This document shows positions 1 to 64,000 of a DNA stretch of 64,000 nucleotides, piece by piece. The DNA is from Eledone cirrhosa (Eukaryota). The number at the start of each line of letters is the position of its first letter. Position 1 is the first letter of the stretch. Location of the stretch: contig OZ024741.1 of NCBI GenBank assembly GCA_964016885.1, forward strand, positions 295,678,001 through 295,742,000. Reading direction: 5' to 3'. The translations under genes were made by a program, and so were the position numbers. The notes under the pieces are model-generated. The model saw only the letters and a program-made list of their open reading frames with translations. It was not told the DNA's origin and did no database searches.

Positions 1-256
1 GATGGTGGACACTGAAGGCCAAGCTGCTAAAGCTGGAGAAATGGCAGCTGGAAAAAAATCAGAAATGTCAACTGCTAAAGAGATAAGTTACAAGATACAC
101 CGATAGATTATGCAAAAAAAAATAAAGGGAAATAATGATACAATATAAAAATAAAACATAGGAAAAAAGAAAAATATTGGTTGAAATACATTAATCTCTC
201 TCTCTCTCTTTCTCGCTGTAAGCTTGTAAGTGTATATATATATATATATATATATA

Positions 257-710
257 TGGTGGCTGCCAACTCGTTTTCGAGTACGGCCACTACTTTATAT
301 CCATGTAGGAGAACCCCTACCGATGCGCTGAACGAGTGTGACTTTTTTAGTCCAGCCAGCGACATGAAAACTCCGGTACAAACACTACACTTGTGACACT
401 TATTGACACATAGTGCTGGGCCCATGGTACCATGTGACGACAAGTGCAGAGAGATCTCCAGATATAAAGCAATGCCTGTGCCGTGAAGCTTTTATAGTGA
501 ACAAAGGCACTGCACAAAGCCAGTCCCACTCTCTTAACCAAGATGATATTTACCAAAAAGAAGAACAAGTCAACATCATTGGATACCATCAAGGTTGCAG
601 GTGTTATATCAGAGTTTTCCTTCTCCTAGAATCCTGCCTTGACAAAGGCTAAGGGGTCATCTCTCCCGGTGATTTTGGATGGCCATTGACTCTTAAGAGC
701 TCCTTTGGCG
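257..710 (-). mobile_element. Decayed 3' end of an RTE(BovB-like) LINE inserted in a (TA)n tract
   Basis: Minus-strand residue string CSVCTGVFMSLAGLKKSH resembles the C-terminal C2H2-like knuckle of RTE ORFs; it is followed by a short hairpin tail (CTCG-AAAA-CGAG) abutting (TA)n. Confidence 0.45.
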
Positions 711-766
711 TACATATATATATATATATATATATATATGTACGCCATATATATATATATATATAT

Positions 767-2290
767 AAGCCATGTATAAAGAAACAATCAGCAAGGTTAG
801 AATTAACAAGGAATATAATGAAGAGTTTAGCGTAAAAGTTGGTGTTCATCAGGGCTCCGTCCTTAGCCTCCTCATATTTATTACCGCCCTCCAAGCTATA
901 ACGGAGGAGTTCAAGACCGGCTGCCCATGGGAACTTCTATACGCAGATGATCTAATGCTCATAAACGAATCAATGGCTGAACTAGAGAAGAAATTCCAAA
1001 CATGGAAGCACGGCCTAGAATCAAAAGGCCTTAAAGTTAACTTGTCTAAGACTAAAGTCCTGATATGTAGGAAGGTGAATAAGGCACTGGTCCCATCTGG
1101 GAAATGGCCATGCTCAGTGTGTAGGAAAGGAGTAGGCAGAAACTCCATTTTATGTCCCAAATGCAAAGTATGCGTGCATAAAAGATGTAGTGGGATCACA
1201 GGTAAGCTAACTAAGAATATAGATTTTATATGTGGCCGGTGCTCTGGCGCAATAAGTAGCAGCAAATGCCCACAGAATACTAGCTTATTCCATTGCCCAG
1301 ATGGTTCTATAGAAATAATGGACACCTTCCGTTACCTGGTTGACAAAACCAGCAGTGGTGGAGGGTGCTCTGAAAGTACTGTAGCTAGAGTCCGAACTGG
1401 ATGGAAAAAGTTCAGAGAGCTTATACCACTATTGGCCGCTAAAGGTTTCTCTCTAAAAATAAAAGGCAGTCTGTATGATGCCTGCATACGAACAGCGATG
1501 TTACATGGCAGTGAGACATGGGCCTTGTGTGCAGAGGATATACGCAGACTGGAGAGGAACGAAGCTTGCATGCTCCGTTGGATGTGTAATAGTAATATAC
1601 GCGAACGGCAAAGCATTAATGAACTAAGTGAGAAATTAGGAATAAGAGGGATCAGATGCTGTTTACTCGAGAGAAGACTACGTTGGTATGGTCACGTGAT
1701 GCGCATGAAAGATGACAGCTGTATAAAAAAGTGCAGGGCGATCAAAACAGACGGAAGCTACAGAGTAGGCAGACCCAGAAAAAACCTGGGACGACTTGAT
1801 AAAATTTGACCTCACACACTTACACCTCTCCAAGACAATGTCACTGGACCGATATCTTTGGCGCTACGCAGTAATACAGAAGACCCGCCTTGCCTAAGTA
1901 CAAAGTGTAACCTACAGTCAGTAGGCACCTCTTAACCAAAATACACCCCCGTCCCAACCCTACGCCCACCGCCATCTACACCACCCCTTTCGATGTAAAG
2001 CTATGTTGGTACCACAACATCCAGTCCTAAATAACTGAGGTCATGTAGGTGTCACGACAAAAAAACACACAGCCCACGCTGTCATGTGGCCGTGCAGGTA
2101 ACACGGTAAAAACCTCCCAGTCGACACTGTAAACGTGGTTGGTGTTAGGAAGGGCATCCAGCCGTAGAAAACCTGCCAGACAGTCCTGAGCAAGACAACC
2201 AATCTTGCCTCAAGGGGGACAATTCCCGTCCAGACCCATGCTAGCGTGGAAAATGGACGTTAAGCGACGATGATGATGATGATGATGATG
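767..2290 (+). mobile_element. 5'-truncated RTE LINE: RT C-half, PHD-like finger, 3' UTR and (GAT)n tail
   Basis: ORF 772-1809 has GVHQGSVLS, YADD, CSVC/CPKC/HKRC/CGRC, LHGSETW and LRWYGHVMR; frameshift near 1785; 3' UTR ends in (GAT)n at 2268-2290; starts directly after (TA)n. Confidence 0.95.
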
Positions 2291-2358
2291 TAATGTACAT
2301 ATGTATGTATATATCATTATCATCATTTTCATGTTCATTTCACATGCTAGCAAGGGTT

Positions 2359-2447
<89 letters not shown>

Positions 2448-2649
2448 GGATACATATATATGCAGATGAAAAGAATAATCTTTCTAGTGAGAGCTGTAAC
2501 ACCAACAACTGCTATCAGAGTCATCACAGTAGGTTTCATAGAAACTGGAGGGAAATACATAAATTTACAGTTGTGTCAGTAAATATACCACCAACCTGTG
2601 CTCAGGAATATATTAGACAAGAACAATTGCAGCAGAAAGTTTAGAAAGT

Positions 2650-3330
2650 GTGTGAAATAATATTGGTATTTAGCAGAATTGCTTTAATAATTTTTCTTAG
2701 TTGCGGGAAGTATCTGAAAAGAAGATATAGATTGATTGGCTGCGTGTTCATGTTTCATGGTGAGGAAAGTTTCAGAAGGCATATTTAAACATATAATAAT
2801 GGCTTATTCTCTTACAAATATATTAATACAAGTTGTAGGAGAGTGAAGAGCTGCAAATTAAGGTATAGTTAAGTTGAATGATAAAAATGCAATTTCCTAA
2901 GGAAATCCGGAACATAGATACGCTGTTCTTTAGGTAGGAAGAATGTTGCTGAGCCCTTATCGAGAGGGCCAAAGTTTTTTGGTAAGTGCTACATCTTGCT
3001 AGTTATCGACCAGGAATGCAATTTTTTATGTCTGGTGTCGACGAAGTGAAAACCGCAACTGGTGGGTAGAAGTGAAAAAAGGCGTGAATCAACTGCTGGG
3101 CAGAAGTCATCGTTTGTATCCATACGCCGCCAACCCCCAAGGGCTGGTGAGAGACAAAGCACAACCAAATTATCCCGCAGCTATGAAATAGTGCCGTTTC
3201 TTGCTACAGGTATGAGCTTCGTTGCCTTTTGGAAAGATTTCAATTTGGTTTAAAACTGCTGTATTTCACACGTTTCATTATTAAAAAACTGGTTTTATAA
3301 ATGTCCTGTACATTAAGGATAAAAGGATAA
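2650..3330. mobile_element. Unclassified repeat with 10-bp inverted ends (GTGTGAAATA 2650-2659 / TATTTCACAC 3262-3271), fused to the adjacent SINE
   Basis: Inverted 10-mers seen directly; an internally deleted copy recurs at 11173-11310. Confidence 0.5.
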
Positions 3331-3612
3331 AAATCCCATAACGCCTTGTGGAGTTGTAGAGGCACTGTCACACAGCATGTCTAGGGCACTTTTAAACCTG
3401 GCAGAGCCCAACCCTCTCCGGGTCTAAACGCAGCCGATTTTTCTATAGAGGAAGAATCGACTCCAGTACTGGACTGGTGCTTTTTTTATCGACCTCGAAA
3501 GGATGAAAGGCAAAGTTGATCCTGGCAGGATTTGAACTCAGAGCATGCAATGAGGTAGGACAAATACCGTAAAGCATTCTATCCGACGTCTTAATGACTC
3601 TGCCAATTCACA
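3331..3612 (-). mobile_element. tRNA-derived SINE with Meta-type central domain and (TTTATCC)n-like tail
   Basis: Minus-strand B-box GAGTTCAAATCC and central TTTGCCTTTCATCCTTTCGAGGTCGATAAA; near-identical copy at 11311-11592 and many others in the window. Confidence 0.8.
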
Positions 3613-4064
3613 CAGTATATTATACGTGTATATAAGCTAATTTTCCAAATTTTTAGATGTATATTCCAAGATTTTCAATCAAAACAATTTACTTATTAAA
3701 GGCCATGCCTTGGTAACATATTTTTAGCATGACTGTTAGTAAGACAACTCCTGGGTGCAAATGTGCAATTCTATTTTAGATGCGCAAAAGATTTGTATTA
3801 AAAGCCTTCAAAAGATTAGTCATAAGTAACAATTAGACAGCACTGAGGATGAACTTCTCTTTAAAGAAGATTCTGAGACTTTCCAAAATTAAATTATAAT
3901 ATTACGAAATATTTTTAGGCATTAAAGAAAGCAACACTGAGGAAGAGTGATATAAGAGTTTTCTTCCATTGCAATAATTTTCTTTTTAATCATGAAACTT
4001 ATGGGGATTTTCCACAAAATTTGTTTAATCACTTTATTTCTTTATTTGCCTGTTTTATATACAA

Positions 4065-4660
4065 CTAGCAGTGGTACCCGGCGTTGCACAGGATAAGGTA
4101 TTTTGGAATGCGAGCCACCAACAGATCTAATCGTAGAAAAAACTGCATGCTTGGACAATATATGAAGAAAATAAACCGAATACTCTGATGGTTGGATAAT
4201 CTTTAAGATTTTCCTCGATGAAGCAGGAAAAATGCAGGTTTTCACCTAATGCGGGCCTTAGGGGATCAAGAAAATGAATTTTTTTTATGTGCATAATATG
4301 CCTTGAAATTTCGGGAAAATCGGCTAGATGTAACACATCAAAAAAGCCCTAAAAAGCTGAAAAAAATGAAGTTTTTCACCTAATGCGGTCCCTCGGCCAT
4401 AAAAAAGTTGGATTTTCTTTGCTTACGGTATGAAGAAGAGACTGACTAATACATAGTTACAATTTCAAGGAAATCGGTCTGACGTAACGCCTCAAAAGAC
4501 CCCTAAAAAGCTGAAAAAACGCAGTTTTTCACCTAATGCGGGCCCTAGGGATCAAAAGATTGAATTTTTTATGTGCATAACACTCCCTGAAACATAAGTA
4601 ATACACATGTAAAGTTTGAAAAAAATCGGTTGGGTACTTCTCAAGTTTTAGGGATTCAAA

Positions 4661-4697
<37 letters not shown>

Positions 4698-4726
4698 ACA
4701 CACATCCTCAGTTTTATATATATAGA
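4065..4726 (-). mobile_element. Non-autonomous Helitron
   Basis: Minus strand starts 5'-TC (TCTATATATATAAAA) and ends CTAG-3' with a subterminal GC hairpin (CCTGTGCAACGCCGGG); inserted between A and T; internal ~140-bp tandem units marked by TTTTCACCTAATGCGG and a (CA)n tract. Confidence 0.75.
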
Positions 4727-5634
4727 TAATGTATGTGATGACAACATTCCTAGTAAAAGAAACTAAAAAAAATTATGTTTAGCCTTTAATATCTTTAAAT
4801 TATATTTTTTTGCAAAAAATTTTCTCTTCAAATTAAGAGTGTGCATTGTATGTGCATATGCATTATACACCGTGAAATTTATAATTAGAGTCAAGGAATT
4901 GGTTGAAGCCAGAAAGTTTCTGCTGAAAACTCTTGTGTAGAGCTGCAAAATGATTAATAGGAGTCACTATCACTGATCTATCCTGGGACATCGATATGGT
5001 TTGTCTTTTAATGGCTTAGTTAGGGGAGGGCAGGGCAGCCTCAATGACCTTCTCTGCAAAGCTTTTGAAATGAATAAGAGGAAAGGGAGAAAGTCAGAAG
5101 TTATCTTCAAACTGGAGAACTGGTTTGTATCATTCTTATGTCTTTCTCTCAGCTTGTTTGTGCTTTGATGTTTATGCATAGATTACTCATTCAGCAGATC
5201 ATACCCAGGGCTGGATTTAATGGAGAGCAAAGGGGGTAAATGTCCCAGGCCCACTGTAGCAGTGAGGGTCACCAGCAACAACTGTAGCAATTTATTTGTA
5301 CCCTTTGCTGGGCTTTTTAATTTGACAATGAGTACTATATTTTTAACAAAAAGTATTTAATGTCCTTACTGTGGCAAAATTCATCAAATTTTCACAACTT
5401 TAGAAAAATCAGGCTGTTATCAAAACAATATTCTAATAAAAAGTATTTGATGCCGCTGTGTAAAGTGGTTGTGCTGGTATCGCAAAAACAATGCACCCAG
5501 TAAACACTCTAAAGTAGTTATGTTAGGAAGGGCATCAACCATAGGAATCATGCCAAATATGTAATGTATGGCAAGATGAGGTCGTCGTCGTCGTCGTCGT
5601 CCCCCCCCCCCCCCCGATATGTCTTCTTGCCTGC

Positions 5635-5900
5635 TGAAGGTGCATGGCCTAATGGTTAGGATGCAATCATAATGTCATCGGTTTGAAATCTACATTGTGT
5701 TCTTGAGCAAAACACTTTATTTCACTTTGCTTCAGTACACTCAGCTGAGATGCATACTAGAAGTAGCTGAGGAGTTACATCTGTAATGGACAGGCATCCT
5801 ATCCAGAGAGAGTCTTGTACTCTTGGTTGTTTAGTGCCAAGGAAATCAGAGAATAAGCACCGGCCTGATGAGCCTTCAACTTAGAACAGACTTTAACTTT
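5635..5900 (+). mobile_element. Decayed tRNA-derived CORE-type SINE
   Basis: A-box-like TGGCCTAATGG and CORE-like CTTGAGCAAAACACTTTATTTCAC; similar to 23422-23560 and 46960-47250. Confidence 0.6.
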
Positions 5901-6427
5901 CTTTCCTGCTAAGTAAAGTTTACTTTGAGGCCTGTTAATTTTCACCTTTGCTCCCACATTTGGATATTCTTCTCTAAATATGCAACAGATTTCACCATGA
6001 AAGCTATGTTGTCAGCATATAGTTCTCATAGGGAGCCAATCATAAATTCCTACGTTTATGAACTATGTTTTAAAGCCATTTTTCTTAGGGGTTAATTTAG
6101 TGAACCCCATGAAAGGCTTCATACTCACCAAGGGGTCCTTTTTGATATAATGTTTTACAGCAAGATGCACTCCCTGCCACCAATCACTTTAGTTAGTTGC
6201 CTGTTACAACGTGTAGGGATACACTGTACCTATATGAAACCAGATGCAGACACACACACGATGTGTGTGTGTGTGTGTCTGCATCTGTGTGTGTTTGAAT
6301 ATATATATATATAAATGTATACATATCCAGGGAGTGTAACACGGAGTTACTGTAGGTTCACCCAGGTGAGCACTCAATGTTTAGGTTCACGCCAGTGGCG
6401 AGGTATAGAGCTACACAGAGTGTAATA

Positions 6428-6665
6428 TAATAATACAAGGATTAATGGTTACTCCTTCATTATGTTTATTGGTTGGTGACACGCGTTTCACTACTGATCA
6501 GCTCATGGTTCGATCTGTATCGATCTGGCACAACTCTGGAATCAAAAACTCATCAGACCTCTGTCATTACCACTACACAGGTCCGACAAGCTTTTGATTC
6601 CAGAGCTGATCAGTAGTGAAATAAACGTAATGAAGGAGTAACCAATCATCTTTGTATTATTATAT
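6428..6665. mobile_element. Fold-back Penelope-type pLTR mini-element
   Basis: Inverted arms ~6428-6504 / 6603-6662 plus nested arms 6534-6548 / 6591-6605; contains a hammerhead motif; right end abuts (TA)n. Confidence 0.7.
6475..6559 (-). ncRNA. Type-I hammerhead ribozyme motif with long stem II
   Basis: GGT-CTGATGA-(~60-nt stem II region)-GAAAC-GCGT-GTC-ACC; palindromic ACGCGT stem III, GUC cleavage triplet, stem I GGT/ACC. Confidence 0.75.
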
Positions 6666-6671
6666 ATATAT

Positions 6672-7310
6672 ATTTGTTTTGCGAGGTTTTTGATATGAAA
6701 TCGTGTGTCGAAACAAATATTGTTATACTTGGGGAGGGTCATATTGTTGTAATAATATTGCCAGAATTAATAACAGAACACACTCACTGTTTGGTTGGTT
6801 TTCGCTTCTGTATCTTTTATACAAACAATACTGACCTAAGAGAAATATAAATAAATAAATAAATATATACACAAGCACAATAACAACAAACATTTAAGCA
6901 CACACTAGTAAACTAAGATAGAATACAGTCACCCAAACGCGAACACGCCCAAACACTATACACACACGCAAACGCATGCGCAGAGAAGAAGACAAAAAAT
7001 AAATAAATAAATAAACAGATTAAATAAAGATGGCGTAAATATACAATACAACAGGAGGAACATAATAGCACCACTGACGATGTTGCAGATGTGCAACGAA
7101 AGAATTTTGTAAGACTATATATATGTGTTTATATCTATATTATATCTGTATTGTTGACCGTTGGTCAGTCAATGGTAAACATTGAGGACCAAATGAATTA
7201 ACTGAAATAAAAGATACAGAAGCGAAAACCAACCAAAAGTGAGTGTGTTCTGTTATTAATTCTGCAATATTATTACAACAATATGACCCTCCCCAAGTAT
7301 AACAATATGT
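6672..7310 (+). mobile_element. Penelope-type pLTR mini-element with ~100-bp inverted ends
   Basis: 6716-6820 is the reverse complement of 7207-7308; hammerhead motif at 7072; flanked by (TA)n on both sides; relatives at 15339-15505 and 58030-58470. Confidence 0.7.
7072..7109 (+). ncRNA. Minimal hammerhead ribozyme motif
   Basis: CA-CTGACGA-T-GTTGCA(GATG)TGCAAC-GAAAG-AA-TTT-TG; perfect 6-bp stem II, weak stems I and III; homologous to 58165-58208. Confidence 0.55.
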
Positions 7311-7318
7311 ATATATAT

Positions 7319-7945
<627 letters not shown>

Positions 7946-7946
<1 letters not shown>

Positions 7947-8175
7947 GAGTTGAGATGGAGGGTCTGTGGTTTAAACCACAGACCCTCCATCTCAACTCAC
8001 CTCTTGAAAAGCAGAAGAACTGCGAAACCGGTAAAGGAACCAAATAAATATATATATTTTAAAAAAAAATAAGACTCCTGTTGCATTTTCGATTTCATCT
8101 CTTTTTCTTTATACTTTCACTCGTGTAGGACACCTCGGTTATTTTTCATTTTGTAAAAAAAACCTCACTTTCTAA
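7946..8175 (+). mobile_element. Penelope-type pLTR fragment beginning with a perfect 54-bp palindrome
   Basis: Perfect palindrome 7946-7999, hammerhead at 8000-8037, AATAAA at ~8043, tail ends at (TA)n; reverse complement of 14980-15180. Confidence 0.75.
8000..8037 (+). ncRNA. Minimal hammerhead motif, U3-A8 core covariant
   Basis: CCTC-TTGAAAA-GCAG(AAGAA)CTGC-GAAAC-CG-GTA-AAGG; ACCGGT palindromic stem III, GUA triplet. Confidence 0.65.
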
Positions 8176-8217
8176 TATATATATATATATTTATATATAT
8201 ATATATTTATATATATA

Positions 8218-8253
<36 letters not shown>

Positions 8254-8610
8254 ACCAGTACTCTGAATGTTCCGATCATGGAAATGAAATATATTCAATA
8301 TTAAATGGATAATTTAGAATGTTGGAAGTGTATTAACATCACACTGGGCTGTGGTCAACACTTTCTCACTTACCTGGAATAATTTAAAATGTTGCTTTGA
8401 GCTAGCAGTTCTTGGTGTAAATACTCAGGGAATACTGGTGTAAATACTGGTGTAAATACCAAAGAAATACTAGCAGAATTGAATAACTGTGATGTCAATG
8501 GATTTTCCTTACTACAGAACCCAGTAAAATGACAATTCAATAAATTTAATTTCTTAGTGGTATAGTAATAATGCATATTTATGCATATTTATGCATAAAT
8601 ATAAATCAAG

Positions 8611-8960
8611 ATGGTGGATGGGTGCTACACGAGAATGCTGAGGATAGCTCTGAACATTAATCAGTATACACTGAGGATGAAAAACTCAGAGCTGTATGGG
8701 AGCCTCCCAAAAGTCAGCTCAAAAGTGACACAGAGGAGATTGAGGTTAGCTGGACATGCTCACCGACATTCAGAGTTGACATTGCACTCAGTGCTCCTGT
8801 GGGAGCCCCTACATGGACACACTGGAAGAGGAAAACCAAGGTTAACGTATGTTGATGCTCTAAGGACAGACACTGGTCTGTTGGAGATGCAGGACATGGC
8901 AGCGATAATGAGGGACAGAGACCGCTAGAGAGAACTCGTCCATGGGTCTCGGGAATTTTA
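8611..8960 (+). mobile_element. 3' fragment of a second RTE family
   Basis: DGCYTRMLRIALNI...RRLRLAGH...GRGKPRLTYVD is typical of the RTE ORF C-terminus. Confidence 0.8.
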
Positions 8961-9279
8961 CATGCCCTAGAAAAAATATATATAGTATATTGTATATATA
9001 CCAAATACATATACTATGGAAGAATATGTACACAGGGGGAATCATAACCTTATAACACTATTTCATACTTGGACAGTGTAGCTCAAAATCAATCTGTGTA
9101 ATCGATCATCGAAAAAATCAATCATCGAAGACAAATTATCGATTATAATTAAACCACATGAGACTCAGTTACTCTTCAAAGGTTAGTCTCACCATTCTAA
9201 GAGAAATATAGAATGAAGATCCATAGCGATGTCCAACACAACCGTCAAGCTGAGAAGCACATGGTGAAATCATATATAT

Positions 9280-9720
9280 ATAATACAGTATATAGAGAAG
9301 AAAACACAAAAAGGGTTTATATTTTCATTTACAAGGGGTAGAGAACCACTATAGTGAAGGATATAAGGTCTACGAAAAGTGGAGAAAATACATAATAATT
9401 AAGAGGTAAAATTAAAATGTAAAACACCCACCTTTATAACTATACACACCAGTGTGTATAGTTATAAACACCATAATAATTAAGAGGTAAAATTAAAATG
9501 TAAAACACCCACCTTTATAACTATACACACTGGTGTGTATAGTTATAAAGGTGGGTGTTTTACATTTTAATTTTACCTCTTAATTATTATGTATTTTCTC
9601 CACTATAGTGGTTCTCTACCCCTTGTAAATGAAAATATAAACCCTTTTTGTGTTTTCTCTACCCCTTGTAAATGAAAATATAAACCCTTTTTGTGTTTTC
9701 TTCTCTATATACTGTATTAT
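9280..9720. repeat. Nested fold-back palindrome with internal duplications
   Basis: Outer arms 9280-9350 / 9602-9720; centres ACACAC-ca-GTGTGT (9450) and ACACAC-tg-GTGTGT (9531); direct duplications inside; starts at (TA)n. Confidence 0.85.
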
Positions 9721-9879
9721 TGAGAGTTCAGTAATTTATTCCTTGAGCTCATAAAATTGAGTCTTTAACTCAGTTTTTTTCAATTATATATATAACATAG
9801 TACCCTCATGGAAAGAGGTGAAGAGGGTGTCCCAAGATGAACTGCTGGCAGACAATCAACCGGGACCTGAAACCTATTA

Positions 9880-10165
9880 ACAAAAGATGGAATGAATAAG
9901 AACAGGCTGAAAAAAGTTTAGGGAGCTACTGCATCTATTGACAACAAAAAGATTTTCTCTATGAGTAAAGGGTAGATTGTATAATGCCTCTGTGAGCAGT
10001 ACGACGTTGCATGTCAGTGAAACATGGGCCGTAAATGCAGAGGCTTGAGAAAAATGAAGCAAGTATGCTCCATTGGATGAGTTATGTTATTGGATATGAA
10101 CAACAGTGTATGGATGAACATAAAAGATGTAATGTGCAAGAGAGAAGACTGTACTGCTATGGTAT
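9880..10165 (+). mobile_element. Decayed RTE fragment
   Basis: Homologous to RTGWKKFRELL...ETWA of the intact copy, with stops. Confidence 0.7.
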
Positions 10166-10550
10166 TAAGTATATATATAGCAAACTATTAAATATTTATA
10201 TAATCATCAGTTAAATAACCAACACAGCAGACATCAACAACACAGTGAAATTGTAGATTAAAACAACAATATCAAAAACAAGATGTGTTACTGTGTACAG
10301 GTGAGTTTAGAAATCTTGAAAGTCTATATTTAGTTGACCACCCTTATTAAAGATTGTCTTCTTCAAAGAAGCATGCTGTGTCTCACCTATAAAGTTAGCT
10401 TATAAAAATATCACCAAGCTGTGTGTGTCTATATTTATATGTATTTGTGTGTATGTGCGGATACAAATGTGAGTCTGGATGTGCATATCCCATTACAAGA
10501 TGTTTTTATATTTCATTCTCTTTTTCTCTTTGTCTCTCACTCACACTCTT

Positions 10551-10643
<93 letters not shown>

Positions 10644-11007
10644 TTTTCTATCTCCAAACACATATAAATATTTATGTATATCTACATATCATTTTTATTA
10701 AGAGCAATAGCTACTCAATGGCCCAGAGTTTTAAGTGAATGTATTTCTCACTCACACACACAAACACACACATACATACACACACACACACACACACGTA
10801 ATCATCATCATTTTTATGTCAGCTTTTCCTCTACAGACAGAGGCCCTTTCTGACACCAACTCTTCTTTTAGAATAAGATACCAATGTTTGCACCTGAAAC
10901 AGGGTGAGGGATGGTAAATCTAGTCTATATCTTTGCAAGGTTTGATGTATATACACACAATGTACTAGTGTCCTTTGTATAATCAAAAATGTATTTATTG
11001 TTGCTAT

Positions 11008-11624
11008 CAGGGCTGGATTAAGACTTTAAAAAGCCCTAAGCACTGAAGAGATTATAGTGCCCCCATATACTGTAAATGGAATAAAATCCCATGTACTTTA
11101 CTGGATAAAATCTGTATGGGCTCCTCCATATTTGTGACCCTTAACCAGAATTTATTTTATAAAGGATAAAGGGTGTGAAATAATATTGGTATGAACTTCA
11201 TTGCCTTTGGGAAAGATTTCAATTTGGTTTAAAACTGCTGTATTTCACATGTTTCATTATTAAAAAACTGGTCTTATAAATGTCCTCTACATTAAGGATA
11301 AAAGGATAAAGATCCCATAACTCCTTGTGGAGTTGTAGAGGCACTGTCATACAACATGTCTAGGGCACTTTTAAACCTGGTGGAGCCCAACCCTCTCCAG
11401 GTCTAAACGCAGTCGATTTTTCTATATAGGAAGAATCGACCCAGTACTGGACTGGTACTTTTTTTATTGACCTCGAAAGGATGAAAGGCAAAGTTGATCC
11501 CAGTGGCATTTGAACTCAGAGCACACAATGACATAGGACTAATATCGTAAAGCATTCTATCTGACAGCTGAACGACTCTGCCAATTCACCACATTTATTT
11601 TACTTAATGTTTAATCCAAGGCTG
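11008..11624. mobile_element. hAT-like MITE interrupted by a composite SINE
   Basis: TIRs CAGGGCTGGATTAA / TTAATCCAAGGCTG; 8-bp flanks GTTGCTAT / GATGCTGT (6/8 match). Confidence 0.6.
11160..11592 (-). mobile_element. Meta-type SINE plus 3' extension, inserted as one unit
   Basis: 10-bp TSD ATTTATTTTA at 11150-11159 and 11593-11602; matches 2650-3612 minus 544 bp. Confidence 0.75.
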
Positions 11625-12279
11625 GATGCTGTTGTTATTTAGTCCTTTCCCAAATTTTGGTCTTGATTAAGCAGACTTATTATCAAAGGCAATAAGTATT
11701 GTAATTTGAGGGAGATTTAACTACTATTTCTAGCAGGTAAAGCAACTATGTAATGACCTTTCTTATTGACTTGGTGTAAATCAATAATTATAATTGTTGT
11801 TGTTGTTCAGCTTCAGGTTAGCTCTCTTTCAAGCAGTTGTATGATCAAAAAGCATTCCTGCCATGACCATCTCATCATGGTGTCCATTGGGGCTTTGGGT
11901 TATGTATAAGAACTAAGGAAGGATCCAGTCTCCTTGAGTTCTGTGATAACAATGATCTGACTATTTGCAACACTAACCATCCAGCCAACTGATCCCCTAT
12001 ATATGCCAGCCTAAAAAGCCAGGTACACCTTATAATATACTGCTAGATGCAACTCACTATTTTCAAGGCCACTTCGATGATCCGATACTTCTTCTCCCAC
12101 AGTGATATAACACGCACCACACACACACACACACACTCCTATCAACACCTCCACAGCAATGATGCCATGATGAAAAGTACACGGTCTGCACTCTAAAGTG
12201 GTAGTGCTGGTGTCACAACAAAAGCCGGTCTGCCCTGCAAGGTGGAAATGCTGGAGACATAATAACATTTTTGCAGTAC

Positions 12280-12560
12280 ATACTGTAAAGTGATTGGCAT
12301 TAGGAAGAGCATGCAGCCATAGAAACCATGCTCCCAGTACACACTATAAAGTGGTTGGTGCTAGGAAGGGCATCCAGCCATAGAAACCATGCTCCAAGTA
12401 CAAGCTGTAAAGTGGTTGGTATTAGGAAGGGCATCTAGCCATAGAAACCAAGAAACCATGCTCCCAGTATAGACTGTAAAATGGTTGGAAGGGCATCCAG
12501 CCATAGAAAGAAAGCCGAAAATTGGAAGTATGTGCAAGACATGGTCACCTGACTAGTCTA
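12280..12560 (+). repeat. About four tandem ~57-bp copies of the RTE 3'-UTR segment
   Basis: Repeated CTGTAAAGTGGTTGG..AGGAAGGGCATCCAGCCATAGAAACC. Confidence 0.8.
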
Positions 12561-12619
12561 ACCACAGTATGTTATAACCACACCTATTTTAAATGTTAAA
12601 ACCACTACCACCACCACCA

Positions 12620-14730
12620 CCATCACCATCATCATCACCATTTAACATCCATTTTCCCACGCTAGCATGGGTTAGACAAGTTGTCCTGTTGTAAGAAATG
12701 CAAGGTCAGGTGACCATGTCTTGCTCATACCGAACTGATTTTGGCTTGGTTTCTACAACTGGGTACTCTAACGCCAACCACATTTACAGTGTGTACTGGG
12801 TGCTTTTATTCGTGATGCCTACATGACCACTTTACAATGTGGGCTGAGTGCTTTTTGACATGACACCTACATGACCACTTTACAGTGTGGGCTGGGGACT
12901 TTGGTGGGAGTGGGGTGTCTGGTGAATTGGGGGGGGGGGGTATTCGTGTGTGTGTGTGAGGAGCAGATTGTTAGGATATGGGAGGTTATGGAAGGGGGCT
13001 GGGTTGGAGCACACTAGCTGTATGCTTCCACCTGTGCTCATGGTAGGTGTTTGGAAAAGTTGGGTGGGGTTGAGGTGAAGGTGGTGTATACTATATTTAT
13101 GCTTCAGCCTGTGATCATGGCAATGTAGGCCTTCTGTATTACTGCATAATGCCAGAGATCTCGGTCCTGTGTCATCACCTTTGAGAGGTGCAGTTGGGCA
13201 AAGTCAGCTTTTATCACTTCATCCCAAGTCTTCCTGGCTTTTCTCACTCCATGGCTTCCATCAACTTTCAAGCCTCTGCACCTTTTTATAACACTGTCAT
13301 CCTTCATATGCATCACATGTCCGTACCAACATAATCTCCTCTCTTGCACACTGCATCTCTTGCACACTGCACTGCATTTATGCCTAGTTTCTCTCCTCCA
13401 AGTTGCCCTCTAAGTCTGACAATGAAATCGTTAACAACTATGTCATGTTGGGAGGTGCATTCCTCACCAGGGAAGGATTTTGTGTTTACCACTGTCACTA
13501 TATCTCATCCCCTTGTAAGGATAAAATCTATCTGACTAGCATGTTCATCAGATCTATAGGTGATCAGGTGGTTGTCAGGTTTTTTTGAAGTCTGTGTTCA
13601 TATTGAGAGGTCATTTGCATCACAGAATTCTAGCAGACTGAAACCTTCTTCATTTCTTGTGGCCTCCGTGGCCTCCATGGACTCTGTAGAAGTCATCACA
13701 GTGTTTTCCAACGTGTCCATTAGAGTTCCCCTTGATGATTAGGAAGTCACTGGCATTCATTAGCATAGTAGTGTGCAATAGGGATTCATAAAATCTATCT
13801 TTGAATTAGTCTAACAACCCAATTTGGGGAGTGTATGCAGATAAAATGTTATCCGTTGTTCTATTTAGGACTAATCTGAGTTTAATGAGTCTTGCATTCA
13901 CTCTTTCTACAGAGATTACCTTATCTGCCTATTTGTGAGCTAATAAGATACCTACTCCCCCCTCTTTATCATTTCCCACTCCACCCTGAAAAATTAGTAG
14001 CACAGTTTTTTGCCTACAAGGAGTCTAGCTGACTCTCCTCTCCATCTAGTCTCTTGTCCACAACATACATCAATTTTCTTCCATTCTAGCATCTCTATAA
14101 TCTCTCCTATTCTTCCTTTCATTGTGCTCTCATTGATGGTGCCAATTCAGAAGTTTGGACATTTGCTGCCAATGGTAGAGGAGGAAGTAGAGGGTGGGTA
14201 TTTGTGGGGTTAGGGTGGGTGTATGTTCTCTGTACCGGAAATAAAGGTTTACATGGTCGACAGGAAAAGTGTGGATTCATATTTATATTTCAGGTTGCTC
14301 CATCATTTCACTCCATCCATAATAACAAAAATGTCCAAGAAGAGTAGAAAAGATAGTAGCAATAGTAGTATTAGTTATTGCCACGGATAGTGGATGAAGA
14401 TATCTTTGTATTGCCGTGACTTGATTGGTCTAAGAGGGTAGGGTAGTGTGGGATTGGGAGTGGTGGAAATTGTGAGGTAAGTGAGTGGTTCGTCTGACTA
14501 ACGTCTTAGAGGAACAGGAGACATGAAACAAGATATAGCCATTGTTGATGGTACACATGAAATGAAATGAATACATGGAATAGGACTTAAGATAGCCATT
14601 GTTGATAGAATGAATGGAATAGAATAGAGCCAAGCCTTAAATAAATACATCCCAGTAAGCCATGTTGATACTTGTTAATAGGGGAGAAGAGAGATTTTGG
14701 GGTTTGTAAATTACAGGTGGACATGAAATG
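12620..14730 (-). mobile_element. Old RTE copy with the whole RT deleted (endonuclease relic joined to C-terminus near 13403)
   Basis: APE relic 13405-14150 (VVNTKSFPGEECTSQH) joined to ERRLCWYGHVM at 13104-13400; 3' UTR and (CAT)n at ~12620; upstream sequence 14530-14730 recurs at 15668-15846. Confidence 0.8.
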
Positions 14731-15115
14731 GAATTGGAGAAGGAAAACTACATATGTGAAAAACGGGCAACAATTTGAGATGAAATGAAATATGTGGTGG
14801 CTTTGATTCTAGTTTCTTATAAGACAGGAAGTTGATAGAGAAAGAAAGGGAGGGAAAGAAGAAGGAGATAGGGAGAGTGTGGTGAGATTAGATTGACTAA
14901 TACACATACACTTATTATATATATATATATACATATATATACATATACATACATACATATATATACATATATATATATATTAGAAAGTGAGGGTTTTTTA
15001 CAAAATGAAAAATAACCAAGGTGTCCTACACAAGTGAAAGTATAAAGAAAAAAAGATGAAATCGAAAATGCAACTGGAGTCTTATTTTTTTAAAAATATA
15101 TATATTTATTTGGTT

Positions 15116-15153
15116 CCTTTACCGGTTTCGCAGTTCTTCTGTGTTTTCAAAAG
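15116..15153 (-). ncRNA. Minimal hammerhead motif, U3-A8 covariant
   Basis: CTT-TTGAAAA-CACAG(AAGAA)CTGC-GAAAC-CG-GTA-AAGG. Confidence 0.6.
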
Positions 15154-15221
15154 TAGAGTTGAGATGGAGGGTCTGTGGTTTTTCTTACATGAAAAACCAC
15201 AGACCCTCCATCTCAATTCTA

Positions 15222-15258
15222 CTTTTGAAAAGCAGAAGAACTGCGGAACTGGTAAAGG
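15222..15258 (+). ncRNA. Degenerate hammerhead motif, U3-A8 covariant
   Basis: CTT-TTGAAAA-GCAG(AAGAA)CTGC-GGAAC-TG-GTA-AAGG; GAAA core mutated to GGAA. Confidence 0.45.
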
Positions 15259-15338
15259 AACCAAATAAATATATATATATTTTTTTAAATAAGACTCCAG
15301 TTGCATTTTCGATTTCATCTTTTTTTCTTTATATATAT

Positions 15339-15505
15339 ATATTGTTATACTTTGGGAGGGTCATGTTGCCAATAAGAAACACACGTGAAGTGAAAGCAAG
15401 TGAAAGCAACTAGTGCGTGGGTTTCTTATTGGTAACATGACCCTCTCAAAGTATAACAATATCGGTTTCAACACACGTTTTCAGATAAAGAATCTTGCTA
15501 AACAA
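15339..15505. repeat. Hairpin of the pLTR-tail family seen at 6672-6790
   Basis: Arms 15339-15385 / 15416-15462 (ATATTGTTATACTTTG..GAGGGTCATG); between (TA)n tracts. Confidence 0.75.
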
Positions 15506-15514
15506 ATTCAGAAA

Positions 15515-15575
<61 letters not shown>

Positions 15576-15827
15576 ACAGTTACACATGAATATACAGTAT
15601 AAGCATATATATATATATATACAATACATACACGCATATACATACAATATATACATATATATACACACATGAAATGAATACGTGCAATAGGACTTAAGAT
15701 AGCCATTGTTGATAGAATACATGGGAAAGATATATGGAATAGAATAGAGCCAATCCTGAAATAAATACATCCCAGTCAGCCATGTTGATACTTTTTGATA
15801 CGGAAAAAGAGAGATTTGGGAATTTGT

Positions 15828-15972
15828 AAATTACAGTTGGGCATGATATATATATATACTAATTACAGGTGGGCATGATATATATATATACTAATTACAG
15901 GTGGGCATGATATATATATATACTAATTACAGGTGGGCATGATATATATATATACTAATTACAGGTGGGCAT

Positions 15973-16007
<35 letters not shown>

Positions 16008-16117
16008 TAATTACAGGTGGGCATGATCCCACCCTTGCAAGCAGGGAAGAGCGGACGTAAAATGATGATATATATATATATACTAATTGCAGGTGGGCAT
16101 GATATATATATATATAT
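15828..16117. repeat. Tandem array of CTAATTACAGGTGGGCATGA-(TA)n units with an embedded RTE 3' tail
   Basis: About seven copies seen; RTE tail at 16028-16070; another copy at 20449-20478. Confidence 0.85.
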
Positions 16118-19100
16118 ATCATCATCATCGTTTAACGTCTATCTTCCATGCTAGCATGAGTTTAGATGGGAATTGTTTCACTTGAGGCAAGATTGGTTGT
16201 CTCGCTCATATAGGACTGTCTGGCTTGATTTCTATGGCTGGATGCCCTTCCTAACACCAACCACGTTTACAGTGTGGACTGGGAGGTTTTTACCGTGTTA
16301 CCTGCACGACCACATTACAGCGTGGGCTGTGTGTTTTGTTTTGTCGTGACACCTACACGACTCATTTATTTAGGACTGGATGTTGTGGTACCTACATAAC
16401 TTTACAGAGAAAGGAGTGGTGTTGATGGAGGTGGGGGAGTTGGGGTAGTGGGATGGGGGTGTATTTTTGGTTAAGAGGTGCCTACTGACTGTAGGTTTCG
16501 CTTTGTACTTAGGCAAGGGGGGGTTTCTGTATTACTGCGTAGCGCCAAAGATCTCGGTCCAGTGACATTGTGTTAGAGGGGTGTAAGAGTGTAAGGTCGG
16601 AATTTATCAAATTGTCCCAGGTTTTTCTGGGTCTACCTACTCGGCAACTTCTGTCAATTTTGATCGCCCTGCACTTTTTTATACAGCTGTCACCTTTCAT
16701 GCGCATCACGTGACCATACCAACGTAGTCTTCTCTCGAGTAAACAACATCTGATCCCTCTTATTTCTAATTTCTCACTTAGTTCATTTATGCTTTGCCGT
16801 TCACGTATATTACTATTACACATCCAGCAGAGCATGCATGCTTCGTTCCTCTCCAGTCTGCACAGATCCTCTGCACAAAAGGCCCATGTCTCACTGCCAT
16901 GTAACATAGCTGTTCATATGCAGGCATCATACAGTCTGCCTTTCATTTTTAGAGAGAAACCTTTAGCAGCCAATAGTGGTATAAGCTCTCTGAACTTTTT
17001 CCATCCCGTTCTGACTCTGGCTACTGTACTTTCTAAGCACCCTCCACCACTGCTGATTTTGTCACCCAGGTAACGGAAGGTGTCCACTATTTCTATAGAA
17101 CCATCTGGGCTATAGAAGGAGCTAGTATCCTGTAGGCACTTGCTACTTATTGCACCTGAGCAGCGGCCACATATAAAATCTACTTTCTTAGATAGCTTAC
17201 CTGTGATCCCACTACATCTTTTATGCACCTATACTTTGCATTTGGGACATGAAATGGAATTTCTGCCTACTCCTTTCCTACACACTGAGTATGGCCATTT
17301 CCCAAAGAGGACCTGTGCCCTATTTTCCTTCCTACATACTAGAACTTTAGTTTTAGACAAGTTAACTTTAACGCCTTTTGATTCTAAGCCATGCTTCCAT
17401 GTTTGGAATTTCTTCTCTAGTTCAGCCATCGATTCAGCTATGAATGTTAGATCATCTTCATATAGAAGTTCCCATGGGCAGCCGGTCTTGAACTCCTCTG
17501 TTGTAGCCTGAAGGGTAATAATAAATAGGAGGGGGCTAAGGACAGAGCCCTGATGAACACCAACTGTTACGCTAAATTCTTCACTATATTCGTTGTTAAT
17601 TCTAACCTTGCTGACTGTTTCTTTATACAAGCCATTCATCAACCCCTAGTTTTCTAAAGGCCCACCAGATAATGGCAGACTCTGTCAAATGCTTTCTCCA
17701 AGTCAACAAAAGCTAAGTATAGGGGTTTACTTTTAGCTAGGTACTTCTCCTGTAGTTGTCGTACAAGGAAAAGGTGGTACTTTTACCTGACACAAACCCA
17801 AACTGCATTTCGTCTAGATCAATTTGCTCTCTGATTAGTTGTGCTATAACTTTTTGTGACCTTCATGACCTGGTCAATTAATTAAAGCCTCTATAGTTTC
17901 TTCTATCTAAGGCATCTCCTTTACCCTTGTAGCAGTTAATGATGATGCTGCTACACCAGTCATTTGGTATGACCCCGTTCTGTATGACTTGGTTTACTAT
18001 CCGGGTGACCATAGTGTGTCCCACTGTTCCAGATGCTTTCAGCATTTCAGCAACTATTTCCGAAGGCCCAGCTGCCTTGCCTGTCTCCATATCTTTGATT
18101 GCCTTACTTATTATACTACCTTCAACTTGCACTGCTGGTCCCTTTATTGGATCGATGTGGGGCAGACTATCTTTTTCCCATTTATTCTCCTCATTTAGTA
18201 GCCTCTCATAGTGACACTTCAAAGCTACCTTCTTATCAGCGTCAGTGATGGCAAGTACGCCATCATCATTAAGGACACACTTCTCGCCGACAATATCACG
18301 GTTTTCCTTGATACATTGCCTAGCAATCCTGAACACCTCACGTTTTTGGTCCTCGCATTGTAGAACATGTTTGAACTTTCTTTCCTCTGCTTCCCTTCTT
18401 ACAAAGTACACTTGTCTCCTAGCTTCCCTCCTGGCCACTTGATAGTGTTCTCTACTTCCCCCATCCCGCCATACTTTCCAAGCCTGCTTTTTGGCCTTGA
18501 TTGACTCCTCCACCTTATTGTTCCACCACCACGTTACTCTCCTCCTGCCTATAGGTCTGCTCCAGCCACAGATTTCATCTGTTGCCTTCAGCAGGTTCAC
18601 TTTCAAGAATTGCCACTGTTCCTCTATATTGTATGTCATTAATTGCTCTTCCTTACTGTCGAAAGCATCATGTAATATGCTTTTAAATTTGTTACTGGCT
18701 GTGGGGTCCTTTAACTTCCATATTCTTCTCCTTAGGGTAGTCCTCCTCTGTTGTCGAGTACGTCTCGTCCTGACTATGAGGCTATGTTGGAGGTGCATTC
18801 TTCATGGGGGGGGGGGTTAGTGTTTACAACAGACACTCTGTTACGTCTTCTGGTAAGGATATAAACTATCTGACTGGTGTGTTCCCCTGATCTATAGGTG
18901 ATCAAGTGATTGTCTCGTTTTTTGAAGTTTGTGTTACAGATAGTTAGGTTATTTGTGTCACAGAATTCCAGGATTCTGGAGCCTTCCTCATTTCTAGAAC
19001 CAAACCCATAGCCTCCATGGATTCCATCATAGCCATCACAATGTTGTCCAACGTGACCATTTAGGTCACCAGCAATAGTAGTCACTGTCGGTTATTTGGG

Positions 19101-20340
19101 AGGTAGTGAGCATTAGCGACTCATAGAATCTGTCTTTTATAATGCCAGGCAGTCCGGATTGGGTGCATACACGGATATTACTGTCACAGTTGTTCTATTT
19201 AGGACAAGTCTTATTTTAATTATTCTGTCGTTCACTCTATTTATGCCTATTACCTTATCTACCCATTTTTCTGCTAACATGATTCCTACTCCACCCAGCC
19301 CATTGTCATTTCCCACCCAGAAAAGTTTATAGCATCGTTTTTTACCCACAATGAATCTAGCAGACCCACCCCTCCACCTTGTCTCTTGAACACAGCAAAC
19401 ATCAACATCCTTACGTTCAAGCATCTCTACAACCTCGTTAGAGCGACCTTTTAAAGAGCCTACATTCATGGTACCAACTCTGAAGTTTTGGATTGCATTT
19501 GGTGGGTGGGAAGGATGAGGCGCAGGGAGTGGTGAGGGAGATGGGGTTATGTTAGCCTTCCGCGGCCGAAATAAAGAGGAGTCCTTGCATTCTCGTCCGG
19601 CAATATGAGGTGAATTTATCTTTATCTTTGACATTGTCATTGAGTGTCCAGATTCTTCAGACTCTCCAGAATTCTATAGTCCATCTAGCATATCAAAAGC
19701 AACGAGGTCTAAACTTAAGAAGTGATAGCTGAGGCGGGGGTTTTGTGAAAGAGATTGGTAAGAGAAACATATTATAAGCCGCTGAATTATGATTGGACCA
19801 AATAATAATGGTGGCGAGTGGGGCGGGGGGAGGGATCTGGGGGAGTTAGCGAGAAGGCTCGAGAAGGTTATTTTATAATATAATCCTAGAAATTCGGCCA
19901 TAATTAAACGAGCATATAACAGTAATCAGAATTTAAATACAAGAAGAAGATTGTTTTGAAGGTCTGACAGAATTATCGAATAACATTGAAAAGATTGGAT
20001 TCTAAGTTAAACGGACGATATAATACTGATAGGTAAATGGACTAGGAAAAACATGGAGAGACAAGAAAATAGGGTGAAATACATTACATTTCTCAAAATC
20101 AAGCATTTGGCCAAGATAAGGGATCGACAAACTCTGAGATTCGTAACTAACAACAGGTTTATTTTATATTTGCGGAGAGAGGAGAGAGGGAGGGGTGAGC
20201 GAACCCGCAGGCATATATACGATATATGAGGGGGACAGAGAAGGGAGCGAGAAGGTTCAAGAAGGTTATTTTATAATATAATCCTAGAAATTCGGCCATA
20301 ATTAAATGAGCATATAACAGTAATCAGAGTTTAAATACTA
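16118..20340 (-). mobile_element. Near full-length RTE LINE, pseudogenised
   Basis: APE ([24 protein letters not shown]) 18800-19640 and RT/PHD/C-terminus 16509-18798, broken by frameshifts and stops; YEDD in place of YADD; (CAT)n tail at 16118; ~700-bp 5' UTR. Confidence 0.95.
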
Positions 20341-20351
20341 AGGATACTAAT

Positions 20352-20388
20352 TACCGGTTTCAGCATTTTATGCATTATCAAAGGGGGG
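20352..20388 (-). ncRNA. Hammerhead motif (U3-A8) truncated at its cleavage triplet
   Basis: CCCCCCT-TTGATAA-T-GCAT(AAA)ATGC-T-GAAAC-CG-GTA; no stem I partner downstream. Confidence 0.55.
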
Positions 20389-20571
20389 AATTTGTATTGG
20401 TGTAAAATGTTGGTGATGTTGAACATGTTAAGGAAATTATAAAGGATACTAATTACAGGTGGGCATCATATATATAGATAGATATATATAGAGAGAGAGA
20501 GATATGTATATAGATATATATATGTGTATATATATATATATTTTAAAAAAATAATAATTTAAAAAAAAATA

Positions 20572-22935
20572 ATAATTAAACAAGCAGATAAAGGGGGTGC
20601 AGTTGTTATAATGGATGCTGAATACTACAAGGATTTGGTTGAGGAACAACTGAAAGACACAACATTCTATCATGAAATATCGTCAAATATAGACCACAAC
20701 ATCATGAAGAAGATCAACAACCTGGCTTCAAAATACCACAACTCACTTACTAATAAGGAAAGAGACTACATCACCAATTTTGACTCAAAACCCAGCAACC
20801 TGTATGGCCTACCGAAAGTTCATAAGTCAAAAGAAATACAACTGGCAGTAAGAGAACAAAACAGTGAGTACATTAAATTACTACACCCAAAAGACTTAAA
20901 ACTTAGACCTATTATAGCTGGTCCAACATGCCCCACCCACCGTCTAAGCAAGTTTGTTGACATTATTTTAAAACCACTATGTATTCACATACCCAGTTTC
21001 ATCCGGGATGATATTGACTTCCTGGCCCATCTTCCCAAAACCACGGAAACGAATTCACTTCTACTTAGTTTTGACGTGGTAAGCCTTTACACCAACATTG
21101 CACATGATTTAGGAATAAATGCGGTTAAATACTGGTTGGAAAAACATAGAGAAGTGATTCCCATCAGATTCACAGCCCCATTTATATTAGATGCAGTTAA
21201 ACTTATTCTGGAAAACAACACTTTCTTCTTCAATGGAAAGAATTACATCCAAATTAGAGGCACAGCGATGGGAACGAAGTTTGCTCCTGTTTACGCGAAC
21301 TCTGTAATGGGATACTTAGAACAACAACTCTACCAAGAAATAGAGGAAAAATATAGTACTGACTTTAGAAAGTACATTGAAAAATCTTGGAAGAGATACC
21401 TTGACGACTGTTTCATCATCTGGACAGAATCTCTAGATACTCTGGATGAGTTAAATATCCTCCTGAATAACCTACACCCATCTCTTCAATTCACAAAAGA
21501 GATGAGTAGTACCAAATTACCATTCCTAGATATAATGATAATAAAAAACGACACCACCATTACCACGGATATATATTATAAACACACAGACACCCATCAA
21601 TATCTGAATTTTAAGTCGTGCCATCCACCTCATACAAAACGCAACATCCCATACTGCCTAGCCAGAAGAATTTGTACCATTGTACGAATACCAGGTACAA
21701 ACGCCTAACAGAACTAAGAGAATTTTTGCTCAAACAAAAATACCCATCTCTACTTATAGAAAATGGCATACAGCAGACTATAAAAATACCTATACAACAA
21801 CTTAGGACAACCCAAGGAAGAAGAAACCAAGAACTGGTCATACCATTTATAATGACACACAACCCATGTCACCAGAATATCTTCAACACTGCCAAAGCAA
21901 ACCTACCGATCATTGCTCAAAGTAATGAATTAAAAGGCTTAATCACAGATCGATCTTTGACTCTTAGTAAAAGACAGCCGAAAAATTTGAAGCAATTACT
22001 AACAAAAGCAAAGTTTGACCTTAACAACAAAGACCAATCATTCACTGTATCTAAATGCAATGATAGTCGATGTGGCACATGTCGATCCATACACGCCTGT
22101 CAATATATGAAAACAAAAACTGGAAAAATATTCCCAAATGCAAATATGAACTGCAAAAGCAGAAATCTAATTTACTGCATTAAATGCCCAAATTGTGAAG
22201 AACTATATGTCGGTCAAACTGGAAATGCACTATCGGAACGTGCACGGGTACACTGACAGCAAATCAGAGACCCAAATGTCCGTCAGATACCCCTAAGTAT
22301 CATGTGGTCAGGGAATATTTATAATATTCCCATTCTACAAATTACACAGCCCAAGTGAAATCAAGAGAAAAATCAAAGAAAAGAATGTTATTGATAAATT
22401 CAAACCCAAGCTAAATGAACAATAATAATGGGGTATTCTACTATCACTATGACTACGACCACTAACAACAACAACAATAATAATAATAATAAAAGTGATG
22501 TTGATGGTGATGATTACTAGAAAATGCTATTTTCATCATTTCTAAAAATAGCAAAACAATCGATGCTTTGGATAGGGTCAATTAGTAGTCGTTAGACATG
22601 CTCAACCAACCGTGACGCCTAAACCAATCAGCTTTGGTAATCCAGTGAAACTACACACCAATTGGTCGAAATACAGTTTGCAAGCTTTAGCATTCTGGAG
22701 CCACTTTTCACTGTATATAAGGCACAAAATTTACCCATCTCATTACAGTTGAAAATTGCAAACTTGACTGTCACCACATATTGTGAACCTGAAGATTGCG
22801 AAAGCATGAAAGTACTTGTTCAATTAACACTTAACATTTAATATTCTACCATACTATTTCATTTTAATACCATTATAAATTTTAAAGGATTGTAAATAAA
22901 ACGAGTAAATCAGACAAAGTTGGAATTCCTTTTAT
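20572..22935 (+). mobile_element. Penelope-like element (RT + Zn finger + GIY-YIG + pLTR), 5'-truncated and frameshifted
   Basis: IIKQADKGG, YGLPKVHK, LRPII, SFDVVSLYTNI, GTAMG, RYLDD, LPFLD; KCNDSRCGTC and LIYCIKCPNCEELYVGQT; frameshift ~21690, TGA at 22254; TATA-like box ~22714, AATAAA ~22895; ends at (TA)n. Confidence 0.95.
22784..22822 (+). ncRNA. Minimal type-I hammerhead ribozyme in the Penelope pLTR
   Basis: TGAAC-CTGAAGA-T-TGC(GAAA)GCA-T-GAAA-GTAC-TT-GTTCA; 5-bp stem I, GNRA-capped stem II, palindromic AAGTACTT stem III. Confidence 0.85.
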
Positions 22936-22962
22936 TAATATATATATATATATATATATATA

Positions 22963-23206
22963 TCATCATCATCATCATCATCATGTTTAACGTCCGCTTG
23001 CATGGGTTTGGACGGGGCTATTTCCCACTTGAGGCAAGAGTAATTGTCTTGCTCGCATAGGACTGTCTGGCGGGTTTTCTACAGCTGGATGCCCTTCCTA
23101 ACACCAACCACATTTACAGTGTGGGGCTGGGAGGTTTTTACCGTGTTGCCTACACGGCCACATTACAGCGTGGACTGTGTGTTTTTTTTGTCGTGACACC
23201 TACACG
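22963..23206 (-). mobile_element. RTE 3'-UTR fragment with (CAT)n tail
   Basis: Reverse complement of 2045-2290; both ends in (TA)n. Confidence 0.85.
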
Positions 23207-23323
23207 ATCTATATATATATATATTTGTATATATATATATATATTTGTATATATATATATATATATTTGTATATATATATATATTTGTATATATATGTAT
23301 ATATATATATTTGTATATATATG

Positions 23324-23354
<31 letters not shown>

Positions 23355-23421
23355 TTGTATATATATGTATATATATATATGTATATATATATTTGTATAT
23401 ATATGTATATATATATATATA

Positions 23422-23725
23422 TGGAGGCACATGGCTTAGTGGTTAGAGCATTGGCCTTGCAATCGAAAGGTTGTGAGTTCAATTCTCAGACCGGGTGATG
23501 TGTTGTTTCCTTGAGCAAGGCACTTTATTTCATATTGCTCCAGTTTACTCACCTGTAGAAGTGGTCGTGGAGGTGCCACGGGAAAAAAGCACCCAGCCCT
23601 CACTGTAAATGAGGTTGGTGTTAGGAAGGGCATCCAGCTGTAGAAATCAAGCCAGAATCAGTTCCCGTCTCACCCTTGCAAGCAAGGAAAAGTGGACGTA
23701 AAATGAAATGATGATGAAATGATGA
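23422..23725 (+). mobile_element. tRNA-head/CORE-like SINE joined to an RTE 3' tail
   Basis: A box TGGCTTAGTGG, B box GAGTTCAATTC, CORE-like CCTTGAGCAAGGCACTTTA, then RTE 3' UTR ending in ATGATGAT. Confidence 0.75.
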
Positions 23726-23741
23726 TATATATATATATTTG

Positions 23742-23787
<46 letters not shown>

Positions 23788-23828
23788 TTTGTATATATAT
23801 ATATATATCTATATATATATATATATAT

Positions 23829-23955
23829 CCGTCGAAACGGCTTGAGCTCAGCCGTCGGGGTCCTACTCATTCCTATTACCCACTCTACTAATCTAAGTAT
23901 TGAGTACTTTGGTGCGTTATGGTCCACCTGGTTCCTTACCACATTTCCTTCGTTA
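23829..23955 (+). ncRNA. 3' half of a hammerhead motif plus pLTR-like tail within (TA)n
   Basis: GAA-ACGGCT(TGAGCTC)AGCCGT-C-GGGG: 6-bp stem III and GUC triplet; the CUGANGA half is missing. Confidence 0.5.
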
Positions 23956-23983
23956 TATATATATATTTGTATATATATATATT

Positions 23984-24022
<39 letters not shown>

Positions 24023-24136
24023 TTGTATATATATTTGTATATATATGTATATATATATGTTTGTATATATATGTATATATATATATTTGTATATATATGT
24101 GTATATATACAAATATATATATATATACAAATATAT

Positions 24137-24167
<31 letters not shown>

Positions 24168-24212
24168 CAAATATATATATATATACAAATATATATATAT
24201 ATGTATATACAA

Positions 24213-24243
<31 letters not shown>

Positions 24244-24282
24244 TATATATATATATACAAATATATATATATATATATATAT

Positions 24283-24321
<39 letters not shown>

Positions 24322-24545
24322 AATATATATATATATATACAAATATATATATATATATATACAAATATATATACAAATATATATATATATATATATATAT
24401 ACAAATATATATATATATATATATACAAATATATATATATACATATATATACAAATATATATATATACAAATATATACATATATATACAAATATATATAT
24501 ACAAATATATATATACATATATACAAATATATATATACATATATA

Positions 24546-26823
24546 ATGCTTGAACGTAAGGAGGTCGATGTTTGTTGTATTCAAGAGACCAGGTGGAGGG
24601 GTGGGTCTGCTAGGTTCATTGAGGGTAAAAAACGATGTTATAAGCTTTTCTGGGTGGGAAACGACGATGGGCTGGGTGGAGTAGGAATCATGGTAGCAGA
24701 AAAGTGGGCAGATAAGATAATAGACGTAAATAGAGTGAACGACAGAATAATTAAAATACGACTTGTCCTCAATAGAACTACGGTGACAGTAATATCTGCG
24801 TACGCACCCCAATCCGGACTGCCCGGCACTATAAAAGACAGATTCTATGAGACACTGATGCTAACTACCTCCCAAATATCCGACAGTGACTATATAATTA
24901 TCGCAGGCGACCTAAATGGTCACGTTGGACAACATTGTGACGGCTACGACGAAATCCATGGAGGCTATGGGTTTGGTACTAGAAATGAGGAAGGCGCCAG
25001 AATCCTGGAATTCTGTGTTGCAAATAACCTAACTATCTGTAACACTAACTTCAAAAAACGTGACAATCACCTGATCACCTATAGATCCGGGGAACACACA
25101 AGCCAGGTAGATTATATCCTTACCAGAAGACGTGACAGAGTGTCTGTTGTTAACACTAAATCCCTCCCCCATGAAGAATGCACCTCCCAACATAGACTGA
25201 TAATTAGCGACCTCATAGTCAGGACGAGACGTACTCGACAACAGAAGAGGACTATCCTCAGGAGGAAAATATGGAAGCTAAAGGACCCACAGCCAGGAAT
25301 AAATTTTAAAGCATATTACTTGATGCTTTCGACAGTAAGGAAGAACATTTAGAGTCGGACAATATAGAGGGAGAGTGGGAATTTCTGAAAGCAAACCTGC
25401 TGTTGGCGACAGACGAGGTCTGTGGCTGGAGCAGGCCTGTAGGCAGGAGGAGAGTAACATGGTGGTGGAACAGTAAGGTGGAGGGGTCAATTAAGGCCAA
25501 AAAGCAGGCTTGGAAAGTATGGCGGGATGGGGGAAGTAGAGAGGACTATCAAGTGGCCAGGAGGGAAGCTAGGAGACAAGTGTACTTAGCAAGAAGGGAA
25601 GCTGAGGAAAGAAAGTTCAAGCATGTTCTACAACGCGATGACCAAAAACGTGAGGTGTTCAGGATTGCTAGGCAATGCGTCAAGGAAAACCGTGATATTG
25701 TCGGGGAGAAGTGTGTACTAAACGACGATGGCACACTTGCCATCACCGACGCTGATAAGAAGGTAGCTTGGAAGTGTCACTATGAAAGGCTACTAAATGA
25801 GGAGAATAATTGGGAGAAAGGCAGTCTCCCCCATATCGACCCAATAGAGGGACCAGCAGTGTTAGTCGAGGGGAGTATAATAAGTAAGGCAATCAAGGAT
25901 ATGAAGACTGGTAAGGCGGCTGGGCCTTCGGAAATAGTTGCTGAGATGCTGAAGGCATCTGGCACGGTGGGACACACCATGGTCACCCGCATAGTTAACC
26001 AAGTCGTACAGAATGGGGTTGTCCCGAAGGACTGGCATAGCAGCATCATCGTTACCTGTTATAAGGGTAAAGGAGACGCCCTAGATAGGAGTAACTATAG
26101 AGGCATTAAATTAATCGACCAGGTCATGAAGGTCACGGAAAAAGTAATAGCGCAACTAATCAGAGAGAGAATTGACCTAGATGAAATGCAGTTCGGGTTT
26201 GTGTCAGGCAAAAGTACCACAGACGCTCTTTTCATAGTACGACAACTACAGGAGAAGTACCTAGCTAAAGGTAAACCCCTCTACTTAGCTTTTGTCGACT
26301 TGGAGAAAGCCTTCGACAGAGTCCCCCGCTCCATTATCTGGTGGGCTCTTAGAAAACTAGGCGTTGACGAATGGCTTGTGAGGGCTATACAAGCCATGTA
26401 TAAAGAAACAGTCAGCAAGGTTAGAATTAACAACGAATATAGTGAAGAGTTTAGCGTAAAAGTTGGCGTCCATCAGGGCTCTGTTCTCAGTCCACTACTA
26501 TTTATTATTGCCCTTCAGGCTATAACAGAGGAATTCAAGACAGGCTGCCCATGGGAACTCCTATACGCAGACGACCTGACACTCATAGCGGAATCAATGG
26601 CCGAGCTAGAGAAGAAATTCCAAACATGGAAGCACGGCCTAGAGTCAAAAGGACTTAAAATTAACCTGGCTAAGACCAAAGTACTAGTTTGTAGGAAAGA
26701 AAACAAGGCGGCGGTCCCTTCTGGGAAATGGTCGTGCTCGGTGTGTAGGAAAGGCGTAGGTAGAAACTCCATTTTATGTCCTAAATGCAAAGTATGGGTG
26801 CATAAAAGATGTAGTGGGATCAC
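24546..26823 (+). mobile_element. RTE LINE, left arm of giant palindrome (APE + RT, ends in PHD finger)
   Basis: [36 protein letters not shown]; one frameshift ~25285; truncated at HKRCSG. Confidence 0.95.
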
Positions 26824-29138
26824 TACATCTTTTATGCACCCATACTTTGCATTTGGGACATAAAATGGAGTTTTTACCTACGCCTTTCCTACACACTGAG
26901 CATGGCCATTTCCCGGAGGGGACCGGCGCCTTATTTTCTTTCCTACAAACTAGAACTTTAGTCTTAGCCAGGTTAATTTTAAGGCCTTTTGATTCTAGGC
27001 CGTGCTTCCATGTTTGGAATTTCTTCTCTAGCTCGGCCATTGATTCAGCTATGAGCGTTAGATCATCTGCGTATAGGAGTTCCCATGGGCAGCCGGTCTT
27101 GAACTCCTCTGTTATAGCCTGAAGGGCAATAATAAATAGTAGGGGGTTAAGAACAGAGCCCTGATGGACACCAACTTTTACGCTAAACTCTTCACTATAT
27201 TCGTTGTTAATTCTAACCTTGCTGACTGTTTCTTTATACATTGCTTGTATGGCTCTCACAAGCCATTCATCAACACCTAGTTTTCTAAGAGCCCACCAGA
27301 TAATGGAACGGGTTACTCTATCGAAGGCTTTCTCCAAGTCGACAAAAGCTAAGTAGAGGGGTTTACTTTTAGCTAGGTACTTCTCCTGTAGTTGTCGTAC
27401 AATGAAAAGTGTGTCTGTGGTACTTTTGCCTGACACAAACCCGAACTGCATTTCATCTAGATCAATTCTCTCTCTGATTAGTTGTGCTATTACTTTTTCC
27501 GTGACCTTCATGACCTGGTCGATTAATTTAATGCCTCTATAGTTACTCCTATCTAGGGCGTCTCCTTTACCCTTGTAACAGTTAACGATGATGCTGCTAT
27601 GCCAGTCCTTCGGAACAACCCCATTCTGTATGACTTGGTTTACTATCCGGGTGACCATGGTGTGTCCCACCGTACCGGAGGCTTTCAGCATCTCAGCAAC
27701 TATTTCCGAGTCCCAGCCGCCTTAACCATCTTCATATCTTTGATTGCCTTACTTATTATACTACCTTCGACTAACACTGCTGGTCCCTCTATTGGGTCGA
27801 TGTGGGGGAGACTGTCTTACTCCCATTTATTCTCCTCATTTAGTAGCCTTTCGTAGTGACACTTCCAAGCTACCTTCTTATCAGCGTCAGTGATGGCAAG
27901 TACGCCATCATCGTTAAGTACACACTTCTCCCCGACAATATCACAGTTTTCCTTGACACATTGCCTAGCAGTCCTGAACACCTCACGTTTTTGGTCCTCG
28001 CGTTGTAGAACATGCTTGAACTTTCTTTCCTCTGCTTCCTTTCTTGCGAAGTACACTTGTCTCCTAGCTTCCCTCCTGGCCACTTGATAGTCTTCTCTAC
28101 TTCCCCCATCCCGCCATGCTTTCCAAGCCTGCTTTTTGGCCTTGATTGACCCCTCCACCTTACTGTTCCACCACCATGTTACTCTCCTCCTGCCTATAGG
28201 CCTGCTCCAGCCACAGACTCCGTCTGCCGCCATCAGCAGGTTCACTTTCAAGAATTGCCACTGTTCCTCTATATTGTATGTCATTAATTGCTCTTCCTTA
28301 CTGTCGAAAGCATCAAGTAATATGCTTTGAAATTTATTTCTGGCTGTGGGATCCTTTAGCTTCCATATTTTTCTCCTGGGGATAGTCCTCTTCTGCTGTC
28401 TAGTACGTCTCGTCCTGACTATGAGGTCGCTAATTATCAGTCTATGTTGGGAGGTGCATTCTTCATGGGGAGGGATTTAGTGTTTACAACAGACACTCTG
28501 TCACGTCTTCTGGTAAGGATATAATCTACCTGGCTGGTATGTTCTCCTGATCTGTAGGTGATCAAGTGATTGTCTCGTTTTTTGAAGTTAGTGTTATAGA
28601 TAGTTAGGTTGTTTGTATCACAGAATTCCAGGATCTGGAGCCTTCCTCGTTTCTAGTACCAAACCCATAGCCTCCGTGGATTCCGTCATAGCTGTCACAA
28701 TGTTGTCCAACGTGACCATTTAGGTCGCCAGCAATAATTATATAGTCACTGTCGGTTATTTGGGAGGTAGTGAGCATCAGTGTCTCATAGAATCTGTCTT
28801 TTATAGCGCCAGGCAGTCCGGATTGGGGCGCGTATGCAGATATTACTGTCACAGTAGTTCTGTTTAGAACAAGTCTTATTTTAATTATTCTGTCATTCAC
28901 TCTATTTACATCTATTATCTTATCCACCCATTTTTCTGCTAACATGATTCCTACCCCACCTATCCCATTGTCATTCCCCACCCAGAAAAGCTTATAGCAA
29001 CGTTTTTTACCCACAATGAATCTAGCAGACCTGCCCCTCCACCTAGTCTCTTGGATACAGCAAACATCAACCTCCTTACGCTCAAGCATTTCTACAACCT
29101 CGTTAGAGCGGCCTTTTAAGGTGCCTACGTTCATGGTA
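26821..29138 (-). mobile_element. RTE LINE, right arm of giant palindrome
   Basis: Same motifs on the minus strand (ORFs 26774-27691, 27817-28284, 28604-29233); frameshifts and a stop; truncated at HKRCS. Confidence 0.95.
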
Positions 29139-29199
29139 CATATATATATATATACACGGAATATATATATATATATATATACACATATATATATATACA

Positions 29200-31000
29200 C
29201 GGAACACCCGCCAATCGCCTTAGAGTCGAACAAAGAACTATCTTCATCTTACAGACCCACACTCCCCCCGGCCTGAACTCCCCACCCTCATTCCTTTAGC
29301 CTTCGACCGCCCCCCTCACCCCACACTTATCCCCCACTAACACCACTAACACACCCCTCCTTTTCACCGCCCACCCCACAACTAACAATACTAACACCTC
29401 CACTCCACTCCACCCCTCATCCAACCACCCTTCCCCAACTAACATACTAACATCCCTCCCTTCTTCTCCTCCTCCCCCTCCTTATTACACGCACACACCC
29501 ACCGGCACATATATACATGCGCTCACACTATACACACACCCTACTACCACCACTAACCCTCACCCCCACACCTCCATCCCACCACCCCGCAACTAACCTC
29601 ACTAACACCCCCTGACCCCAAGCACACGAACACACGCACCCACTTACACCACCCACCTCACACGCAACTAACATCACTAACACCCCCCAACCCCACGCAC
29701 ACGTACCCACACACCCTCGTACACCACCAACTCTACACACCCTACCACCACTAACCCCCACTCACACCTGCATTCAACCCCTCCCCCACCTCCCGTATAC
29801 TAACACCCACCCCTTCATCAAACTACACACACACCAGTACACCACACTCCCTCCATAGAACTACACACACCCTTCTCTCCCCCGCTCCACCCACACCCTC
29901 GCTCCACACTCACTCATCCCACTAACACCTCTACTAATACACACACACACACACTCTCCTCACTCCAACTTTCACACCTACCCATCCTCGCCCCTTTACC
30001 ATTCCACCGACTGCTGCTATGCCCTCTGACCACCTCCCAGCACAAACAGACACACAGCACTCCCACTGCTTTACCACTTCCTGTTGCGCACGCACCCCAC
30101 ATCTCTCCTCTTCCGACCATCTCTTCATGGAATAATCGTATGCTGAACTTGACCACCACATAATCCACTAAAGACCATAGGATTTTACCAACTTTTCAAC
30201 CATCCTCTTACGGAACCACCTATATAACTCACCCACACACACACACACCAAAAATAATTTTTTCTCCACACGCCACCTACACCCACAACACGCTTAAACC
30301 CCACACACACGTGCTTTCCACCACATATTTACACCCTCAGCCTCCTGATTCCTCTCCCCCCACCCCTCTATCCACACACGCACAGACACTCCGATCTACA
30401 CCCCCCCCCCACACACACACACACCTCTTCCTGAACATGCAACCCCGTTCTTCCCCCAACCCTTACTTTCACATCCACACACACACACACACACGTACAC
30501 CTACACACACACACCACCTTCAGCCCTCCCCGCTCGGACACCCCGTCTCCCTCTCCCCACTCCACCCTCCACCACCCCTACACACCCCACACCCTTCCAC
30601 CACCTGTTTTACCCCCCTTTTAATTTCAGTTTATTTTGATCATGCTTTTATATTTAAATTTATTTCCTTCCTTGTATTTTGATCATGCTTTATTTTTATT
30701 TTTATTTTTATTTTTATTTTTATTTTTATTTTTATTTTTATTTTTATTTTTATTTTTATTTTTATTTTTATTTTTATTTTTATTTTTATTTTTAATTTCA
30801 TTCGCACCGTTTCCTTTCGCTATATGTCTCTCCACCACTCCCCTACACACCCTTTGAACTCTGTTCCCACACACTTCTCACCTGAGGAAGGGCTTATGCC
30901 CGAAACGTCGTTCCCCACCACCACCCCACTCTCGAGAGCGTGAAATTAATAAACATTCGTTGTACTGCCTCTCTGTTTTGTTCCTGTTCAAATTTTTCCA
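29200..31000 (+). mobile_element. C/A-rich low-complexity insertion ending in a hammerhead-bearing pLTR
   Basis: Strongly G-poor plus strand, (TTTTTA)n at ~30690-30793, hammerhead at 30879, AATAAA ~30948, bounded by (TA)n. Confidence 0.6.
30879..30911 (+). ncRNA. Minimal hammerhead ribozyme motif
   Basis: AC-CTGAGGA-A-GGGC(TTAT)GCCC-GAAAC-GTC-GT; ACGT palindrome, GUC triplet, short stem I. Confidence 0.7.
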
Positions 31001-31276
31001 TTATATATATATATATACACTAATTTAAGGTATGATAACATATAATATGTATGATGATTATGTTTCTCAATAGAAAACCTCAGTGGATATTTGCCCAGAG
31101 CATCAATAATTCAAATTAAATGATATATGTATATATATAGAGAGAGAGAAAGAGCCATATATCGTTTGAGAAACGTAGCATTTTGTATATGTCAATGGAC
31201 ATGTTATTTTTATCTAAAGATATTTTTTCCAATTCCAACCCACCCATCCCCTCAATCTGTCTTATTTCTCATTCTT

Positions 31277-31312
31277 TCTTCTAATGAAGGACTAGCATCC
31301 GAAACGTTAAGA
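31277..31312 (+). ncRNA. Hammerhead motif with G5A core mutation
   Basis: TCTT-CTAATGA-A-GGA(CTAGCA)TCC-GAAAC-GTT-AAGA; stem I TCTT/AAGA, AACGTT palindrome. Confidence 0.6.
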
Positions 31313-32052
31313 CCCTCTTCCTGCTATTTCATATACTGTACCGATTGTGTTGTTATTTCTGTTTACCTTTTACATACATATATATATATATATAAAGCAC
31401 ATATTTAGGGAAAGGTACATGCTTTAAAGTGAAAAAGTTCTTATTTTCTTTACAGTATTGTTTCATAGTTTGAAAACAGAAGCAAAATTCGATCTAAGTA
31501 ATCAATTATCAAATACCAACTATCAATTTCGGTAAAGCTACAGAGAAATTGTCTTTGGATAAGTTCCAATAAAGTACAAAACACCAACAGATATAAAGGT
31601 ATATAACTGCTCCAAAGTCTTAATTTGTTGAGCTACTTATACTGTGACTAGTACTAAAAGAGATATGAATATGATCAATGCTTTCCTCAATGCCAGAGGA
31701 AACTTTTCCTACATCCTCAATAAAGTGTCAAACATAGAAGCCAAATCTCCTCCAAATCGCACACTGCACAATTCTCCCTCAATTCCACCCTGCAAAAAAT
31801 AGCAGCCAAATTTCCTTAAAATAACAGGTTACTATCTTTTAATAGAGGAAAGGACATATTGCTGGCCAGAGGTTAAAGGAGATATAAATATGATCAATGC
31901 TTTTCTCAATGTCAGGGAGAATTTTCCCTCATCTTCTAGTACAATAAAGTGTCAAACATAGATGTGAATAAATTGTGATTGAAACTGGTAGATAAACTAT
32001 TCACCATTTACTCAACTACATTCAGCAGATATATACACACACATGTATGTGC

Positions 32053-32111
<59 letters not shown>

Positions 32112-32114
<3 letters not shown>

Positions 32115-32422
32115 GTTCACAATCTTTTATTTGATATTCCAAACACCGAAAAGCTCTGAAAACCAAACATATTTTCCAGGTGTCATCTGCACACTGAAGC
32201 CCTGCTTGGTGCCAAATTTGACCCGAAACGACCCACAGTCAAACCAGGTCATGCAGTTGTGTCTCAGTGCTCCTACCATAAGCCGAGCACTCTACCACTG
32301 AACCAACCTATCCTCTGTAAAGTTTTATCTAAAAAAATGTTTATTCTACACTAAAAATCTTCCATTCCAAAATCCGAAAAGTGACTAGTCCCAAGGTTTT
32401 CTGATAAGCGATTGTGAACCTG
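32112..32422. mobile_element. pogo/Tigger-like MITE
   Basis: ~23-bp TIRs CAAGTTCACAATCTTTTAT / ATAAGCGATTGTGAACCTG, resembling Tigger4/Zombi-type ends. Confidence 0.65.
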
Positions 32423-32754
32423 TGTATATATATATATATATATCATCATCATCATCATTACCGTTTAACATCCATTTTTCCATGCTTGCATGGGTTAGAC
32501 AGGTTGGCCACGTTGGGAGACAGGCCTGGCCAAAGTTTGCCATGCTATACCATGCTCCAATGAGGACTGTAAATTTGGCTGGGGCTTTTAAAGCTGGATG
32601 CCCTTCCTAACACCACTATATATATATGGAAGTAGTGCTTGTGCTACAATAGAATGCTCTCTAAGTATACACTATGAAGTGAATGGTGTTAGGAAGAGCA
32701 TCCAGCTATAGAAACCCAGTGAAAAACTGAACATATGAGCAACATGTGCTTACC

Positions 32755-32900
32755 TGATGATATAGCTAGCCTCAGCTGGCTAGAGTGCACACTTTCGTAA
32801 AACAGTACAGAAAATGATTTCTTGTGGGTGAGATGATATGGTACCCAGACTGCTATAACAGTTTCCATGATCCTGAACTGCTGGTCATGCACCAAAAGGT
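32755..32900 (-). mobile_element. Possible mariner transposase relic
   Basis: AVWVPYHLT resembles the mariner WVPHEL motif; nothing else recognisable. Confidence 0.3.
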
Positions 32901-33269
32901 GCAGTCATCTGCAGAGTATTAGGTAATAATAGTACATATTACATAATCAGTGTAGGATTGTTTCGTCAGCAGGCGGTCGTCTCCGTGTTTAGGAAAGACA
33001 CAAAATGGTGTGCTAAGCTCTCAGTTGCTAGCAGCAAGTGATGGTAGCAGTATGCTCCTTAGTGGCACATGACATCACATAAAGAGAAGTTAAGCCAGGT
33101 CTGACCAAACATGGAATCATGTTGGCAAAATAATTCATATTGAAAATACATACACACACATAAATACATGTATAATGTGCATATGTGTATATATAATGTA
33201 GAGGGACAATTTCAACGAATAAAAGTCAAAGGAGGAATGTGTAGGGGCAAGTTGGATAGGGTAGAAGTG

Positions 33270-33870
33270 TAAGACAAAGACAAGGAGTGAGAGAGAGAAG
33301 GGAGAGAGAAGAGAGGGACAAGTGAAAGAGAGAGGGGAGGGGGAAAGAAGAGAGAGAGGGAAGAGAGAGACAAGAGAAAGAGAGAAGGAAGAGAGAGACA
33401 AAAGAAAGGGAAAGAGAAGAAAGAGAGAGAGAGAAGAGAGACAAGAGAAAGTGAGAGGGAAGGGAGAGAGAAGAGAGAAACAAGAGAGTGGGGGAAGAGA
33501 GAGATGAGACTAGAGAAAGAGAGAGAGAAGAGAAAGTGAAAGTAGAGTGGTGTAATGAAGATGAGAGAAAGGAGAGGGAGACTTAATGAGTGTTGAGAAA
33601 AGAAAGAGGTGTGAATGTTTGTATTGTGTTTCTCTAGGTGCATGTCTGTATGTGTATATGTGCCTCTGTGTGTATGTGTGTGCATGTGTATATGCATGCA
33701 TATGTGTGAATCATTGTGTATATGAGTGTATTTCTGTATATGTATGTTTGTGTGTATGTTCTGCATGCATGTGTGTGTGTCTGTATGTGTGACATGACAG
33801 TGTACATCTATATACATGTGTAAGCATGTATGTCTGTGAACATGTGTGTGTACGTGTGTACGTGTGTGTG
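33270..33870. repeat. Polypurine (GA-rich) tract followed by degenerate (TG/TATG)n
   Basis: Seen directly. Confidence 0.9.
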
Positions 33871-34049
33871 GTGAGAAACTCTAAATGAGAAATGTATGTT
33901 CAATCTAGTTTCTTTCATTAAACAGAATTACAGCCAGTGTAGAGCTAATTAATACACTGTCACGTACTAATGAGCTTACCTAATTAAACATCCTTAAAGT
34001 ACTAATATAAACATGATCCAACTGGAGAACTTCTATGTGGCCATTCACT

Positions 34050-34245
34050 CTGCTAGAAATAGTAACCAAATGTCCCCTAAATCACACCCAGCTGGAAATA
34101 GCAGCCAAATCTCCCCCAATTCTCACCCTGCAAGAATTAGCAGCCAAATCTCCCTCAAATCACATCCTGCTAGAAATAGCAATCAAATCTCCCTCAAATC
34201 ATACTCTGCTAGAAATAGTAGCCAAATATCCCTCAAATCACGCCC
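34050..34245 (+). repeat. 39-bp minisatellite, 5 copies, derived from a dispersed repeat
   Basis: Unit CTGCTAGAAATAGCAGCCAAATCTCCCTCAAATCACACC; single copies at ~11700 (rc), ~31740-31820 and ~34460. Confidence 0.85.
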
Positions 34246-34939
34246 TACTGACATAAAGATTGAAGGGCCTATTGTCTAATGTATAAGGGCCTATTGTCTA
34301 TTGTGTATATACTGGCCATAAGAAAAAAAGGTGATATGGCCATGATTGGATTGCTTTGAGGATGTGTTAGGGTTGACCTTGTTGCAAACAATAACAACAA
34401 CTGATATATAGTGAACAAATGTGAAAACAAATAAGGAACATATACAGGGTCACTCGACCTGCTTAAAACAGCAGCCAAATTTCCTTAAAATTCCAGGTTA
34501 CTAACTTTTAATAAAGAAAAGACCACATTTGTTAATTTAGTCCTATGTTTATTCTATTAGAATAAAAGACATGATAGTGTTGCTCAGAACACCTTTGATT
34601 ATATATCTGCCAGATTGAGGCTATCCTGTGGCTAAAAACAATACTGACAGTAGCTACAACAACAAAAGCAACAAACCTTAAAGACAACCAGAATTGACAA
34701 CAGCAACAACAATCCAATGGATGTGCTTATTGTGGATGAGTTGAAACTTAATAACAGGAACAACTTAATTTAATCCTTGATTATTTGTTCAGTGAAGCCC
34801 AACCAAATACCTTTCACTCATATTCTCTTTCCACATCACACCATCCATACCAACACACCTATATCTCCTATATACATCAATTCAACAATTAATACTTTGC
34901 ACCACATGTCCACACTGACACATACATTTCACCATTTAA

Positions 34940-35150
34940 ACCTTTAGCATTTACATTACTCTATATATAATATTGTATTTTCTCGGTAAAGGCTTTACCT
35001 CACATAATTATCTCACATAATATCAAATCTATGAGATTTTGATATTATTTATTTTGTGAACAATCCCTTAACATATGTATGAGTGGCCAGTTATGGCTGG
35101 TTTGAACAGAAAGAGGTGAGAGAATTCTGGCCAGTTTAAATGTTAAAGGG
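34940..35150. mobile_element. piggyBac-like MITE
   Basis: TTAA flanks with TIRs ACCTTTAGCATTTA / TAAATGTTAAAGGG. Confidence 0.65.
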
Positions 35151-35309
35151 TTAAAGTTAAACTCTGTTTCAGGCTTAGAGGCTCATGTGGTCAGAGCTTA
35201 TCCTGATTTCATGTGGCATTAACACTTTTGATACCAGCCTGTCACTGGTTCCATCATCATTTTTATCCATTTTTCCATGCTTGCATGGGTTGGACGGGTC
35301 CTTCTCCAC

Positions 35310-35492
35310 ATGGCCTCTCTCCACTCATCACGTTCCTGTGTCATCTCCTCTGTGAGTCTCAGCAATTTGAGGTCAGCTCTCAAAACATCTGCCCAGGTCT
35401 TTCTTGGTCAACCTCTACTGCAGCTTCCTTCCACTGGGTTTTCCTGGCACTTCTTCACCCAGCAATCATTGTCCATGTCCATCACATGTCCA
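35310..35492 (-). mobile_element. RTE C-terminal fragment
   Basis: Homologous to GHVM..MD.D...KKC....GRPRKTW. Confidence 0.7.
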
Positions 35493-35604
35493 TGAAACAA
35501 AACAACTCATTTTAAAGGGTTCCTATTTAAATTTAAATCTTCCAACTTTATTTAACATAAGAAACCCTTGTTAAATTATATTTCAAACACCAGCTTAAAA
35601 ATGG

Positions 35605-35950
35605 TTTCTGATTTATCAACCCCATATGGATGAAAGGCTAAGCTAACCTCGGTGAGATTTGAACTCAGAACGTAAAGGGCCGTAACTCTATGCCGCTGAG
35701 CATTTGTCTGACCCTCTACTGACTCTACCAATCTACTGCCCTAAACACCATCTTAATAATTGTTTCTACTTTTGGCACAAGGCCAGCAATTACCCAGTGC
35801 ATTACTGGTAATTTATTTTATCGACCCCGTAAGGATGAAAGGCAAAGTTAACCTCGGTGGGATTTGAACTCAGAATAGCAAGGGCCGTAACTCTATACGT
35901 CAAAACATGGCGTCCGACTCTCTACCGATACTGCCAATTCACCGCCTTAA
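35605..35950 (-). mobile_element. Two adjacent Meta-type tRNA SINEs
   Basis: GGATGAAAGGC..GATTTGAACTCAGA occurs twice; near-identical to 49665-50050. Confidence 0.75.
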
Positions 35951-37949
35951 TTCACCATCTTAATAATGAAATAATTTTAGTAGATCCATGGAAAAGAAAA
36001 AGTTGGGCATCAAGAGGACCCTTCAGTCATGTCGAGGACATAACACTCTCCCTAGTGTTGGTGACCTAATAGATAACTACACCCAGTACACACTGTAAAG
36101 TGGTTGGTAATAGGAATGGCCTCCAGCCATAGAAAGCTTGCCAAACAAAGGGGTCGCAGGACCCTCAGTTGTGTTAAAGACATGACAACCTCTTCTGTAC
36201 ATTCAGTAGAACATGAGATGTAAACAAGATAACGGACCCCCTAGCTTGTCTGGGAGGTCAGTAGCCCTGCTTCAGTACTGACATCGTCTATGTAGACTCA
36301 TCTAATCCTTGCTAGCATGGAAAGTGGACATTAAAATGATGATGAAATCCCTCAAAATCTTCATTCATTAATGCAAATACAGTGTATTTAATTATAAGTA
36401 TGGTAATGAAAGGGTTAAACAACCAGGATGGAACACCAGTCTGTTGTAAAGTTAACCACTAACTGTTGCTATTGGTACTAATTTTTTCAGTTCATTGGAC
36501 TGGAGCAACATGAAATGCTTAGCTCACGGGCACAATACACTACCCAATCTAGGGAGCAAACCTTATAATCATCAGCCAAACAACCTAACCACTAGACTGT
36601 GCTCCTTTATTCATCTTATCTACCTCCTGCCAAGATTTACTGGTATTTTTAAGCTCTGGACTTCTGATGGATTTGTAGTGGTTCCATTGTGACATACAGC
36701 ATATCTTAGGCATTTAAACATAAGCAGAACACATACCTCTCCATGTTTAAACATAGCAAATTTCTTCCTGAGCAAAAGAGAGAAAGAAAGTTGGGAGGAG
36801 AAAAGAATTATCCTCAGTATTGGAATGGTATTTAATTTCTCAATCTTGAATGGATAAAAGGCAAAGTTGACCTCATTGGGGTTTGAACTATGAACACAGA
36901 GAGCCAGAAAAGATACCATAAAGCATTTTATAAAACATTCTAACAACTTTGCTACTTTGGCACTTTAATCATTTCAACCACATTCAAACATTGCAACCAC
37001 AGTCAAACATTGCAACCACAGTCAAACATTGCAACCACAGTTGAACATTCCTGACAAAGTTTCTCCCCAATTCATGATTTTTCATTGCTTCTGGCAAAGG
37101 CTCCCTAAAGAGGTTTGTATTGTCTGAGACCTGATTGATGGATTTTCAAGTAGGTCTTCTTCCACTGTGTCTCCCATGAGTTGGTTCCCACTATTAACAC
37201 CCAGTAACTACCCCATTAAAATTACATATCCAATGAATCATAAATACCTCATTTCTGTTAGGCTCCTATATATGAGGGGACATAAATTTATTTTGTCATT
37301 TAACCGTTATGTGATTTTCCAAAGATTGCAGAACCCTATCATCATAATTTTTACGTCTGGGGAATGTATCTTATATTTTTGAGAAAGTAGTGTTTGGTCT
37401 GATTTGATATAATTTGACTATTGTTTCGAATCCTAGTAGTTTGAAATGTTGTTGTTGTTGTTAGTGGTGGTGGTGATGTTATATCTTATATCATTTATAA
37501 TAAAATCTTAGCAATTATATATATATATATACAAATGAATATATGATAGGATAAACACTGATACGAGTATACATGTGTTCGTATTGCAAATGACCAAGTT
37601 AGCTAGATTGCAAAATACTAATTAAAATAATACGGTTTGCCTGTCTCTATTTAAAATAATAAATCAATAAAAACAAACCTATATTGGCAAAAGCCGTGAT
37701 ACCTGGACAAATTTAAATTTTAAATTTCAAATTTGTTTCGCAACAATTAAGTGCAAGTTCCTATTTCTGTGCTCTTCTGCAGGTATCCAGAAATTAGTAA
37801 GTTTCACTTCAAAATACTTAAGAAGGCTGAGAGAAATGTGTTTTTTAACGCACATGTGTCACAGTGTCTAGCACGTCCTATACTCGTGCCGCTAAAAATA
37901 GCAGCCGGTTTTATGGGACTAAAAATTAGCTCAACGCATGGAGCCGAGA

Positions 37950-38059
37950 ATATTATATATAGAGTAATAAACTCAAATAGTCTTTTACAATTAAATAGCT
38001 CAAAGAAAGGAATATTTCTGAGCTATTTAATTGTAAAAGACTATTTGAGTTTATAACTC

Positions 38060-38071
<12 letters not shown>
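37950..38071. repeat. ~53-bp-arm hairpin running into (TA)n
   Basis: 37950-38002 / 38019-38071 with about one mismatch. Confidence 0.85.
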
Positions 38072-38150
<79 letters not shown>

Positions 38151-38214
38151 TATATATATATATAATAGAGTTTATAACTCTATATATAATATATATATAA
38201 TATATATATATAAT

Positions 38215-39428
38215 TGACAATGGAATCCAACGTGCCCTAAAACTCAGTACCCAGGACCTTAGACACCCTAAAGTAAATCAATCAAAACTAAAAGCTCTTC
38301 CATACATCTCCACACACAACCCCCTCAACAATGAGGCCTTTGACACCATCCTCCAGAACATCCCTGTATTGAAAAAGGACCATAGAATGAACCAAATTCT
38401 ACGAACACACGATATCATAAAGAGCAAAAGACAATCCAAGTCAATGAAAAACATCTTAACACATGCCAAAGTACTGCCAACCACAACAACGAAACCCACA
38501 GTAAAAAAATGCGATAGACCCAACTGTGGCATTTGGATCAACCTAATAGAGGGTTCGGAATTCTATTTCAAAGATGGACAACGTTTTATAGTAAAACACA
38601 ATTTCACATGTGCATCGGAAAATCTAATATATGTATTAACTTGTTCAGGTTGTCGAGAACAATACATAGGCCAGACCAAAAACAGCCTCCGCCAACGCAT
38701 GACTGTCCATAGATCCCAAGTTAAAATACGGGAATACAGGAAAATACCACTGAGTGAACACATTGATACCTGTGCCGCCCAAAATCATCCCAACTTCAGA
38801 ATCTTTCCCCTCTACAAATTTAAAGATAATGCCACCCACACCCAGCGCATCAGCAAGGAATCTTACTTCATTAACAAATACGGACCCCGTCTAAACACTT
38901 CTCCCTAAGACGAACCCACAACATACACACGTCAACATACATACCTACATCAGCACACATCTCTACCCACATATAAACACAATGACACACGTAAACACAC
39001 ATGGTCTATGGTGCAATACAAAGAAATATATGTGCATATATATGTATGTATATATGTATATATATATATATATATATATGTAGTGAATATATGTATGTGT
39101 ATATATATATAGTGAATATCATTTCACACCTTTTATTGTTAAGATTTTTGATGTTCTATTAAGAGAACCGATTTTACTGAAAAAATCGAATAATGTACAC
39201 CATTTTACCAGGGGGAAAAAAATACTGGTCCACCCACACACACACACATATATACACAAACACATACACATGCGTACATCAACATACAAAGAGACTTATA
39301 CACACACACACACACACACACACACGCACTTCTCCGTATAAGACAAAAGCTGAAAAATATCTTTTGACATGCTAAAATACCCCCCATTGCTTTCAGACAC
39401 ATTCTTACTGACCATCGAATTACTCTGC

Positions 39429-39471
<43 letters not shown>

Positions 39472-39540
39472 ATCTTAATAGCCATTTGACACACATCGCT
39501 GCTGGCCATTGTCGCAGCATCGAACACCTTACTACTACTA

Positions 39541-39606
<66 letters not shown>

Positions 39607-40075
39607 TTGTTGTGAAAGAGTCATTTCTCAATCTTGGCGCAAAACCAATTTTTTATCCACATGACCTCTACCGACCAATCAAAATTGTTTTGACCAAGAA
39701 TTTTTGCTGGAGCCACTTTTTTAACATAAAAACAGTCTTGGCGCAAAATCAACTTTTTACATTCACATGACCTCTACCGACCAATCAAAATTGTTTAGAC
39801 CACAAGCATTTTTGCAACACAAAAATAACGCTGGAGCCACTTTTTTAACATAAAAACAGGTAGAATTCCCAAAACTAATCAGATCAGAGCAAACAGCACG
39901 GACACTCTATCTCAAAATTATTTTCGAAAAGCATTTAGAAATGCGCAACCGGTAAAAACTTAAAAACTTAAAACCACACCTGAATACTAACCCATACAAT
40001 CACTAATACTCTTTTATTCCTAATTAAACCATTTTTCAACTGTGAACAATTTGTCAGCATTTTCTATTCCGTTTA

Positions 40076-40080
<5 letters not shown>
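38215..40080 (+). mobile_element. 5'-truncated Penelope-like element: GIY-YIG endonuclease, long 3' UTR, pLTR
   Basis: LIYVLTCSGCREQYIGQT, RMTVHR and KESYFI in ORF 38369-38908; ~120-bp tandem duplication 39620-39860; degenerate hammerhead at 39921; both ends in (TA)n. The 3' extent is inferred. Confidence 0.85.
39921..39957 (+). ncRNA. Degenerate U3-A8 hammerhead motif
   Basis: TTT-TCGAAAA-GCATT(TAGA)AATGC-GCAAC-CG-GTA-AAA; two core substitutions, ACCGGT retained. Confidence 0.45.
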
Positions 40081-40147
<67 letters not shown>

Positions 40148-40284
40148 TACATATATACTTATATATATTCCAACATTGAATAGGCATTAAATAATGATGA
40201 AGACGATGACGGTGTATGCATACATTTATAATTGTACTCTCTTTTTCTATCTTGTTTACACTGAATCATATATAGTCAAGTGTT

Positions 40285-40339
<55 letters not shown>

Positions 40340-40929
40340 ATTCACACACACATATATGCATACATATACACACATATATATATGTACACATAGTACATAT
40401 CCCAATGCACATGCACTCACAAGCAAGTGTGTTTAAATACTGCCTTGAGCAAGGAAATATATCTATTTAAAGTGAACAACATTGAGATAGTGACAGTGAA
40501 ATAAGAAGCCATAATAAAACTCTCTACGTAATCATCCATTGATGCTGTGTGTTTGTGTGTCTAGAATTACAGAGAATTAACACATAGAATTCTCTTATCT
40601 CATGCGTTTAGCAGCTTTCTTGCAGGCTTTCCAACTAACATTCTTCTAAGTTCTTTAAAATGCTGGATATGAATGTACAACAGCGCAGATTGACTTTGCT
40701 CCGCTTAGCTCAGCTTGGCTTGGCTTGTTTTGCCTTGGCTTGGTTTGCCTTGGCTTGGTTTGAGTACTAGAGTGCTATAATGAGGAAATCTGGAGGCTTT
40801 TGAGGGGGAAGAAGCTAAGGAGAATATGAGATGTATTTGGTTGGTGTAGTCATGGTGAGGACAGCTGCTAGGGAGTGCTAGTAGAAGGGGGTACACAGGG
40901 ATAAGTCAGGTCACATTGTATAATGTTGG

Positions 40930-41570
40930 CTGGGTCTTCACCAGCACTGCATATCACCAGCTCTCTCAGTCCTTTGTCATTACCATTGTGAGGCTTTGTT
41001 TTTTAAGGCTGGTCTTCACAACCTCATCCCATATGTTTTTTGATCTGCCTCTATCACAGGTCGCAGCCATTGGGGTTTCTCTGCATTTCTTTATGTAGCT
41101 GTCATCCTCCATAAAACATCACAAATCCATACCAACATAGTCTTCTCTGTTGCACACTACATCCAATTCCTCTTATGCCAAGTTTTTCCCTCAGTTTGTT
41201 TATGCTATGATGCTCATATACACTAACATTACACATCCACCAGAGTATACTTGATTCTTTTCTTCCTATCCTCCACAGGTCTTCTACAGGCAAGGCCCAT
41301 GTTTCATTGCCATCTAGCATTACAGTTCACATACAGGCATCATAGAGTCTACCCTTCACTTTGAAATAAAATGCCTTTGTTGTCAGCAGCAGTAACAGTT
41401 CCCTAAACTTCTTCCAGCCAGTTCTTATCCTGGCTTTCACACCTTCGATCCATCCTCCATCACTGTTCATTTTATTGCCTAGTTAATAAAAGCTGTCAAC
41501 TACTTCTAAAGAACCTCCCTGGCAACTGAATATCTATATTTCATGTGTACATCTGCCACATATAAAGTCT
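40930..41570 (-). mobile_element. Decayed RTE 3' fragment
   Basis: GNETWAL...LREKLGIRGI..QQRRLCWYG. Confidence 0.8.
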
Positions 41571-41602
41571 ATAATATATATATGTTTTATATATATATAA
41601 AC

Positions 41603-41643
<41 letters not shown>

Positions 41644-41899
41644 TAAATTAGCGAGAATCGTATTTCAGCTATTGGAAATTAGCGAAAAACAACTTCCGAG
41701 ATGTGTGGCAAGCGCTCAATAAATTCTAACGAACCAGAGCTACAACATACGTTAAAAGGCCTATATATATATATATATAGTGAAAATAAGGTGTGTACAT
41801 TATAAAACGTTCTATACAGATCACATTATGTAGGGAAAATGATTTTTAAAAAAGGGTTTGAAAAGTGCACCTGGTATAAAGAATCTTTATAACATGTAG

Positions 41900-42125
41900 A
41901 AAAATTGATGTTTAGGAAAAGCTTTTTTTTTTCTGTATTGGATTATCAAAATATTTGTTATTTGGTTAAATTGTTTTTTCTCGCTAAAATTCCTGCATGC
42001 TGGTTCAAAAAGTGGTAGGGTATCAGCATGCAGGAGTTTTAACAAGAAAAAAAAATTTAACCTAATAACAAATGTTTTGATAATCCAATACAGAGAAAGC
42101 AGGCTTTGCTAAACATCAATTTTTT
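41900..42125. repeat. Old diverged palindrome (~105-bp arms)
   Basis: 41900-42004 / 42022-42125 are imperfect reverse complements. Confidence 0.75.
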
Positions 42126-43534
42126 AAACCCTTCTTTTATCATTTTCTCTATATATATATAAACTTTTGCTAAGTTATGGCTTTCAAACACCAACTTAAT
42201 AATGAACATATTAGTTATATTGTTAAATCTATCTAAATTCTTGATTATTTTCAAAATTACTTGAAAATGATTGGCAATGTATTTCATTGGAAATAGGGTA
42301 ACAAATGGGTTATAATTAGGAAGATTTTGTGTAGGTTGATAAACTCACCTAAAGCTGAGATCAGATTAATTTGTAAGAAAATCTTTAAAAAGATGAATAA
42401 CATGCAGAATAATATTGGAGTAAGGTAGCCATAACTGGTTTTGATGAAATTATTAAGAGCTCCTACCAAGACCCACAAATCATAGAAACAGGAAAGCAAT
42501 ATAGTATAATCCTTCTTGCAACATAAATATGTCCAAAAATATAGCAAAGAGCTTCCTAGCTTTGATGTATCCACATGTATTGGCATTATATAGATATAAA
42601 ATTATATAAATCATTATATAGATATAACTAATATGTTCATATAGTTTCTCTTTTTTCCTCTCTCTCTCAATTAAAGTCAGCTAATTTCTGTTTGGTTTGG
42701 GTTCAGATATGTAACATTTCGGTTCGCATGATACAGTCTACCCTTCCTTCTGAGAGAAAAGCATTTTGTTGTTAGCAGTGGTAATAGATCTCTATATTAT
42801 CATTATCATTTAATGTTTGTTTTCCCCAACAAACTTCCTAAGTCCATAATTTCAGGAGCAATTCTGATATTGGAATTTGGTACCAAGGTCAGTATCTAGT
42901 ATGTTGCCAGCCACATGAGCAGCATACACACATGATGAATATGTAACTTGCTACATGTGGATCTAACTGTCAAAGTTTAAGATTAAAATTCTGCTATGAA
43001 AGATATACAATGATGGCAAAGTAAGAAAAACTGCATATAACTACATAAAATACATATGTATACAATAATAGTGATATTAAAAGTGAACCAACACACCTGA
43101 TGATGAAACCTGTGAGGGTCTGGAAACACCGACTAAAATATAGACTTAATAACTTTTTTTCCAAACAAACTGTAGCAAATTTATTAGAAGGTATGAGAAG
43201 TTTCTAACAAAGGTATTGAAACTGGAAAGCAGCCATGTCTTAAACAACACACTTGTGTGTATGTGTCTGTGTGTGTATGCGTGCGTGTGTGTGTGTGAGT
43301 GTGTGTTTCTAGAGGGTTTTGCACATATCTATATTTATATATTTATGGAGGGGAAAGTATAAGTGAGATAGAAAATAAAAAATGTTTTCATATAAAACAT
43401 TCCAGGACAGAAATTGTTGTCATCTTTATTTATTATATTATATTTTTGTATATTTTAAGGTATATGTCTTTAATCTATACATTATATATATAACATAATA
43501 TAGGATGTAATGCAATATAATAAATATATAATAT

Positions 43535-44370
<836 letters not shown>

Positions 44371-44649
44371 ATAATATATCATTTTGTAAATAAACATTGG
44401 CATTTTGAGTGAATTGAAATATATAGAAATGCATAAAATCTCAAACACAGGAAAATAGCTATGAACACAACTTAGAAAATCAGGTAAAATACCTCCAGCA
44501 GCTGCGACAGGGAATCAAACTCTGTACCTCTAAAATTCTGGTTACCACTGAACTAATAGACCCTGATGATAGTCACCTTTTCAATGTGACATTTTGTGAA
44601 TAAACACTGAGGCATCGAGTGAGTTGAAATGCTTAAAAATATAGAAAAT

Positions 44650-45038
44650 CCTTCTTCTTTGCCCACTTAATCCTGAGAGCGTCGTGGGTGAAAAAGTCCT
44701 TCTTCCAGCAAGTCCTGCCAGAAGTAACCATCTCCAACTGATCTGGCTTGTTCTCCAACTGATCCAGCTGATCAACCAAGCTCATGGATGTTATCCCACC
44801 ATTTGCTCGGGGTCTACCTCTGGGTTTCCTGCTGGTTGGTTTTGCCTGTAAAATCTGTCCAACGATTCTTTCCTGAGACATTCTAACCACATGCCCATAG
44901 TATCAGAGATGTGATCTCTCAATTCAGAGAAGTAGCGACTCTACCTGGAGTGACTATCTGATCTCCGAACTACGCACTCTATCGAGTAATGTTACTCCAA
45001 AGACTCTTTGGAGGAAACCCATTTCGGCTGCTTGTATT
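44650..45038 (-). mobile_element. 3' end of another RTE family
   Basis: GHVVRMSQERIVGQIL..KPRGRPR; short (AAG)n tail. Confidence 0.75.
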
Positions 45039-45099
45039 GTCACATTGAAAAATTGGTATTTAGCATTATTTAAGATGGTAACTATCATTGAAGGTCGTT

Positions 45100-46378
45100 T
45101 AACTCAATGGTATGAAGGGAGTATGTCCTAATTGATGTGCAGTGCTAGTGGGTATGAACAACATTACATAAGCAAACCGAGAGAAAAACTCAGCATAAGA
45201 GGAATTGGATGTAGTGTTCAAGAAAAATCTGTGATGGAAAATGGCAACTGCATAAAATAATACAGAGAAACTCCAGTGAATGGGATGCATAGAAGAGGCA
45301 AACCCAAGAAGACTTGGGACAAGGTAACGAAGACCAACCTTAAGGCGCTAAACCTCACAACAAAGATGACAAAACTGCAAGGGTTAGCACTATGTTATAC
45401 TGGTGAAGACCTGGCCAGGCCACTAGCATGTGATCTGACCCCCACCCTACCCCATTCGTGCCCCCTTCAGTATCACTTGCTATTCCTCCTCATCATCCCC
45501 TTCTAAAATCCTTAAATACCCTTTCTTTTGCACCCTAGTAGCTACTCTCTCCACCCTGCTCATCTTACCCATGTCTCCCTCCACTGCCTCTCCTTAGCTA
45601 CACCCTCCTATGAAGTCCTTAGATACCCCTTCTATCACACCCTAAGAGCTACACCTTCCACCTCTGTGAACTCAGCCCATGTCCTTTACACTACCACTTC
45701 TTAGCTGTTCTATCTATCACTACACTGCTCCTCTCCACATGCCATTAACCACACCTCCACCACTATTACTACTTAGGTATTCTCCTCATCACTACATGCA
45801 CTATGCTATCAGAAGTCACGTTTCCCCTACTTATCACCCTGTCAAATCCCACTCTACCATACACTTACAATACTTCCCTACACCTGCAGAGCAGAGGTCT
45901 CTTCAATTTGGGATAATAATTGACAGTCCCTCTAGTGTTGATGCCACGAAAATGCACCACGTGTACCCCGTAAGGTGCTTGGTGATAGAAAAGGCACCTC
46001 TCTGAAGAAACCCTGCCAAAAGGGTTGAGTGGACCCTTCGATTGCATCAACAGCACGAAAAAGTCTCTGATATTGGTAATTTACATGGTAAATGTACCCA
46101 GTACACACAATAAAGTGGTTGGTCATAGGGAGGGTGTCCAGCCATAGAAAACTTTCCAAACAAAGAGTCAAGAGGACCCTTCAGTTGTGTCAAAGACCTG
46201 ACAACCTCCCTAGTACTGAGGTCATGATAAAATACACTTATTAGAGTGTGAGACCCTATGTAAGGGAGATGCAAGCTATTAGGTCAGCAGACCCGATGTT
46301 AGTACAAACTCAGTCTGTGAACTCCCGCCTAACCATTGCTAGCAGGGAAAGCAGACATTAAATGATGATGATGATGAT
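45100..46378 (+). mobile_element. Decayed RTE 3' end with long 3' UTR and (GAT)n tail
   Basis: RRGKPKKTWDKV at ~45290; UTR motifs; tail 46361-46378. Confidence 0.65.
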
Positions 46379-46959
46379 ACGTGTATGTATATGTATGTAT
46401 ATTTAGTTCAAGTTAAAATACCATTTGTCCTCCACTTCTACACTCAACCTCACCATCTTGCCACATAGCTTGTGTTTTGATTTTGAAAAGATTTCTTCAT
46501 TTATCAAATTTTTAATTATTTATTGCCATCACTTAATGATTAATGAATTTATTGAGATACAAACTGATGGAGGGAGGGGGGGGGGAGAAGGAGATAGGGA
46601 AAAAGAGGTGGAGAGGGGTAACGGGAAGAGAAAAGGGGAGTGAAGGGAAGAGAGGGAGAGAGAGAAAGAAATGACACATATACATAGGAAAAGAAAAAGT
46701 AGAACAGAAAAAAAATAAGATAGAGAAAGTAATGTAGATAGAGAAGGTAAAATACATACATACCTACTTCTACTTACATTTGCATGTGTGTGTGTGTGTG
46801 TAAATGCAGAAATGTATTTTCAAAGACAAACACACAAACATAGACATAATATAGAATCATATTAGTACACACACATACAAACACACATATATACACACAC
46901 ATGTGTGTGTGAAAAAAAATGCAAAAGAAGCAAATTGAAGTGGTTTTATGGTATGTGTG

Positions 46960-47250
46960 AAGGCACATAGCTTAATAGTTAGAGCTTCAAGCTTACAATG
47001 AAGAGGTTGTCCTTAAGCAAAACATTTTATTTCATGTTGTTCCAGTTCACTCAGCTGTAGAATGAGTGCCTACAACCGGTGCTAAGCTGTATCAGCATTT
47101 GCCTTTCCCTTGGACAACATCAGTGACATGGAGAGAGAGAGGAGACTGGTATGCATAAGAGACTGCTGGTCTTCCACAAACAAATTTGCATAGACTTGTG
47201 CCTCAGAGGGTAACTTTCCAGGTGCAAACCCATGGTGATTTGTGACCAAA
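46960..47250 (+). mobile_element. CORE-type tRNA SINE
   Basis: Similar head and CORE-like block to 23422-23560. Confidence 0.6.
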
Positions 47251-47929
47251 TACCCTATGGTATGAGTTCAAAATTGAATATAAAACAATATCAACCACGT
47301 CCATCTTTCCCCGCTCGCATGACTTAGATTGGTCCTTTTCTTCACAACATCTCTCGACTCATCACCTTCCTTTGTCAGTTATCTATCTCAATATTAGTTC
47401 CAAAGATTTCACAGTAGAGATGAGAGCCTTGAAAAAGAGGAAGGTCACCAACACCCTTCCACAACTGACAAACTAATTGAAGGAGATCTATGTAGAATAG
47501 CTTGTGCTATGTGTGTGTGTGGTGTATGTGTGTGTATATGTGTGTGGTGTGTATATGTGTGTCATTGGGTGTGTGTGTTGTGTGAATATGTCTCTCAGTG
47601 TATGTATGTCAGTGTGTATTGGCCCTCCATCAGTTCCAACAGACCACATACTCAAGATGTTGCAGAAGAACATGTTGAGTAATTGTTTAACATTCACACA
47701 ATATTGGCATCTCTAAGAAGGTTAACAAATAGGGGTCACATTTGAATCAAAAGAAAAAATAGGGGTCAGAGGAGCTGAATGAAACATAAAAACAAGGTTC
47801 ACATGAGCTGAATGAAAAGTAAAAATAGGGGTCACACTTGAATGCAAGGGTCACATGAGCTGAATAAAAAGAAAACAAAATTATTATGTTATCTGCTCTG
47901 TACTCCATTAGTGGTTAGTAAGTGAAATC

Positions 47930-48355
47930 ATTGGCAGCATCGGTAGAGCATCACAGACCATTCTTCGTAGTATAGAGTTACAGTCCTTTATGTTCTGAGA
48001 TCAAATCCCGTCAAGGTTAGCTTTGCCTTTCATCCTTACGGGATCGATAAAATAAAGCACCAGTAATATACAGCAGTTGATTTAACCGATTTTCCCCTTT
48101 TCTTCAAATTGCTGGTCTTGTGTCTAAAGTAGAAACAATTATTTCTTGAATCTAAAGACAGTGACGGAGAACATGCTCTGCAACATATAGTTATGTCACT
48201 TTACATTCTCAGTTTAAATACTGCCAAGGTCAGCTTTGCCTTTCATCCTTATGGGATTGATAAAATAAAGCACCAATAATGCACTAGGGTTAATTTAATT
48301 GACTTTCCCCTCCCCCAGAATTGTTGGCCTTGTACCTAAATCAGAAACCCTTATT
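47930..48355 (+). mobile_element. Two Meta-type SINE copies
   Basis: CTTTGCCTTTCATCCTTA.GGG..CGATAAAATAAAGCACC occurs twice. Confidence 0.7.
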
Positions 48356-48614
48356 TCTTCAATCCTACTGACACCAGCACAGCAGTATTACCTGGCAGAA
48401 GTGACAAAGAAAATGACTTTGCCTGCATTTTCCACTTTGTAGCCCACACTCACCAAGGCCAAATCATGTGACATGTCATAACACCATACAAATCTCTCAA
48501 ACACTTTGGATAATTCCACAATGCTGCTATGTATGTATGAGTATATATATGTATGTATATGAACATATGTATGCATGCATGTGTGAGTGTGTATATATAT
48601 ATATACGTATATAT

Positions 48615-49072
48615 AATTGAAAAAGTGAAGAATAACATGGTCAACAGTACAAAAAAAGGGATTTATTTACAGTCTGACAATTGTTTCACTGATTAAGTTG
48701 TCTAAAAATTGCTGAACACTAGAAGCAGTGCCACTCAAGTTATCTCCGATGATCTAGTTAAGCTAACATCGTATTTGAAATTGAGTGGCACTGCTTCTAA
48801 TGTTCAGCAATTTTTAGACAACTTAATCAGTGAAACAATTGTCAGACTGTAAATAAAACCCTTTTTTTGTACTGTACTGTTGACCATGTTATTCTTCACT
48901 TTTTCAATTTTATTACTCCAAGATAAACTTACACAGGAATACAAGTGAAATCATAAACTCGCCATCTACGTAAACCTCTTGTTGAGTCAAACAACGGCGT
49001 ACGCTAAAACTATCCATAATAAGAAGTATTCACAACCTCTAACTGGATTACTTATAATGATATTTAGTTATC

Positions 49073-49075
<3 letters not shown>
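48615..49075 (+). mobile_element. Fold-back Penelope-type pLTR element
   Basis: ~125-bp arms 48615-48738 / 48781-48909, nearly perfect; tail continues to (TA)n at ~49077. Confidence 0.8.
48743..48846 (+). ncRNA. Hammerhead motif with long stem II (core CCGAUGA)
   Basis: TCT-CCGATGA-(~79 nt; CTAGTTAAG pairs with CTTAATCAG)-GAAAC-AATT-GTC-AGA; ACAATTGT palindrome. Confidence 0.55.
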
Positions 49076-49154
<79 letters not shown>

Positions 49155-49664
49155 TATGGCCACTTACTACAATGGTGCCATATGAGACATTCGTTAGCCC
49201 TGAGGACCAACTTGTTCAACCTGTGCCAATGTAAAGTGAATGTGTAGGTGCCACAGAAAAATAAAGCACCCAGCACTCACTGTAATTGAAGTTGGCGTTA
49301 GAAAGGGCATCCAGCTGTAGAAACCAAGCCAAAATCAGTTCTGTATGAGCAAGACATGGTCATCTGACCTAGCATTGCCACAATGGGACAACCCGTCTAA
49401 CCCATGCTAACATGGAAAAATAGACGTAAATCAGTGATGATGATGATAATGATTTCTACATGATATTTCAGGGGCTATTACCCTCTATTCAAACATGAAA
49501 AAGAAACATTTCAAAACAAAAACGAATGATCGAGGAGTTCTTCCTTATCCCTTAGTGGTCTACTTCTACCACATTGTACCTCTTCTTGAAATTTATCAGT
49601 CATGTATTGCATATCTCACAATGCTTCATATTAACTATACTACCATGTATATATATTAGTTTTA

Positions 49665-50055
49665 ATAATTGTTTCTACTTTTGGCACAAGGCCAGCAATT
49701 ACCCAGTACATTACTGGTACTTTATTTTATCGACCCCGTAAGGATGAAAGGCAAAGTTAACCTCAGCGGGATTTGAACTCAGACCATAAAGGGCCGTAAC
49801 TCTTTGCTGCAAAACATGGCGTCAGACCCTCTAACGATACTGCCAATCCACTATTTTAATAATGATTTCTGATTTAGGCACAAGGTAGACAATTTTTGAA
49901 GGAGGGGAAGGTCAATTAAATCGACCTCAGTAAAGCTAACCTCGAAAAGTAAAGCTAACCTCACTGGGATTTGAACACAGAATGTAAAGGGCTGTAACTA
50001 TACCACAAAGCATATTGTCCAACATTCTACCGATTCAGCCAATCTACTGCCCTTA
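49665..50055 (-). mobile_element. Two Meta-type SINE copies
   Basis: Same motifs as 35605-35950. Confidence 0.7.
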
Positions 50056-50361
50056 TATTAGTTTTAATAATAATTTGTGTATAATGAAGTGCTGTTATGA
50101 CTGGAGAAATATAATGTGATAAATATCCTCAAATCACTGATCTATTACTTCATATATATGTCACAGGGGTCATGTATTCACAGCTGTCTAATTTAGTAAC
50201 CTTCACTTCTGATCACATCCACATTAATTATTACCTTTTCAATCTATATCTTCTTCTCTCTCTATCTATCACTCTCTTTTTGACCATCGACTTATTTATC
50301 TATCTCTCTGTATTCCTGCCTGTATGTCTGTCTATTTATCTATCTATCTATTTATCTATCT

Positions 50362-50735
50362 TTTTTTCAAATACCACTTTGGAAGAAGAATCAGGATGGA
50401 GAGAGAGGTGCTGTACCCCAGCAAGTTTTATGAAAGGTGGGTGAAAGTGGCGAGAATGGCCCGAGTGAATGGGCCTTCTCTCTATATCAGCCTGTAGATT
50501 GAGGAAAAGGAGGAGGAGAGGAAAGGAGTACAAGCTCTTCGTACTCCTGGAGATGAGGGTTGCACATTTTTTCGGGGGTATGTGTTACCCATATAAACTG
50601 TCTCCCTCTATTGGGGAAAATCGACTAACTTTTAAATTCCATCTGTGATAACATTTTACACGTTTTTATTGTATGTAAACTTCCCCCTTTGTATTTGTCC
50701 CCTTCTTTTGTGCCCCTGTGGCTAATAAAGAAATA
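50362..50735 (+). mobile_element. 3' end of an L1/Tx1-like LINE with 17-bp TSD
   Basis: Frame FFKYHFGRRIRMEREVLYPSKFYERWVKVARMARVNG..*; pyrimidine-rich UTR, AATAAA; TATCTATTTATCTATCT at 50345-50361 and 50736-50752. Confidence 0.65.
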
Positions 50736-51380
50736 TATCTATTTATCTATCTCTTCCTCGAATCAAATCGATCTGTCTGTTTGTCAGTTAAACTACCTAC
50801 CCATCTATCCACCTACCAACTTACACATACATATATATATATATATATACACATACACCCACACTGTAAGGTGGTCGTGTAAGAGTCACAACAAAAAGCA
50901 CCTAGCACACATTTTAAATGTGGTTGGCGTTAGGAAGGGCATCCAACCGTAGAAACCTAGCCAAAAACCATAGAAACCTAGCCAAAAACCATAGAAACCT
51001 AGCCATAGTTCTGTATGAGCAAGACGCAGCCACCTGCACCAACTTGCCTCATATTGGACAATCCATCTAACGCATGCTAGCATGGAAAATAGACATTAAA
51101 TGATGATGATAATGATGATGTATATAGAGATCCCTATTCTGCTGACTTTAACAAATTTATATATATTTATATCCCTCACCCTCTGCCCATCTATCTGTCT
51201 GTCTGTCTGTCTGTCTGTCTGTCAATTTATATACTTATACCTAGCTATTTATCTATTTATTACATCAATATCGCTAGAGATAAATATATTGACAGATAAA
51301 TGGTGGGATCAATGGCAATATAGACAGATGATTTCATTGATAGAGGACTGGAGGGTAGGGTAAGAGTTGTAGGGAGGGGT

Positions 51381-51718
51381 GGATAGAGAGTGGGGAAGGG
51401 AGATAAAATTGGAGGGACAGATTGCTGGAAGGTAGAGTAGGAGTTGGTGTGAGGGATAGATAGAGAGTGGGGAAGGGAGATAAAATTGGAGGGACAGATT
51501 GCTGGAAGGTAGAGTAGGAGTTGGTGTGAGGGATAGATAGAGAGTGGGGAAGGGAGATAAAATTGGCGGGACAGATTGCTGGAAGGTAGAGTAGGAGTTG
51601 GTGTGAGGGATAGATAGAGAGTGGGAAAGGGAGATAAAATTGGAGGGACAGATTGCTGGAAGGTAGAGTAGGAGTTGGTGTGAGGGATAGATAGAGAATG
51701 GGGAAGGGAGATAAAATT
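51381..51718. repeat. 77-bp purine-rich minisatellite, about 4.4 near-identical copies
   Basis: TAGAGA(G)TGGG recurs at 51384, 51461, 51538, 51615 and 51692. Confidence 0.95.
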
Positions 51719-51899
51719 TCAGAGATAGATGGCTGAATGGTAAGATAGGAATAGCAGGAAGGGTTGGTTAGGGGTTGGGGAATGAAGGTATAATTTGAGT
51801 GACAGATGTGAAGAGAGAAGGATGAACACAATATTTAAACTGAGATGTAAATTGATGCACAGACAGATGGATAAAGAGTCTTTTGACAACTGTTTATCT

Positions 51900-51949
<50 letters not shown>

Positions 51950-51972
51950 CACACACACACACATATATATAT

Positions 51973-52033
<61 letters not shown>

Positions 52034-52421
52034 TATATATATAAATAAAAAAATAATTTTATTTCTCGCCCTATCACAGCTGATACATAAAAGTAAGTAT
52101 GCATACGTACACACATATATAAATATCTATATATACGTATATATATATATACACACACACACACATACATATATACATATGTACATATGAGTTATATCGA
52201 ACATTAATAATAATGTTCGATTGGTTTGTAAACAAACGAGCCCAATTTGGAGCTGCGCCGTGCCAGTGACCAATCGTCACCTGTTTGTTCAACACTGGCT
52301 CATTTGTATACAAATGAATCGAACATTAATATTAATGTTCAATATAACCCATACGTATATATATATATATACACACACAGATATATATACATATATATCT
52401 GTGTGTGTATATATATATATA

Positions 52422-52785
52422 CAGTTAGTAGGCACCTCTAACAAAAATACACCCCCGTCCAACCACCCCACCCCATTCACACCACCCCTTTCGATGTAAA
52501 GTTATGTTGGTGCCACAACATCCAGTCCGAAACAAATGAGGTCGTGTAGGTGTCATGAAAAAAAAACACACAGTCCACGCTGTAATGTGGCCGTGTAGGT
52601 AACACGGTAAAAACCTCCCAGTCCACACTGTAAACGTGGTTGGTGTTAGGAAGGGCATCCAGCCGTAGAAAACCCGCCAGACAGTCCTATACGAGTGAGA
52701 CAACCAATCTTGCCTCAAGTGGGAAACCCATGCTAGCGTGGAAGATGGACGTTAAACGATGATGATGATGATGATGATGATGATA
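52422..52785 (+). mobile_element. RTE 3' UTR copy with (GAT)n tail
   Basis: Matches 1915-2290. Confidence 0.9.
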
Positions 52786-55700
52786 TACAGATACGTATAT
52801 ATATGTGTGTGTGTGTGTAGATAGAGACTACTATTGAACATTAATATAAATAGGTAGATAGATATGGGGGTAGGTAAGGATATATATATACAAACACATA
52901 TATATTATACACAATAGGGCATCCAGCCATAGAAAACCATCCAGAAACAGTCCTATACGAGCGAGACACGGTCACCTGATCCAACTTGCCGCAAATGGAA
53001 CAAATCCGTCTAACCCATGTTAGCGTGGAAGATAGACGTAAATGATGATGATAATGATGATGAATAAAAAGGATTCACTCTATACACTGTTGCTGTGTAC
53101 CATATGATGGACTATGTTTTATTATACATTAAACATATCGTATATATGTTCATATACACCTCTATGATAAACCACACTATGTTAGTGTTTCTGCTAATTA
53201 ATCCTACCCAGCTAAGTTCATACTATATGCAAATGACCATTACAGTATTTTCTCCTCTAATTTGCTTTTCATCTATTCAAGGTCAATATAAAAAGTACCA
53301 GTCTAGTACTGGGATTGATTTTTCTTTTATATCTCTTTCATTCCCTCACTCTTTCTTTCTTTGGAAGAAATCTGCTATATTCAGACCTGGAGAGGTATGA
53401 GCTCTGCCAGATTTTAAAATCCCCTAGAAATACTGTATGTCAATATGGCGCCCATATGACTCCATCAGGAGTTACAGGACCATTTATGCATGCAGTGTGT
53501 CTATACACACACATTAATAAACACACACACAAATGCACAAGCCCATTCACTAGCATACACACACAAATTTCTTTAAAGTGAACAACAACGAATCAATAAT
53601 TGGTTGTTTGCATGTTGCCCAACTATCAGAAACAATCACAGAGAATTATGCCAGCTTTTGCCATTTTCACTGAAATCATTCCAAATAATAAAAATCCATT
53701 TGAGATTTGTTCAATACATAACACTCATTTAGAGTAAATATTGATTGTTTTACAAACATTCTCCCCTTTGATGATTTAACTGATTATCTCCTGTAATTAT
53801 TCCAGCTTTGATCCAAATAACTTCCACAGAAATTTGATTGGTGATTTTTCTACAGAAATACTTTAGTAACTTTGATCCAAAAAATCTTTTACCAAAATTG
53901 CGTCAGAGTTTATCGACACAGGTGTGGCTGCAGAGTTAACAAGTTTGTTTTGTAACCATGTGCTTTCAGTATCAGATTCATTTTGAGGTAACTTGTACGA
54001 GTGTTTTGTACTGCAATTACTATCTCAACCTGAGCAATTCCTTATATCTAAAATTTGCTAGATGGAAACTGTGCAGAAGCCCTAAAATCAATATATGGTA
54101 GAGGACTCTTCAGTCTTGCTGGTGCCACAAATAATGCACCAAGTACACTTTGTAAAGTGGTTGGTATTTTTTTTTTTTCTTTTTTTAATCATCGACAAGT
54201 TCCCAAGCCTCGATTACTTACTAAGTGTAGTGGAACTTGGCAAATCAGACCAAGGAAACAATGTTTCCATTAGTCTTTCCATTGCTGAAACTATCCACCA
54301 GTTGCAATTCCTGATAGAAAGAGCAACGTGAAATAAAGTGTTTTGCTCAAGGACATAACACATTACCTGGTCTATGAGTCAAACAACCTCAGGATTGCAA
54401 ATCTAATTCTCTAAACATTAAGTCATGCACTTTGGTATTAGGAAAGGCATTCAGCTGTAGAAACCATATCAAATTATTGAATGTATGAGCAAGCTGTGGT
54501 TCTCTGACCTGTCTAGTTTTAGGTTGTGATGATCCATTCAACCTATGTCTTCTTGGTTATGTTGGCTTGAATAAGCAGAGACAAAGTAGAGTAGAGGGGG
54601 GTCACTTTAGATATTTAGGGAACAAAACAACCTCTTCATTGTTGGTGCTATAATAAAATGTTTCCAGTGCACTCTGTGAAGTAGTTGGCAAACAAACAGA
54701 CAATATATGATAAAGAGGGTTCTTTTTTTTCTTGAATGTTACAAGATACCCTCTCTAGTGCTTCTGACAAGATAAAATGCCCTCAATAGACTCTATAAAA
54801 TGTTTAATGTTAGGAAAGACATCCAACCATAGGAACATCTAACTTAAATGTGGTCCTTAACATGCATAGTTGGACATTAACTCTAAATAGGAACTAACAG
54901 TAAAAAAAAGTCTAGTTTGTCTCAAGCCTAGAGGCTCATCATGCTGGTGCTTATCCTGATTTCCATGGTGTGAAGCAACTTAGAGTACAAGATCACCCCA
55001 CCCCCTCTGCCCCTGGACAGGATGCTAGCCCATCACAGGGTAAACCCCCAGCTATTGCTGGTATTCGTTTTCAGCTGAGTATAGTGGAGCAATGAGGATT
55101 GAAGCGTTTTGCTCAAGAATACAATAGAATACAAAAGAATACAACCCAGGCCAGGAATGAAACCCACAGCATTATGACTGTAAGGCCAACACTCTTACCA
55201 CTAACAGGGTGCATGTCTATCTGGTTAACCCATAACAGCATAGAAGATTAGATATAAATTGTTCATGTTGACAGTTATTGACACCACACATACACACACC
55301 ACTACAGTCATCTCTACACTTACCAAATTCTTTACTACCAACATATGACCACAATCTTTCTTTTCTTTTCTGAAAGATTGTGGTCATATGTACAATCACA
55401 AATATAAGCAGCCAAAATGGAGTTCCTCCAAAGGATCATTGGAGTAACATAGAGCTGCTACTTCTCTGAATTCAGAGATCACAGCTCCAATAATATGGGA
55501 ATATGGTTAGAATGTCTCAAGAAAGAATCACTGGACAGATATTTTTGTTGGTGGTTGTGGTCTTAGTGATATTGATAGCAATAGTGATAATGCTTGTGTT
55601 GGCAATTATGGTTTGAATAGTGATCGTGGTCGTTTCTTTTTCACCCACTTATTCCAGAAAGGGTCGTTGGGCAGAGTCCTCAAATTGTCCTTCCAGTGGG

Positions 55701-56059
55701 TCCTGTCAGAATATGTCTCTAGGGAAAGATGCTTATGAAGTGTTCTTTTTTGTTGGGATCTACCCTCAATGATTTTGTATATGTTATATATATATATATA
55801 TATATATCAGTATCTGTACGTTGGTATAAAATGTGTTCTCTATTACATCCATGTCTTAGTGACATGTGAGAAAAGGTCATAATTGTACCCAAAGTTGAGG
55901 TTGTTGGCTGTGCAACATATCAAATGGCAGATGGCTGATCATCTTTTATTCACAGTTGTTGTATAAAAAATATAATAATATAATGCTTACAGAACAAAAA
56001 TACAAACACATGTAATTATACAAATAGAAATGCAAATAGAAATTAAAAGAAAAAAACAT

Positions 56060-57340
56060 TAAAAAAAAAAAAGAAACGGTGTGGTAATTCACCACCAAGT
56101 GCGATAATCGGCCGTACATCATCTCATATTCACTGCGGCGTCCATGATGTGGAGAGGGCAAAAGAGTCACTGACTGTGACATCCCAGATCAGACACCTAC
56201 CTCTCACCCAGGGACAAAGAGTAAGACCGTCTGGTCTCTTCCCATCACTTCTGGATAAACCAACCGGCTTCAGAACTGTGGGGATATTAATCAGAGCCAG
56301 GGCCTGTTTGATGATCAGGTTTAGCTCGGTGTGATGGGCAAAACGACCAGCATTCAGGCGGCAGGATAAACCATGTAAACAGATGTTCGCTCCCACACAA
56401 AGTGCAATGGAGATGCAGAGTTTGTCCTGACTGAGAAGGGTGCCAATGTTGGCTACAGGCAGGGCATCAATCCAGTCCCCTGAGAACTTTGTGCCAGTAG
56501 AAAGTAAGTTGGAAGTTTCCCTCAAACACAGATTGTCCTATACTCTCTGCTTCCATCTATCGTCATCAGTAACCGGGACTGACAGACCCAGCTCTCTCCA
56601 CTGTAGTAAAGCTTCATCCAACTACCTAGTGGATCTAGTCCAAGTTGGGAAGGAGACGATGTCACCTACCAAAGGGAAGCAGGCGTGAATGGAGGAAAGA
56701 AAGCAAGGAAGGGACAATGAAGTACACTTATGCAAACCGAACCTCCAAACCGTTAGGGTAAGGCAACTTGGTCACGGGATCTGGAGAGAGTCGGACATTG
56801 ACCAAACCCTTAAGCTCACTGAATATTAGATCGTCGAAGCATTGGAGAGATGACGAGAATTTGTAAGAGGGACTAAATCTAAGGAAATACAACTTAGGGA
56901 TTAACAGATAATTCCAGAGAATGAAAAACCTTGGTGAGAATCAATGACTTCGAGGTTTTTTAAAAGTTGCTTGAGGTTAGCCAGCTTAGATGGACTTGAA
57001 GGCTTGGTCAGTAACTGGGTCCCCAAAGGAGCACAACACCGATGGGGGAGGAACCTCGATTGACGGGAAAGACTCGGTGAATAGGTCAACAGTCTCTTGA
57101 TGTGAAGCTAAGTGGTTGAGGAGCCAGAGCTCACATTTGGGACTGTTGATGTGAAGGCCCCTATGACCCAGCTCCTCAATCATCGTCTTCGCAATTGCAA
57201 GGACCTTGTCTGGCGGACAACCTCAAGCAAGCAACATCCAGATACCAGACATTCAGATCCAGGTCAACTCCCTACGTCATCAATGCCTAGAGCATGTCTC
57301 CCTGTTGGACCCCTGTAGCAGATAGAAGGAGATCTATTGC
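56060..57340 (-). mobile_element. Decayed CRE-clade non-LTR retrotransposon (RT relic + restriction-like endonuclease)
   Basis: GVQQGD...LNVWYLD, GLHINSPKCE, GDWIDALP, HGLSC..RFAHH, RPDGLTLCPW..GRCLIWDVTV (PD-(D/E)xK-type RLE). Confidence 0.8.
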
Positions 57341-58029
57341 CTAAGTCATTTCTGAAACATAATAGTTCTTCCAGTAACTCCATAACTTTTCTTTTGGGAA
57401 ATATTCTATAACTACCAGTGTCAAAAGCTTTACTGGGGTCGATGAAAACCTCAAGTGTAACATGTTTATTTGACGTAGCTCTCGTGATGTCATTAATATA
57501 TTCTATAAGCCTATTATCTACACCGGAATTGTTTCAAAAACCATTCGAAAACCAAATTGTTTGGAATAAAAAAAGATTATTATTCTCAAAGAAATCGTAA
57601 AGACAAGAGTACATGAGTCCCTAACAATTTGGAGAAGACTGGTAAAAGCTATATTACCAACTTCTGTCTTTGCATAACTTTTGCTATTTTCATTTTATCC
57701 AGAAATACTCCAGATGCAAATGAAGTATTAAAGACATTTAGAAATGGGACTTTTATTAATTCATATACAATTTTTAAAATCTTTGTGCCCAAGGAGTCAT
57801 ATCTAGGTACTTTGTTCATCTTCAGACAAGTGAATGCTTTCTTAAATCCTTCATCCATAACTGGATTCATTTTGAATAAATCCCAAGGAAGTTTTTATTG
57901 GCTCTTGGTATTTTTTACGCAAGATATGGACCACTATTGGTAAAAAATAAAATTGCTGAATTCCTCAGCAATCAACTTCTTGTTATACACCTTTTACTCA
58001 TTTATTGATAAGTCATTTGGATAATTATT

Positions 58030-58470
58030 AACAGGCTGTTATATTTGAGGACGGTTATGTTGTCCTAACATTGTCAAAAAATACACACTTAGTCTTTGGT
58101 TTGGTTTCCGCTTCAGTATATTTATATCAATAATTTAGCTGGCAATCAATGATAAATATAATTTATCAAAGTTCTTTCATCACATATTGCTGTGACATAT
58201 TCAGTGATTATCAATGTGTTTCCTCCCGTTCTGTTTCTACAAGGTTGTTTTTTTTTGTTGTTGTTTTGTTGTTTCTGTTTGCACAATCGTTTATGTGCGT
58301 GTATTCTGTTTGGTGTGTGTTCGTGGCCGAGTCTGTGTGTGTTTATGTGTTTATATTCTATCTTTGGTCTCTAGCGTGTGTTTCTGTATGGTTGTTGTTA
58401 TTCCACTGTTTCAAACACATGATTTCATATCAAAAACTTTGCAAAACAAATACATCGCCAAATTAACAGA
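58030..58470 (-). mobile_element. Penelope-type pLTR element related to 6672-7310
   Basis: Shared GTTATA..TG.GGA.GGT.AT and TTGGTTT.CGCTTC.GTAT blocks; 58430-58462 is the reverse complement of 6671-6705; hammerhead inside. Confidence 0.65.
58165..58208 (-). ncRNA. Degenerate minimal hammerhead motif
   Basis: ATCA-CTGAATA-T-GTCACA(GCAATA)TGTGAT-GAAAG-AA-CTT-TGAT; stem I ATCA/TGAT, G8 mutated. Confidence 0.5.
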
Positions 58471-59969
58471 CTCGTTTTTAGTAATTATTGTTTTCATAAT
58501 TGATCACATTTTTTTAACATTTAATTTATGTTTTTCAATTTGGTTCGAAAAATAAGAGATTTTAGCTTTCTCTTTTAAAAATTTTCTGCATTAAAAATTT
58601 TAGCATATTTTGTGGACCTTTCCTCACTCACGGGAGTTTTATTTTTTATGTATTTCAAATACAACTTTTGTTTTTGCTTAGAACTATGTAAAATTCCTAC
58701 AATTATTCATTTATTCAAGATAGACTTTTCTTTCACCAATTTTTCTTTTATATAAAAATATTCATTACAAAGATGTTGGAAATTAACTAAAAAGTTTTCA
58801 TACGATCTATTGAAGACACATGTGTTGATAACAGATGTCCAATTACATTCTTTGAGCTTGTTGAAAAGATTTAAATGTTTTTGGGTGAATATCCTCTTCT
58901 TAACCATTACTTTCTTCAATAGATTTTCAGGGCTGCAGAAAATATCCCTTATTACTAAGAAGATTGGATAATGATTTTTGCACATACGATGCCAGATTTA
59001 ACATCCTGATTATAACTTAAAGAATATATTGTCAATGCAGTGCTTTTTTTTTTTGTTGTTGTTACATGGGTGTCATTAGTGATGGAAGCCATAAGATAAC
59101 TTTGATGCATATTTTGGAAAAAATTTCTAACCTTTGGATCTGTTTCGCATGTAAATAAATTAAGATTAATGTCACCAGAAATAAATATTTGCTTCTGCCT
59201 AATAGCAGTGAGAAACTTAGTTATATTTTGGTTAAAAGCTTTCATTTCCCTTTTGGTGGTCAATATGTGTTTCCAAGTAAATATTTTTCTTTTTGGGTCT
59301 TATTTCTTCAATAAATTGAGCTTCAAGGTCTTCATTAATTTGTAGATTTACTTTTCATAGCCATCCAAATTTCTCATTAAATATATATATAGAGGCCCTC
59401 ACCTCTCATATTCTATCCTCGGGGTACATGAAAACATAACTGGGTAATTCATATTTTTAATCTAAATCCTCTTCTTTTTTATCTTTTGCTCAAATTTATA
59501 TGTGTACATATGTGTACAATTTATATGTGTACATATATATATTTATATATGTTTCTGTGTATGTGTATGTGAAAGGGTTATGGTTTTACTTCACATTGCT
59601 CCAGTTCATTCAGATGGTAAAATTAAGTTGTGCCTATAATTCCAAGTATCAGCTATGTCAAACAATGTCATGCTGAATATCCCTAAAAATTATATTAAGG
59701 ATACAAGTGTTTCTGGAATACACAGCTACTTGCAGTTTAATTTTATGAGCAGGTTGTTGAATTGTTCACACAACTGGGACAGCTGTCATCAAAACTGATA
59801 GATGTCCAACACATACACACACAGATATATTTGGAGAAAAATCAAGGGAAGAATAAAGAGAGATTAATAATATACATCTATGTTCGTGTGTGTGAGTATT
59901 ATACTTTGTGAGGGACATGCTACCAATAAAAACACTTGCACCAGTTCAGTTCCACAGTTTTATTATTAG

Positions 59970-60330
59970 GGATGGATTGGCACTATTGGTAGAGCGCCAG
60001 TTGTCATGCTTTACAGTATATAGTTACAGCCCTTTACATTCTGAATTCAAATCCTGCAGAGGTGAGCTTTACCTTTCATCCTTACAAGGTCAATAAAATA
60101 AATCACCAGTAGTGCACTGGGTTCGATTTAATCAATTTTCCCCTCCCCCAAAAAACTACTGGTCTTATGCCTAAATCAGAAACCATTAGTTAAATCCCAC
60201 TGAGGTTAGCATTACCTTTCATCTAGGGTCAATAAAATAAAGCAAATGAACTGGGATTGATTTAATAGACTTTCCCCACCCATGCACCCAAATTATTGAC
60301 CTAGTGCATAACTCAGAAGCCATTATTAGT
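59970..60330 (+). mobile_element. Two Meta-type SINE copies
   Basis: TTGGTAGAGCG head, GAATTCAAATCC, TTACCTTTCATC..GGTCAATAAAATAA. Confidence 0.65.
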
Positions 60331-60684
60331 TACGTAACTAATTCTTTTTTTGGTTAGTTAAGTAATTGGATAGATATTTGTCAAATTTAATTGCTGAAGC
60401 TCTTTCGTCACACATGTGACCTTCTCAATGACTATTCCTGCTCTTCCTGATCTCATTTGAGTAAATAAACAAAATCAAAGCTAAGGAGTAAGAATAGTCA
60501 TTATATCATCATCATTTCATCTTACATCCGCTTTTTCCCTGCTTGCAAGGGTGGGACGGGAACTGATTCTGGCCTGATTTCTACAGCTGGATGCCCTTCC
60601 TACCAACCTCATTTTACAGTGAGTGCTAGGTGCTTTTTTTTTTCCGTGGCGCCTACACGTCCACTTTACAGTGGAATGATAGAG

Positions 60685-60728
60685 ACCACATATATATATA
60701 TATATATATATATAGTTCAGGTGTGGTC

Positions 60729-60762
<34 letters not shown>

Positions 60763-60773
60763 GACCACACGTG

Positions 60774-60823
<50 letters not shown>

Positions 60824-60882
60824 GTATATATAGTTCAGGTGTGGTCATTATATATATATATATATAATGACCACACGTGAAC

Positions 60883-60885
<3 letters not shown>
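60685..60885. repeat. Duplicated micro fold-back (17-bp arms around (TA)n)
   Basis: GTTCAGGTGTGGTCATT-(TA)n-AATGACCACACGTGAAC occurs twice (60715-60776, 60833-60882). Confidence 0.85.
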
Positions 60886-60963
<78 letters not shown>

Positions 60964-60967
<4 letters not shown>

Positions 60968-63900
60968 TCATCATCATCACTGTTTTACGTCCGTTCTTCC
61001 ACGCTACCATGGGTTAGACGGGTTATCCTGTTGTGTGCAGTGTCTGGTCGGCTGACCATGCCTTGCTCATACAGGAACTGATCTGGCTTGATTTCTACAG
61101 CTGGATGCCCTTCCTAACACCAACCTCATTTACAGTGAGTGCTGGGTGCTTTTTCGTGGCGCCTACACGTCCACTTTACAGTGTGGGCTGGGTGCTTTTT
61201 TGCCGTGGCACCTCAACGACCACATTGCGGTGGGGGGTGTGGGGGCATATTGTTTATATGCTTCAGCATGTACCCATGGGAGGTCGGGTACTCTGTATTA
61301 CTGCGTGACGCCAGAAGTCACAGTCGTGTGTCATTGTCTTTGAGAGGTGTAATTGGGTAAGGTCGGCTTTTATCACCTCATCCCAGGTCATCTTGGGTCT
61401 CCCCACTCCGCGGTTTCCATCAACTTCTAGTGCTCTGCACCTTTTTATGCAGCTGTCATCCTTCATACGCATCACATGTCCATACCAGTGCAACCGTCTC
61501 TCCTGCACACAGCATTTGATTCCTCTTATGCTCAGTCTCTCTCTCAATTCATTTATGCTTTGTCGTTCACGTATATTACTGTTACACATCCATCGGAGCA
61601 TGCAGGCTTCGTTTCTCTCTAATCTACGTAAGTCTTCCACCTTCAGCGCCCAGGTCTCACTACCATGCAACATCGCTGTTCGGATACACGCATCATACAG
61701 TCTGCCTTTCATTCTGAGGGAGAAGCCTTTTGCAGCTAGCAGTGGTAGTAGTTCCCTAAACTTCTTCCATCCCGTTCTTACCCTAGTTATTGTACTTTCT
61801 GAACACCCACCTCCGTTGCTAAATCGGTCACCTAGGTAGCAGAAGCTGTCTACTGTTTCTACAGGGCCCTCCCAGAGATTGGTGGTACTTGTTTTCTGTG
61901 GCTGTTTGCTGCTTGCTGTTTCAGCACAGCTGCTGCATGTGAATCCTACATTCTTAATTAAGCTTCCTGAGATCCCGCTACATCTCTTGTGTACCCATTG
62001 TTTGCATTTTGGGCAGAGAATGGAGTTCCTACCTACACCTTTCCTACATACTGAGCAAGGCCATTTCCCTGAGGGGATCTGGGTTCTGTTTTCTCGTCTA
62101 CTTACAAGGACCTTAGTCTTTGTCATGTTGACTTTGAGACCCTTTCTCTCTAGTTCCTGCTTCCAGGTTTGGAATTTATTCTCTAGTTCTACCATAGATT
62201 CAGCTATGAGTGCGAGGTCATCTGCATACAGGAGTTCCCATGGGCATCCGGTCTTAAACTCCTCCGTTATTGCCTGCAGGACTATGATGAACAGGAGAGG
62301 GCTAAGAACAGAGCCCTGGTGGACCCCAACCTGTACGCTAAATTCCTCGCTATACTCATTGCTAATCCTAACTTTGCTGACTGCTCCCCTATACATGGCT
62401 TGTACCGCTTTCACAAGCCATTCATCTACTCCTAGTTTTCTAAGAGCCCACCAGATTACAGCATGTGGAACTCTGTCAAAGGCTTTCTCAAGGTCGACAA
62501 ATGCCAAGTAGAGTGGCTTACTTTTAGCTAGGTACTTTTCCTGTAATTGCCTCACAAGGAAGAGGGCATCAGTGGTGCCTCTTCCTGGTACAAACCCAAA
62601 TTGCATCTCGTCTATATTCACCCGGTCCCTAATCAGCTGTGCTATAACTCTTTCTGTTACTTTCATGACCTGGTCCATCAACTTCATACCTCTATAGTTT
62701 CCTCTATCTAGTGCATCGCCTTTACCTTTGTAGCAGTTGACAATGATGCTACTGCACCAATCTTTTGGTATGGCCCCTTCTAGTATTACCTGGTTAACGA
62801 TACGTGTGGTTATAGTGTGACCTACAGACCCAGATGCCTTCAGCATCTCGGCAGCTATACCCGATGGACCGGTTGCCTTCCCCATCTTCATATGTTTGAT
62901 TGCCTTACTTACTACGCTGCTGCTGACTTGTACTGCTGGTCCCTCTATAGGGTCTACTTGGGGTAGGGTCTCTTCTTCCCATGCATTCTCCTCATTTAGT
63001 AATCTATCATAATGACTCTTCCATGCATCTTTCTTCTCAGCACTTGTGAGGGCAAGCTCACCTTTATCATTCCGGATACACTTCTCTCCAATGACATCGC
63101 AACTATCTCTGACACACTGCCTCGCAATCTTGAATACCTCCTGTTTCTGGTCCTCACGGTGTAAAACATGCTTGAATTTTCTATCCTCTGCTTCCCTCCT
63201 AGCTAAGTATACTTGTCGCCTAGCTTCCCTCTTGGTCTCTATGTAATGTACCCTGCTCCCCCCGTTCTTCCATTCTTTCCATGCCTGTCTCTTGGCCTTA
63301 ACTGCTTCATCTACCTTATTGTTCCACCACCAAGTCACTCTCCTCCTGCTTGAGGTCTTACTCCAGCCACAGACCTCATCCGTCGCCTCTAGTAAATTAT
63401 TTTTTAGGAACTCCCAGTTCTCTTCTACGTTAAATGTCTCTATCTGTTCTTCTTTACTGTCGTAGGCGTTGAGTAAAATATCTTTAAATCTGTTACTGGT
63501 TGAGGGGACTTTCAGCTTCCAGATCTTTCTTCTCCAGGTTGGCCTCTGTTTCCGGGTTCGTCTAGTTCTGACCGTGAGGTCGCTGACAACTAAGCTATGT
63601 TGGGATGTACATTCCTCACTAGGGAAGGCTTTTGTGTTTACGACCGTCCATCTGTCACGTCCTCTGATGAGGATAAAATCTAACTGACTAGAGTGCTCCC
63701 CTGATCTGTAGGTGATCAGGTGGTTTTCGGGTTTTTTTAAGTTTGTGTTACATATCGACATGTCATTGGCGTCGCAGAATTCTAGAAGTCTGAATCCTTC
63801 CTCGTTCCTTGTGCCAACTCCATGGCCTCCATGTACTCTATTGAAGCTGTCGCAGTGTTTACCTATGTGTCCGTTAAAATCTCCTGCGATGATTAGGAAG

Positions 63901-64000
63901 TCCTTGTCGTCTGTTAGAGCAGTAGTGTGTATTAGGGACTCGTAAAACCTATCCTTAAGTTCGTCTGGCAGCCCCGATTGGGGTGCGTAAGCTGATATTA
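60964..64000 (-). mobile_element. RTE LINE, apparently intact, continuing beyond the window
   Basis: 3' UTR and (CAT)n tail at 60964-61262 abutting (TA)n; uninterrupted ORF. Confidence 0.97.
61263..63998 (-). CDS. RTE polyprotein (APE endonuclease, RT, PHD-like finger), N-terminus outside window
   Basis: Track ORF of 832 aa; manual translation upstream of 63761 stays open to the window edge (ISAYAPQ..AGDFNGHIG); NYRGMKL, FVDLEKAFD, QGSVLSP, YADD and FCYLG are intact. Confidence 0.93.
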   Translation of the reverse strand: MSAYAPQSGLPDELKDRFYESLIHTTALTDDKDFLIIAGDFNGHIGKHCDSFNRVHGGHGVGTRNEEGFRLLEFCDANDMSICNTNLKKPENHLITYRSGEHSSQLDFILIRGRDRWTVVNTKAFPSEECTSQHSLVVSDLTVRTRRTRKQRPTWRRKIWKLKVPSTSNRFKDILLNAYDSKEEQIETFNVEENWEFLKNNLLEATDEVCGWSKTSSRRRVTWWWNNKVDEAVKAKRQAWKEWKNGGSRVHYIETKREARRQVYLARREAEDRKFKHVLHREDQKQEVFKIARQCVRDSCDVIGEKCIRNDKGELALTSAEKKDAWKSHYDRLLNEENAWEEETLPQVDPIEGPAVQVSSSVVSKAIKHMKMGKATGPSGIAAEMLKASGSVGHTITTRIVNQVILEGAIPKDWCSSIIVNCYKGKGDALDRGNYRGMKLMDQVMKVTERVIAQLIRDRVNIDEMQFGFVPGRGTTDALFLVRQLQEKYLAKSKPLYLAFVDLEKAFDRVPHAVIWWALRKLGVDEWLVKAVQAMYRGAVSKVRISNEYSEEFSVQVGVHQGSVLSPLLFIIVLQAITEEFKTGCPWELLYADDLALIAESMVELENKFQTWKQELERKGLKVNMTKTKVLVSRRENRTQIPSGKWPCSVCRKGVGRNSILCPKCKQWVHKRCSGISGSLIKNVGFTCSSCAETASSKQPQKTSTTNLWEGPVETVDSFCYLGDRFSNGGGCSESTITRVRTGWKKFRELLPLLAAKGFSLRMKGRLYDACIRTAMLHGSETWALKVEDLRRLERNEACMLRWMCNSNIRERQSINELRERLSIRGIKCCVQERRLHWYGHVMRMKDDSCIKRCRALEVDGNRGVGRPKMTWDEVIKADLTQLHLSKTMTHDCDFWRHAVIQSTRPPMGTC

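What the first reader, a model, noticed from the sequence alone, without database searches (positions are those of the whole stretch)
24546..29138. 4.6-kb tail-to-tail RTE palindrome built from two different subfamily copies with a 4-nt loop
Two RTE halves meet at GTAGTG-ggat-CACTAC (26811-26826), using the element's own GTG-GGAT-CAC mini-hairpin as 3-nt microhomology. Both lose everything 3' of the PHD HKRC motif, and both distal ends stop within ~50 bp of the same element position at (TA)n tracts. The arms are not identical. The right arm shares diagnostic residues with the independent 17878-18798 copy (MTYNIEEQWQFLKVNLL, RPIG, VYF, DGVLA, EENKWE) that the left arm lacks. It is therefore unlikely to be a simple duplication or read fold-back. 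Inferred options: symmetric collapse of two inverted insertions, or dual priming on two RNAs at a TA-tract break, like the small fold-backs nearby. If transcribed it would form a ~2.3-kb dsRNA, a candidate siRNA or ADAR substrate against the RTE family.
Basis: partly seen in the sequence, partly recalled or inferred. Interest (0 to 1): 0.75.

Follow-up and report, generated by a model that had tools for sequence, protein, structure and literature searches.

The report
Two retrotransposon copies fused into palindrome
A very young and an older copy of the same jumping gene are joined back to back into a 4.6-kb mirror-image stretch of DNA, likely a one-off repair scar in which a broken strand folded back on a tiny hairpin and then paired with the neighbouring copy; whether it is transcribed or does anything is untested.

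Summary
The palindrome is real in the assembly: arms 24545-26816 and 26821-29090, 92.9% identical, 4-nt loop, junction unique in the 3-Gb genome. The arms are two separate insertions. The left is a very young subfamily (0.22-0.44% from 28 copies; 118/118 diagnostic sites); the right is older (at least 2.07% from any copy; 120/124 sites). Dual priming at a TA break is rejected: 5' ends face the flanks, and the arms differ in age. Best reading: fold-back at GTG-GGAT-CAC, then annealing to the inverted neighbour, deleting both 3' ends, as in yeast foldback inversions. Tail-to-tail precursors are common (950 sites, control 10), and 1 of 3 blind probes found a short strand switch at another micro-hairpin. 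A polarity flip in the left TA tract keeps an inversion of a tandem pair alive. No spanning reads, promoter or host gene were available. The scan's notes showed no earlier report of this build. Known kind of rearrangement, unusual natural product.

The parts
24545..26823 (+). Left arm: 5'-truncated copy of the very young RTE-type subfamily, element positions 445-2724; endonuclease, RT and half of the PHD finger; one 1-bp deletion near 25280
   Evidence: 99.6-99.8% to 28 genomic copies; 118/118 young-type diagnostic sites, 5 substitutions from the group majority; Pfam
26811..26826 (.). Fold-back junction GTAGTG-GGAT-CACTAC; loop 26817-26820 is the element's natural sequence on the + strand; CAC 26821-26823 is shared by both arms
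   Evidence: unique in genome; native hairpin is 3 bp, -1.3 kcal/mol
26821..29139 (-). Right arm: 5'-truncated copy of an older subfamily, element positions 396-2717; three 1-bp deletions relative to the left arm; 29091-29139 has no partner
   Evidence: nearest copies 2.07-3.1% away; 120/124 older-type sites, 39 differences from group majority
28233..28315 (-). 83-nt tract identical to the neighbouring copy at 17-19 kb; diagnostic core 28243-28284; likely gene conversion from that copy
   Evidence: exact 30-mer at only 2 places in the genome, 18616-18645 and 28261-28290
23954..24545 (.). Interrupted TA tract at the left arm's 5' end; interruptions read TTTG up to ~24090 and CAAA from 24110, a polarity flip
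29140..29197 (.). TA tract at the right arm's 5' end, with repeats of the flanking CACGGA motif
16007..19700 (-). Neighbouring near-full-length copy of a third, older lineage (W17), 9645 bp from the right arm in the same orientation; likely donor of the patch
23829..23953 (.). Left flank: 125-bp piece of a different high-copy repeat that ends at the TA tract (Penelope-like by recall and by earlier scan notes, not tested)
29198..29420 (.). Right flank: another high-copy repeat cut off at the TA tract; not contiguous with the left flank in other copies

Best explanation
The palindrome joins a very young and an older RTE-type copy in register at the element's own GTG-GGAT-CAC micro-hairpin, and it likely arose as a repair deletion from a tail-to-tail pair: a broken or stalled strand in the young copy likely folded back on the 3-bp hairpin, was likely extended a short way, and likely annealed to the oppositely oriented older copy, losing both 3' ends and the spacer. 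Shown: two insertions of different age, pure subfamily sequence on each side, in-register joint with 3-nt microhomology. Inferred: the precursor pair, the break, the order of steps. A polymerase switching onto the displaced partner strand inside the long stem gives the same product and cannot be told apart. The product is most likely an inert, retrotransposition-dead scar.
For: Arms fall in separate clades and are not mosaics of each other; differences are mostly synonymous, 94 synonymous to 47 replacement codons, 104 of 156 at third positions. Two resected ends of a tail-to-tail pair both expose the sense strand, so a joint 7 nt out of register needs a strand reversal (inference); 3 nt or more of microhomology has 4.6% chance. 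Precursors are common: 950 (TGA)n-TA-(TCA)n sites against 10 in the control, and 1 of 41 such sites in 40 fetched loci is an intact young/old pair with 899-bp arms at 92.2% (L085). 1 of 3 blind probes at other micro-hairpins found an in-register strand switch, at TTCCA-AACA-TGGAA, with a 24-nt inverted insert and a ~910-nt deletion. The conversion patch shows that the right arm has exchanged sequence with a neighbour. Yeast precedent: foldback at short-loop hairpins resolved by single-strand annealing with an oppositely oriented homolog, 53% of inversions in sae2 mutants (PMC7467729, passages and section 15); 5-34-bp foldback inserts at breaks (PMC11724301, abstract and section 15).
Against: The precursor allele was not seen. 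The hairpin is weak (3 bp, -1.3 kcal/mol) and one of 201 such sites in the element; in yeast the shortest stems were 4 bp and short stems were used mainly next to the break, so the break must have been near the junction, not in the TA spacer. The left TA tract flips polarity next to the left arm, which this model does not predict; flips were seen in 3 of 21 scorable tracts. The distal ends lie only 49 nt apart in element coordinates, unexplained here. No second long two-copy palindrome turned up in 3 probes or in 1.5 Mb examined, where the 4 other internal tail-to-tail joints are 695-1842 nt out of register. No left-arm alleles cross to the right side, so self-templated extension left no trace.
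Confidence: 0.5

Rival explanations
1. Inversion from a tandem pair. The young copy first lay on the minus strand, in the same direction as the older one, inside the TTTG-type TA tract. Either one template-switch event (break in the older copy, invasion of the direct neighbour, slip onto its displaced sense strand at CAC, copying backwards through its 5' part and the TA tract, rejoining in TA) or a flip between self-complementary TA tracts followed by collapse produced the present structure.
For: The 435 bp of tract next to the left arm read CAAA while the rest of this tract and two tracts further left read TTTG; 5 of 5 ordinary insertions with both flanks scorable keep the same polarity on both sides; the minus-strand fragment at 22964-23210 sits in the same kind of tract; the right arm already took a patch from a direct neighbour. 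Inter-strand switches that invert a fragment are the commonest short-range type in human-chimp data (PMC5453318, passages).
Against: Polarity flips occur in 3 of 21 tracts anyway, and in some ordinary 3' tracts. Direct repeats normally resolve to one collinear chimera (recalled). Needs two switches or two events.
Confidence: 0.24
2. Reverse transcription primed by the resident copy. Young-subfamily RNA paired with the older copy; the older copy's broken sense strand, ending GTG, primed on the RNA's CAC in register; the cDNA ran 2.27 kb and was joined to a TA tract, with loss of the older copy's 3' end. The left arm never had a 3' end in DNA.
For: On the minus strand the sequence reads older sense strand, then exactly the cDNA of the young element through the loop. 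The left arm is of the youngest subfamily and ends like a normal 5' truncation. It needs no rare pair of long neighbours and could account for the two distal ends lying 49 nt apart. L1 can extend existing DNA ends and make foldback junctions, one with two tail-to-tail RT products (PMC11702581, passages).
Against: RNA paired with a resident copy would more simply extend the antisense strand and convert it in the same direction (inference). The priming site is not TA-rich, unlike this family's normal 3' junctions. With thousands of resident targets more such joints would be expected; 0 of 3 probes found a two-copy one. The left arm carries 5 substitutions, as much as or more than 28 sibling copies (0-5), which dates nothing.
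Confidence: 0.14
3. Assembly or library artefact: two loci, or the two stems of an intact pair, were joined at 26820.
For: No junction-spanning read or contig could be shown. Long palindromes are hard to sequence (recalled).
Against: Read fold-back gives identical arms; these differ at 156 sites that sort by subfamily. No gap within 42 kb. A natural joint of the same grammar exists elsewhere in the genome. Repeat-induced misjoins are collinear, not inverted at 3 nt (inference).
Confidence: 0.06
4. Dual priming on two RNAs at one TA-tract break, both arms made at once.
For: Both distal ends abut TA tracts at similar element positions. Insertions from two RNAs are known for L1.
Against: Primed ends should carry the 3' part of the element; here the 5' parts face the flanks. 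The right arm has 39 differences from its group against 5 for the left and three frameshifts, and no source copy closer than 2.07% was found among 40 scored candidates.
Confidence: 0.02

Closest known systems
Yeast foldback inversions resolved by single-strand annealing with an oppositely oriented homolog (Li, Putnam, Kolodner 2020, PMC7467729; Al-Zain et al. 2023, PMC10622511; passages seen)
   Same: Short native inverted repeat at the centre, short loop, exit into a homologous sequence in opposite orientation, loss of the sequence between.
   Different: Natural, heritable, in an animal; 3-bp stem (shortest reported there 4 bp); the homolog is a second copy of the same retroelement entered within 34 nt of the fold, so the palindrome's two arms come from two insertions and nothing is duplicated.
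Inverted Alu pair exclusions (Cook et al. 2011, PMC3215922; passages seen)
   Same: Deletion inside an inverted pair of retroelements of different subfamilies; partial loss of one or both elements.
   Different: Those deletions remove the inverted pair's instability; this one removes the spacer in register and leaves a 2.27-kb near-perfect palindrome.
Short templated foldback insertions and four-point template switches (PMC11724301, abstract and section 15; PMC5453318, passages)
   Same: Strand switch at a micro-hairpin; the second joint found here (L227) fits this directly.
   Different: Those involve tens of bases of one locus; here 2.3 kb from a second element.
Mu killer of maize (PMC3440606; abstract start only)
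   Same: A ~4-kb inverted structure of transposon coding sequence that would give a long hairpin RNA.
   Different: Mu killer is a duplication of one element, read through from a flanking gene, and shown to silence. Here two copies, no promoter or host gene identified, no transcript or silencing shown.
RTE-clade LINEs such as RTE-2_OV of Octopus vulgaris (PMC9115989; passages seen)
   Same: Single ORF of ~1100 aa with endonuclease, RT and a zinc finger; microsatellite at the 3' end; recent activity.
   Different: Sequence identity to RTE-2_OV and clade placement by tree were not tested.

Membership tests
RTE-clade LINE (parent element) | Single long ORF with APE endonuclease and RT, no ORF1 | tested here: met
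   L004 holds one 1076-aa ORF starting ~190 nt after the element's 5' end; Pfam Exo_endo_phos, RVT_1, PHD
RTE-clade LINE (parent element) | 3' end of short tandem repeats, variable 5' truncation | tested here: met
   (GAT)n tail and truncated 5' ends across the fetched copies
RTE-clade LINE (parent element) | RT groups with the RTE clade in a tree of reference LINEs | not tested
Foldback inversion resolved by annealing with an inverted homolog | Centre is a short inverted repeat already present in the parental sequence | tested here: met
   GTG-GGAT-CAC is native to both subfamilies
Foldback inversion resolved by annealing with an inverted homolog | Exit into an oppositely oriented homologous sequence | tested here: met
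   Right arm is older-subfamily from the first diagnostic site, 35 nt from the loop
Foldback inversion resolved by annealing with an inverted homolog | A self-templated inverted duplication next to the loop | tested here: inconclusive
   The 34-bp perfect stem is identical in both subfamilies; no young-type allele lies beyond it
Foldback inversion resolved by annealing with an inverted homolog | Parental allele with the inverted homolog in place | not testable with these tools
   No second haplotype or informative run was available
Twin- or dual-primed TPRT insertion | Element 3' ends (primed ends) at the flanks, joint between cDNA ends | tested here: not met
   5' ends face the flanks; both 3' ends are missing
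Twin- or dual-primed TPRT insertion | Both segments equally young | tested here: not met
   5 against 39 differences from own group
Self fold-back duplication or read fold-back | Arms are sisters | tested here: not met
   Separate clades; 118/118 and 120/124 diagnostic sites
Killer-type hairpin silencer (Mu killer) | Long inverted structure able to form dsRNA | tested here: met
   Central 600 nt fold as one hairpin, -533.9 kcal/mol, z -56.6; expected of any palindrome
Killer-type hairpin silencer (Mu killer) | Read-through transcription from a promoter | tested here: inconclusive
   Both arms lack the 5' UTR; 6 of 126 scanned ORFs from 464 kb hit Pfam, all transposon-type; short exons would be missed
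Killer-type hairpin silencer (Mu killer) | Small RNAs and silencing in trans | not testable with these tools
   No small-RNA data were on hand

The most novel reading that the evidence does not exclude
A resident old LINE copy can act as the primer for reverse transcription of the currently active subfamily's RNA, in register and in reverse, so that retrotransposition itself writes a multi-kilobase hairpin locus against the active element in one step; if read through, such loci would be animal counterparts of Mu killer.
Probability: 0.12. Interest if true: 0.75.

Novelty: new variant of a known kind. Interest (0 to 1): 0.36.

Why it matters
As a scar it is a rare natural, inherited example of foldback-plus-annealing repair, a pathway worked out mainly in yeast mutants and tumours, and the subfamily markers let each base be assigned to its template. 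It shows that deletion in an inverted retroelement pair can build a long palindrome rather than destroy it. With 950 or more tail-to-tail sites in this genome, the frequency of such joints is directly countable. Function is unproven: only if a host transcript runs through it would it be a source of long dsRNA matching the active subfamily. The patch also warns that 'diagnostic' residues shared between neighbouring copies can be local conversion.

Tried and rejected
Public runs: no RNA holder listed, no evidence either way. The best holders share 0.64-0.66 of the words. Laying 4 runs on 26760-27360 listed no piece across the junction, and at 27320 two of them carried only the other letter; laid on a whole young copy, the runs carried the other letter at several young-type sites. 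They seem to lack this locus and perhaps this subfamily, so they cannot test the junction; most joints were not shown (331 hidden), so no catalogue of strand changes came of it. Whole-palindrome DNA search returned only single copies among 40 of 11582 candidates. Reconstruction of the empty site failed: the two flanks are different repeats. Arm-to-arm conversion: not seen, 4 of 124 sites, within the 0-5 of other older copies. ADAR signature in the arms: none, 0 of 5 left-arm changes and 3 of 39 right-arm changes are A>G. Daughter copies of the junction: none. Direct-to-inverted pair ratio in 664 kb: swamped by satellites, uninformative. Host gene: 126 of 188 candidate ORFs scanned, only transposon-type hits. 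One search timed out and ended in an error after printing its alignment. Literature: searches listed no natural two-subfamily LINE palindrome; (5 of 6 terms) returned 0 papers; the library lacks most subscription journals. No supplements were read; unseen ones, including those of bioRxiv preprints, could hold similar junctions. Earlier-finding word search returned 0.
Full report
Observation. Self-comparison shows one long inverted repeat, 24545-26816 against 26821-29090, 92.9% identical with 4 nt between the arms. The centre reads GTAGTG-GGAT-CACTAC. Against a full-length genomic copy (L004, 3818 nt) the left arm covers positions 445-2724 on the + strand and the right arm 396-2717 on the - strand, overlapping by CAC. 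The junction pattern occurs once in the 2,996-Mb genome. In 464 kb around it, no other non-simple fold-back found by a perfect-core scan has arms above 107 bp. The window has no N and the nearest gap is ~42 kb before it.

The element. An intact copy has a single 1076-aa ORF with endonuclease, RT and PHD domains, a 5' end ~395 nt before the right arm's start and a (GAT)n tail ~1080 nt (young) or up to ~1185 nt (older) beyond the junction, usually followed by TA. That fits the RTE clade by architecture (PMC9115989, passages); I did not place it in a tree. Truncated 5' ends at TA tracts are ordinary for the family, so the two distal ends need no special mechanism, although their 49-nt offset is closer than usual.

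Two insertions of different age. The left arm is 0.22-0.44% from 28 copies; the right arm's nearest copies are 2.07-3.1% away (each search scored 40 candidates, of 3121 and 9391). In a tree of 60 sequences (loci L001, L002, L032 are the locus itself; rearranged L055 and L060 were left out) the arms fall in separate clades. At 124 columns that separate the 28 young from 12 older copies, the left arm is young at 118 of 118 covered and the right arm older at 120 of 124; the other older copies show 0-5 young states. Differences between the arms are mostly synonymous (94 to 47 codons). The left arm has 5 substitutions from its group, the right 39, of which about 10 lie in one patch. So the older copy was there first, and neither self-duplication nor read fold-back can explain the structure.

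The shared 'diagnostic'. The right arm is only 89.2% identical to the 17-19-kb copy. But over 83 nt (28233-28315) the two are identical, the longest such run; the longest between that copy and six other older copies is 46-61 nt. The core carries alleles absent from all 19 closest relatives of that copy and from 22 other copies, and the exact 30-mer occurs at just these two places in the genome, with 3 one-mismatch relatives in more distant lineages. The patch has the neighbour's lineage states, so it likely moved from the neighbour, 9645 bp away and in the same orientation, into the right arm. Its date relative to the junction is unknown.

Mechanism. Dual priming fails on geometry and age. For the rest, the key fact is register: two copies cut within 7 nt of the same element position. 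Ends resected from a tail-to-tail pair are both sense strands and cannot anneal by homology, so one strand must reverse (inference). The element's GTG-GGAT-CAC offers that; 3 nt or more of microhomology arises by chance in 4.6% of near-symmetric joints, though the hairpin is weak and one of 201. After a fold-back the new 3' end is antisense and can pair with the older copy's sense strand. This is the pathway described in yeast, where foldbacks were most often resolved by single-strand annealing with an oppositely oriented homolog (PMC7467729, passages and section 15; PMC10622511, passages), and very short foldback synthesis at breaks is documented (PMC11724301, abstract and section 15). That paper set also cuts against me: short stems were used mainly next to the break and the shortest were 4 bp. 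The innermost 34 bp are the same in both subfamilies, so self-templated synthesis is neither shown nor excluded.

Precursors and parallels. (TGA)n-TA-(TCA)n tail-to-tail sites number 950 against 10 in the control. Of 41 sites in 40 fetched loci, one is an intact young/older pair with 899-bp arms at 92.2%; the others have inverted matches of at most 355 bp or none. In 1.5 Mb examined there are 5 internal tail-to-tail joints; the other 4 are 695-1842 nt out of register, one with 6 nt of microhomology. Three blind genome-wide probes at other micro-hairpins found 1, 0 and 0 sites. The hit (G000:C2:93672570) sits exactly on the predicted TTCCA-AACA-TGGAA hairpin and is a copy with a 24-nt inverted insert and a ~910-nt deletion, its two pieces matching related copies. 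So in-register strand switches at micro-hairpins recur in this family, but the long two-copy form was seen once.

Evidence that does not fit. The TA tract left of the young arm switches from TTTG to CAAA interruptions at ~24100, while two tracts further left read TTTG. Ordinary insertions keep polarity across the element in 5 of 5 scorable cases; flips occur in 3 of 21 tracts. This is what an inversion of the young arm plus 435 bp of tract would leave, so a tandem precursor that was inverted gets 0.24. An earlier scan note on a block reversed between AT runs (e1-9530084) prompted this check. RT priming by the older copy's sense strand on young RNA gives the same junction letters and gets 0.14; L1 can extend existing ends and make foldbacks (PMC11702581, passages), but RNA paired to a resident copy would more simply convert it in the same direction.

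Function. The central 600 nt fold into one hairpin, as any palindrome would. Both arms lack the 5' UTR and the 3' end, and both carry frameshifts, so the locus cannot retrotranspose by itself; the junction has no daughter copies. No host exon was recognised: 6 of 126 scanned ORFs (of 188 candidates) hit Pfam, all transposon-type, a weak test. Neither arm shows an A>G excess. The functional model, Mu killer, needs read-through from a gene (PMC3440606, abstract start); nothing here shows that.

Verdict. Real in the assembly, built from two insertions, most likely a repair scar of a known class with an unusual outcome: it creates rather than removes a long palindrome, the reverse of inverted-pair exclusion (PMC3215922, passages). 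Spanning reads are lacking, so a small artefact risk stays. Seven literature searches (listings only unless stated) showed no natural two-subfamily LINE palindrome, in a library that lacks most subscription journals. Interest 0.36.

Noticed in passing
window 28233-28315 and 18616-18645: Local gene-conversion patch between two RTE copies 9645 bp apart; exact 30-mer only at these two places in the genome. The patch motif itself resembles more distant lineages (L223-L225), so the donor copy may be a mosaic too.
   Followed up: yes
L227:4590-5404 (G000:C2:93672570): RTE copy with a strand switch exactly at the TTCCA-AACA-TGGAA micro-hairpin, a 24-nt inverted insert and a ~910-nt internal deletion; a 2.8-kb young-like copy lies head to head 860 bp away.
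   Followed up: partly
L085:618-3220 and 3735-5906: An out-of-register internal tail-to-tail joint (element 2941 against 1290, 6-nt microhomology) right beside an intact young/older tail-to-tail pair with 899-bp arms.
   Followed up: partly
window 23954-24545; also 142679 and 203777 in window-based coordinates of the stitched region: Interrupted TA tracts whose interruptions flip strand polarity part-way, 3 of 21 scored.
   Followed up: partly
L004:1060-4850: Public runs labelled organism A carry other letters at many sites of the young subfamily, which suggests that this burst is confined to the lineage or population of the assembly.
   Followed up: no
window 690-786, 7826-7946, 9280-9720, 15041-15333, 48611-48913, 60688-60909: Several small fold-back palindromes, some centred on TA runs; not related in build to the RTE palindrome as far as examined.
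   Followed up: no
window 20563-22256: Degenerate RT plus GIY-YIG frames (weak Pfam hits), Penelope-type.
   Followed up: partly
G000:C8:33544618-33546975: Young copy with a short inverted 5' segment, as from twin priming.
   Followed up: no
L047, L031, L059, L046: Copies with mixed young and older diagnostic states: intermediate or recombinant lineages.
   Followed up: no
stitched region, window-based -41949 to -12351 and 209972 to 238535: Two satellite arrays (about 37/74-bp and 70-bp units); the second has a ~980-bp inverted block at 232998-233977.
   Followed up: no
window 51262-51877: 77-bp tandem array, about 5-8 copies.
   Followed up: no
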